Of a stretch of DNA of 64,000 bases, positions 1 through 64,000 are shown one piece after another (position 1 is the stretch's first letter; every line of letters starts with the position of its first letter). This DNA comes from Malacoraja senta. Lineage: Eukaryota. The DNA lies in contig JAXLNO010006061.1 of the NCBI GenBank assembly GCA_038087875.1, positions 62,001 through 126,000 of the forward strand. The letters are read 5' to 3'. A program made the translations under genes and the position numbers. Under the pieces are notes generated by a model. That model saw nothing but the letters and a program-made list of their open reading frames with translations. It had not been told where the DNA came from and made no database searches.

Positions 1-313
1 CATCTCACCATTGCCATCAGGAAGCAGTTACAGGAGCCTGAAAACTGTAACGTCCAGGTACAGGAACAGCTACTTCCCTGCAGCCATCAGGCTATTAAAC
101 ACAACGAATAAGCTCTGAGCTCTGAACTGCAAAAGATTATATTATTATTTGTTATTTGCACTATTTGTTATTTATTGATCTTTTTCTATTTTTCTCTTCC
201 CCCGTTATGTACTATGTTTACATATTCACATATTCTGTTGTGCTGCAGCAAGCATGAAATGCATTGTCCTGTCTGGGGCATATGACAATAAAACACTCTT
301 CACTCTTCTTGAC
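1..313 (+). mobile_element. Rex1/Babar-type LINE 3' end (ORF C-terminus, 3' UTR, short tandem tail)
   Basis: Frame from base 2 reads ISPLPSGSSYRSLKTVTSRYRNSYFPAAIRLLN, matching the LPSG..YRS....SF(F)P.AIRLLN C-terminal motif of this clade; ends in AATAAAACACTCTTCACTCTT. Confidence 0.65.
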
Positions 314-443
314 CCTAGTCTAGGCCTCTTGGTTATCACTCACTCACACACTGCAACACCTGTCCTTCAGTGCTAAACTTGCCTGGCCCTATTTTGTGAC
401 GGGGTAAAAGATGTGTTCATTAAAGTGAATCCCAGCACCGTAC

Positions 444-761
444 CTTGAAAGCTTTTCACTTCCCGACTGATACTGGTGTTCGAGGGGGGATGAGACACTG
501 TACAGCCGAAGACTGAGCCTTTCTTCCAATCCTCTGAACTCACAGTCAGGAAGTGGCAAGCACTGAAAGTCCCCCCCTGCTCCAGAGCAGTTGGTGTAGC
601 GTTGGTGGTGGAGGAGATCGGGGCTCCGTCTTTCTCCCAAGTGACGTTTATGAGGTCCGGGTAGAAACCAGAGAGCACACATTCGAGGGTGGCTGTGTGG
701 CTACGTGTGGTCTCTTGATGAGCTGGAGGCAGCAGGCTGACCTTGAGTCTTTTTGTTTCAA
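444..761 (-). CDS. Immunoglobulin heavy-chain constant-domain exon (C1-set), IgNAR C3 / IgW-type
   Basis: 318-nt open phase-1/phase-1 exon. Acceptor is a polypyrimidine tract ...ctctgttccAG|TTGAA (762/761); donor is CAAG|GTACGG (444/443). Translation VETKRLKVSLLPP...TATLECVLSGFYPDLINVTW...PTALEQGGTFSA...WKKGSVFGCTVSHPPS has the canonical Cys-Trp-Cys and GFYP. PTALEQ.TFS and SHPPS resemble shark IgNAR C3 as I recall it. Isotype cannot be resolved without a search. Confidence 0.9.
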
Positions 762-802
762 CTGGAACAGAGGAGCAAAGTAGATGTGAGACCCTCTTCC
801 TC

Positions 803-1474
803 AAGGGCCTGTCCCACTTACGCAACTATTTCAACGACTGCCAGCACCCGTCATTGGTCGTTACAGGTGGCCGAAAATGTTCAACATGTTGAAAATCCAG
901 AACAAGGTACGACTCTTTTGGCAACTACTCACGACCATACAGGCTTCACATGTCGCCAGTATGGTCATGAGTAGTCTCCTCAGTCTCCCAAAGAGTCGTA
1001 GAGTCTTCTGGTCACCGTTGGATTTTCAACATGTTGAAAATTTTACCCGACTATGACGGGTGCCGGTAGTTGCAGAAAAAAATTTCGGAGCTCCCGCAAC
1101 GGCAACTTCTCCCGCCCGAGTTGCGGGGACTTGCTAGCGCCCGCCAAGGGCTCCAACATCAAGACCCGGAGCGCGGCCTTGCATCGCCCGGCGCGGCTTT
1201 AATGGCCGCGGGACTTACCATCGCCCGCTGGGGGCTTTGACTTTGACATCGGGAGGAGAATGAGGAGAGCAGGGGAGAGACAAGACTTTGCCTTCCATCA
1301 CAGTGAGGAGGAGATTCACTGTGATGGATGTTTGTGTGTAAATTGTGTTGTGTCTTGGTTCTTTGTACTTGTTTGCATGACTGCAGAAACCAAATTTTGT
1401 TTGAACTTAGGTTCAAATGACAACAAATAAATTGTATCATTGTATCAAAATTGCGGAATTGGGACAGGCTCTTT
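803..1474. mobile_element. Palindromic MITE (possibly PIF/Harbinger-like) with a nested repeat
   Basis: Terminal inverted repeats AAGGGCCTGTCCCACTT (803) and TTGGGACAGGCTCTTT (1459-1474). Internal arms are also inverted (GAAAATGTTCAACATGTTGAAAATCCA vs TGGATTTTCAACATGTTGAAAATTTT). Confidence 0.6.
1085..1447 (+). mobile_element. Unclassified GC-rich repeat inserted in the MITE
   Basis: Abrupt CpG-rich segment, internal hairpin CATCACAGTGA..TCACTGTGATG, and retroposon-like tail AATAAATTGTATCATTGTATCA. Confidence 0.4.
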
Positions 1475-1544
1475 ATGGAAAGCCAGGGTAGAAATCCAAA
1501 CAGGTGTCTTATAAAAGAACTTTAAGATGTTTATGTCATCACAT

Positions 1545-1643
1545 AAAAGACTGATCAATGGCAGATCAAACTATACACTGGCTAGATTTATTGCAAAAGA
1601 CTGACCAATGGCAGATCAAACTATACACTGGCTAGATTATTGA
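1545..1643. repeat. 50-bp direct tandem duplication (2 copies)
   Basis: AAAAGACTGA(T/C)CAATGGCAGATCAAACTATACACTGGCTAGATT occurs at 1545 and 1595. Confidence 0.9.
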
Positions 1644-2117
1644 AAACAGAACAGCAGAAAAACTCGTGTTAAATAGCAGGTTGGGTGCTTTGACTGAAAA
1701 AAAACCAGAACAAAGGAGCCGTCAACAGGGATTTGACTCTCTTTCCCATCACCATGATCAGCTGGTACATTACAGGGGCACAATTTGATATGTGCTTTGC
1801 TTGGAACCCCTGCAGCATCGATTAGTAATACTGAGCAACATGAATGAGAAACGCTACTTTTCTCCTTGTAGGCCAAGCCTGGGATTCCCTCGGTTTAAGA
1901 ATGTCACATGCTGATATCGCAGTCTTACTCGGACCATGTGTCTCACCATCTCTGAAACCTTTACCACAAACACAACCTTCTGTAAAGGTGTCATTCTTCC
2001 AACTCTGGGCACATAAGCCTGCACTCCTTTCACCTTTGTACCACTTGCTGTGTCACGTTGCAGTGTTGCTCACAAGCACCAAAGCAGACTCAGCAGATTC
2101 ATCCCCCGCATCGACAT

Positions 2118-2773
2118 GAGCTCAAAATTCCAACCCATGATCTGGGAATTTCAATTTTATTAATAAATGCATTCTGACGTAAAATGCTTCCGTTGGTGGT
2201 GACGCATGTCAATAGTTCACTGCTGCACTTCATGGAAGGGAATGTGTCATCATATCTGTTCTGGCCAGTACGCAACTACATACCTGTAGCAAAATGGCTA
2301 CAGACTAGTGTCAGTTTGGTGTGACTGTGCTCCAGTGAAGACTTTGAGGCGTTTCAGTAATTGATAGAAACTATCTGAAATAAATTAGTGGCTGACTCTC
2401 CAGCGACAGCAGAGCAAATCATAAATGGTTAGAAGTATCAAGGTCCCCCTCCTGCTGCAGATTGGGATGAAATTCTGCATTAGATGTATTTTCCCATTTC
2501 ACTTCAGAATCATTGGGGGAGGAAGAGAATGATTCATTCATTCATTGCCGCTGACTGACCTGCACTGCCACTTGTCCTCTGAAGCAGCATCATGAGTCTA
2601 GTTCCACTCAGCTCACTCTCGTGTGTGCACTGTTTACACACTCAGTCACTTGAGCCACATGAGCTGATTTTGCTTTCAAACACTTATTGTGGAGGGTGAT
2701 AACGTTTGTGTCAGAATTGAAACTATCAGAGCCCGGAGATCAAAGTCTTCAACTGCGTAGGAAGCAGTCATAA
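2118..2773. repeat. Inverted repeat arm A (656 bp; partner 9468-10122)
   Basis: Read base by base, it is the reverse complement of 9468-10122 with only scattered mismatches. Confidence 0.92.
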
Positions 2774-2855
2774 TATTCTCACCTCCACTATATTACAATT
2801 ATCTTTGGTGCTGGATTTGATGGGAGAGGAGAGAGAGAAGCAGGGAGGAGAGGGG

Positions 2856-3420
2856 AGCCCCTTTACATTGGGGACCTGGGATGGAGAGTGTGGTGGCGTG
2901 TAATGAACTTTTGAGTCGGATCACGGGCTCGTCGGCCGCCTGTATTTTTTGTGGTGAGGAGGAAACCGTGTTCCAAGCGTATATGGAGTGTGAGAGGTTA
3001 CTGCCCCTGCACCAATATCTGAAGGGGTTGTTCCTCAAGTTCTGGTTGCATTTTAGTCCCATGATTCTAGTGTTTGGACACAAGGCAGGGAGTGAGGAGA
3101 GCCGATCGGGGGGTGGGACCTCCCTGTCGGTTTGCTCCTGGGCCTGGCCAAGATGGCCATTCGTGGGTCCAGGCAGTGGGCGGTCGATGGTCATGCTAGA
3201 GTCGGCTGTCTACCCCTCTTCCGGGCCTACATACGTGCTCGCGGGTCCCTGGAGAGGGAACACGTGGTGTCCTTGGGGACTCTGGATGCCTTCCGTGGGT
3301 GCTGGTCACCACATGGGGTAGAGAGTATCGTAAATAATGAATGCATCATTGTACTATAATGATTATTTGATACATTGTAACTTCTGATTGTGTTTTTGAT
3401 GTATCATGTGTTTGTGCTTA
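2856..3420 (+). mobile_element. Tx1-like LINE ORF2 3' fragment
   Basis: Frameshifted GDLGWRV...CIFCGEEETVFQAYMECERL, a zinc-knuckle (zf-RVT-type) C-terminus, followed by an AT-rich tail. Confidence 0.7.
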
Positions 3421-4666
3421 AAAGTTTTTGAAAAGGAAAGAAAAAGAGGAGAGAAGAGGAGAGGAATGGAGGGGAGGGAAGGGAAGGGAGAGGAGAGGGG
3501 AAGGGTGAAGAGAGGGGCGAGGAGGGGAGAGCAGAGGAGACAATCTCTCACCTAGTCCATATTGCAATTATTTTTGGTGCTGGTTTTGAGGGGAGAGAGA
3601 GGGGATGAGAGATAAGGGGAGAAGGGGTGCAGAGGAGCGGGTAGGAGGAGAGAGGAGAGGGGAGGGGAGAGAAGAGCAGAGGGGAGGGGAGGGGAGGGGC
3701 AAGAGGAGAGGTGAGGAGAGGGGAGAGGGGGAGAAAGGAGAGGAGAGAGGGAGGTAGCAGAGAGCAGGGGAGGAGAGGGGAAGAAAAGAGAGGAGATGTG
3801 GGGACGAGGGGAGAGGGGAGGGCAGGAGAGGAGAGAGAGGGAAGAGGAGAGTAGAGAACAATCTCTCACCTCCACTATATTATCTTTGGTGCTGGATTTG
3901 AAGGGAGGGGGAGAGAGAAGCAGAGAGGGGAGAAGGGGTGAGGGGAGGAGTGAAGAAGGCAGAGGAGGGGAGGGGAGAGAGAAGAGGAAAGTAAAGGAGA
4001 GGAGAAATAAGGATGGGGAGGGGAGGAGAGTTGAGAGGAGGGGGTGAAGAGTAGGGGAGGGGATAGAAGAGTGGAAAGTATAGGAGTGGAGGGGGGTGGG
4101 GTGAGAGGAGAGAAGGGAGGTGAGGGAGGCAGAGTAGGGGAGAGGAGAGAGGAGGAGAAGGGGGGAGAGGGGAGAAGAGAAAGGAGGAGAGTAGAAGGTA
4201 GGAGGGAGAGGAGAGAAGAGGGAGGAGAGAAGATGGGGGGGGAGGGGGAGGAGAGGGTAGAAGAGAGGACAGGGTAGAGGAGAGGGTAGAGGAGAGGAGA
4301 GAATGGCAGGAGAGGGGGAGAGAGGCGACAGGGAGAGGGAGTGTAGGGGTAGAGGAGAGGAGAGTAGGGGAGAATGTAGGCGAGGAGGGGAGAATGGAGG
4401 GGAGGAGGGTAGTGGAGGTGAGAGGAGAGTGAAGAGGGGAGATGTGAGGAGTGGAGGAGGGGAGAAGAGAGGTGGTGTGGAGAGGAGAGGAGGGGATGAT
4501 GGAAGGAGAGAGGAGGGGAGATGGGAGGGAAGAGGAGAGTGGATGAGGGGAGTTTAGAAGAGACGAGAGGGGAGGGGAGGAGAGGATGTGTGGAGAGGTG
4601 AAGGGAGGATGGGAAAGAGGAGAGGTATGTAAAGGAGAGGAGAAGTAAGGATGGAGAGGGGAGGAG
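3421..4666. repeat. 1.25-kb polypurine (GA-rich) low-complexity tract
   Basis: Almost entirely G/A on the + strand, interrupted by copies of a ~45-bp motif at ~3541 and ~3858. Confidence 0.95.
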
Positions 4667-6331
4667 AGGCCGATAAATCCCCAGGGCCAGATAGGCTGCA
4701 TCCCAGAGTACTTAAGGAAGTAGCCCCAGAAATAGTGGATGCATTAGTGATAATTTTTCAAAACTCTTTAGATTCTGGAGTAGTTCCTGAGGATTGGAGG
4801 GTAGCTAATGTAACCCCACTTTTTAAAAAGGGAGGGAGAGAGAAAACGGGGAATTACAGACCAGTTAGTGGGGAAACTGCTAGAGTCAGTTATTAAAGAT
4901 GGGATAGCAGCACATTTGAAAAGTGGTGAAATCATTGGACAAAGTCAGCATGGATTTATGAAAGGTAAATCATGTCTGACGAATCTTATAGAAATTTTCG
5001 AGGATGCAACTAGTAGAGTGGATCAGGGAGAACCAGTGGATGTGTTATATCTGGACTTTCAGAAGGCTTTCGACAAGGTTCCACATAAGAGATTAGTATG
5101 CTAACTTAAAGCACATGGTATTGGGTGTTCAGTATTGATGTGGATAGAGAACTGGCTGGCAAACAGGAAGCAAAGAGTAGGAGGAAACGGGTCCTTTTCA
5201 GAATGGCAGGCAGTGACTAGTGAGGTACACAAAAATGCTGGAGAAACTCAGCGGGTGCAGCAGCATCTATGGAGCGATGGAAATAGGTAACGTTTCGGGC
5301 CGAAACCCTTCTTCAGTGACTAGTGAGGTGCTGTGTGCTGGGACCCCAGCTATTTACAATATATATTAATGATCTGGATGAGGGAATTGAATGCAACATC
5401 TCCAAGTTTGCGGATGACACGAAGCTGGGGGGCAGTGTTAGCTGTGAGGAGGATGCTAGGAGGCTGAAAGGTGAATTGGATAGGTTGGGTGAGTGGGCAA
5501 ATGCATGGCAGATGCAGTATAATGTGGATAAATGTGAGGTTATCCACTTTGGTGGCCAAAACAGGAAAGTAGACTATTATCTGAATGGTGGCCGATTAGG
5601 AAAAGGGGAGATGCAACGAGACCTGGGTGTCATGGTACACCAGTCATTGAAAGTAGGCATGCAGGTGCAGCAGGCAGTGAAGAAAGCAAATGGTATGTTA
5701 GCATTCATAGCAAAATAATTTGAGTATAAGAGCAGGGAGGTTCTACTGCAGTTGTACAGGGTCTTGGTGAGACCACACCTGGAGTATTGCGTACAGTTTT
5801 GGTCGCCTAATCTGAGGAAAGACATTCTTGCCAAAGAGGGAGTACAGAGAAGGTTCACCAGCCTGATTCCTGGGATGGCAGGGCTTTGATATGAAGAAAG
5901 ACTGGATAGACTCGGCTTGTACTCGCTAGAATTTAGAAGATTGAGGGGGGATCTTATAGAAACTTACAAAATTCTTAAGGGGTTGGACAGGCTAGATGCA
6001 AGAAGATTGTTCCCGATGTTGGGGAAGTCCAGAACAACGGGTCACAGTTTAAGGATAAGGGGGAAGTCTTTTGTGACCGAGATGAGAAAACATTTTTCAC
6101 ACAGAGTGGTGAATCTGTGGAATTCTCTGCCACAGAAGGTAGTTGAGGCCAGTTCATAGGCTATATTTAAGAGGGAGTTAGATGTGGCCCTTGTGGCTAA
6201 AGGGATCAGAGGGTATGGAGAGAAGGCAGGTACAGGATACTGAGTTGGATACTGAGCCATGATAATATTGAATGGCGGTGCAGGCTCGAAGGGCCGAATG
6301 GCCTACTCCTGCACCTATTTTCTATGTTTCT
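4667..6331 (+). mobile_element. CR1 LINE family A, 5'-truncated, frameshifted
   Basis: DKSPGPD.LHPRVL, QHGF, DFQKAFDKVPH and FADDTK RT motifs across several frames; 3' tail TTTTCTATGTTTC. Confidence 0.93.
5225..5316 (-). mobile_element. Penelope-like 3'-end micro-insertion with hammerhead-ribozyme motif
   Basis: Minus strand reads CTGAAGAAGGGTTTCGGCCCGAAACGTT. Flanked by a duplicated CAGTGACTAGTGAGGT (5211-5226 / 5314-5329, partly overlapping the element ends) inside CR1. Confidence 0.75.
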
Positions 6332-7752
6332 CTGTAACTTAGTTGCTGAAACCCAGGCAACATTCTAGTAAATCTCCTCTATACTCTCTCTATTTTGTTG
6401 ACATCTTTCCTATAATTTGGCGAACAAAATTGTACACCATACTCCAGAATTGGCCTCACCAATGCCTTGTACAATTTTAACATTACATCCCAACTTCTAT
6501 ACTCAATGCTCTGATTTATAAAGGTCAGCACACCAAAAGCTTTCTTTACCACCCTATCTATATGAGATTCCACCTTCAGGGAACTATGCACAGTTATTCC
6601 TAGATCCCTATGTTCAACTACATTCCTCAATACGCTACCTTTTACCATGTAATTCGCTACCATTTACCATGTAATTCGCTTCGATTTACCATGTGTATAT
6701 ATATACACACATATATATCCACTTCACAGTTCACACTGCCACCCAGTTTTGTGTCATCCGCAAACTCGCTAGTGTTGCTCCCAATTCCCTCTTCCAAATC
6801 ATTAATATATATGGTAAACAGTTGCGGCCCAAACACCGAGCCTTGCGGCACTCCACTCGCCACTGCCTGCTAATCTGAAAAGGACCCGTTCACTCCTACT
6901 CTTTGCGTCCGGTCTGCCAACTAATTTTCTATCCATGTCAACACCCTACCCCCAACACCATGTGCTCTAATTTGAGTCACCAGTCTCTCGTGCGGGACCT
7001 TATTAAAGGCTTTCTGAAAGTCTAGATACACTACATCCACTGGCACCCCTTCATCCATTTTACTTGTCACATCCTCAAAAAACTCCAGAAGATTAGTCAA
7101 GCATGATTTCCCTTTCATAAATCCTTGTTGACTTGGACTAATCCTTTTACTGCTATCCAAATGTCACCACCGAAGTCAGGCTAATTGGTCTGTAATTCCC
7201 CGTTTTCTCTCTCACTCCTTTCTTGAAAAGTGGGATAACATTAGCTATCCTCCAATCCACAGCAACTGATCCTGAATCTATTAAACATTGGAAAATGATC
7301 ACCAATGCATCCACTATTTCTAGAGCCACCTCCCTGAGGACCCTGGGATGCAGACCATCAGGCCCAGGGGATTTATCATCCTTCAGTCCCATTAGCCTAC
7401 CCAATATTATTTCTCGCCTAATGAAAATTTCTTTCAGTTCCTCTACCCCCTTAGATTCTCTGTCCTTCAGTACATCTGGGAGATTGTTTGTCTCTTCCTT
7501 AGTGAAGACAGATCCGAAGTACCTATTCAACTCTTCTGCCATTTCCTTGTTGCCCATAATAATTTCACCTGTGTCTGCCTTCAAGGGACCCACATTTGAC
7601 TTTGCAACTCTTTTTCCCTTAACATATTTAAAGAAGCTTTTACTGTCCTTCTTTACATTCCTGGCCAGCTTCCCTTCGTACTTCATCTTTTCAGCCCGTA
7701 TTGCCCGTTTTGTTTCCTTCTGTTGTCCTATGAAGGTTTCCCAATCCTCTGG
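6332..7752 (-). mobile_element. Mosaic of CR1 ORF2 fragments (families A and B)
   Basis: ORF-track pieces [30 protein letters not shown] and DKSPGPDGLHPRVL. A 22-bp unit TTTACCATGTAATTCGC is repeated about 3 times at 6641-6694. Confidence 0.88.
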
Positions 7753-8400
7753 CATCTGCTCCAGAAAAGCAGACATGGGCGGTGCCCGTCCATCAGGGCT
7801 AACATCTTCGCCATGATGGTGGATGGCCGCCGGTCGCCGACACTGTCCATGTGCAGCAGCTTCGCTGCCCTGTCTCTGTGGCTGAGACCATAAGCGTGGA
7901 GCAGCAGGGCCGTCAGCCCTTCGTATTTGGCGATGGACGGCGGGTCCCTGATGTAGGGCAACAACCTCGAGGCACAGTCCTGCGGCAAAGCCCCCACCAC
8001 ATGGAAATACATTGTGTCGTCCGCTACGATGCGATGGAGGTGAAACTGTCCCTCAACGTGGGCGAACCACACCTGAGGTTGGTCAGGCCAAAACGCTGGC
8101 AATTTGAAAGACGGTGAGCCCTGATTCTGCGGGAACGTTGTCTTCCTGCATAATTCTCTTGTCTAACGACGGGTAGACAGGTCGGGGTTACCAATTTGGC
8201 GGTTACAAGAACGACAACTGAACAAAATTAACTTTTCAGTAAACAGGTTCTCTGGACATGTCTGGTCACATCGGTGGTCAGTGCTGAACTAGCGCGCGAG
8301 AGCAAAACCGCGCGAAAACAAGCAGCCCCTCCCGAGTCACGTGACCGCAGCTTCCGAACGCCGGGTTCGATACCTGTGTGCGCCAGTAGGCGCCACTATA
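7753..8400 (-). mobile_element. Ty3/Gypsy LTR retrotransposon relic: 5' LTR, PBS, gag N-terminus
   Basis: gag-like PAFWPDQPQVWFAHVEGQF...YFHVVGAL...YEGL. PBS TGGTAACCCCGACC (8193-8180, resembles the tRNA-Trp PBS) follows an LTR-like segment 8400-8197 ending in CA. Confidence 0.72.
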
Positions 8401-8429
8401 ATGTGTTCTTTCCAACATCTGACGGCATT

Positions 8430-8590
8430 ATAACCATATAACCATTACAGCACGGAAACAGGCCATCTCGGCCCTTCAAGTCCGTGCCGAACATTTTTTT
8501 TTCCTTCTGTCTTCCCCCTAGTCCCATCTACAGTACCTGCACTCAGACCATAACCCTCCATTCCTTTCCCGTCCATATCCCCATCCAATC
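8430..8590 (-). mobile_element. CR1 family B 3' end
   Basis: Reverse complement matches the 3' end of the element at 14650-14781. Confidence 0.85.
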
Positions 8591-8685
8591 TACGCGCAGA
8601 GAAGGGCTTTAAAGGTATTACACGGTTTGACACAACTCATAAAGTCTCATTGTATGCGGATGACCTGCTCGAACCCAGTCAGTTC
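8591..8685 (+). mobile_element. 95-bp L1 RT fragment identical to 30087-30181 and 40029-40123
   Basis: Direct comparison gives 95/95 identity; encodes HKVSLYADDLL. Confidence 0.92.
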
Positions 8686-9340
8686 GAAGTCAAAGGGGGG
8701 GTGACCCTCTAATAAAGGCAAACTGGTGAGGCAAGATCCAGGGCTCCAACCGGTCTCCTGTCCTATACTGTCTTTGGGTGAAAACCGTGGTTAGCACAAA
8801 TTGCCACAGATTTATTAACCCACCACCACAGATTTATGAACCCAGACCTCAGTCCAAAGGAGAAATTCAGGGAATGCAAGGAATGTTGCAAGGAATGGAC
8901 GTGTTTGGTTATAATCATCCAAGGATGAGCAATACAAAATGTCTCTTGTGGAAGATACCAATATTTTACAGCATGGAGAGCATCCATATTCTGCCAGGTT
9001 TCGTATGAGGTGATTTCCCCCCGACACCGCGATTGTGGAAGTACACGACTGTCACTGATATGTGATGGGATTGAGCATCTTGCAAACACACATATTTAAC
9101 AATATCACATTGCTGATTAAAACAAGATTCACAAAGCAAGAACAATGTGCACTGTTAAACTAGGCTTACAAATTTCTGATGACACTGCAGCAACTGTCAT
9201 CCACACTAATACCACGCACATAACTATTTTTTAAAGGAATTTGGTTGCCATTTTGCTTAAAGAAGGAGGGGCTGTGAAATAGACAACATCTTACATTGAC
9301 AGATGTTATGTCTCCTGTCAGATATACACAGTGTGTATGA

Positions 9341-9467
9341 TTCTTGTTTAAGAAGGAACTGCAGATGCTGCAAAATTGAAGGTAGACAAAAATGCTGGAG
9401 AAACTCAGCAGGTGAGGCAACATCTAAGGAGCGAAGGAATAGGCGACGTTTCGGGTTGAGACCCTTC
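9341..9467 (-). mobile_element. Penelope-like 3'-end insertion (degenerate hammerhead core)
   Basis: Same family as 5225-5316; minus strand reads AAGAAGGGTCTCAACCCGAAACGTC. Confidence 0.75.
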
Positions 9468-10122
9468 TTATGACTCTGCTTTCTACGCAGTTGAAGACTT
9501 TGATCTCCGGGCTCTGATAGTTTCAATTCTGACACAAACGTTATCACCCTCCACAATAAGTGTTTGAAAGCAAAATCAGCTCATGTGGCCCAAGTAACTG
9601 AGTGTGTACACAGTGTGCACACGAGAGTGAGCTGAGTGGAACTAGACTCATGATGCTGCTTCAGAAGACAAGTGGCAGTGCAGGTCAGTCAGTGGCAATG
9701 AATGAATGAATCATTCTCTTCCTCCCCCAATGATTCTGAAGTGAAACGGGAAAATACATCTAATGCAGAATTTCATCCCAATCTGCAGCAGGAGGGGGAC
9801 CTTGATACTTCTAACCATTTATGATTTGCTCTGCTGTCGCTGGAGAGTCAGCCACTAATTTATTTCAGATAGTTTCTATCAATTACTGAAACGCCTCAAA
9901 GTCTTCACTGGAGCACAGTCACACCAAACTGACACTAGTCTGGAGCCATTTTGCTACAGGTATGTAGTTGCGTACTGGCCAGAACAGATATGACACATTC
10001 CCTTCCGTGAAGTGCAGCAGTGAACTATCGACATGCGTCACCACCAACAGAAGCGTTTTACGTCAGAATGCATTTATTAATAAAATTGAAATTCCCAGAT
10101 CACGGGTTGGAATTTTGAGCTC
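9468..10122. repeat. Inverted repeat arm B (partner 2118-2773)
   Basis: Reverse complement of arm A. Confidence 0.92.
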
Positions 10123-10289
10123 TAAATAAAAAATCATGATTAGTACGATGCAAGCTATGTCAACAAGAGGCAAAATGATGTTTTTTTCTAAATATTTTGG
10201 TCAAGGGGCACTAGATAGAACCCGGCATAATCAGTAAATGTAAAATCATTTAGAGAGAGTTTTAACATCACGTTTCCAATGCTTTTACA

Positions 10290-10447
10290 TTTCGGGTCGA
10301 GACCCTTCTTTAGACTGAAGAAGGGTCTCGACGCAAAACGTCACCTACTCCTTCGCTCCATAGATGCTGCCTCACGTGCTGAGCTTTTCCAGCATTTTTG
10401 TCTACCTTAGATTTTTCTAGCATTTTTTCAGTTCTTTCTTAAACAAT
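10290..10447 (+). mobile_element. Penelope-like 3' end with inverted 5' segment
   Basis: TTTCGGGTCGAGACCCTTCTT-tagactg-AAGAAGGGTCTCGACGCAAAA followed by the family body. Confidence 0.72.
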
Positions 10448-10740
10448 ACTCTTTTTTTTAATATATAATATTTTTATTAGAAGCATGTGCATATCAAAAT
10501 ACAAACATTTCTATCAATCATACATTGCTAATAGATGGGAATCCAGCTATCAAAATAATAGTGGTCCTCCTTTATCAGTTGTATATTAACTCTGCTTCTA
10601 TTTAGTTGTTTTTTTATAGATATTAAGTGAGAAAAAAAAAGGCATGATAAATAAGAATGGAGTCATTTACCTTTGGAGTCCATACAACTTTGGAGATAGT
10701 TCCGTAAGTTATAAAGCATAACTATTCATCTAATCCTGAG
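10448..10740 (-). mobile_element. L1 3' end fragment
   Basis: Minus strand shows GTATGGACTCCA (VWTP, ORF2-end like), an AT-rich UTR and an A-rich tail. Confidence 0.5.
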
Positions 10741-10829
10741 TAGACAAAAATGCTGGGAAAACTCAGCAGGTGAAGCAGCATATATGGAGCGAAGGAACAG
10801 GTGACATTTCGGGTCGAGACCCTTCTTTT
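10741..10829 (-). mobile_element. Penelope-like micro-insertion
   Basis: Same ~90-bp family as 5225-5316. Confidence 0.72.
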
Positions 10830-11140
10830 GAGTAGAAAAACAGCACGGGGCTTGCTTCTACAGAGGCCCGGGGAGCCGTTGGAGCGAGGAGGAGTTACCT
10901 GGAGCTGTGAGTAGAAAAACAGCACAGGGCTTGCTTCTACAGAGGCCCGGGGAGCCGTTGGAGCGAGGAGGAGTTACCTGGAGCTGTGAGTAGAAAAACA
11001 GCGCGGGGCTTGCTTCTGCAGAAGCCCGGGGAGCCGTTGGAGCGAGGAGTTACCTGGAGCTGTAAATAGAAAAACAGCGCGGGGCTTGCTTCTACAGAGG
11101 CCCGGGGAGCCGTTGGAGCGAGGAGGAGTTACCTGGAGCC
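10830..11140 (+). repeat. Tandem array of four ~79-bp monomers at the 5' end of a CR1
   Basis: Units start at about 10830, 10909, 10988 and 11064 (GAGTAGAAAAACAGC.CGGGGCTTGCTTCT.CAGA.GCCCGGGGAGCCGTTGGAGCGAGG...). Confidence 0.92.
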
Positions 11141-14100
11141 GTTGGAACCCAAATCTGCAACGTTCCATCTGCAGCTGCAACGTTCCAGAGAAGGAGTGTG
11201 GGGGAAGCCTCTGATTGGTCGAACGGACGCAGACAGGAGACCCGGATGGTAGTTTGCCTCCCTGGTGCCAGGGTCAGGGATGTGTCTGAACGTGTCGAAG
11301 AAATCCTGAAATGGGAGGGAGAGAAGCCTGAGGTTGTGGTACATATAGGTACCAACGACATAGGTAAAAAAAGAGAAGAGGTCCTACATAGATACATAGA
11401 AAATAGGTGCAGGAGTAGGCCATTCGGCCCTTCGAGCCTGCACCGCCATTCAGTATGATCATGGCTGAAAGAAGAATTTAGGGAGTTAGGTAAAGAGTTA
11501 AGGAGAAGGACTGCAAAGGTAACAATCTCAGGATTACTGCCTGTGCCACGCGACAGTGAGAGTAGGAATGGAGCGAGGTGGGGGATAAATGAGTGGATGA
11601 GGGACTGGTGCAGTGGGTATGGATTCAAGGTTCTGGATCATTGGGACCTCTTTTGGGGAAGGTGCGACCTGTACAGAAAGGATGGGTTGCACTTGAACTC
11701 GAGGGGGACCAATATCCTGGCGGGTAGATTTGCAAAGGCTACTGGGGAGACTTTAAACTAGTATGGTTGGGGGGAGGGACTCAAATTGGGAAAGCTAGCA
11801 ATCAGTGTGTGAGGCAGGAGGCAGAGAATGGAAGCACTCTGACCCAAAATGTAGGGGAGAGAGAAGAAAAAGACAATAAACAGAGAATAAGAGAGGGTGG
11901 GTTTCTTAAATGTGTATATTTTAATGCTAGGAGCATTGTAAGAAAGGTGGATGAACTTAAAGCCTGGATTGACACCTGGAAGTATGATGTTGTGGCGATC
12001 AGTGAAACATGGTTGCAGGAGGGCTGTGATTGGAAACTAAATATTCCAGGATTTCGTTGCTGCAGGTGTGATAGAATTGGAGGGGCAAGAGGTGGAGGTG
12101 TTGCATTGCTTATCAGGGAAGATATTACAGCAGTGCTTTGGCAGGATAGATTAGAGGGCTCTTCTAAGGAGGCTATTTGGGTGGAACTGAGAAATGGGAA
12201 AGGGGTAGCAACACTCATAGGGGTGTATTATAGACCGCCAAATCGGGAGCGAGAATTGGAGGAGCAAATATGTAAGGAGATTGCAGATATTAGTAGTAAG
12301 CACAAGGTAGTGATTGTGGGAGATTTCAATTTTCCACACATAGACTGGGAAACACATTCTGTAAATGGGCTGGATGGGTTGGAGTTTGTAAAATGTGTGC
12401 AGGATAGTTTTTTGCAGCAATACATAGAAGTACCTACTAGAGAAGGGGCGGTGCTGGACCTCCTGTTAGGAAATGAGACGGGTCAGGTGGCAGAGGTATG
12501 CGTTGGGGAACAGTTCGGGACCAGTGATCACAATACCATTAGTTTCAATATAATTATGGAGAGGGTCAGAACTGGACCTAGGGTTGAGATTTTTGATTGG
12601 AGAAAGGCTAACTTTGAGGAGATGCGAAAGGATTTAAAAGGAGTAAATTGGGACAGTTTGTTTTATGGGAAAGATGTGGAAGAGAAATGGAGGACATTTA
12701 AAGGTGAAATTTTAAGAGTACAGAATCATTATGTCCCTGTTCGGTTGAAAGGAAATAGTAAAAATTGGAAAGAGCCATGGTTTTCAAGGGAAATTGGACA
12801 CTTAGTTCGGAAAAAGAGAGAGATCTACAATAATTATAGGCAGCATGGAGTAAATGAGGTGCTTGAGGAGTATAAAAAATGTAAAAAGTGTCTGAAGAAA
12901 GAAATTAGAAAAGCTAAAAGAAGATATGAGGTTGCTTTGGCAAGTAAGGTGAAAGTAAATCCAAAGGGTTTCTACAGCTATATTAATAGCAAAAGGATAA
13001 CGAGGGATAAAATTGGTCCATTAGAGAGTCAGAGTGGACAGCTATCTGCAGAGCCAAAAGAGATGGGGGAGATATTGAACAATTTCTTTTCTTTGGTATT
13101 CACCAAGGAGAAGGATATTGAATTATGTGAGGTAAGGGAAACAAGTAGAGTAGCTATGGAAACTATGAGATTCAAAGAAGAGGAAGTACTGACACTTTTG
13201 AGAAATATAAAAGTGGATAAGTCTCCAGGTTCGGACAGGATATTCCCTAGGACATTGAGGGAAGTTAGTGTAGAAATAGCAGGGGCTATGACAGAAATAT
13301 TTCAAATGTCATTGGAAACGGCAATAGTGCCGGAGGATTGGCGTACTGCGCATGTTATTCCATTGTTTAAAAAGGGGTCTAAGAGTAAACCTAGCAATTA
13401 TAGACCTGTTAGTTTGACGTCAGTGGTGGGCAAATTAATGGAAAGGATACTTAGAGATAATATATATAAGCATCTGGATAAACAGGGGCTGATTAGGAAC
13501 AGTCAACATGGATTTGTGCCTGGAAGGTCATGTTTGACTAATCTTCTTGAATTTTTTGAAGAGGTTACTCGGGAAATTGATGAGGGTAAAGCCGTGGATG
13601 TTTTATATATGGACTTCAGTAAGGCCTTTGACAAGGTTCCTCACGGAAGGTTGGTTAAGAAGGTTCAATGGTTGGGTATTAATGGTGGAGTAGCAAGATG
13701 GATTCAACAGTGGCTGAATGGGAGATGCCAGAGAGTAATGGTGGATGGTTGTTTGTCAGGTTGGAGGCCAGTGACTAGTGGGGTGCCACAGGGATCTGTG
13801 TTGGGTCCACTGTTGTTTGTCATGTACATCAATGATCTGGATGATGGTGTGGTAAATTGGATTAGTAAGTATGCAGATGATACTAAGATAGGTGGGGCTG
13901 TGGATAATGAAGTAGATTTTCAAAGTCTACAGAGAGATTTATGCCGGTTGGAAGAGTGGGCTGAAAGATGGCAGATGGAGTTTAATGCTGATAAGTGTGA
14001 GGTGCTACATCTTGGCAGGACAAATCAAAATAGGACGTACATGGTAAATGGTAGGGAATTGAAGAATGCAGGTGAACAGAGGGATCTTGGAATAACTGTG

Positions 14101-14781
14101 CACAGTTCCCTGAAAGTGGAATCTCATGTAGATAGGGTGGTAAAGAAAGCTTTTAGTGTGCTGGCTTTTATAAATCAGAGCATTGAGTATAGAAGTTGGG
14201 ATGTAATGTTAAAATTGTACAAGGCATTGGTGAGGCCAATTCTGGAGTATGGTGTACAATTTTGGTCGCCTAATTATAGGAAGGATGTCAACAAAATAGA
14301 GAGAGTACAGAGGAGATTTACTTGAATGTTGCCTGGGTTTCAGCAACTAAGTTACAGAGAAAGGTTGAACAAGTTAGGGCTTTATTCTTTGGAGCGCAGA
14401 AGGTTAAGGGGGGACTTGATAGAGGTCTTTAAAATGATGAGAGGGATAGACAGAGTTGACGTGGATAAGCTTTTCCCACTGAGAGTAGGGAAGATTCAAA
14501 CAAGGGGACATGACTTGAGAATTAAGGGACAGAAGTTTAGGGGTAACATGAGGGGGAACTTCTTTACTCAGAGAGTGGTGGCTGTGTGGAATGAGCTTCC
14601 AGTGAAGGTGGTGGAGGCAGGTTCGTTTTTATCATTTAAAAATAAATTGGATAGTTATATGGACGGGAAAGGAATGGAGGGTTATGGTCTGAGCGCAGGT
14701 ATATGGGACTAGGGGAGAATACGTGTTCGGCCCGTGTAGAAGGGTCGAGATGGCCTGTTTCCGTGCTGTAATTGTTATATA
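11141..14781 (+). mobile_element. CR1 LINE family B, near full length (partial ORF1 esterase, ORF2, 3' UTR)
   Basis: ORF1 remnant VHIGTND...DGLHLN (SGNH esterase) is interrupted by an inverted CR1-A tail at ~11388-11467. ORF2 and 3' UTR follow. Confidence 0.93.
11767..14712 (+). pseudogene. CR1 ORF2 (APE endonuclease + reverse transcriptase) with one in-frame stop
   Basis: An 852-aa and a 128-aa ORF lie in the same frame, separated by TGA at 14323-14325. Motifs: NARS, SETWL, GDFN, SDHN, QHGF, DFSKAFD, GVPQGSVLGP, YADD. Confidence 0.93.
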
Positions 14782-14799
14782 GTTCGAGCTTCAGTCAGA

Positions 14800-15222
14800 T
14801 TCCCTTGCTGGACCAATTTACCCTTTCAAAAATTCAATAAATGGAGACCATATTCGAACAATTAATTCTTGTTTGTCAATTAAGACAAGGCTAGTTGTTT
14901 CCAAATGTAAGGTCTCCGACATTTCCATAATCCACATTTTAATTTTGGGGGTTAAAGGACCTTTCCAAAATTTTAATATTAATTTTACCCAGTTATTATA
15001 CTATAATCAAGAAAGTTTCTTTGGCTTGTTGTAAGTCTTAGGCTTTGTTCCGATATTCCTAATATTATTAGTTTTGAGTCGCGATCCAATTGGGTATTGG
15101 CAACTTCAGAAATTATTCTAAAAATATCCGTCCAGAAATTTTTGATTTTTATACAGTTTACAAAGGTATGAGTTAAGTTAGCCTCTAAATGCTGACATTT
15201 ATCACAAATAGGAGACATATAT
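14800..15222 (-). mobile_element. Host L1 (L1-C) ORF2 C-terminus
   Basis: SPICDKCQHLEANLTHTFVNC zinc knuckle; ORF end RIWSPFIEFLKG*. Confidence 0.85.
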
Positions 15223-17638
15223 CAGGGCTCTCGCTTAACTTTTTCCCCCTGTTGCCAGCCGGGCAACCTTGGCAGCTTTATAGGTTGCCAAATGACAGTT
15301 TAGGTGGTCATTTAAGAAGGCTTGCATGACGCGTGCGATAATGTGCTCGGACGAAGTGCATAGTTACCAGTTGGAATTATACTCAATGAAGCATTCACAT
15401 ATTATTTCTGCTTCAAATAAAGTCACAAACTAAACATATTCACCAATCAAGACATGATACATCCCACAATGACACGCAGCAAAATTATAAGGCTCTTTTT
15501 CACAACTCTTTCTATCTCAACTCTTTTTACACATTGCATAGTTACCAGTCGGAATTATACTCAATGAAGCATTCACATATTATTTCTGCTTCAAATAAAG
15601 TCACAAACTAAACATATTCACCAATCAAGACATGATACATCCCACAATGACACGCAGCAAAATTATAAGCCTCTTTTTCACAACTCTTTCTATCTCAACT
15701 CTTTTTACACATTGCAATTAATGCAATTTCTATTAGTTCTTTCCACTTCCAAACAAAAATGTGGTTGGATTATTCATCGTATGACCAACCCGAGTCATTA
15801 AATCCTGGACCATGGTAACATAAATGCGTGCGTATAGTTGTGAATGTTGCTCATTAAATAACTACAGTACTGATACTCCATATTAACCATATAACCATAA
15901 CAGCACGGAAACAGGCCATCTCGGCCCTTCAAGTCCGTGCCGAACATTAAGAGCATTAATTTGCCGTTAAAATGAATTCTGTAATAACGTGTCAACGGCA
16001 GCAGTGACAATCGAACACTGTGGTTTTAATGTTTCACGTGTTCACAATTTAATTAATCCATCTTTATGGATTAAAACAAATAATAACACTGGGAATTAAA
16101 ACACATTTGATTGCATTCAGTTATCAAACATAGTCAATGTTCGCTCTGAAGATATTTCCAGCACAATAGGGTCAGGGAGGGGTGTGTGTGTGAATCAGTG
16201 CGGGGTGGATAGATGGCTGGGGTGGTGGGGGGGTGGTTAGAAGGCAGTTGGTGCAGAATGGATGGATTGAGGCAGGTGAATTAGTACGTGTTGGTTGGAG
16301 TAGGTAAAATTGTGAGGGAGAACCAGGGATGTCAGTGGTGTTGAATGGGGGGGTTCAGTACGGGATGGATGGGGGTAGACAAAAGTGCTGGAGAAACTCA
16401 GTGGGTGAGGCAGCATCTATGGAACGAAGGAAATAGGCAAAATTTCGGGTCGAGACCCTTCTTCAGACTGTTCCCCCCATTCTTCTTGAATGGGAGGATC
16501 AGTACAGGATGGATGGGGGGGAGATCAGCACAGGATGAATGGGGGGGTCAGTACAGTGTGGATCGGAGGGTCTGTGCAAGATGAATGGGGGATCACTACA
16601 GGATGAATGAGGGGAAGAGGGGAAGGTGCAGGGTAAATGGAGGGTGGGTCAGTACGGGATGAATGCGTGGATTAGTACAGGATGGATGGGGATCAGTACA
16701 GGATGGATGGGGATCAGTACAGGATGGATGGAGGAGAAGTACAGGATGGACGGGAAAGGGGTAAGTACAGGATGAATTGGGGAACCAATGTAGGATGGAT
16801 GGGGGGGGGTGGCAGGAGAATCAATGCGAGGTGGATAGGGTGATCAGCGCAGGATGAATAGATGGGGAGGGGAGCACAGTGGATGTCAGTGAGGGCTGAA
16901 TAGAGGCGGGAATGGGGATCAGTGCAGGATGGAGTGGAGGGGTCCCAGGATAGGGGGGGGTGGAGGGGGCGTACAAGAGAGAGGGAGAGAGAGAGAGAGG
17001 GAGGGGGGGGGCGAGGTGGGGAGGAAGGAAGGTCAGCGCTCCTTGGACAACATCACCCCGCTGCCTTGGCCGTTGGGAACTCCTCGCCACCGCCTCCCTC
17101 CTCCGCCAGCCAACAGCAAGGTGCGGGGCTGGGCGATGCAGCTCAGAGATCCTCTAGCTATAAGATCTTTGTTGCAGCTGCTTCAGACGTGTCGGAGCGA
17201 ATGACGGGCCCCGCACAGCGGCAGCAGCAGCGGCTCCATCTACTCCTCCTCCTCCTCCCGCCCCCGCCCCCCCTGATAAGGGCCTCTGATTTACAAGCAG
17301 AGGCCCTTATCAGGACGGGCGGGGGGCGGGAGGAGGAGGAGATGGAGCCGCTGTCGCGGCCGCTGCTGCTGCTGTTCGGGGCCCGTCATTCGCTCCGACC
17401 CTTCCTCACCCCGCACCTAGTATATTTGCCCCGCACAGCCGCCGCTGACACGAAACGTCGCGTTCCTTTTCTCCAGAGATGCTGCCTGACCCGCGGAGTT
17501 ACTCCAGTTTTTTGTGTCTATCTTCGGTACAAACCAGTATCTGGTTGCCAAGCCGGGCAAAATGACTCTATGTTTAGGTTGCCCGTCGGCGCTTTGAGTG
17601 ATCAATGGCACCCGGGCAACTGCTAATTTCGAGCCCTG
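15223..17638. mobile_element. Non-autonomous DNA transposon, copy 1 (CAGGGCTC termini, 5-bp TSD; possibly hAT5-type)
   Basis: Ends CAGGGCTC...GAGCCCTG; flanks TATAT/TATGT interrupt the L1 frame. Contains a 178-bp internal duplication (15357-15716), a CR1-B tail, a G-rich minisatellite and Penelope-like pieces (16372-16470, ~17450-17545). Confidence 0.8.
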
Positions 17639-18553
17639 TATGTGGGAAGATTCTATTTAATTTTGTTTTAGAGTAATGTAGTCTATGTAATGCTTTAAAT
17701 TGTATTAAAGAGTGTCTGGCATTTAACGAGCATTGATGTATATGTTGTAGACTTTCGTCCCAAATATCTTTCGTTATAGGTTGGCCTAATTCATTTTCCC
17801 ATGTTTGTCTATATAATTCCGTCGGCGGGACCTCACTGTCTAAGAGGGTATTATAAATGAGATATTAATTTTTCTGTATTAGGATGTTTATTCAAACATT
17901 CATCAAGTTCTATAATCTGAAAAAGTTATTTGAGTGTAGTCCATGAATCTGTTGTAACTCCTGAAATGAAAGAAAAGTGCCTGTCCTATAGAGATGTCCC
18001 ATCTTTTTAATTCCATGATTTTTCCATTGTATAAAACCTTTATCCAACACAGAGGGGTTGAATAAAGGATTATTTACAATGGGAAGTAATAGTGATAAGT
18101 TATCCAATTTTAAAGTCTTTTTTAATTGTTTCCAAATTCGTAAACCACTATATATTATAGGGTTTTCACTATAGGTTTTTTTGTTCAATTTTGTGGAGCA
18201 AAAAAAATTAAACCAAAGGTAAGCAGTCTTCATTTTCCATCTTCAACCAGTCTGGTTACTGATCCATTTCTTCCAACCAGAAGTTCATATTTTTAATATT
18301 GATTGCCCAGAAATAAAACAAAAAATTTGGTAAAGCTAAACCTCCATTTGTCTTTGATTTACATAAATGTTTTTTGCTTATTCTATGATTCTTATAATCC
18401 CAAATAAAGCTTGTGACAATGGAATCAACTTTTTAAAAAAAATTGGGAGGGCGGGAGATATATTGATTGAAAGAGGTACAATAATTGCGGTAGAAAACTC
18501 ATTTTTATAGCATTAATTCTACCAAACATTGAAATAGGGAGTGTTTTCCAATA
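17639..18553 (-). mobile_element. Host L1 (L1-C) ORF2 fragment
   Basis: Post-RT L1 ORF2 sequence (WKTLP...GRINAIKM; NPLFNPS..DKGFIQW), continuous with the 14800-15222 piece. Confidence 0.85.
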
Positions 18554-20608
18554 GGTGGGGTAGCGTTGCTGGTTAGGGAGGAGATTAACGCAATAGAAAG
18601 GAAGGACATTAGCTTGGAGGATGTGGAATCAATATGGGTAGAGCTGCAAAACACTAAGGGGCAGAAAACGCTAGTGGGAGTTGTGTACAGGCCACCTAAC
18701 AGTAGTAGTGGAGTTGGGGATGGCATCAAACAGGAAATTAAAAATGCGTGCAACAAAGGTAAAACATTTATAATGGGTGACTTCAATCTACATATAGATG
18801 GGGTGAATCAAATTGGCAGGGGTGCTGAGGAAGAGGATTTCTTGGAATGTATGCGGGATAGTTTTCTAAACCAACATGTAGAGGAACCAACGAGAGAACA
18901 GGCTATTCTAGACTGGGTATTGAGTAATGAGGGTTAGTTAGCAGGTACACAAAAATGCTGGAGAAACTCAGCGGGTGCAGCAGCATCTATGGAGCGAAGG
19001 AAATAGGCAACGTTTCGGGCCGAAACCCTTCTTAGTTAGCAGTCTTGTTGTGCGTGGCCCCTTGGGCAAGAGTGACCATAATATGGTTGAGTTCTTCATT
19101 AGGATGGAGAGTGACATAATTAATTCAGAAACAAGGGTTCTGAACTTAAAGAAAGGTACACAAAAATGCTGGAGAAACTCAGCGGGTGCAGCAGCATCTA
19201 TGCAACGAAGGAAATAGGCAAAGTTTTGGGCCGAAACCCTTCTTCAGACTGATGTCCCTTCTTCAGACTGATTAAAGAAAGGTAACTTTGAGGGTATGAG
19301 ACGTGAATTGGCCAAGATAGATTGACAATTGATTCTTAATGGGTTGACGGTGGATATGCAATGGAAGGCATTTAAAGGCTGCATGGATGAACTGCAACAA
19401 TTGTTCATCCCAGTTTTGCAAAAGAATAAATCAGGAAAGGTAGTGCATCCGTGGATAACAAGGGAAATCAGGGATAGTATCAAAACAAAAGATGAAGCAT
19501 ACAAATTAGCCAGAAAAAAGCAGCCTAGAGGACTGGGAGAAATTCAGACAGGTAGCAAAGAGTAGGAGTTAACGGGTCCTTTTCAGAATGGCAGGCAGTA
19601 ACTAGTGGGGTACCGCAAGGCTCAGTGCTGGGATCCCAGCTATTTACAATATATATTAATGATTTGGACGAGGGAATTGAATGCAACATCTCCAAGTTTG
19701 CGGATGACACGAAGCTGGGGGGCAGTGTTAGTTGTGAGGAGGATGCAAGGAGGCTGCAAGATGACTTTGATAGGCTGGGTGAGTGGGCAAATGCATGGCA
19801 GATGCAGTATAATGTGGATAAATGTGAGGGTATCCACTTTGGTGGCAAAAACAGGAAAGTAGACTATTACCTGAATGGTGGCCAATTAGGAAAAGGAGAG
19901 ATGCAACGAGACCTGGGTGTCATGGTACACCAGTCATTGAAAGTAGGCATGCAGGTGCAGCAGGCAGTGAAGAAGGCGAATGGTATGTTAGCATTCATAG
20001 CAAAAGGATTTGAGTATAGGAGCAGGGAGGTTCTACTGCAGTTGTACAGGGTCTTGGTGAGACCACACCTGGAGTATTGCGTACAGTTTTGGTCTCCCAA
20101 TCTGCCATAGAGGGAGTACAGAGAAGGTTCACCAGACTGATTCCTGGGATGTCAGGACTTTCATATGAAGAAAGACTGGATAGACTCGGCTTGTACTCGC
20201 TAGAATTTAGAAGATTGAGGGGGGATCTTATAGAAACTTACAAAATTCTTAAGGGGTTGGACAGGCTAGATGCAGGAAGATTGTTCCCGATGTTGGGGAA
20301 GTCCAGAACAAGGGGTCACAGTTTAAGGATAAAGGGGAAGTCTTTTATGACTGAGATGGGAAAAACATTTTTTACTCAGAGAGTGGTGAATCTCTGGAAT
20401 TCTCTGCCACAGAATGTATTTGAGGCCAGTTCATTGGCTATATTTAAGAGGGAGTTAGATGTGGCCCTTGTGGCTAAATGGATCAGGGGGTATGGAGAGA
20501 AAGCAGGTACAGGATACTGAGTTGGATGATCAGCTATGATCATATTGAATGGCGGTGCAGGCTCGAAGGGCCGAATGGCCTACTCCTGCACCTATTTTCT
20601 ATGTTTCT
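18554..20608 (+). mobile_element. CR1 family A, 5'-truncated and internally deleted
   Basis: EN (VYRPP, GDFN) and RT (FADD) motifs; AATA duplicated at 18550-18553 / 20609-20612. Two Penelope-like insertions at ~18944-19032 (TSD TTAGTTAGCAG) and ~19157-19271 (TSD TTAAAGAAAGGTA). Confidence 0.92.
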
Positions 20609-20624
20609 AATACTGAATATTCTT

Positions 20625-20905
20625 GGAGGAAATGCACCTCATATTCCACTTGGGCAGTCTACATCCTGGTGGCCTGAACATTGAATTCTCCCAATTCTGC
20701 TAGCCCTGGCTGTCCCCTCCCCTTCATCAGCCATCTGGTTGTCTCCTCCCCTCCCCCAGCCCTCGGGCTCCTCCTCCGCCTTTTCCTTTTTTCCTTTCTT
20801 CTCCCCACCCCCTATCAGTCTGGTTTCGGCCCGAAACGTTACCTATTTCCTTTGCTCCATAGATGCTGCTGCACCCGCTGAGTTTCTCCAGCATTTTTGT
20901 GTACC
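20625..20905 (+). mobile_element. Penelope-like element 3' end (GIY-YIG C-terminal tail + hammerhead-region UTR)
   Basis: Encodes EEMHLIFHLGSLHPGGLNIEFSQFC*, matching the L..L.P.GLN motif ending PLE GIY-YIG domains. 13-bp TSD ACTGAATATTCTT (20612-20624 / 20906-20918). Confidence 0.8.
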
Positions 20906-21128
20906 ACTGAATATTCTTATGTAGTTTATTCAGTAAGGGTGGGAAGTTTAATTTAAATAAAGAAGTATATGTCTTAGTTAGATAAATTCCTAGATATTTA
21001 AATTTTTTATGGACTATTTTAAAGGGGGATTGTTGCAATGTATGTAAATTGTGATCCGTTATTGGCATGATTTCGCTTTTATTCCAATTAATTCTATATC
21101 CCGAGAACAAACAAAATTGAGTTAGTAG
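20906..21128 (-). mobile_element. Host L1 (L1-C) ORF2 fragment
   Basis: LTQFCLFSGYRINWNKSE...FKYLGIYL. Confidence 0.85.
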
Positions 21129-24100
21129 ATACATAGATACATAGAAAATAGGTGCAGGAGTAGCCCATTCGGCCCTTCGAGCCTGCACCGCCATTCAATA
21201 TGATCATGGCTGATCATCCAACTCAGTATCCCGTACCGGCCTTCTCTCCATACCCCCTGATCCCCTTAGCCACAAGGGCCACATCTAACTCCCTCTTAAA
21301 TATAGCCAATGAACTGGCCTCAACTACCCTCTGTGGCAGAGAGTTCCAGAGATTCACCACTCTCTGTGTGAAAACGTTTTTCCTCATCTCAGTCTTAAAG
21401 GATTTCCCCCTTCTCCTTAAGCTGTGACCCCTTGTCCTGGACTTCCCCAACATCGGGAACAATCTTCCTGCATCTAGCCTGTCCAACCCCATAAGAATTT
21501 TGTACGTTTCTATAAGATCCCCTCTCAATCTCCTAAATTCTAGCGAGTATAAGCCAAGTCTATCCAGTCTTTCTTCATATGAAAGTCCTGACATCCCAGG
21601 AATCAGTCTGGTGAACCTTCTCTGCACTCCCTCTATGGCTATAATGTCCTTCCTCAGATTTGGAGACCAAAACTGTACGCAATACTGCAGGTGTGGTCTC
21701 ACCAAGACCCTGTACAACTGCAGTAGAACCTCCCTGCTCCTATACTCAAATCCTCTTGCTATGAAGGCCAACATACCATTCGCTTTCTTCACTGCCTGCT
21801 GCACCTGCATGCCTACTTTCAAAGACTGGTGTACCATGACACCCAGGTCTCGCTGCATCTCCCCATTTCCTAATCGGCCACCATTTAGATAATAGTCTGC
21901 CTTCCCGTTCTTGCCACCAAAGTAGATAACCTCACATTTATCCACATTATACTGCATCTGCCAAACATTTGCCCACTCACCCAGCCTATCCAAGTCACCT
22001 TGCAGTCTCCTAGCATCCTCCTCACAGCTAACACTGCCCCCCAGCTTAGTGTCATCCGCAAACTTGGAGATGTTGCTTTCAATTCCCTCGTCCAGATCAT
22101 TAATATAAATTGTAAATTGTAAATAGCTGGGGTCCCAGCACTGAGCACTAGTCACTGCCTGCCATTGTGAAAAGGACCCATTTACTCCTACTCTTTGCTT
22201 CCTGTTTGCCAGCCAGTTCTCTATCCACATTAATACTGAACCCCCAATACCGTGTGATTTAAGTTTGTATCCTAATCTCTTATGTGGTACCTTGTCGAAA
22301 GCCTTCTGAAAGTCCAGATACAACACATCCACTGGTTCTCCCCTATCCACTCTACTAGTTACATCCTCGAAAAATTCTATAAGATTCGTCAGACACGATT
22401 TACCTTTCGTAAATCCATGCTGACTTTGTCCAATGATTTCACCACTTTCCAAATGTGCTGCTATCCCATCTTTAATAACTGACTCTAGCAGTTTCCCCAC
22501 TACCGATGTTAGACTAACTGGTCTGTAATTCCCCGTTTTCTCTCTCCCTCCCTTCTTAAAAAGTGGGGTTACATTTGCTACCCTCCAATCCTCAGGAACT
22601 ACTCCAGAATCTAAAGAGTTTTGAAAAATTAGCACTAATGCATCCACTATTTCTGGAGCTACTTCCTTAAGTACTCTGGGATGCAGCCTATCTGGCCCTG
22701 GTGATTTATCGGCCTTTAATCCATTCAATTTACCCAACACCACTTCCCGACTAACCTGGATTTCACTCAGTTCCTCCATCTCCTTTGACCTGCGGCCCCC
22801 TGCTATTTCCGGCAGATTATTTATGTCTTCCTTAGTGAAGACGGAACCAAAGTAGTTAATTCAATTGGTCCGCCATATCCTTGTTCCCCATGATCAATTC
22901 ACCTGTTTCTGACTGCAAGGGACCTACATTTGTTTTAACTAATCTCTTTCTCTTCACATATCTATAAAAACTTTTGCAGTCAGTTTTTATGTTCCCTGCC
23001 AGTTTCCTTTCATAATCTATTTTCCCTTTCCTAATTAAGCCCTTTGTCCTCCTCTGCTGGTCTCTGAATTTCTCCCAGTCCTCTGGTATGCTGCTTTTTC
23101 TGGCTAATTTGTACGCATCATCTTTTGCTTTGATACTATCCCTGATTTCCCTTGTTATCCACGGATGCACTACCTTCCCTGATTTATTCTATTGCCAAAC
23201 TGGGATGAACAATTTTTGTAGTTCATCCATGCAGTCTTTAAATGCCTTCCATTGCATATCCACCGTCAACCCTTTTAGAACTAATTGCCAGTCAATCTTG
23301 GCCAATTCACGTCTCATATCCTCAAAGTTACCTTTCTTTAAGTTCAGAACCGTTGTTTCTGAATTAACAATGTCACTCTCCATCCTAATGAAGAACTCAA
23401 CCATATTATGGTCACTCTTGCCCAAGGGGGCACGCACAACAAGTCTGCTAACTAACCCTTCCTCATTACTCAATACCCAGTCTAGAATAGCCTGCTCTCT
23501 CGTTGGTTCCTCTACATGTTGGTTTAGATAACTATCCCTCATACATTCCAAGAAATCCTCTTCCTCAGCACCCCTGCCAATTTGATTCACCCAATCTATA
23601 TGTAGATTGAAGTCACCCATTATAACTGTTTTGCCTTTGTTGCACGCATTTCTAATTTCCTGTTTGATGCCATCCCCAACTTCACTACTACTGCTAGGTG
23701 GCCTGTACACAACACCCACCAGCGTTTTCTGCCCCTTAGTGTTTCGCAGCTCTACCCATACCGATTCCACATCCTCCAAGCTAATGTCCTTCCTTTCCAC
23801 TGCGTTAATCTCCTCTCTAACCAGCAACGCTACCCCACCTCCTTTTCCTTTCTCTCTATCCCTCCTGAATATTGAATATCCCTGCATGTTCAGCTCACAG
23901 CCTTGGTCACCCTGGAGCCATGTCTCCGTGATCCCAACTATATCATAATCATTAATTGCTATCTGCACGTTCAACTCATCCACCTTATTACGAATGCTCC
24001 TTGCATTGAGACACAAAGCCTTCAGGCTTGTTTTTACAACGCTCTTACCCCTTATACAATTATGTTGAAAAGTGGCTCTTTTTGATTTTTGCCCTGGATT

Positions 24101-25260
24101 TGTCTGCCTGCCACTTTTACTTTTCACCTTGCTACCTATTGCTTCCGCCCGCATTTTACACCCCTCTGTTTCTCTGCTCACCCATTTAAGAACCCCACCA
24201 CCTCTTATTCTCTGTTTATTATTGTTTTCTTCTTCCCCCCCTACATGTTGGGTCTGAGTGCTTTCCTTCTCTGCCTCCTGCCTCACACACTGTCTAATAG
24301 CATTCTCTATTTGAGTCCCTCCCCCCAACCATTCTAGTTTAAAGTCTCCCCAGTAGCCTTTGCAGATCTCCCTGCCAGGATATCGGTCCCCCTCAGGTTC
24401 AAGTGCAACCCATCCTTTTTGTACAGGTCGAACCTTCCACAAAAGAGGTCCCAATGATCCAGAAATTTGAATCCCTGCCTTCTGCACCAGTCCTTCAGCC
24501 ACGCATTTATCCTCCACCTCGCTCCATTCCTACTCTCACTGTCGCGTGGCACAGGCAGTAATCCCGAGATTGTTACCTTTGCTGTCCTTCTCTTTAACTC
24601 CCCTCCTAACTCCCTAAATTCTCCTTTCAGGACCTCTTCTCTTTTTTTACCTATGTCATTGGTACCTATATGTATCACGACCTCGGGCTCCTCTCGCTGC
24701 CCTTTCAGGATGTCTTGGACACGTTGAGACACATCACAGACCCTGGCACCAGGGAGGCAAACTACCATCCGGGTCTCCCGACTGCGTCCACAGAATCGCC
24801 TGTCTGACCCCCTAACTATAGAGTCCCCTATTAATATTGCCCTCCTCTTCTTTTCCTTACCCTTCTGAGCAACAGGACCGGTCTCTATACCGGAGGCCCG
24901 GCCGCTGTCGCTACCCCCAGGTAGGCTGTCCACCCCAACAGTTCTCAAACAGGAGTACTTATTGTCAAGGTGTACAGCCACCGGGGTACTCTTTAGTCCC
25001 TGCCTGTGCCCCTTGCCTCTCCCAACCGTGATCCACTTGCCTGCCTCCTGTGGTGTTGGAGTGACCACATCCCTGTAACTCCTCTCAATGACTTCCTCGC
25101 TCTCCCTGACCAGACGGAGGTCATCGAGCTGCTGCTCCAGGTTCCTAATACAGTCCATTAGGAGCCCCATCTCGATACACCTGGCGCAGATGTGGACGTC
25201 TGGAGGGCTATCAGACTCCATGACTTCCCACATCTGACATCCCGAACAGTAAACTGCCCT
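21129..25260 (-). mobile_element. Near-full-length CR1, family B/A chimera (ORF1 + frameshifted ORF2 + (ATCTATGT)n tail)
   Basis: ORF1 at 24334-25233; ORF2 in three frames (EN 23189-24330, linker, RT 21223-22779); tandem tail at 21129-21147. Confidence 0.93.
24334..25260 (-). CDS. CR1 ORF1 (CxxC..CxxC zinc finger, coiled coil, SGNH esterase); open frame, native start truncated
   Basis: RAVYCSGCQMWEV...HICARC; LEQQLDDL heptads; GDSIVRG, HIGTND and DGLHLN esterase motifs. Confidence 0.85.
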   Translation of the reverse strand, partial: RAVYCSGCQMWEVMESDSPPDVHICARCIEMGLLMDCIRNLEQQLDDLRLVRESEEVIERSYRDVVTPTPQEAGKWITVGRGKGHRQGLKSTPVAVHLDNKYSCLRTVGVDSLPGGSDSGRASGIETGPVAQKGKEKKRRAILIGDSIVRGSDRRFCGRSRETRMVVCLPGARVCDVSQRVQDILKGQREEPEVVIHIGTNDIGKKREEVLKGEFRELGGELKRRTAKVTISGLLPVPRDSESRNGARWRINAWLKDWCRRQGFKFLDHWDLFCGRFDLYKKDGLHLNLRGTDILAGRSAKATGETLN

Positions 25261-25930
25261 GTTTGGATAGGTTTGTAATGCTAGTTTCTGGGTTTCTAAT
25301 GTATATTAATACATCATCTGCATATAAAGACATTTTATTCACTGTGTCTTTGGTATTATACCCGTATATTTCTGGATGGGCTCTAACACTTTCTGCTAAT
25401 GGTTCAATAGCGAGAGCGAATAATAACGGAGATAGCGGGCATCCTTGTCTACAACCTCTAGATAAGTTAAATTTAGTTGATAACATTTGGTTTGTTAATT
25501 TTCTAGCTGTTGGGTTAGTATATAAGAGTGTGCAGTACTTCTCGCCCAGTTGAAAATTTTCCATCACCGAAAATAGATAGGGCCATTCCACCTGATCAAA
25601 TGCTTTTTCAGCATCTAACGAAATGATTACTAGGTCTACATTAGCAATTCTATTTGAATATATAATATTGAATAATCGTCTCAAATTATAAGATGAGTAT
25701 CGTTTTGGAATAAAACCTGTTTGGTCGGGGTGTACTAATTTATTAATCACTAAACTTAATCTATGTGCTAGAATTTTAGTTAATATTTTCTGATCAGTAT
25801 TTAAGAGAGCTATTGCTCTATATGAACCTATGCCTTCAAGGTCCTTATCTGTTTTTGGTATAAGTGTTATTGTAGATTCGTTTAAAGTTTCTGGCAGTTT
25901 CTGTTGAGTAAAAGCATACATATACAGTGT
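25261..25930 (-). mobile_element. Host L1 (L1-C) RT domain
   Basis: DQTGFIP, SLDAEKAFD, GCRQGCPLSPLLF, YADD; reads in frame into 21128 across the CR1 insertion. Confidence 0.9.
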
Positions 25931-25996
25931 CTGTAAGCTTATAATTCCATTCAAAATTAAAATTATAATATGGTATAAAGTAAAAAAGGTGAAAGA

Positions 25997-28900
25997 GACT
26001 TCCGGTGGGGGCGACATGTTGGAGTAGTCGCACTTTTCCACGCTCCCGACCTTTTCACCTCCAACTTTTATTACAGCTCAGTCTAAGTTTTTTAACCACC
26101 CACAAACATTTAAACATCATTGTCAGTACCTCTCTACGTTGTAAAGATGCCAAACAAAGGAAAGAAAGCGGAGCAAAAGACAGAAGACCCGACGGCCACG
26201 CTAGCAGCCATGATAACAGAACATAAGGTACTGTTACTGGCAGAATTCAACACTGCGTTACCAAATTGGAAACAAAGCTGGACAATATCCAGACCACTGT
26301 GTTAGACCACCAACACCGTCTCTCGTCATTAGAGTCTCTTGCCGCTATCACGAGCTATAACGTTAATGTTAACTACGGTGACCGAAGAGAACGCCAAGCT
26401 AAAGGCTAAGCTTATCGGCCTGGAAGTCAGGAGTCGCCGAAATAACATAAGGATAGTGGGTCTTCCCGAGAATATCGAGGGCTCCCAAACAACAGCGTTT
26501 TTCTCTCAACTTCTGCTCGAGACTCTTGGCAAACACATACTGGAATCAGCCCCGGAGCTAGACCGAGCCCACCGTACGCTAACAGCCAAGCCAAGCCCTG
26601 GTGAAAAACCCAGAGCAGTTGTGATCTGCGTCCATAGTGTCCGGGGAGGGAAAGAGGCGACGACTAACATCTCCCGAGGACGCTCAGGATTTCATCTCAT
26701 CTTACCATCGACGCAGACCCACAGATGACTGACTTCGTTCAGTACGTCTATATTCGAGTGGCACAGGGGCCCGGTTAATCTATGGTTACATGGACTAACT
26801 TTAGCTTGACTGTTCCTAATAACTAGCTATGGTTAGCGTGCAGCATTGCTGATTATACTAGACCCCGGTTTCAAAATGTATGTGGCTGGTAAGAAATCAC
26901 CAGGATTTGCGAATATTTTATACTAACTTTTTCTTATATTGTCGATGTGTAATCATACTTGAGGGGTCCCTCACCAGCATATGCTATAAAACTGGGCTCA
27001 AAGGACCCACTTTGTGGTTTGGGATTTGGTCTCTGCCTTCCTGTTCTTCACAGCTGCCCGCTAACGCTGTCAGCACCTGGCTAGTTTGCTTATACTAATC
27101 TTCATAACGAACTGTCTGGGGCTGATAAGAGCTCATTACAGCCAGGGCGGTGTTATATAAATCTTATCTTATACCTTTTTTGTTTAACAAAACATAATTG
27201 ATGCCTTTAGCGCTGTGCTTTAATCCAACAGCCCAGTTTGTAATTTGCTAACCTTTCCAACGCCAACTCTCTCTTTATACTTTGTCGATTTTAAGACATA
27301 CTATGTAACATCAAAGGAAGTTATTCCGGATCCACTTACACGTTAGCCGGTTTATTTACTATCACCATTTTGTTAATATGCTTTGTCTTATTGTGACTAT
27401 CATCATTGCTATTATTACTATTAGTGTTAGCAATGGTACTGGCAGTGCAACCATAATGGTTATTATTTTAACTTTGCATTTATCAATGTATGTTTATCTT
27501 ACTTTATTCCTACTCTCTATTTATCAAATTATTATCATCATCGTCATTATTACTATTACTATACTTATTTTACTTCATGTTATCTTATCGACACTGAGTA
27601 ACCGTCGCTTTGGGAAGCGGTGATATAAGGAGTTAAGATTGGATATCTCCATGCGGAAGCGAGGACAACGCACCTTGGTGCAATGGGCACTTAAGGTTCA
27701 GTTGAGACATGGGGGATCTCAGGTCTGGAGTCTCAGGTTTGAAAGATGGTTAAATGATATGTGTTCCACTTGTTTGCTGTGTGTGNNNNNNNNNNNNNNN
27801 NNNNNNNNNNNNNNNNNNNNNNNNNNNNNNNNNNNNNNNNNNNNNNNNNNNNNNNNNNNNNNNNNNNNNNNNNNNNNNNNNNNNNNNNNNNNNNNNNNNN
27901 NNNNNNNNNNNNNNNNNNNNNNNNNNNNNNNNNNNNNNNNNNNNNNNNNNNNNNNNNNNNNNNNNNNNNNNNNNNNNNNNNNNNNNNNNNNNNNNNNNNN
28001 NNNNNNNNNNNNNNGGCAGCTGGCTTCGATGCGCTCTTCCGTCTCGTTTTGCAGAACTACAGCGCATTACCCATATAGCTAAATATGGCCAACACAAACG
28101 ATACTCTTAGATTTGTCTCGTGGAATGTGAGAGGGACGGGAAGTCCTACCAAAACTGATAGGATCTTGGCCCATTTGCAACAGCTCAAAGGTGATATATT
28201 CTTCATCCAAGAGACCCACCTTCGCAACAGAGAGGTAACACGGCTTAAGAGAGGCTGGGTTAGTCAACTATTTCACTCGAAATGTAATAATAGGGCTATC
28301 CTGATTCATAAGAACATTAAGTTCGAACCACAGAAAACTGTGGAAGACCCTGCTGGTCGCTTTGTCATGGTGTCGGGCAAATTGCAAGACACACCTGTCA
28401 TATTGGCAAGCATTTATGGACCCAACTGGGATGACAGCTCATTTATAACTAAATTTTTTACATCTCTCCCAAATATTGAAAATCACCATGTCATTGTGGG
28501 TGGAGACTTTAATCTGGTCCAAGATCCTATACTGGATAGATCTTCGAATAAAGCCTCTACTTTAACTAAATCCGGTAAGACTGTGCATGTTCTTGCCAAA
28601 CAACTGGGGCTTACAGATCCATGGAGATTTATATTCCCCACGACTAAATTATTTTCATTTTTCTCCCACGTACATCGTACGTTTACCCGTATAGACTTCT
28701 TTCTCTTAGATAATAGATTGCTTTCCAAAATCAAATCTAGTGAGTACCATAGCATCGTTATATCAGATCATGCTGCGACCTCCCTTGATCTTCATTTTCG
28801 TAAACGAACTAACCCCTTTAAGTGGAGGTTCAACTCCTCATTATTAGCAGAGGCTCAATACATGCAATTCTTGCACTCCCAAATCACCCTATATTTTGAG

Positions 28901-30670
28901 CTGAATGACTTGCCGGACATAGAAAGAGGTATACTTTGGGAAGCTTCAAAAGCCTATATTAGGGGCCAACTCATTTCCTTTATCTCCAACCTGAAAAGAA
29001 CCGAGACGTTCCAAACGGCAGATCTGTTACAAAAAATAAAGGACATTGATGACAAATATGCATCTGACCCAAACCCTAATCTCTATAGAGAACGCCTTAG
29101 GCTACAAACAGACTTTGACCTCATATCCATTAATAAAGCCAATCTACGACTGCTTAAATCTAGGCAACACTTTTTTGAATCTGGGGATAAAGCTGGAAAG
29201 CTTTTGGCCCATCAGGACAGAACAGAGGCGACTTCACGGCTAATTCCAGCCATTAGATCCAGCTCAGGGGAGACTCATACTGATCCTCGCAGAATTAATG
29301 AAACATTTGCTAAATTCTACACTGAACTATACACTTCCGACTGTCCGCCCACTGCAGGTGACATGTTCAGCAGTATGACGCTTCCCCGAATTGACGAAGA
29401 AGCCATGAGAGACTTGGGTGGTCCCATAACTGTAGCTGAGGTCCAAGCAGCCATCACATCGTTGCAAAGCGGAAAGTCACCCGGCCCTGACGGCTTCTCT
29501 GTAGAATATTACAAAGCTTTCTCTGACCTCCTCGCACCAGTCCTGAGAGATATGTACAATGAGGCGTTTTTACATCGTCGCCTACCGCCCACCTTGTCGT
29601 GGGCTACCATCTCCCTAATTCTTAAAAAGGAGAAAGATCCCCTGCTTTGTAGTAGCTATAGACTAATCTCACTACTGAATGTGGACCTCAAAATCCTTTC
29701 TAAAGCCCTTGCGCTTCATCTTCAACGAGTGATGCCCTCTATTATCTCGTTGGATCAAACAGGGTTTGTACCTGGCCGACAGTCTTCCCATAATACTAGG
29801 CGTCTCCTTAACATCATTCACTCTTCGAGTAATGAGACCCCGGAGATGGTGGTCTCCCTCGATGCCGAAAAGGCCTTCGACAGGGTCGAGTGGAGGTACC
29901 TATATGATAGGTTTGGCCTCGGAAACAGTTTTATTCTCTGGGTGAGCCTATTATATTCGTCCCCGGTGGCCTCAGTACAAACAAACGACATACTGTCGCC
30001 CCACTTCACACTTCAGAGAGGTACCAGACAGGTACCACTATCTCCACTCTTGTTTAATGTCGCGATAGAACCCCTGGCGGTCTGGTTACGCGCAGAGAAG
30101 GGCTTTAAAGGTATTACACGGTTTGACACAACTCATAAAGTCTCATTGTATGCGGATGACCTGCTCGAACCCAGTCAGTTCTCTCCCTGTGATTATGAAT
30201 ATTTTAGAACGGTTTGGTGCATATTCTGGTTATAAACTTAACTACCAAAAGAGTGAGCTATTACCGATTAACTTACCGGCTAAGCAGCTCCCTCGCTCTT
30301 TAACCTCATTCAAAAGGGCAGAGGATGGGTTTTGCTATCTCGCCGTTTTTATCACAATACCCTTATCTGATATGTTCCGCACAAACTTTTTGCCTCTGGT
30401 TGAGAAAGCCGAAAAAGATTTTGATCGCTGGTCAGTCTTACTGCTATCCCTCGTGGGCCGGATAAATCTGGTTAAGATGGTTGTCCTACCCAAATTCCTG
30501 TATCTTTTCCAGCATGTCCCCATACTTATCACCAAATCTTTTTTTGACAACTTAGAAAGGACAATATCTAAATTCTTATGGGGTAGCAAACCGGTCAGAA
30601 TCCGAAAGGCGATACTGCAGTCGCCTAAGAGTGATGGCGGTTTGGCCCTCCCTGATTTTAGGCAATACTA
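25997..30670 (+). mobile_element. L1-A, 3'-truncated by the duplication junction
   Basis: 5' GACTTCCGGTGG; ORF1 remnant RSRRNNIRIVGLPE..DRAHR; ORF2 from 28085 (SWNVRG, QETH, GDFN, SDH, DAEKAFD, YADD). Confidence 0.92.
27786..28014. other. N run (229 nt) in the L1-A inter-ORF spacer
   Basis: Seen directly. Confidence 0.99.
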
Positions 30671-33600
30671 CTGGTTGTCTCCTCCCCTCCCCCAGCCCTC
30701 GGGCTCCTCCTCCGCCTTTTCCTTTTTTCCTTTCTTCTCCCCACCCCCTATCAGTCTGGTTTCGGCCCGAAACGTTACCTATTTCCTTTGCTCCATAGAT
30801 GCTGCTGCACCCGCTGAGTTTCTCCAGCATTTTTGTGTACCACTGAATATTCTTATGTAGTTTATTCAGTAAGGGTGGGAAGTTTAATTTAAATAAAGAA
30901 GTATATGTCTTAGTTAGATAAATTCCTAGATATTTAAATTTTTTATGGACTATTTTAAAGGGGGATTGTTGCAATGTATGTAAATTGTGATCCGTTATTG
31001 GCATGATTTCGCTTTTATTCCAATTAATTCTATATCCCGAGAACAAACAAAATTGAGTTAGTAGATACATAGATACATAGAAAATAGGTGCAGGAGTAGC
31101 CCATTCGGCCCTTCGAGCCTGCACCGCCATTCAATATGATCATGGCTGATCATCCAACTCAGTATCCCGTACCGGCCTTCTCTCCATACCCCCTGATCCC
31201 CTTAGCCACAAGGGCCACATCTAACTCCCTCTTAAATATAGCCAATGAACTGGCCTCAACTACCCTCTGTGGCAGAGAGTTCCAGAGATTCACCACTCTC
31301 TGTGTGAAAACGTTTTTCCTCATCTCAGTCTTAAAGGATTTCCCCCTTCTCCTTAAGCTGTGACCCCTTGTCCTGGACTTCCCCAACATCGGGAACAATC
31401 TTCCTGCATCTAGCCTGTCCAACCCCATAAGAATTTTGTACGTTTCTATAAGATCCCCTCTCAATCTCCTAAATTCTAGCGAGTATAAGCCAAGTCTATC
31501 CAGTCTTTCTTCATATGAAAGTCCTGACATCCCAGGAATCAGTCTGGTGAACCTTCTCTGCACTCCCTCTATGGCTATAATGTCCTTCCTCAGATTTGGA
31601 GACCAAAACTGTACGCAATACTGCAGGTGTGGTCTCACCAAGACCCTGTACAACTGCAGTAGAACCTCCCTGCTCCTATACTCAAATCCTCTTGCTATGA
31701 AGGCCAACATACCATTCGCTTTCTTCACTGCCTGCTGCACCTGCATGCCTACTTTCAAAGACTGGTGTACCATGACACCCAGGTCTCGCTGCATCTCCCC
31801 ATTTCCTAATCGGCCACCATTTAGATAATAGTCTGCCTTCCCGTTCTTGCCACCAAAGTAGATAACCTCACATTTATCCACATTATACTGCATCTGCCAA
31901 ACATTTGCCCACTCACCCAGCCTATCCAAGTCACCTTGCAGTCTCCTAGCATCCTCCTCACAGCTAACACTGCCCCCCAGCTTAGTGTCATCCGCAAACT
32001 TGGAGATGTTGCTTTCAATTCCCTCGTCCAGATCATTAATATAAATTGTAAATTGTAAATAGCTGGGGTCCCAGCACTGAGCACTAGTCACTGCCTGCCA
32101 TTGTGAAAAGGACCCATTTACTCCTACTCTTTGCTTCCTGTTTGCCAGCCAGTTCTCTATCCACATTAATACTGAACCCCCAATACCGTGTGATTTAAGT
32201 TTGTATCCTAATCTCTTATGTGGTACCTTGTCGAAAGCCTTCTGAAAGTCCAGATACAACACATCCACTGGTTCTCCCCTATCCACTCTACTAGTTACAT
32301 CCTCGAAAAATTCTATAAGATTCGTCAGACACGATTTACCTTTCGTAAATCCATGCTGACTTTGTCCAATGATTTCACCACTTTCCAAATGTGCTGCTAT
32401 CCCATCTTTAATAACTGACTCTAGCAGTTTCCCCACTACCGATGTTAGACTAACTGGTCTGTAATTCCCCGTTTTCTCTCTCCCTCCCTTCTTAAAAAGT
32501 GGGGTTACATTTGCTACCCTCCAATCCTCAGGAACTACTCCAGAATCTAAAGAGTTTTGAAAAATTAGCACTAATGCATCCACTATTTCTGGAGCTACTT
32601 CCTTAAGTACTCTGGGATGCAGCCCATCTGGCCCTGGTGATTTATCGGCCTTTAATCCATTCAATTTACCCAACACCACTTCCCGACTAACCTGGATTTC
32701 ACTCAGTTCCTCCATCTCCTTTGACCTGCGGCCCCCTGCTATTTCCGGCAGATTATTTATGTCTTCCTTAGTGAAGACGGAACCAAAGTAGTTAATTCAA
32801 TTGGTCCGCCATATCCTTGTTCCCCATGATCAATTCACCTGTTTCTGACTGCAAGGGACCTACATTTGTTTTAACTAATCTCTTTCTCTTCACATATCTA
32901 TAAAAACTTTTGCAGTCAGTTTTTATGTTCCCTGCCAGTTTCCTTTCATAATCTATTTTCCCTTTCCTAATTAAGCCCTTTGTCCTCCTCTGCTGGTCTC
33001 TGAATTTCTCCCAGTCCTCTGGTATGCTGCTTTTTCTGGCTAATTTGTACGCATCATCTTTTGCTTTGATACTATCCCTGATTTCCCTTGTTATCCACGG
33101 ATGCACTACCTTCCCTGATTTATTCTATTGCCAAACTGGGATGAACAATTTTTGTAGTTCATCCATGCAGTCTTTAAATGCCTTCCATTGCATATCCACC
33201 GTCAACCCTTTTAGAACTAATTGCCAGTCAATCTTGGCCAATTCACGTCTCATATCCTCAAAGTTACCTTTCTTTAAGTTCAGAACCGTTGTTTCTGAAT
33301 TAACAATGTCACTCTCCATCCTAATGAAGAACTCAACCATATTATGGTCACTCTTGCCCAAGGGGGCACGCACAACAAGTCTGCTAACTAACCCTTCCTC
33401 ATTACTCAATACCCAGTCTAGAATAGCCTGCTCTCTCGTTGGTTCCTCTACATGTTGGTTTAGATAACTATCCCTCATACATTCCAAGAAATCCTCTTCC
33501 TCAGCACCCCTGCCAATTTGATTCACCCAATCTATATGTAGATTGAAGTCACCCATTATAACTGTTTTGCCTTTGTTGCACGCATTTCTAATTTCCTGTT

Positions 33601-36600
33601 TGATGCCATCCCCAACTTCACTACTACTGCTAGGTGGCCTGTACACAACACCCACCAGCGTTTTCTGCCCCTTAGTGTTTCGCAGCTCTACCCATACCGA
33701 TTCCACATCCTCCAAGCTAATGTCCTTCCTTTCCACTGCGTTAATCTCCTCTCTAACCAGCAACGCTACCCCACCTCCTTTTCCTTTCTCTCTATCCCTC
33801 CTGAATATTGAATATCCCTGCATGTTCAGCTCACAGCCTTGGTCACCCTGGAGCCATGTCTCCGTGATCCCAACTATATCATAATCATTAATTGCTATCT
33901 GCACGTTCAACTCATCCACCTTATTACGAATGCTCCTTGCATTGAGACACAAAGCCTTCAGGCTTGTTTTTACAACGCTCTTACCCCTTATACAATTATG
34001 TTGAAAAGTGGCTCTTTTTGATTTTTGCCCTGGATTTGTCTGCCTGCCACTTTTACTTTTCACCTTGCTACCTATTGCTTCCGCCCGCATTTTACACCCC
34101 TCTGTTTCTCTGCTCACCCATTTAAGAACCCCACCACCTCTTATTCTCTGTTTATTATTGTTTTCTTCTTCCCCCCCTACATGTTGGGTCTGAGTGCTTT
34201 CCTTCTCTGCCTCCTGCCTCACACACTGTCTAATAGCATTCTCTATTTGAGTCCCTCCCCCCAACCATTCTAGTTTAAAGTCTCCCCAGTAGCCTTTGCA
34301 GATCTCCCTGCCAGGATATCGGTCCCCCTCAGGTTCAAGTGCAACCCATCCTTTTTGTACAGGTCGAACCTTCCACAAAAGAGGTCCCAATGATCCAGAA
34401 ATTTGAATCCCTGCCTTCTGCACCAGTCCTTCAGCCACGCATTTATCCTCCACCTCGCTCCATTCCTACTCTCACTGTCGCGTGGCACAGGCAGTAATCC
34501 CGAGATTGTTACCTTTGCTGTCCTTCTCTTTAACTCCCCTCCTAACTCCCTAAATTCTCCTTTCAGGACCTCTTCTCTTTTTTTACCTATGTCATTGGTA
34601 CCTATATGTATCACGACCTCGGGCTCCTCTCGCTGCCCTTTCAGGATGTCTTGGACACGTTGAGACACATCACAGACCCTGGCACCAGGGAGGCAAACTA
34701 CCATCCGGGTCTCCCGACTGCGTCCACAGAATCGCCTGTCTGACCCCCTAACTATAGAGTCCCCTATTAATATTGCCCTCCTCTTCTTTTCCTTACCCTT
34801 CTGAGCAACAGGACCGGTCTCTATACCGGAGGCCCGGCCGCTGTCGCTACCCCCAGGTAGGCTGTCCACCCCAACAGTTCTCAAACAGGAGTACTTATTG
34901 TCAAGGTGTACAGCCACCGGGGTACTCTTTAGTCCCTGCCTGTGCCCCTTGCCTCTCCCAACCGTGATCCACTTGCCTGCCTCCTGTGGTGTTGGAGTGA
35001 CCACATCCCTGTAACTCCTCTCAATGACTTCCTCGCTCTCCCTGACCAGACGGAGGTCATCGAGCTGCTGCTCCAGGTTCCTAATACAGTCCATTAGGAG
35101 CCCCATCTCGATACACCTGGCGCAGATGTGGACGTCTGGAGGGCTATCAGACTCCATGACTTCCCACATCTGACATCCCGAACAGTAAACTGCCCTGTTT
35201 GGATAGGTTTGTAATGCTAGTTTCTGGGTTTCTAATGTATATTAATACATCATCTGCATATAAAGACATTTTATTCACTGTGTCTTTGGTATTATACCCG
35301 TATATTTCTGGATGGGCTCTAACACTTTCTGCTAATGGTTCAATAGCGAGAGCGAATAATAACGGAGATAGCGGGCATCCTTGTCTACAACCTCTAGATA
35401 AGTTAAATTTAGTTGATAACATTTGGTTTGTTAATTTTCTAGCTGTTGGGTTAGTATATAAGAGTGTGCAGTACTTCTCGCCCAGTTGAAAATTTTCCAT
35501 CACCGAAAATAGATAGGGCCATTCCACCTGATCAAATGCTTTTTCAGCATCTAACGAAATGATTACTAGGTCTACATTAGCAATTCTATTTGAATATATA
35601 ATATTGAATAATCGTCTCAAATTATAAGATGAGTATCGTTTTGGAATAAAACCTGTTTGGTCGGGGTGTACTAATTTATTAATCACTAAACTTAATCTAT
35701 GTGCTAGAATTTTAGTTAATATTTTCTGATCAGTATTTAAGAGAGCTATTGCTCTATATGAACCTATGCCTTCAAGGTCCTTATCTGTTTTTGGTATAAG
35801 TGTTATTGTAGATTCGTTTAAAGTTTCTGGCAGTTTCTGTTGAGTAAAAGCATACATATACAGTGTCTGTAAGCTTATAATTCCATTCAAAATTAAAATT
35901 ATAATATGGTATAAAGTAAAAAAGGTGAAAGAGACTTCCGGTGGGGGCGACATGTTGGAGTAGTCGCACTTTTCCACGCTCCCGACCTTTTCACCTCCAA
36001 CTTTTATTACAGCTCAGTCTAAGTTTTTTAACCACCCACAAACATTTAAACATCATTGTCAGTACCTCTCTACGTTGTAAAGATGCCAAACAAAGGAAAG
36101 AAAGCGGAGCAAAAGACAGAAGACCCGACGGCCACGCTAGCAGCCATGATAACAGAACATAAGGTACTGTTACTGGCAGAATTCAACACTGCGTTACCAA
36201 ATTGGAAACAAAGCTGGACAATATCCAGACCACTGTGTTAGACCACCAACACCGTCTCTCGTCATTAGAGTCTCTTGCCGCTATCACGAGCTATAACGTT
36301 AATGTTAACTACGGTGACCGAAGAGAACGCCAAGCTAAAGGCTAAGCTTATCGGCCTGGAAGTCAGGAGTCGCCGAAATAACATAAGGATAGTGGGTCTT
36401 CCCGAGAATATCGAGGGCTCCCAAACAACAGCGTTTTTCTCTCAACTTCTGCTCGAGACTCTTGGCAAACACATACTGGAATCAGCCCCGGAGCTAGACC
36501 GAGCCCACCGTACGCTAACAGCCAAGCCAAGCCCTGGTGAAAAACCCAGAGCAGTTGTGATCTGCGTCCATAGTGTCCGGGGAGGGAAAGAGGCGACGAC

Positions 36601-39600
36601 TAACATCTCCCGAGGACGCTCAGGATTTCATCTCATCTTACCATCGACGCAGACCGGGACCCACAGATGACTGACTTCGTTCAGTACGTCTATATTCGAG
36701 TGGCACATGGGCCCGGTTAATCTATGGTTACATGGACTAACTTTAGCTTGACTGTTCCTAATAACTAGCTATGGTTAGCGTGCAGCATTGCTGATTATAC
36801 TAGACCCCGGTTTCAAAATGTATGTGGCTGGTAAGAAATCACCAGGATTTGCGAATATTTTATACTAACTTTTTCTTATATTGTCGATGTGTAATCATAC
36901 TTGAGGGGTCCCTCACCAGCATATGCTATAAAACTGGGCTCAAAGGACCCACTTTGTGGTTTGGGATTTGGTCTCTGCCTTCCTGTTCTTCACAGCTGCC
37001 CGCTAACGCTGTCAGCACCTGGCTAGTTTGCTTATACTAATCTTCATAACGAACTGTCTGGGGCTGATAAGAGCTCATTACAGCCAGGGCGGTGTTATAT
37101 AAATCTTATCTTATACCTTTTTTGTTTAACAAAACATAATTGATGCCTTTAGCGCTGTGCTTTAATCCAACAGCCCAGTTTGTAATTTGCTAACCTTTCC
37201 AACGCCAACTCTCTCTTTATACTTTGTCGATTTTAAGACATACTATGTAACACCAAAGGAAGTTATTCCGGATCCACTTACACGTTAGCCGGTTTATTTA
37301 CTATCACCATTTTGTTAATATGCTTTGTCTTATTGTGACTATCATCATTGCTATTATTACTATTAGTGTTAGCAATGGTACTGGCAGTGCAACCATAATG
37401 GTTATTATTTTAACTTTGCATTTATCAATGTATGTTTATCTTACTTTATTCCTACTCTCTATTTATCAAATTATTATCATCATCGTCATTATTACTATTA
37501 CTATACTTATTTTACTTCATGTTATCTTATCGACACTGAGTGACCGTCGCTTTGGGAAGCGGTGATATAAGGAGTTAAGATTGGATATCTCCATGCGGAA
37601 GCGAGGACAACGCACCTTGGTGCAATGGGCACTTAAGGTTCAGTTGAGACATGGGGGATCTCAGGTCTGGAGTCTCAGGTTTGAAAGATGGTTAAATGAT
37701 ATGTGTTCCACTTGTTTGCTGTGTGTGNNNNNNNNNNNNNNNNNNNNNNNNNNNNNNNNNNNNNNNNNNNNNNNNNNNNNNNNNNNNNNNNNNNNNNNNN
37801 NNNNNNNNNNNNNNNNNNNNNNNNNNNNNNNNNNNNNNNNNNNNNNNNNNNNNNNNNNNNNNNNNNNNNNNNNNNNNNNNNNNNNNNNNNNNNNNNNNNN
37901 NNNNNNNNNNNNNNNNNNNNNNNNNNNNNNNNNNNNNNNNNNNNNNNNNNNNNNNNNNCAGCTGGCTTCGATGCGCTCTTCCGTCTCGTTTTGCAGAACT
38001 ACAGCGCATTACCCATATAGCTAAATATGGCCAACACAAACGATACTCTTAGATTTGTCTCGTGGAATGTGAGAGGGACGGGAAGTCCTACCAAAACTGA
38101 TAGGATCTTGGCCCATTTGCAACAGCTCAAAGGTGATATATTCTTCATCCAAGAGACCCACCTTCGCAACAGAGAGGTAACACGGCTTAAGAGAGGCTGG
38201 ATTAGTCAACTATTTCACTCGAAATGTAATAATAGGGCTATCCTGATTCATAAGAACATTAAGTTCGAACCACAGAAAACTGTGGAAGACCCTGCTGGTC
38301 GCTTTGTCATGGTGTCGGGCAAATTGCAAGACACACCTGTCATATTGGCAAGCATTTATGGACCCAACTGGGATGACAGCTCATTTATAACTAAATTTTT
38401 TACATCTCTCCCAAATATTGAAAATCACCATGTCATTGTGGGTGGAGACTTTAATCTGGTCCAAGATCCTATACTGGATAGATCTTCGAATAAAGCCTCT
38501 ACTTTAACTAAATCCGGTAAGACTGTGCATGTTCTTGCCAAACAACTGGGGCTTACAGATCCATGGAGATTTATATTCCCCACGACTAAATTATTTTCAT
38601 TTTTCTCCCACGCACATCGTACGTTTACCCGTATAGACTTCTTTCTCTTAGATAATAGATTGCTTTCCAAAATCAAATCTAGTGAGTACCATAGCATCGT
38701 TATATCAGATCATGCTGCGACCTCCCTTGATCTTCATTTTCGTAAACGAACTAACCCCTTTAAGTGGAGGTTCAACTCCTCATTATTAGCAGAGGCTCAA
38801 TACATGCAATTCTTGCACTCCCAAATCACCCTATATTTTGAGCTGAATGACTTGCCGGACATAGAAAGAGGTATACTTTGGGAAGCTTCAAAAGCCTATA
38901 TTAGGGGCCAACTCATTTCCTTTATCTCCAACCTGAAAAGAACCGAGACGTTCCAAACGGCAGATCTGTTACAAAAAATAAAGGACATTGATGACAAATA
39001 TGCATCTGACCCAAACCCTAATCTCTATAGAGAACGCCTTAGGCTACAAACAGACTTTGACCTCATATCCATTAATAAAGCCAATCTACGACTGCTTAAA
39101 TCTAGGCAACACTTTTTTGAATCTGGGGATAAAGCTGGAAAGCTTTTGGCCCATCAGGACAGAACAGAGGCGACTTCACGGCTAATTCCAGCCATTAGAT
39201 CCAGCTCAGGGGAGACTCATACTGATCCTCGCAGAATTAATGAAACATTTGCTAAATTCTACACTGAACTATACACTTCCGACTGTCCGCCCACTGCAGG
39301 TGACATGTTCAGCAGTATGACGCTTCCCCGAATTGACGAAGAAGCCATGAGAGACTTGGGTGGTCCCATAACTGTAGCTGAGGTCCAAGCAGCCATCACA
39401 TCGTTGCAAAGCGGAAAGTCACCCGGCCCTGACGGCTTCTCTGTAGAATATTACAAAGCTTTCTCTGACCTCCTCGCACCAGTCCTGAGAGATATGTACA
39501 ATGAGGCGTTTTTACATCGTCGCCTACCGCCCACCTTGTCGTGGGCTACCATCTCCCTAATTCTTAAAAAGGAGAAAGATCCCCTGCTTTGTAGTAGCTA

Positions 39601-40616
39601 TAGACTAATCTCACTACTGAATGTGGACCTCAAAATCCTTTCTAAAGCCCTTGCGCTTCATCTTCAACGAGTGATGCCCTCTATTATCTCGTTGGATCAA
39701 ACAGGGTTTGTACCTGGCCGACAGTCTTCCCATAATACTAGGCGTCTCCTTAACATCATTCACTCTTCGAGTAATGAGACCCCGGAGATGGTGGTCTCCC
39801 TCGATGCCGAAAAGGCCTTCGACAGGGTCGAGTGGAGGTACCTATATGATAGGTTTGGCCTCGGAAACAGTTTTATTCTCTGGGTGAGCCTATTATATTC
39901 GTCCCCGGTGGCCTCAGTACAAACAAACGACATACTGTCGCCCCACTTCACACTTCAGAGAGGTACCAGACAGGTACCACTATCTCCACTCTTGTTTAAT
40001 GTCGCGATAGAACCCCTGGCGGTCTGGTTACGCGCAGAGAAGGGCTTTAAAGGTATTACACGGTTTGACACAACTCATAAAGTCTCATTGTATGCGGATG
40101 ACCTGCTCGAACCCAGTCAGTTCTCTCCCTGTGATTATGAATATTTTAGAACGGTTTGGTGCATATTCTGGTTATAAACTTAACTACCAAAAGAGTGAGC
40201 TATTACCGATTAACTTACCGGCTAAGCAGCTCCCTCGCTCTTTAACCTCATTCAAAAGGGCAGAGGATGGGTTTTGCTATCTCGCCGTTTTTATCACAAT
40301 ACCCTTATCTGATATGTTCCGCACAAACTTTTTGCCTCTGGTTGAGAAAGCCGAAAAAGATTTTGATCGCTGGTCAGTCTTACCGCTATCCCTCGTGGGC
40401 CGGATAAATCTGGTTAAGATGGTTGTCCTACCCAAATTCCTGTATCTTTTCCAGCATGTCCCCATACTTATCACCAAATCTTTTTTTGACAACTTAGAAA
40501 GGACAATATCTAAATTCTTATGGGGTAGCAAACCGGTCAGAATCCGAAAGGCGATACTGCAGTCGCCTAAGAGTGATGGCGGTTTGGCCCTCCCTGATTT
40601 TAGGCAATACTACTGG
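30671..40616. repeat. Tandem segmental duplication 1, unit 2
   Basis: About 99.9% identical to 20735-30670 (about 8 differences seen). Contains copies of the PLE tail (30671-30841), CR1 (31065-35196), L1-C RT and L1-A. Confidence 0.95.
37728..37958. other. N run (231 nt), paralogous to 27786-28014
   Basis: Seen directly. Confidence 0.99.
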
Positions 40617-40649
40617 GCAGCTAACTTGCAAAAACTCCTGTATTGGATG

Positions 40650-42837
40650 TTATTTGCTTTGGTAATTGAACCCCTTGCTGAAAAAATAAGAACACACTCG
40701 AATATTCACGGTTATAACACAAAATATTCAAACAACAAACTATCCCTATATGCTGATGATGTACTACTGTACATCACAAAACCACAAATTAGTATACCAA
40801 ATATATTAAACTTAATTGAGGACTTTGGATCCTTTTCAGGATATAGAATAAATTGGAACAAAAGTGAAATTATGTCGATTAAACCAAAAGACTCAACACA
40901 TCTCAGGAAATTCCCTTTTAAAATAGCTATGGAAAAATTCAAATATTTAGGAATTGAGATCACTAGAAATTACCATGATATGTTTAAAGCTAATTATAAT
41001 CCCCTACTTAAGAAATTAAATAATTTGATTAAATTTTGGAAAACACTTCCGATGTCCTTAATAGGTAGGATAAATGCTATAAAAATGATTTTCTTACCAC
41101 AAATCCTTTACCTATTTCAATCAATACCTATATATCTCCCAAAAAAGTTTTTCAAAAAACTGGACTCAGACATTACAAATTTTATATGGGATTACAAATC
41201 CCACAGAATACAAAGAACACACCTTAACAAACGAAAAGAGTTGGGGGGTCTAGCGCTCCCTAACTTTATGTATTATAACTGGGCAGTAAATATTAAAAAT
41301 ATGATTCACCTGCTGGACAATTCTGCCCAGCAGGTGGACTGGATTATAATGGAAAAAGGGGATTGCTCCCCGAATAATATAGGAGCGATTATTCTCTCTC
41401 CAATAAATTTGAATAATAAAAATTATAATAAAAATCCAATTATATATAGCACTATTAGAACATGGAAGCAAATAAAACAGAATCTAAAATTAAGAAACCT
41501 ATCTCTCTTAATACCAATAGTCAATAACCCATCGTTTAAACCTTCAATCATAGATAAAGCATTTATACAATGGGAAAGAATGGGAATCAAAACGCTCGAA
41601 GATCTGTATGAATTAGAAAAATTACTATCATTCCAACAACTACAACTGAAATATAATTTGAAAAATAATCAATATTTTAAATATCTACAAATCTGTGACT
41701 ATTTGAAAACACACACAAAAGATTATTATAATATGCCTTCCGACTTACTAGATGAAGCAATGAAGACAAAGGCGGAATCAGTTAATTTAATATCATACTT
41801 ATATAATATCATCTTAAACATAGAAATACCCACAACAGATGGAATTAGAAGAGATTGGGAACAAGATCTAGGTATAAAAATTTCAAAAGAGAGTTGGGAT
41901 AATCATTTATTACAGGTGCATAAATGCTCGATCAACGTACGACATACGCTTATCCAATTTAAAACATTACATAGATTATATTATTCAAAAACCAAACTAA
42001 ATAAAATCTTTCCTAACGTCTCACCAATCTGTGATAAATGTATATGTCAAGAAGCTACCATAGCACATTCTTTTGTTTTTTGTACAAAAATCCAAAAATT
42101 CTGGTTTGAAATATTTGATATTTTTTCAAAATTAATCAAAATAAAACTGGTACCAAAACCAGAATGGATTATTTTTGGAATATCGGAAGGTATTCCTGAA
42201 TTAAACGTGTATCAGAAGAATTTACTCAATTATGGGCTAATAATGGGAAAAAAGCTTATACTTAAATTCTGGAAAAATGCGCCCACACCAACAATAAAAA
42301 TGTGGACATCAAATATGTTGGAAACATTACATCTGGAAGAGATGAGATTCCTCCTAGTAGGCAAAGTAGACCAATTTCAAAAGACGTGGTCTACGTTTTT
42401 GGACCTATTACAAGCATGAGGTGCAATAGTAATTTAGAAAAACAAATAAATAAATAAAAGGTATCTGGACCTGGTAATGGGAGGTAAAACAAAAACAGAC
42501 TTGGTTGGTAGTTCCTTCTCTATGAAGTATGTTATAAGAGTTATAATAGAGCGATTGTTCCTTCTTTCTTTCTCTTTCTTTTCTAGGGTCTATTTTCTAA
42601 CTTTACTTCCTTCTCTAACTTCTTTTCTAAGGGGCTTTCTTTTCCCAACACTCTTTTGCACTTCACAACCTTTGCGCACTTTCTTCACTTTTCTTACTTC
42701 TTTCTTTTTCTTTCTTAAAGTTTAAAAAAGTGAAGCGGTACAAAAAATGTATTAATATATACGTGTTGTACATTACTGTAATCTACCGTACTTCTATTAA
42801 AAAAATTATTTAAAAAAAAAAAAAAAAAAAAAAAAAA
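40650..42837 (+). mobile_element. L1-B, 5'-truncated, open ORF2 3' half with long poly(A)
   Basis: Uninterrupted LFALVIEPL..YADD..YLGI..CDKC....ATIAHSFVFC to the stop at 42419; AT-rich codon usage; ~26-nt A tail at 42812-42837. Confidence 0.93.
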
Positions 42838-44707
42838 CCTCATTCAAAAGGGCAGAGGATGGGTTTTGCTATCTCGCCGTTTTTATCACAATACCCTTAT
42901 CTGATATGTTCCGCACAAACTTTTTGCCTCTGGTTGAGAAAGCCGAAAAAGATTTTGATCGCTGGTCAGTCTTACCGCTATCCCTCGTGGGCCGGATAAA
43001 TCTGGTTAAGATGGTTGTCCTACCCAAATTCCTGTATCTTTTCCAGCATGTCCCCATACTTATCACCAAATCTTTTTTTGACAACTTAGAAAGGACAATA
43101 TCTAAATTCTTATGGGGTAGCAAACCGGTCAGAATCCGAAAGGCGATACTGCAGTCGCCTAAGAGTGATGGCGGTTTGGCCCTCCCTGATTTTAGGCAAT
43201 ACTACTGGGCAGCTAACTTGCAAAAACTCCTGTATTGGATGAATGATGATTGCGAGCCAGATTCCATCTGGCTTTATATGGAAAAGGCGAGTTCACGTCT
43301 CCCGTTGCGGTCCCAACTCCCCCTTTCTATAACATCTGTGGGTGCAGGCCCAATTGTGTCCCTTTCGCTCAAGATATGGAGTCAATTTAGGAAAAACCTC
43401 GGTTTACAGGGTCCTTCCATCTTGACCCCACTGCTTAAAAATTACATTTTTAAACCTTCAAGTATAGACCACGCATTTAAAACCTGGCATAGCAATGGCA
43501 TCAGTAGTATTAAAAACCTATATAAGGATGGCATCTTCTCATCTTTCGTGGAGCTCTGGTCTAACTACAACCTCCCAAACTCCCACCTTTTTCGGTTTTT
43601 CCAGATTAGGGATTTTGTGAAGAAGACATTTCCCTACTTCCCAAATCGCCCTCCTGAAACCCTGACTGATATCATCTTAGCTTTAGACCCCAAACGGAAG
43701 AAATGCATCTCTATTTTGTATAATTTGCTAGGGTCGGTTTTATTGAAACCTCATACCTCATTAAAAGCTGCGTGGGAGGGAGAGCTGAATACGAAATTAA
43801 CAGACCCGCAATGGGACTCTGCCTTGGATTTGATCCACTCTTCTTCCATATGCGCTCGTCATGGCCTAATCCAATGCAAAGTCCTTTACAAAGTCCACTA
43901 CACAAATGCAAGATTAGCTAGAATGTACCCAGCTGTTAATGACACCTATAACAGATGTAGTCAATCTCCTGCCAACCATAGCCACATGTTTTGGTCTTGC
44001 CCTAAGCTAGCAGCCTTTTGGAGGAGTGCTTTTGAATTGATAAGCAGAGCTTACGACCAGACTATTCTTCCAAATCCAATGTCAGCTATTTCCGGTACCC
44101 CTCCCAATACTAACCTCTCTGTTGCGGTGAAACGGGTCCTAGCTTTTACAACCTTGTTAGCCCGGAGACTGATCTTGCTTAGTTGGAGGCTTACCTGTCC
44201 CCTGACACACGCCCGTTGGATTAAGGAGGTGATTTACAATCTGAAACTTGAAAAACTTAGGTTCTCTCTCAAAGGCTCTACCAAGACATTCCTAGATACA
44301 TGGAACCCTTTCTTTGAACTGGTTAACTCTCTTACCTTGTCCCCGGACTCGGAAGAGGACTGAGTGTTCTCCATCATCGTTTTGTTCTACAGCAGCTGCT
44401 TTCCCCTTAATCCCCCCCTCCCTGCAATTGTTTATTTAGATATATATATATATTTTTAAATTTTTATATAGCACATTTTGTTATTCCACCATTTGTGTGT
44501 GGATGTGTACGTATGTGAGTGTTGTTTGTCCCCGTTTGGCTCCGACCTGACTTGGGTAGGTTGAAGGTGGGTAAGGGTAAGGGTTTTGAGGATCGCTTAC
44601 ATACTGTTGTACAATTATGCCTTGATTGTTACTGTTTGTTATTATTGTATGTTTGTAAATTGCCGTGAAATTCAAATAAAAAGATTTAAATAAAAAAAGG
44701 TGAAAGA

Positions 44708-45302
44708 ATAAATGGTTAATAAAGTGTAAAAGAAGAGAAAAAACTACATCTCTAGTTGGTGTAGTTAGTGATAGCCACACTAATGTGGCTAGCCATCTAA
44801 AGACTTCCGTAGCCTTTGGAAAAAAAATAATAATACCAGCTCCATGCTTTTCTTTAAAAAAAGTTTCAATAATAACAATTTGTAGGGAAGGGGGAAGACA
44901 TTTTTAGGTCCAAAATATTTATAATCTGTTAGTGAAAAAGTCATTATTCTCAAGATAAAATATTAGTCTCATATTAAAAAAATATGAATCGATAATTGGT
45001 CAAGAGTATAAATTTAAAAAAAAACATTATTAATAAATTGCCTGAATCAAACCTTACTTATAATTCATATTTTGAACTAATTCTAAGTGGCTCCAATTAA
45101 TAATAATTAGTAATAATTAGTAATCATAATTAGTAGTAATTAGTACTAAAATATAAATGTTATATATCAATAGCAATAAAAAAAACTTGCTCGACTATCA
45201 TTTTCAGCTTTCATTAGTCCTTAAGTAAAACAATTTAAAGTTCCATTTGTTCTCTGTGAGGTAACGATGTCCGTCCGGTAACATCAGGTGGGTGTTGAGT
45301 AT
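44708..45302 (-). mobile_element. Host L1-C inter-ORF spacer
   Basis: Linked to the L1-C ORF2 side by the L1-A TSD and to ORF1 by the ERV TSD. Confidence 0.6.
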
Positions 45303-45844
45303 TGTGAGGAAGGGGTTAATAGGTATAAGTTGATTTAGACAAGAACCCTTTGTATAGTAGGGAGTATAGTAGGGAGGATAGGGGGAGTGAAGAACGAGTA
45401 CAGATGGTGACTTTTTCAAGGATGAGAACAGAGAAGATAAGGAGACCGTCCAGGATAGAACTAGGGTAAGGGTCATAAGAAACACTCTGTGCGCATGGTC
45501 AATGAACTTACATGAATATGTACACACACCCACTATGACAAGATGTCTCATTTAAATGCACATGCGATGCATGATATGGGAGGTGTCTTTGACGTCGGGT
45601 GGACGTTCCAGGACGTTCTCGTGGGAATGTGGGCTTTATGTTATGATTGGAAGAAGCACAATGGGGAGGGATGAGGGTGTGACAATGATACCCATGAAAT
45701 GTATAAAGATAGAAGACATCCCGATCCTCGGTGTGCCTCTAGGGGGCATCAGAGGAGAGGCACCTATTCTGCAGAATATTATTTGAATAAAAAGCTTCTT
45801 TGCCGACTTTGTCTCTAAAAGCGTTTGTGATTTTGAATCTCACA
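45303..45844 (+). promoter_or_regulatory. ERV 5' LTR (542 bp)
   Basis: TG...CA ends with a 6-bp inverted repeat; AATAAA at ~45786; about 6 substitutions and 2 indels versus the 3' LTR. Confidence 0.92.
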
Positions 45845-45849
45845 ATTTT

Positions 45850-45868
45850 TGGGGGCTCGTCTCGGGAC
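45850..45868 (+). promoter_or_regulatory. Primer-binding site, tRNA-Pro type
   Basis: TGGGGGCTCGTC-T-CGGGA versus canonical PBS-Pro TGGGGGCTCGTCCGGGAT, 5 nt after the LTR. Confidence 0.88.
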
Positions 45869-48361
45869 CCCCACTCCGGCTGACGACGGTATACGGAAGA
45901 AGGGACGGTGCACCCCGTTGATTTCAGCGGTCCCAGACCCCTAGATTGTCGTCAGCGGTTTGGGCGAGTGGTATCCCTGAACAGAGACTCAGCAAAGAAG
46001 TGGGAGTAGTTGGAAATCGTGAAGGAGCCAAATCGAGTGATTCTTGTGCACAAGACCCGGGTAAGAAAACTGACTATTAAGTACTACTCGGGCGATTAAA
46101 TAGATCGGGGGCAAATAGATCGGGGGGAAATTCCGATCGGGAGGAAGATCGGGGGGAAATTCCGATCGGGAGGATGGGCAATGAAAACGGAGAGCCCAAA
46201 AGGGAGGGGAAGGGCAGTAAGCCCGACCCCGCATTCTGCCTGATAGTCCGTTGGGGCGAATGCTGAGCCTCTGGGGGCAGAGAAATACCCAGGGATTGAA
46301 GAAGACAAAAATGATTTGATTCTGTTATATTGAGTTTTAATACATGTAAAAGATGTTGCATTTATTTGAAGTAAGAATGGAACGAATGTGATTTGTGTGT
46401 AAAAACCGGTTGGGAATGAAAGAGGAAGTTTATATATGTGATAATTATTTTGTTTATTGTATTTGTAGACCACATTGTAAGAGTAAGTAAGTAAGTTTTA
46501 TTAAAATCAAAAATGTTCACTGTAGGTAGGTGCATGTTCCTTTAAATAAATCAGGTCATGGTGAAAGGCGACGAACAGCTGTAAGATAACGATTAATTGT
46601 TTGTTGGCCTTAACCTAGAAGGGGAAGTTGTGAAACCAGCTTTTGGTTTTTCTGATGTTCTTTTAGATTTCTAGTCAGTAAAGATAATTTGGAAAATTGT
46701 TACTAGTGCTAGGAATTGGACATTTAAAATAGTGGTGAATATGGATTGAAATAATTGGAAATAAGTTAATTGGTAAACATTCAAGTTTAGAAAGAAAGGA
46801 GAGAGAGGCAGTTAGAAGATAACAGAAGTAGAAAAACAACAGGCGTGAAAGTAATAAAGCAGGAGGAGTCAGTGGAAGATTTTTGCAAGGAGGCTAGAAT
46901 ATTTGAGAAGCAAGAAATTGAGTTTAGAATTAGAAAGAAGGCATACCAGAAAGGATTAAAGTTGGAAGCATTGGGATAAAGTGATGAGACTGCTTTAAAG
47001 AGAAAAGAGAAGGACAGACACGGATTATCCCTTGGGGCACCCATAAACTGAAAGGGCTAAAAAATACCTCACCCTATATCCCTGATGGGGGAGGAAATGG
47101 ATTAGGGCTTTGGAGGAGGAGAACATGGGACGATTATTGATCATGGAAGATTTGAAGGCACTGTTGGTAAAAGTGATAGGAACCACTAAAGTGACAGAAC
47201 TACTGAAGATGGATGGTATAAACTGATGCGAACAATGTAACAAGCAATGGCATACTGTTTGACACAGTCAGGCAGAGGGTATGGCAGACCCTCAGACAAT
47301 GTTACCCACTTAAGAGGAACCCCAAGGAACAAAGGGGAGATACACAAGAAGGAAAGGCAAATAGCCTATCTGGAAAACCAGCTGAAAAGGTGGAGAGTTG
47401 ATTGATGAACATTATATTATGAACTACTATGATGGATGTCATTCTTCTTAAAGTCAAGCAGATTCAGCGAACAGTTGGTCTCTGCGGTCGAGAAATATCG
47501 CAAAGATAGGAAAAAGACTTGCAAACCAGCAGGAGGAGGAGTTGTCAATAAACAATGGACCTAAGTGAGTCCTATGACGGAACCAAGCAGGGCCAGAGAA
47601 TTACATGCCAATAATGAATGTCTTTGGGGTACGTTTCCTCAAAAGGTCCTATCAGGAGTGAAATTAATCTGGATATAAGCCCTAACAGGACTGGGGTCCC
47701 CAAGAGAGAAAGGGATTTAAAGGCAGGATATAGTTCAGACTAGATTTGGTATAAGCCCTGTAGTGTCATTTATGATGAATAAGGTAATTAAGAGGTTTGG
47801 TAGACCTACAGAAATCAGCTTTGACAACGGATTGTTTTCATTTAGGGAGTAGCTAAGTTGGCGATAGAGACCCTTAGAGTAAAATACACATTTGGGTATG
47901 TAAGAATAAATGGAACATTGAAGGTTAATATAAATAAGATTTGTTTAATTACAAAGTTGAATTGGATCGATGCCCTGCCATTGGCACTGAAGAGATGTTG
48001 CATGCAAACTAACCGAGCAGGTGGCACAATGGAGAGGTCCCTACAAGAGACCGAGTTTGGAACAGTTAAAGATAGAATTTAAAAAGTATATGAAACAGTT
48101 AATTATGATATACAAGTCTATTTATGAACAGGAAAAGTAAAAGCTGTTGGAGGTGGACCAGGAGGAAGGACCCTTTAAACCTGAAGACAAGGTGTATGTA
48201 TGAGTTTTCTAAACTACCGACCGATGTTGATATACCTGGTACCATTTCAATAATACCCGAGGGCTGTCCCGCAGGTACGAATAGATAATAGCCCTGAGGT
48301 AAGTGAACAGGAGGACAAAGATGTGAGAAAAGAGTAGAGTTTGAACAAGAACGTTGTTTGA

Positions 48362-49310
48362 CATCAGTGGTGGGCAAAATAATGGAAAGGATACTTAAGA
48401 CGACATATAAGAATTTGGATAAATAGGGTAGGATTAGGAAGAATTAGCATGGATTTGTGATTGTGATGTTTGACTAATCTTGAATTTTTTGAAAAGGTTA
48501 TTAGGGAAATTGATGAGGGTAAAGTGATGGATGTTGTCTAGATGAACTTCAGTAAGGCCTTTGACAAGGTTCAATAAGGAAATAAGGTTGGTTAAAAAGG
48601 GTTAGTAAGGAATAGCAAGATGGATTAAAAAGTGGCTGTATGGGAGATGTCAGAGAGCAATGGTGGATGGATGTTTGTCAGGTTGGAGGTCAGTGACTAG
48701 AAGGGTACCTCGGGGATGTTTGTTGGGTCCACTGTTGTTTGTCATGTGAATCAATAATCTGGATGTTGGTGTGGTAAAATAGATTAATAAGTATGTAGAT
48801 GATACTAAGATAGGTGGTGTTGTGAATAATGAAGTAGATTTTAGAAGTGTACAGAGAGATTTAGATCATTTGGAAGAATGGGTTGAAACATGACAGATAG
48901 GTTTAATGTTGATAAGTGTGAGATGATACATCTTGGCAGGACAAATCAAAATTGAATGTACATGGTAAATGATTGTGAATTGAGGAATGAAGTTGAATAG
49001 AGGGATCTAGGAATAACTGTACATAGTTCCCTGAAGGTGGAATTTCATGAAGATAGGATGGTAAAGAAAGATTTTGGTGTGTTGGCCTTTATAAATCAGA
49101 GCATTGTGTATAGAAGTTGGGTTGTAATGTTAAATTGTACAAGGTATTGGTGAGGTAAATTGTGGAGTATGGTGTATAATTTTGGTAGGCATAATTATAG
49201 GAAGGATGTCAACAAAATAGAGAGAGTACAGAGGAGATCAATTAGAATGTTGACTGGGTTTCAGCAACTAAGACACAGAGAAAGGTTGAACAAGTTAGGT
49301 CTTTATTACT
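48362..49310 (+). mobile_element. CR1-B RT fragment embedded in the ERV, heavily mutated
   Basis: Aligns colinearly with ~13420-14395; lacks the CR1 3' tail; many stops. Confidence 0.9.
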
Positions 49311-49702
49311 TAGGAAAGATAGAAGGGGTCCCAACAAATACAAGGGGATGATGTATTCCTAAGGAACTATTTACTGGCAGTATCTCGTTCTATTACAGAA
49401 TTAAGAACCAAGGGGCTGCTGGCACAGAGTCCCCATCTCGACTTTCCAATCCATTCTGTGAAAGCGGGGGACTGGGATCTTGTAACATCATGGAAGGAAG
49501 AAAAGCTGCAACCTAAGTGGACTGGACCCTACCTGGTGTTACTAATCACCGAGACAGCAGTACGAACAAAAGAAAAAGGGTGGACACATGCAAGCCGATT
49601 TAAGGGACCTGTGGAGGCCCCACCAAACAATATCAGCCCGTGGACTGTGCGCAAAGGAGAGGAACCATTGACTTTAATATTTAACAAGAACCCGCGGGAA
49701 AA

Positions 49703-50687
49703 ATGAAGATTTCGTGTTGGTGGGTCGTGTGTTGGGTGGTTACCCAACTATGTAAGCATACAGAGTGTTCAAATGCAGGAAAGTGGTAGGTATTGGATAT
49801 GTGCAGATAGAACAGGGAGAATGAGCCTAAGGATTTGAAGATAATGATAGTAGCAGGAGAAACAGAATTAAGGCAATTATATGAGGAGGGAATACCTACA
49901 GGAGGGAAGGGAGCCAACACCTGGCTTGCCTGGATGATGTACACGGCCAGGAGTATGCAACACACCAATTGCTACGCCTGTGCCGGAGCTAAGCCTCAGC
50001 TGGTTCCAGAACCATTTCCCTTGAATTGGGATAGGACACCTGGGGCTATGTCATGTATACTACAGCTATTCACGAATCCCATCCTACCAAAGGATGCGAC
50101 CTGCCAGAGTTATCATTACCTATTCCCGGCTAGCAACAACAATACAAAGGGCCGAAGGACAGACACTTCAACACACACATATATATATAGATGCGATAGG
50201 GGTGCCAAGAGGGGTACCCGATGAATTCAAAGCCAGAAACCAGATAGCTGCGGGCTTTGAGTCCATACTCTTCTGGTGGTCCACACTTAATAAAAATGTG
50301 GACTGGATCAACTACCTATACTACAATCAACAACGCTTTATAAATTACACTCGAGATGCGGTTGAAGGATTAGCGGAACAACTGACAGATACCAGCCTAA
50401 TGGCCTGGCAAAATCGCATGGCCTTAGACATGCTACTGGCTGAGAAGGGAGGGGTGTGTGTAATGTTTGGGGAACAATGTTGCACCTTCATCCCCAACAA
50501 CACTGCTCCTGATGGGTCAGTATCGAGAGCCCTAGCAGGTCTCACCTCCCTGTCTATCGAATTGCCCGAGAACTCCGGAGTAGACACCTCCTGGACCGCT
50601 AGACTCCTGGTTTGGGAAATGGAAGCACATCTTTACATCAGCCCTAACATCAGTGGTAGTTATGATGGGGTTGCTGTGCCTATTTAA
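49703..50687 (+). pseudogene. env: Retroviral env, frameshifted and internally deleted
   Basis: SU CYAC motif; TM GVPRGVPDEFKARNQIAAGFES..WINY.YYNQQRF; immunosuppressive domain WQNRMALDMLLAEKGGVC; CX6CC (CVMFGEQCC). Confidence 0.9.
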
Positions 50688-50802
50688 AACAAAGTATGAC
50701 CAGCGAGAGGAAGATAAGGAGGCGAAGATTCTGCTGCTAGCATTAGAGAAGGGGCAGATAGTCTAAATCAAAGATTGCAGTAGCAAAAGTAAAAGTGTGG
50801 AT

Positions 50803-51330
50803 TGTGAGGAAGGGGTTAATAGGTATGTTGATTTAGACAAGAACCCTTTGTATAGTAGGGAGGATAGGGGGAGTGAAGAACGAGCACAGATGGTCACTTT
50901 TTCAAGGATGAGAACAGAGAAGATAAGGAGACCGTCCAGGATAGAACTAGGGTAAGGGTCATAAGAAACACTCTGTGCGCATGGGCAATGAACTTACATG
51001 AATATGTACACACACCCACTATGACAAGATGTCTCATTTAAATGCACATGCGATGCATGATATGGGAGGTGTCTTTGACGTCGGGTGGACGTTCCAGGAC
51101 GTTCTCGTGGGAATGTGGGCTTTATGTTATGATTGGAAGAAGCACAATGGGGAGGGATGAGGGTGTGACAATGATACCCATGAAATGTATAAAGATAGAA
51201 GACATCCCGATCCTCGGTGTGCCTCTAGGGGACATCAGAGGAGAGGCACCTATTCTGCAGAATATGATTTGAATAAAAAGCTTCTTTGCCGACTTTGTCT
51301 CTAAAAGCGTTTGTGATTTTGAATCTCACA
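50803..51330 (+). promoter_or_regulatory. ERV 3' LTR (528 bp)
   Basis: Matches the 5' LTR and is followed by the TSD. Confidence 0.92.
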
Positions 51331-51335
51331 AGTAT

Positions 51336-52593
51336 TGTTCAATCATCGGTCTTATTCTCAATGTCCAGGGCGAAATCAAGTGCTTCCTTGTGGTCAGTGA
51401 AGAAATATTCCTTCCTCTTGTAGGTAACTCCGTGTTGCGGGATACATCAGTCCATAATCTCAGATCTTGTATATTCTTAAGTATTCTTCTTGTCTCTTGG
51501 TTCCTGGTTCCTTGGTTCTTGTCTCTTGGTTCCTTGTCTCTCACTTCCTGGTGACCTCCACAGGATAATCTCTAAATATACTGATCTTGTCTCCTTCAAA
51601 TAGGAGATCTCTGTTGCGAACGATTTTCTTCATCATATTATCCAAAACATGGCCATATGTCACCTTCACGATCAGTTGTCTTGGGGGGGCGTCCGCCCTT
51701 GGGCGGCGTCCCAGTGCTCTGTGTGCCCGACTTAGTAAGGGTTTTTGATCAAGATTTAAGACTTTTTGTAATAAGTCTGCAGAAAATTCACGGAGGTCAT
51801 GGCTCCCCTCTCTGCCTTCCTGGACGCCCACAATTCTTAAATGTTGTCGTCTCTGACGTCCCTCCAAGTCAATACATTTTTCAGTTATTTTACTCAATGA
51901 GTCTGATAAACGCTTGTTCTCGGAGAGAAGCTTTTTTGTAGTTTCGGCACCTGTCTCAGCAATATCCTCTAATTGAGTTATAGCTGTATTTTGTTGATTT
52001 AATGTCTGGATGATGGTATCCAACTTAGAATTAAAGCTGGATTCCATCGAATTTATTTTAACATTTACCTCTTCGATCTGTAGAGTAAGATTTTCTTCCA
52101 TTGTTATCTTCCAGGCTTCCAACACTTCATGAACAGAGTTTGTAATTTCTTCTTTCATTTATTCTTTAAAGGATTGCAGTTCTTCTTTAAAGTTCAGTTT
52201 TTCTTTAAAACTTTTCAATTGTTCCTTTATACTTGCAATTTCTTGTGAGAGAAAACTTCGAAGTTCCTCTATTTCTGTTTTTTTCGACTTTTGTCTTCTT
52301 TGAAACATCTTTCTGGGACGACGCTAAAACTGAGCCCGAGGCTTCAGTCGGGCCTAGTCCGACTGAGACTTCAGTCCTTGGGCTTCACGGTTGGGCTTTT
52401 CGTCTTGGGGGTGGGGTGGTATGTTAGACAGACATACCGCCGGAGTCGCTCGCCTGATGACGTCACTCACTCGTTGCAAGCAGCCAGAGTGTTATCAGCG
52501 GGTCAGTCCCGTTCTTTTCTCCCCGTTTTCAAACAATTTTGCGTGGAGCTAGCTGGCGCGGACCTCTATTCCTCCATAGCGCCACCGGAAGTC
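51336..52593 (-). mobile_element. Host L1-C 5' UTR and ORF1 (decayed)
   Basis: 5' end AGACTTCCGGTGGCGC; coiled coil followed by LEGRQRRQ.LRIVGVQEG...RAHR, an L1 ORF1 signature. Confidence 0.88.
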
Positions 52594-53856
52594 TATACTC
52601 TAAAGGCAGCCTCACCAACATCTTATATAACTGCAACATGACCTCCCAACTATACTCAATACTCTGACTGATGCAGGCCACTTCCTGCTGTCAAACATTA
52701 AAACTTAGCAATATTACAGTTCTGTACAAGCATCCATGTGCTCTTCCACAATGCCCGAGCTCAGTATGACTTGCAGCACGCCAGTAAAATTATGTCAGGA
52801 GCAACTTAATCCTCTAAAAGCTCAACATAACCAAAAACAAGCAGAGGCTTCAAACTGAAAAATACAAGCTTCATCTTGTCATCTTAAAAAAATGATAAAT
52901 CCAGTTAGTTAATGCAATATTCTATTATTCAAGAGAATAATAAAATGCAACTTTGTGAAAGAGCAGTTTTTGAAATAAGAATATAAGCCAATATTTAAAG
53001 CTTTTGTTCCCCACAGACAATATTATTGCAGGAAATATAAACAAACATGAAAGCTTACAGCTTACATTTAAACTATTAGACAAAATACAGATTTAGTCAT
53101 GCTATTTTGTGCAATATTCAGCAAAGCACCTAATGCTGGATGTCTGTCATTGCTTATGATAATAATGGGTATAATTTGAGTTGATTAAGGAATATTAAAG
53201 TATATTTGGTTTGAATGCATTCAAAAATAACTAGTATTAATTTGCAGAACAAATCCAATGATACCGGTAAAATAGATATAAAAAGCTATAAACACGCCTT
53301 CCACTATAACAAACTATGAAGGATGCTGACGATACAAAGACCTTCTGTTAGAGGGCATTTTGTACTTTACCCATAGTCTATATCTGACTTTACTCAGATA
53401 GGCACAGACACAAATTGAAAAAACTCATAGATCAGTGGCGAGTCTATCTAACATGTCAGTTTAATAAAGGCCTCAGCAAAATACATCGGGAAGCAGTGTG
53501 AGCAAACTCAAACTACTTCAAAATCCTACAATAACTGTAGGATTCTTATACCCTCATGACACAATGGTTACTTGTGGAGTTGAAATAAACAATCATTAAT
53601 CAACGTCTCCCCAAAGTTGACTTAAATCTTGCCTTTCTTGTTGTTTGGAATTCTCCCACCCACTTATCTCACCTGTGGATGCCATAAATGGCCAGATTCC
53701 CCCACCAAATGGAATCCCCTTGTAAAAGTGGCAATTTGTTAACCTTTGCGAGACCTGGCTGCTAAACATAATGACCAAGAGCAGCTGTAATGCAAGATTG
53801 CAACAGATAAGAACCCAGACACAACTGTGAAGGACTATCCTTCCCTCCGACTGATA

Positions 53857-54598
53857 AGAAACATAGAAACATAGACATAGAAACATAGACATAGAAAATA
53901 GGTGCAGGAGGAGGCCATTCGGCCCTTCGAGCCAGCACCACCATTCATTGTGATCATGGTTGATCGTCCCCCATCAATAACCCGTGCCTGCCTTCTCCCC
54001 ATATCCCTTGACTCCACTAGCCCCTAGAGCTCTATCTAACTCTCTCTTAAATCCATCCAATGATTTGGCCTCCACTGCTCTCTGTGGCAGGGAATTCCAT
54101 AAATTCACAACTCTCTGGGTGAAAACATTTTTTTCTCACCTCAGTCTTAAATGACCTCCGCTTTATTCTAAGACTGTGGCCCCTGGTTCTGGACTCGCCC
54201 AACATTGGGAACATTTTTCCTGCATCTAGCTTGTCCAGTCCTTTTATAATTTTATGTTTCTATAAGATCCCCCTCATCCTTCTAAAGTCCAGTGAATACA
54301 AGCCTAGTCTTTTCAATCTTTCCTCATATGATAGTCCCGCCATCCCAGGGATCAATCTCGTGAACCTACGCTGCACTGCCTCAATCACAAGGATGCCCTT
54401 CCTCAAATTAGGAGACCAAAACTGTACACAATACTCCAGATGTGGTCTCACCAGAGCCCTATATAACTGCAGAAGAACCTTTTTACTCCTGTACTGAAAT
54501 CCTCTTGTTATGAAGGCCAACATTCCATTAGCTTTCTTCACTGCCTGCTGTACCTGCACGCCAACTTTCAGTGTACAAGGACACCCAGGTCTCGCTGT
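53857..54598 (-). mobile_element. CR1 3' portion with (TTTCTATGT)n-like tail
   Basis: [24 protein letters not shown] motif; tail at 53857-53897. Confidence 0.9.
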
Positions 54599-57500
54599 AG
54601 GTGGACCAGGTGGAAGGACCCTTTAAACCTGAAGACAAGGTGTATGTATGAGTTTTCTAAACTACCGACCGATGTTGATATACCTGGTACCATTTCAATA
54701 ATACCCGAGGGCTGTCCCGCAGGTACGAATAGATAATAGCCCTGAGGTAAGTGAACAGGAGGACAAAGATGTGAGAAAAGAGTAGAGTTTGAACAAGAAC
54801 GTTGTTTGACATCAGTGGTGGGCAAAATAATGGAAAGGATACTTAAGACGACATATAAGAATTTGGATAAATAGGGTAGGATTAGGAAGAATTAGCATGG
54901 ATTTGTGATTGTGATGTTTGACTAATCTTGAATTTTTTGAAAAGGTTATTAGGGAAATTGATGAGGGTAAAGTGATGGATGTTGTCTAGATGAACTTCAG
55001 TAAGGCCTTTGACAAGGTTCAATAAGGAAATAAGGTTGGTTAAGAAGGGTTAGTAAGGAATAGCAAGATGGATTAAAAAGTGGCTGTATGGGAGATGTCA
55101 GAGAGCAATGGTGGATGGATGTTTGTCAGGTTGGAGGTCAGTGACTAGAAGGGTACCTCGGGGATGTTTGTTGGGTCCACTGTTGTTTGTCATGTGAATC
55201 AATAATCTGGATGTTGGTGTGGTAAAATAGATTAATAAGTATGTAGATGATACTAAGATAGGTGGTGTTGTGAATAATGAAGTAGATTTTAGAAGTGTAC
55301 AGAGAGATTTAGATCATTTGGAAGAATGGGTTGAAACATGACAGATAGGTTTAATGTTGATAAGTGTGAGATGATACATCTTGGCAGGACAAATCAAAAT
55401 TGAATGTACATGGTAAATGATTGTGAATTGAGGAATGAAGTTGAATAGAGGGATCTAGGAATAACTGTACATAGTTCCCTGAAGGTGGAATTTCATGAAG
55501 ATAGGATGGTAAAGAAAGATTTTGGTGTGTTGGCCTTTATAAATCAGAGCATTGTGTATAGAAGTTGGGTTGTAATGTTAAATTGTACAAGGTATTGGTG
55601 AGGTAAATTGTGGAGTATGGTGTATAATTTTGGTAGGCATAATTATAGGAAGGATGTCAACAAAATAGAGAGAGTACAGAGGAGATCAATTAGAATGTTG
55701 ACTGGGTTTCAGCAACTAAGACACAGAGAAAGGTTGAACAAGTTAGGTCTTTATTACTTAGGAAAGATAGAAGGGGTCCCAACAAATACAAGGGGATGAT
55801 GTATTCCTAAGGAACTATTTACTGGCAGTATCTCGTTCTATTACAGAATTAAGAACCAAGGGGCTGCTGGCACAGAGTCCCCATCTCGACTTTCCAATCC
55901 ATTCTGTGAAAGCAGGGGACTGGGATCTTGTAACATCATGGAAGGAAGAAAAGCTGCAACCTAAGTGGACTGGACCCTACCTGGTGTTACTAATCACCGA
56001 GACAGCAGTACGAACAAAAGAAAAAGGGTGGACACATGCAAGCCGATTTAAGGGACCTGTGGAGGCCCCACCAAACAATATCAGCCCGTGGACTGTGCGC
56101 AAAGGAGAGGAACCATTGACTTTAATATTTAACAAGAACCCGCGGGAAAAATGAAGATTTCGTGTTGGTGGGTCGTGTGTTGGGTGGTTACCCAACTATG
56201 TAAGCATACAGAGTGTTCAAATGCAGGAAAGTGGTAGGTATTGGATATGTGCAGATAGAACAGGGAGAATGAGCCTAAGGATTTGAAGATAATGATAGTA
56301 GCAGGAGAAACAGAATTAAGGCAATTATATGAGGAGGGAATACCTACAGGAGGGAAGGGAGCCAACACCTGGCTTGCCTGGATGATGTACACGGCCAGGA
56401 GTATGCAACACACCAATTGCTACGCCTGTGCCGGAGCTAAGCCTCAGCTGGTTCCAGAACCATTTCCCTTGAATTGGGATAGGACACCTGGGGCTATGTC
56501 ATGTATACTACAGCTATTCACGAATCCCATCCTACCAAAGGATGCGACCTGCCAGAGTTATCATTACCTATTCCCGGCTAGCAACAACAATACAAAGGGC
56601 CGAAGGACAGACACTTCAACACACACATATATATATAGATGCGATAGGGGTGCCAAGAGGGGTACCCGATGAATTCAAAGCCAGAAACCAGATAGCTGCG
56701 GGCTTTGAGTCCATACTCTTCTGGTGGTCCACACTTAATAAAAATGTGGACTGGATCAACTACCTATACTACAATCAACAACGCTTTATAAATTACACTC
56801 GAGATGCGGTTGAAGGATTAGCGGAACAACTGACAGATACCAGCCTAATGGCCTGGCAAAATCGCATGGCCTTAGACATGCTACTGGCTGAGAAGGGAGG
56901 GGTGTGTGTAATGTTTGGGGAACAATGTTGCACCTTCATCCCCAACAACACTGCTCCTGATGGGTCAGTATCGAGAGCCCTAGCAGGTCTCACCTCCCTG
57001 TCTATCGAATTGCCCGAGAACTCCGGAGTAGACACCTCCTGGACCGCTAGACTCCTGGTTTGGGAAATGGAAGCACATCTTTACATCAGCCCTAACATCA
57101 GTGGTAGTTATGATGGGGTTGCTGTGCCTATTTAAAACAAAGTATGACCAGCGAGAGGAAGATAAGGAGGCGAAGATTCTGCTGCTAGCATTAGAGAAGG
57201 GGCAGATAGTCTAAATCAAAGATTGCAGTAGCAAAAGTAAAAGTGTGGATTGTGAGGAAGGGGTTAATAGGTATGTTGATTTAGACAAGAACCCTTTGTA
57301 TAGTAGGGAGGATAGGGGGAGTGAAGAACGAGCACAGATGGTCACTTTTTCAAGGATGAGAACAGAGAAGATAAGGAGACCGTCCAGGATAGAACTAGGG
57401 TAAGGGTCATAAGAAACACTCTGTGCGCATGGGCAATGAACTTACATGAATATGTACACACACCCACTATGACAAGATGTCTCATTTAAATGCACATGCG

Positions 57501-60500
57501 ATGCATGATATGGGAGGTGTCTTTGACGTCGGGTGGACGTTCCAGGACGTTCTCGTGGGAATGTGGGCTTTATGTTATGATTGGAAGAAGCACAATGGGG
57601 AGGGATGAGGGTGTGACAATGATACCCATGAAATGTATAAAGATAGAAGACATCCCGATCCTCGGTGTGCCTCTAGGGGACATCAGAGGAGAGGCACCTA
57701 TTCTGCAGAATATGATTTGAATAAAAAGCTTCTTTGCCGACTTTGTCTCTAAAAGCGTTTGTGATTTTGAATCTCACAAGTATTGTTCAATCATCGGTCT
57801 TATTCTCAATGTCCAGGGCGAAATCAAGTGCTTCCTTGTGGTCAGTGAAGAAATATTCCTTCCTCTTGTAGGTAACTCAGTGTTGCGGGATACATCAGTC
57901 CATAATCTCAGATCTTGTATATTCTTAAGTATTCTTCTTGTCTCTGTAAACAGCGCTCTCTTCCTGGTGACCTCCACAGGATAATCTCTAAATATACTGA
58001 TCTTGTCTCCTTCAAATAGGAGATCTCTGTTGCGAACGATTTTCTTCATCATATTATCCAAAACATGGCCATATTGCACCTTGACTATCAGTTGTCTTGG
58101 GGGGGCGTCCGCCCTTGGGCGGCGTCCCAGTGCTCTGTGTGCCCGACTTAGTAGGGGTTTTTGATCAAGATTTAAGACTTTTTGTAATAAGTCTGCAGAA
58201 AATTCACGGAGGTCACGGCTCCCCTCTCTGCCTTCCTGGACGCCCACAATTCTTAAATTTTGTCGTCTCTGACGTCCCTCCAAGTCAATACATTTTTCAG
58301 TTATTTTACTCAATGAGTCTGATAAACGCTTGTTCTCGGAGAGAAGCTTTTTTGTAGTTTCGGCACCTGTCTCAGCAATATCCTCTAATTGAGTTATAGC
58401 TGTATTTTGTTGATTTAATGTCTGGATGATGGTATCCAACTTAGAATTAAAGCTGGATTCCATCGAATTTATTTTAACATTTACCTCTTCGATCTGTAGA
58501 GTAAGATTTTCTTCCATTGTTATCTTCCAGGCTTCCAACACTTCATGAACAGAGTTTGTAATTTCTTCTTTCATTTATTCTTTAAAGGATTGCAGTTCTT
58601 CTTTAAAGTTCAGTTTTTCTTTAAAACTTTTCAATTGTTCCTTTATACTTGCAATTTCTTGTGAGAGAAAACTTCGAAGTTCCTCTATTTCTGTTTTTTT
58701 CGACTTTTGTCTTCTTTGAAACATCTTCCTGGGACGACGCTAAAACTGAGCCCGAGGCTTCAGTCGGGCCTAGTTCGACTGAGACTTCAGTCCTTGGGCT
58801 TCACGGTTGGGCTTTTCGTCTTGGGGGTGGGGGGGTATGTTAGACATACCGCCGGAGTCGCTCGCCTGATGACGTCACTCACTCGTTGCAAGCAGCCAGA
58901 GTGTTATCAGCGGGTCAGTCCCGTTCTTTTCTCCCCGTTTTCAAACAATTTTGCGTGGAGCTAGCTGGCGCGGACCTCTATTCCTCCATAGCACCACCGG
59001 AAGTCTATACTCTAAAGGCAGCCTCACCAATATCTTATATAACTGCAACATGACCTCCCAACTATACTCAATACTCTGACTGAGGCAGGCCACTTCCTGC
59101 TGTCAAACATTAAAACTTAGCAATATTACAGTTCTGTACAAGCATCCATGTGCTCTTCCACAATGCCCGAGCTCAGTATGACTTGCAGCACGCCAGTAAA
59201 ATTATGTCAGGAACAACTTAATCCTCTAAAAGCTCAACATAACCAAAAACAAGCAGAGGCTTCAAACTGAAAAATACAAGCTTCATCTTGTCATCTTAAA
59301 AAAATGATAAATCCAGTTAGTTAGTGCAATATTCTATTATTCAAGAGAATAATAAAATGCAACTTTGTGAAAGAGCAGTTTTTGAAATAAGAATATAAGC
59401 CAATATTTAAAGCTTTTGTTCCCCACAGACAATATTATTGCAGGAAATATAAACAAACATGAAAGCTTACAGCTTACATTTAAACTATTAGACAAAATAC
59501 AGATTTAGTCATGCTATTTTGTGCAATATTCAGCAAAGCACCTAATGCTGGATGTCTGTCATTGCTTATGATAATAATGGGTATAATTTGAGTTGATTAA
59601 GGAATATTAAAGTATATTTGGTTTGAATGCATTAAAAAATAACTAGTATTAATTTGCAGAACAAATCCAATGATACCGGTAAAATAGATATAAAAAGCTA
59701 TAAACACGCCTCCCACTATAACAAACTATGAAGGATGCTGAGGATACAAAGACCTTCTGTTAGAGGGCATTTTGTACTTTACCCATAGTCTATATCTGAC
59801 TTTACTCAGATAGGCACAGACACAAATTGAAAAAACTCATAGATCAGTGGCGAGTCTATCTAACATGTCAGTTTAATAAAGGCCTCAGCAAAATACATCG
59901 GGAAGCAGTGTGAGCAAACTCAAACTACTTCAAAATCCTACAATAACTGTAGGATTCTTATACCCTCATGACACAATGGTTACTTGTGGAGTTGAAATAA
60001 ACAATCATTAATCAACGTCTCCCCAAAGTTGACTTAAATCTTGCCTTTCTTGTTGTTTGGAATTCTCCCACCCACTTATCTCACCTGTGGATGCCATAAA
60101 TGGCCAGATTCGCCCACCAAATGGAATCCCCTTGTAGAAGTGGCAATTTGTTAACCTATGCGAGACCTGGCTGCTAAACATAATGACCAAGAGCAGCTGT
60201 AATGCAAGATTGCAACAGATAAGAACCCAGACACAACTGTGAAGGACTATCCTTCCCTCCGACTGATAAGAAACATAGAAACGTAGACATAGAAACATAG
60301 ACATAGAAAATAGGTGCAGGAGGAGGCCATTCGGCCCTTCGAGCCAGCACCACCATTCATTGTGATCATGGTTGATCGTCCCCCATCAATAACCCGTGCC
60401 TGCCTTCTCCCCATATCCCTTGACTCCACTAGCCCCTAGAGCTCTATCTAACTCTCTCTTAAATCCATCCAATGATTTGGCCTCCACTGCTCTCTGTGGC

Positions 60501-61011
60501 AGGGAATTCCATAAATTCACAACTCTCTGGGTGAAAACGTTTTTTTCTCACCTCAGTCTTAAATGACCTCCGCTTTATTCTAAGACTGTGGCCCCTGGTT
60601 CTGGACTCGCCCAACATTGGGAACATTTTTCCTGCATCTAGCTTGTCCAGTCCTTTTATAATTTTATGTTTCTATAAGATCCCCCTCATCCTTCTAAAGT
60701 CCAGTGAATACAAGCCTAGTCTTTTCAATCTTTCCTCATATGATAGTCCCGCCATCCCAGGGATCAATCTCGTGAACCTACGCTGCACTGCCTCAATCAC
60801 AAGGATGTCCTTCCTCAAATTAGGAGACCAAAACTGTACACAATACTCCAGATGTGGTCTCACCAGAGCCCTATACAACTGCAGAAGAACCTTTTTACTC
60901 CTGTACTGAAATCCTCTTGTTATGAAGGCCAACATTCCATTAGCTTTCTTCACTGCCTGCTGTACCTGCACGCCAACTTTCAGTGTACAAGGACACCCAG
61001 GTCTCGCTGTA
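54599..61011. repeat. Tandem segmental duplication 2, unit 2 (3' ERV half with env and LTR 57251-57778, L1-C ORF1, CR1)
   Basis: About 99.5% identical to unit 1, apart from a 47-for-15-bp replacement and a 4-bp indel. Confidence 0.95.
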
Positions 61012-61110
61012 CCTCCCCCTTACCTAACCTAACCCCATTGAGATAATAATCTGCTCCCTTGTTTTTGCCGCCAAAGTGGATAACCTCACAATTATCTATA
61101 TTATACTGCA

Positions 61111-63979
61111 CAGGGCTCTCACTTAACTTTTTTCCCCTGTTGCCAGCCGGGCAACCTTGACAGCTTTTTAGGTTGCCAAATGACAGTTTAGGTGGTCATT
61201 GAAGACGGTTTGCATGACCCGTGCGATAATGTGCTCGGACGAAGTGCGTAGGTACCATTCGGAATTATGCTCAATGAAGCATTCACATATTATGTTCAAG
61301 AAGGAACTGCAGATGCTGGAAAATCAAAGGTAGACAAAAGTGCTGGAGAAACTCAGCGAGTGCAGCAGCATCTATGGAGCGAAGGAAATAAGCAACGTTT
61401 CAGGCCGAAACCCATCAGTCTGAAGAAGGGTGAAACCCATCAGCATATGCTTAACCATACACACTACAAATTGATGCAACCATGTTTTCTGTGAAGGACC
61501 GAAAATTACCATGACATGTCCATAGCATGGGTCGTTATTGCTATTGGCACAGAAACACTCTGGCTTCCCACATAATTTATCCATAACAAAATATACAGGT
61601 TGCAAGGAAATTTCTAAAGGCATTTTATGATAATAGCTGTTAATACCGACTATTCCTGACTGTACCGACTATACCAGACTGATTCCTGGGATGTCAGGAC
61701 TTTCATATGAAGAAAGACTGGATAGACTTGGCTTATACTCGCTAGAATTTAGGAGATTGAGAGGGGATCTTATAGAAACTTACAACATTCTTATGGGGTT
61801 GGACAGGCTAGATGCAGGAAGATTGTTCCCGATGTTGGGGAAGTCCAGGACAAGGGGTCACAGCTTAAGGATAAGGGGGAAATCCTTTAAGACCGAGATG
61901 AGAAAAAACTTTTTCACACAGAGAGTGGTGAATCTCTGGAACTCTCTGCCACAGAGGGTAGTTGAGGCCAGCTCATTGGCTATATTTAAGAGGGAGTTAG
62001 ATGTGGCCCTTGTGGCTAAAGGGATCAGGGGGTATGGAGAGAAGGCAGGTACGGGATACTGAGTTGGATGATCAGCCATGATTATATTGAATGGCAGTGC
62101 AGGCTCGAAGGGCCGAATGGCCTACTCCTGCACCTATTTTCTATGTATCTATGTATACCCATCTGACAGGTTAAACATTACACTAACTGACAAGAGATGG
62201 CCAAAGGACATAACTGCAGCAAATGTTCTTTTGGTAATATGTTTAAAGGTGTCAAAACAAATAATAACATTGGGAATTAAAACACATTTGATTACATTCA
62301 GTTATCAAACATAATCAATGTTCGCTCTGAAGACCATGAAGCACAATAGGGTCAGGGGGTGTGTGAATCAGTGCGGGGTGGATAGATGGCGGGGGGGGGG
62401 GGGGGGTTGAGAAGGCAATCGGTGCGGAATGTATGGATTGCGGCAGGTGATTAGTACGTGTTGGTTGGAGTATGTAAAATTGTGAGAGGAGAGCACGGGG
62501 GATGTCAGTGGTGTTGAATGGGGGGGGATCAATATGGGATGGATGGGGGGAATCAGTATAGGATGAATGGGGGTTCAGTACAGGACGAATGGGGGTAGAC
62601 AAAAAGGCTGGAGAAATTCAGCGGGTGAGGCAGCATCTATGGAGCTAAGGAAATAAGCAACGTTTCGGGTCGAGACCCTTCTTCAGACTGTTCCCCCCAT
62701 TCTTTTTGAATGGGGGGGATCAGCACAGGATGAATGGGGGGATCAGTACAGGATGAATGGGGGGGGTCAGAGCAGTGTGGATCGGAGGGTCTATGCAGGA
62801 TGAATGGGAGATCACTACAGGATGAATGTGGGGATCAGTACAGGATGAATGGGGGATCAGTAAAAGATGAATGCGGAGATCACTACAGGATGGATGGGGG
62901 GCTTGGTGCAGGGTAAATGGAGGGTGGGTCAGTACGGGATGAATGGGAGGATCAGTGCAGTATGAATGGGGGGGGGGAGAAGTGCAGGATGGATGGGAAG
63001 GGGGATCAGTACAGGATGAATTGGGGGACCAGTGTAGGATGGATGGGGGGGGGGGGGGGTGGCAGAAGAATCAATGCGAGGTGGGTAGGGTGATGAATAG
63101 ATTGGGGGGGGTAGATGGGGAGGGGAGCACAGAGGATGTCAGTGAGGACTGAATAGAGGAGGGAATGGGGATCAGTGCGGGATGGAGAGGAGGGGTCCCA
63201 GGATAAGAGCGGTGGAGGGGGGCGTACAAGAGAGAGAGAGAGAAAGAGGGGGGGGGGGAAGGGGCAGAGGAGGTGGGGAGGAAGAAAGGTAAGCGCTCCT
63301 CGGACATCGCCCCGCTGCCTTGGCCGTCCCTGTCCAACACCAAAGTGCCGTCGCCGCCTCCTCGCCACCGCCTCCCCTCCTCCGCCAGCCGACAGGAAGG
63401 TGCGGGGCCGAGCGGTGCAGCTCAAACATCCTATAGCTGTAGGATCTTTGGTGCAGCTGCTTCAGACGGCGGAAGGAGGCCTCCCTCTCCCTCCCTCCTC
63501 CCGGCCTCGGCATGCGAGTGGGGTTGGTTTGAAAGTGTCGTTAGCGGAGTTGCAAGCAGCGACCGTTATCAGGGCGATAGGAGCCACTGATGGCAAATCC
63601 GCAAAAGACGCTTTCAAAACAACCCCCTCTCGCACGCCGAGGAGGGGGGGGAAAGAGGGAGGCCTCCTTCCGCCGGGCGGGAGGCGGTGGAGCTGCTGTC
63701 GCGGCCGCTGTTGCCGCTGTTCGGGGCCCGTCATTCGCCCCGACCCTTCGTCACCAGGCACCTAGCATCTTTGACCCGCAATCAAAGATACTAGAGGAAT
63801 ACAGCCGCCGACCCGAAACGTCAGTTCCTATTCGCTGGAGATGCTGCATGAGTTACTCCAGTTTTTTGCGTAAACCAGTATTTGGGTGCCAAGCCGGGCA
63901 AAATGAGTCGCCGTTTAGGTTGCCTGGGGGCACTTTCTGTGGTCAATGGGGCCCAGGCAACCGCTAATTTCCAGCCCTG
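61111..63979. mobile_element. Non-autonomous DNA transposon, copy 2 (5-bp TSD CTGCA)
   Basis: CAGGGCTCTC...CCAGCCCTG inserted in CR1 (TATACTGCA|...|CTGCATCTG). Same arms, minisatellite and PLE pieces as 15223-17638, plus private PLE (~61293-61440) and CR1-A (~61672-62147) insertions. Confidence 0.85.
62595..62690 (-). ncRNA. Putative minimal type I hammerhead ribozyme in a Penelope-like 3' end (best-preserved copy)
   Basis: CAGU-CUGAAGA-A-GGGU(CUCG)ACCC-GAAA-CG-UU has the core boxes, a 4-bp stem II and palindromic AACGUU. Activity untested. Confidence 0.55.
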
Positions 63980-64000
63980 CTGCATCTGCCACGCATCTGC

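Follow-up and report, generated by a model that had tools for sequence, protein, structure and literature searches.

A mosaic endogenous retrovirus of Malacoraja senta with a CR1 insertion and directional loss of cytosine from the sense strand

The 64,000-nt stretch of Malacoraja senta DNA analysed here (the window) contains a whole, defective provirus at positions 45303–51330. Its parts are listed in Table 1, together with a second, partial copy and a free young CR1 element used as reference. The element is a Class I endogenous retrovirus by its MLV-type gag, integrase C-terminus and TLV_coat env. Translation of the core in three frames gave no Pfam family, and no tRNA genes were found in the window. 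The joints of the core with its ends show apparent microhomology, of about 8 nt at the 5' joint with clade A (defined below) and of 2–3 nt at the 3' joint, as read from single natural copies.

Table 1. Layout of the provirus and related elements (positions of the 64,000-nt window)
Feature	Position	Strand	Basis or remark
5-bp target-site duplication	left 45298..45302, right 51331-51335	+ (left)	sequence
5' LTR, clade-A type	45303..45844	+	
Primer-binding site, leader and first gag codons, all clade A	45845..46335	+	0 fixed differences/414 sites vs sampled clade-A proviruses
Clade-B gag, decayed and partly deleted, inherited from family P	46336..47728	+	
Clade-B integrase, decayed; protease/RT/RNase H deleted before it	47758..48350	+	C loss ~2x G rate
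CR1 reverse-transcriptase fragment, 960 bp	48356..49315	+	matches free CR1 13412-14393
Clade-A integrase C-terminal piece (Pfam MLVIN_C) and env start	49307..49749	+	
Clade-A env with internal deletion (Pfam TLV_coat)	49749..50685	+	~97% identity to sampled clade-A proviruses
3' LTR	50803..51330	+	
Second, partial copy	54596..57778	+	its CR1 piece 54804-55763
Free young CR1, reference copy	11728..14784	+	ORF2 11728-14325 (endonuclease and RT)

An initial annotation had described a CR1 reverse-transcriptase fragment within a retrovirus at 46300–49310. Such a fragment is present, but the CR1 piece itself is confined to the interval given in Table 1, and the stretch taken for a C-poor leader and gag (46300–48360) consists, over 46336–48350, of decayed gag and integrase remnants from a different retroviral clade, in which C is unevenly distributed (7.8%, 17.4% and 13.4% by thirds). 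The same annotation had held the 3' parts not to be C-poor; this applies to the integrase end and env, with 21% C, but not to the LTRs, which have 15% C and 28% G. Since the two LTRs are only 5 substitutions and two indels apart, the divergence of the CR1 piece is older than the integration in the window, as had been argued.

The surroundings are repetitive. A 6.4-kb tandem duplication (48148–54595 and 54596–61011, 98.8–99.9% identity) begins within the provirus and duplicates its 3' half and flank, so the second copy is not a separate insertion. A further tandem duplication of 9.9 kb, at about 20700–40500, includes on its minus strand a CR1 from a different subfamily and on its plus strand an endonuclease-type ORF of 718 aa, in which about 30% of fourfold sites are C. 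Three unplaced contigs (C6061, C3758 and C2078) repeat both the provirus and the free CR1 at 99–100% identity, with a spacing of about 57–69 kb, which places the window in a large segmental or tandem repeat.

The ends and the core of the provirus have different sources. Clade A comprises 19 of 20 fetched Gag_p30-positive loci, which share with the provirus the LTR, the leader (to 46335), the integrase end (from 49307) or env, while none of the 20 aligned to 46336–48350 by blastn. A word-based search with the short integrase remnant found no homologue, and the source of the core was not among 50 Pfam rve integrase loci tried as candidates. A HMMER search with the core integrase remnant gave 23 protein matches of a type other than clade A, one of which, used as a query, led to a second retroviral clade in the genome, clade B. 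Its members align to the gag and integrase of the core at 67–86%, protease and RT being deleted in the core. Pfam domains Gag_p30, MLVIN_C and TLV_coat were found in clade A, and rve and MLVIN_C in clade-B relatives; the labels gamma-like and epsilon-like for the clades are our assumption.

The leader and env carry 0–2 fixed differences from clade A. The integrase end is 13% apart from the sampled clade-A copies, but the differences lie mainly in third positions and match the outgroup, and it thus comes from another clade-A sublineage; with only 5 derived changes at 213 polarised sites, it joined the element late. The matches of core and ends bear out the proposal of a recombinant between a long-passaged non-autonomous core and fresher, env-bearing ends. 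A single type of core is furthermore found with LTR types only 67–80% alike and with differing env deletions (L082, L088, L097, L294, L297 and L300), which suggests that ends were exchanged with clade-A sublineages more than once. Within the integrase end, a 127-codon frame (49323–49706) is open in most of the 150 matches listed, which may reflect youth or overlap with env signals.

The junction motif between clade-B sequence and CR1 occurs 435 times in the genome (control motif, 0), and this identical joint at so many places supports the earlier suggestion that the CR1 piece travelled in viral RNA. The copies fall into two families. Family P, with clade-B LTRs, was found in 9 of 20 fetched junction loci, which had been picked for retaining a CR1-like base, and amounts to at least 40 loci; family X is the one with the layout of the window provirus. 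LTR pairs were 92.5–99% alike in P (10 of 20 fetched loci) and 93–100% alike, with a median of about 99%, in X (37 of 51 loci). Four sites counted by hand in the first 100 of 298 exact junction matches gave 28 copies of P type, 72 of X type and none mixed, so that no P–X intermediate occurred among these first 100 listed. Of 199 diagnostic states, 0–4% were present in 26 P copies and 93–100% in 51 X copies. A tree built from 60 natural CR1 segments groups P with the free older CR1 in a single shallow cluster, whose tips measure about 0.01–0.03, and all 18 X rows fall in one clade on a stem of 0.10. Family X is thus the core of P, shortened and about 10% diverged, set between a clade-A LTR and leader and a clade-A integrase end, env and LTR. 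Other members of the family carry the CR1 segment as well, and its loss of cytosine is family-wide, with 34–41 per ~100 C lost in full-length X pieces.

Three observations on the distribution of these sequences may be added. Five tandem X copies with a spacing of about 5.9 kb lie at C7:26193279-26218185. X-type pieces of 95–99% identity were also found in contigs from sequencing runs of other organisms. An RNA run of another organism yielded mostly free-CR1 reads, with zero depth in the bin before the 5' junction.

The origin of the CR1 piece was traced with a sample of 30 young and 30 older free copies, whose subfamilies are told apart by 33 sites, including 22 third positions. The piece agrees with the older subfamily at 18 of 31 discriminating sites, and the young free CR1 is a sister of the donor subfamily and not the donor. 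In P, the CR1 is 1.37 kb long and 5'-truncated, matches free CR1 13412–14784, has an intact 3' tail and is flanked by an about 4-nt duplication, and the insertion is missing from this site in a clade-B relative (L260). This combination identifies an ordinary genomic LINE insertion into a provirus, of which the piece in the window is the 5' part. The CR1 therefore entered the provirus as a LINE insertion and was carried in viral RNA only later, and its capture as such by the virus is not supported.

The parent family also bears on where the C poverty arose. If the donor had been an older, C-poor CR1 subfamily, or if the piece had decayed asymmetrically in a transcribed host region, viral passage would have had no effect. 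About 20 of the 115 differences from the young CR1 are indeed common to older copies, and CR1 itself is poor in C at fourfold sites (see below). However, the same insertion in P copies has lost only 4–9 of ~103 C, and in the tree P clusters closely with the free sister CR1, with X alone on its long stem. An older C-poor donor, which the initial annotation had named as a possible refutation, is refuted by these two results. Decay in the host likewise disagrees with the symmetry of private mutations, and with the G–C skew of 12 host stretches around GTPase genes, presumed introns, 11 of which range from -0.09 to 0.17 (one outlier, -0.53), compared with about 0.6 in the piece. We regard this explanation, in either form, as almost certainly wrong.

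The directional loss itself was readily reproduced. Between 48611–49200 and 13690–14280, 72 of 589 sites differ (12.2%), with 28 C losses (15 C>T, 9 C>A and 4 C>G), 3 gains and 17 G>A, in good agreement with the ~25–30 losses, ~3 gains, ~14 G>A and 10–15% divergence estimated by eye in the initial annotation. At sites where the two free subfamilies agree, the piece has lost C at 39/100, G at 26/274, A at 12/280 and T at 16/264 (Fisher p=5e-10), and the symmetric spectrum that would have spoken against the observation did not appear. The losses are spread over codon positions (18/46, 17/34 and 4/20), which argues that they were not inherited from a coding LINE. Private changes of free CR1 copies are symmetric (C 30/110, G 65/288, p=0.36).

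The changes were then assigned to branches, using natural copies only and taking as ancestral the state common to an outgroup copy and one P copy; three P copies of the cluster of L286 and one X duplicate were left out before counting, and the sampled copies, which came from similarity searches, are non-random. On the X stem, C was lost at 71/330, G at 51/700, A at 35/825 and T at 33/638 sites (C/G ratio 2.95, p=2e-10). Both components contributed, with 31/94 C against 15/260 G in the CR1 part (about 6 times the rate of G; p=4e-10) and 40/236 C against 36/440 G in the viral part, and two further P copies used as reference (three in all) gave the same picture. After the stem the asymmetry is absent: X singletons had lost C at 80/330 and G at 165/700 sites (ratio 1.03), and variants found in at least four X copies gave 1.06. 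In P, the C/G ratio was 4.0 for fixed changes, 3.5 on internal branches (in the CR1 part, C 17/124 and G 7/382) and 1.24 for singletons (p=0.006). For internal branches the odds ratio was 3.32 in P versus 0.95 in X (p=0.005), the X class being small (12 C and 27 G events) and possibly diluted by recurrent genomic mutation.

Shared variants of clade-A pol gave ratios of 0.7–0.8, without C excess, and those of 15 sampled coding clade-B copies were too few for any bias to show. Over 460 shared integrase columns, C declines stepwise from 18–20% to 15–17% and 13%, with G steady at 22–25%. At fourfold sites, clade-B relatives have 11–20% C versus 23–30% G, and the coding ones among them 15–20% C. 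Low fourfold-site C (7–12%, with G 20–32%) was also seen in the CR1 ORF2 (11728–14325; 7%) and in some ORFs at L162, L163 and L179, which we take to be Gypsy-like. Other retroelements in the genome have 22–43% C at such sites, and with this spread between elements a host process acting on all retroelements is not supported; synonymous changes within CR1 itself were few. An integrase-bearing locus, L167, has pyrimidine-rich fourfold sites (C 37–43%, T 35–43%), a skew opposite to the C loss.

The spectrum on the X stem comprises 34 C>T, 28 C>A and 9 C>G, set against 43 G>A, 5 G>T and 3 G>C; relative to the bases available, C>T (34/330) is more frequent than G>A (43/700). C>T is the largest class of C loss (34/71), as would be expected of an AID/APOBEC-type deaminase acting on the plus strand or RNA, with uracil excision and bypass yielding the transversions. 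Two of four candidate loci in the genome match the APOBEC_N family, a lower bound as split exons can escape the search, and loss is slightly more frequent at WRC (29/113 versus 42/231). This last difference is however not significant (p=0.12), nor is that at TC (p=0.34), CC is depleted and GpC is the enriched context. Transversions, in which much of the asymmetry lies, make up more than half of the losses, which are moreover unclustered (runs test 41 versus 44.8 expected, p=0.23) and accumulate gradually along P branches. The known editing of retroelements, as far as covered by the sections consulted, is seen as sense-strand G>A, more than 10-fold over C>T (PMC4866542). Deaminase editing, the first of the causes that the initial annotation had offered, accordingly appears improbable.

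The strongest asymmetry is that of C>A and C>G, and it could be explained if guanines in exposed minus-strand cDNA were chemically damaged (as G>T, G>C and G>A on that strand), most of all near the 3' end, where the strand is single-stranded longest. In line with this, C loss becomes more frequent from 5' to 3' through the core (p=0.006 for position, and p=0.06 within the viral part), position and CR1 identity being confounded as predictors. Deamination of C on the same strand would, though, predict a gradient of G>A, and the stem has 29/440 in the viral part and 14/260 in the CR1 part. The P internal branches show no monotonic gradient either (9/76, 3/167, 8/112, 7/101, 17/124 and 5/46 along the core), and the end of the loss after the change of helper would be left unexplained. 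Such damage we consider at least as improbable as editing. Dislocation slippage, in which a C copies its neighbour, left no signal in the context tables.

A more serious alternative, although still an unlikely one, is selection on the packaged RNA, in which fewer C would mean looser structure and easier reverse transcription or packaging by clade B. In G-rich RNA, C limits the number of G–C pairs, so any exit from C loosens structure, and all three exits are elevated; newly acquired CR1 sequence should moreover be purged fastest. The CR1 part did lose more C than the viral part, both on the X stem (p=0.003, with the confounding by position noted above) and on P internal branches (17/124 versus 32/502). 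Lost C were more often paired (unpaired 0.175 versus 0.266, p=0.054), and mean folding energy weakened from -42 to -33 kcal/mol per 200 nt. A similar proposal has been made for the A-rich, C-poor HIV genome, in the portion of the article consulted (PMC3511177). On the other hand, the pairing effect falls to p=0.10 with context and region as covariates, weaker folding is expected from any loss of C, and the effects of single bases are tiny and would need large populations. There is also a clear preference for the 5' neighbour (46/150 lost after G or T, 25/194 after A or C; p=8e-5), which looks enzymatic.

The explanation we put first, and which may well be correct, is that sense-strand C was lost through a reverse-transcription bias linked to clade B, acting on an unconstrained passenger RNA. 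In this scheme, the CR1 inserted into a clade-B provirus that spread as family P, and P and early X would have been copied in trans by clade-B enzymes, the LTR type suggesting which virus mobilised them. Co-packaging and mobilisation in trans by a helper is suggested by the absent protease and RT and the shared ends. With nothing to encode, all positions would be free to follow the bias: during minus-strand synthesis the enzyme would place A, T or C instead of G opposite a template C, owing to its intrinsic fidelity or to low dGTP. Pools of dNTPs do bias retroviral mutation, according to the part of a report that was consulted (PMC3185545), which also gives an HIV-like rate of 3.4e-5 per base per round. 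At that rate, the stem of 0.10 would correspond to roughly 3,000 rounds, that is, of the order of thousands; the clade-A integrase piece shows a change of no more than about 2%, so that most of these rounds would have preceded the 3' recombination, under clade-B machinery. Template switching would then have placed clade-A ends on the core, whereupon the bias would have ended and X spread to hundreds of loci.

Several results sit uneasily with the copying bias. The stem spectrum implies a C equilibrium of 4%, and fourfold-site C of coding clade-B relatives lies well above this value; the excess loss in the CR1 part counts against a uniform enzyme bias; the more frequent pairing of lost C leans towards selection; and a slight asymmetry persists in P singletons. 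A bolder, rather doubtful version has the core as a satellite RNA of a circulating clade-B fish retrovirus, outside the germline, which was stripped of C over thousands of rounds in a manner unlike APOBEC before it swapped its ends with an unrelated retrovirus and re-entered the germline of several species. It is prompted by the bare stem of 10%, the lack of intermediates among the first 100 listed junctions and the absence of bias after the switch.

The mosaic structure belongs to a known kind; the interest lies in the helper-linked loss of C with its built-in controls. A single neutral marker whose origin is known has travelled with two retroviral clades in succession, and the same genome contains its donor LINE, its parent family, hundreds of its copies and the two helper clades, so that the mutation spectrum under each helper is measurable from sequence alone. 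The strand-skewed composition of mobile elements is called unexplained, as to mutation or selection, by a 2022 review in the section consulted (PMC9099904), and the present case provides a natural experiment on its cause. In the literature searched, which excluded most subscription journals, Repbase/Dfam and supplements, no report was found of polarised sense-strand C loss in a non-autonomous endogenous retrovirus, or of its end at a helper switch.

The comparisons that follow refer to the consulted portions of the reports cited. The closest likeness is to recKoRV, with KoRV ends and a PhER core (Löber et al. 2018, PMC6112702), in which the LTR and leader and the env end and LTR of one retrovirus flank an older non-coding core, with microhomology at a breakpoint, new loci with target-site duplications and several LTR types on one core. 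The arrangement of ends and core is the same here, the ends matching all but one of the 20 Gag_p30-positive loci and the core none by blastn but clade B and P instead, and the element has likewise spread by retroviral integration, with paired LTRs, a 5-bp duplication and many loci. In contrast to recKoRV, the core here derives from a second class-I clade plus a LINE insertion, its parent is present and its stem is long and bare; strand-specific C loss is not described for recKoRV in those portions. Mosaic HERVs such as Harlequin (Vargiu et al. 2016, PMC4724089) also multiplied after recombination, and piggy-back insertions in proviruses are known among them, whereas the piggy-back piece here is a LINE fragment, fixed throughout two families, that acts as a neutral and dated record of the mutation spectrum. 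The A-rich, C-poor lentiviruses (van der Kuyl and Berkhout 2012, PMC3511177) share the poverty in sense-strand C and the question of mutation versus selection on RNA structure; here, the loss is polarised on branches, has C>A and C>T in similar numbers, hardly affects G and ends after the change of helper ends. Finally, APOBEC-edited LTR elements (Knisbacher and Levanon 2016, PMC4866542) resemble the present case in having a strand-specific, cytosine-related change fixed in retroviral replication, but the change here is sense-strand C loss and not G>A, rich in transversions, unclustered and without a deaminase motif. It is a mirror of the APOBEC mark, of the kind that screens take as their negative control.
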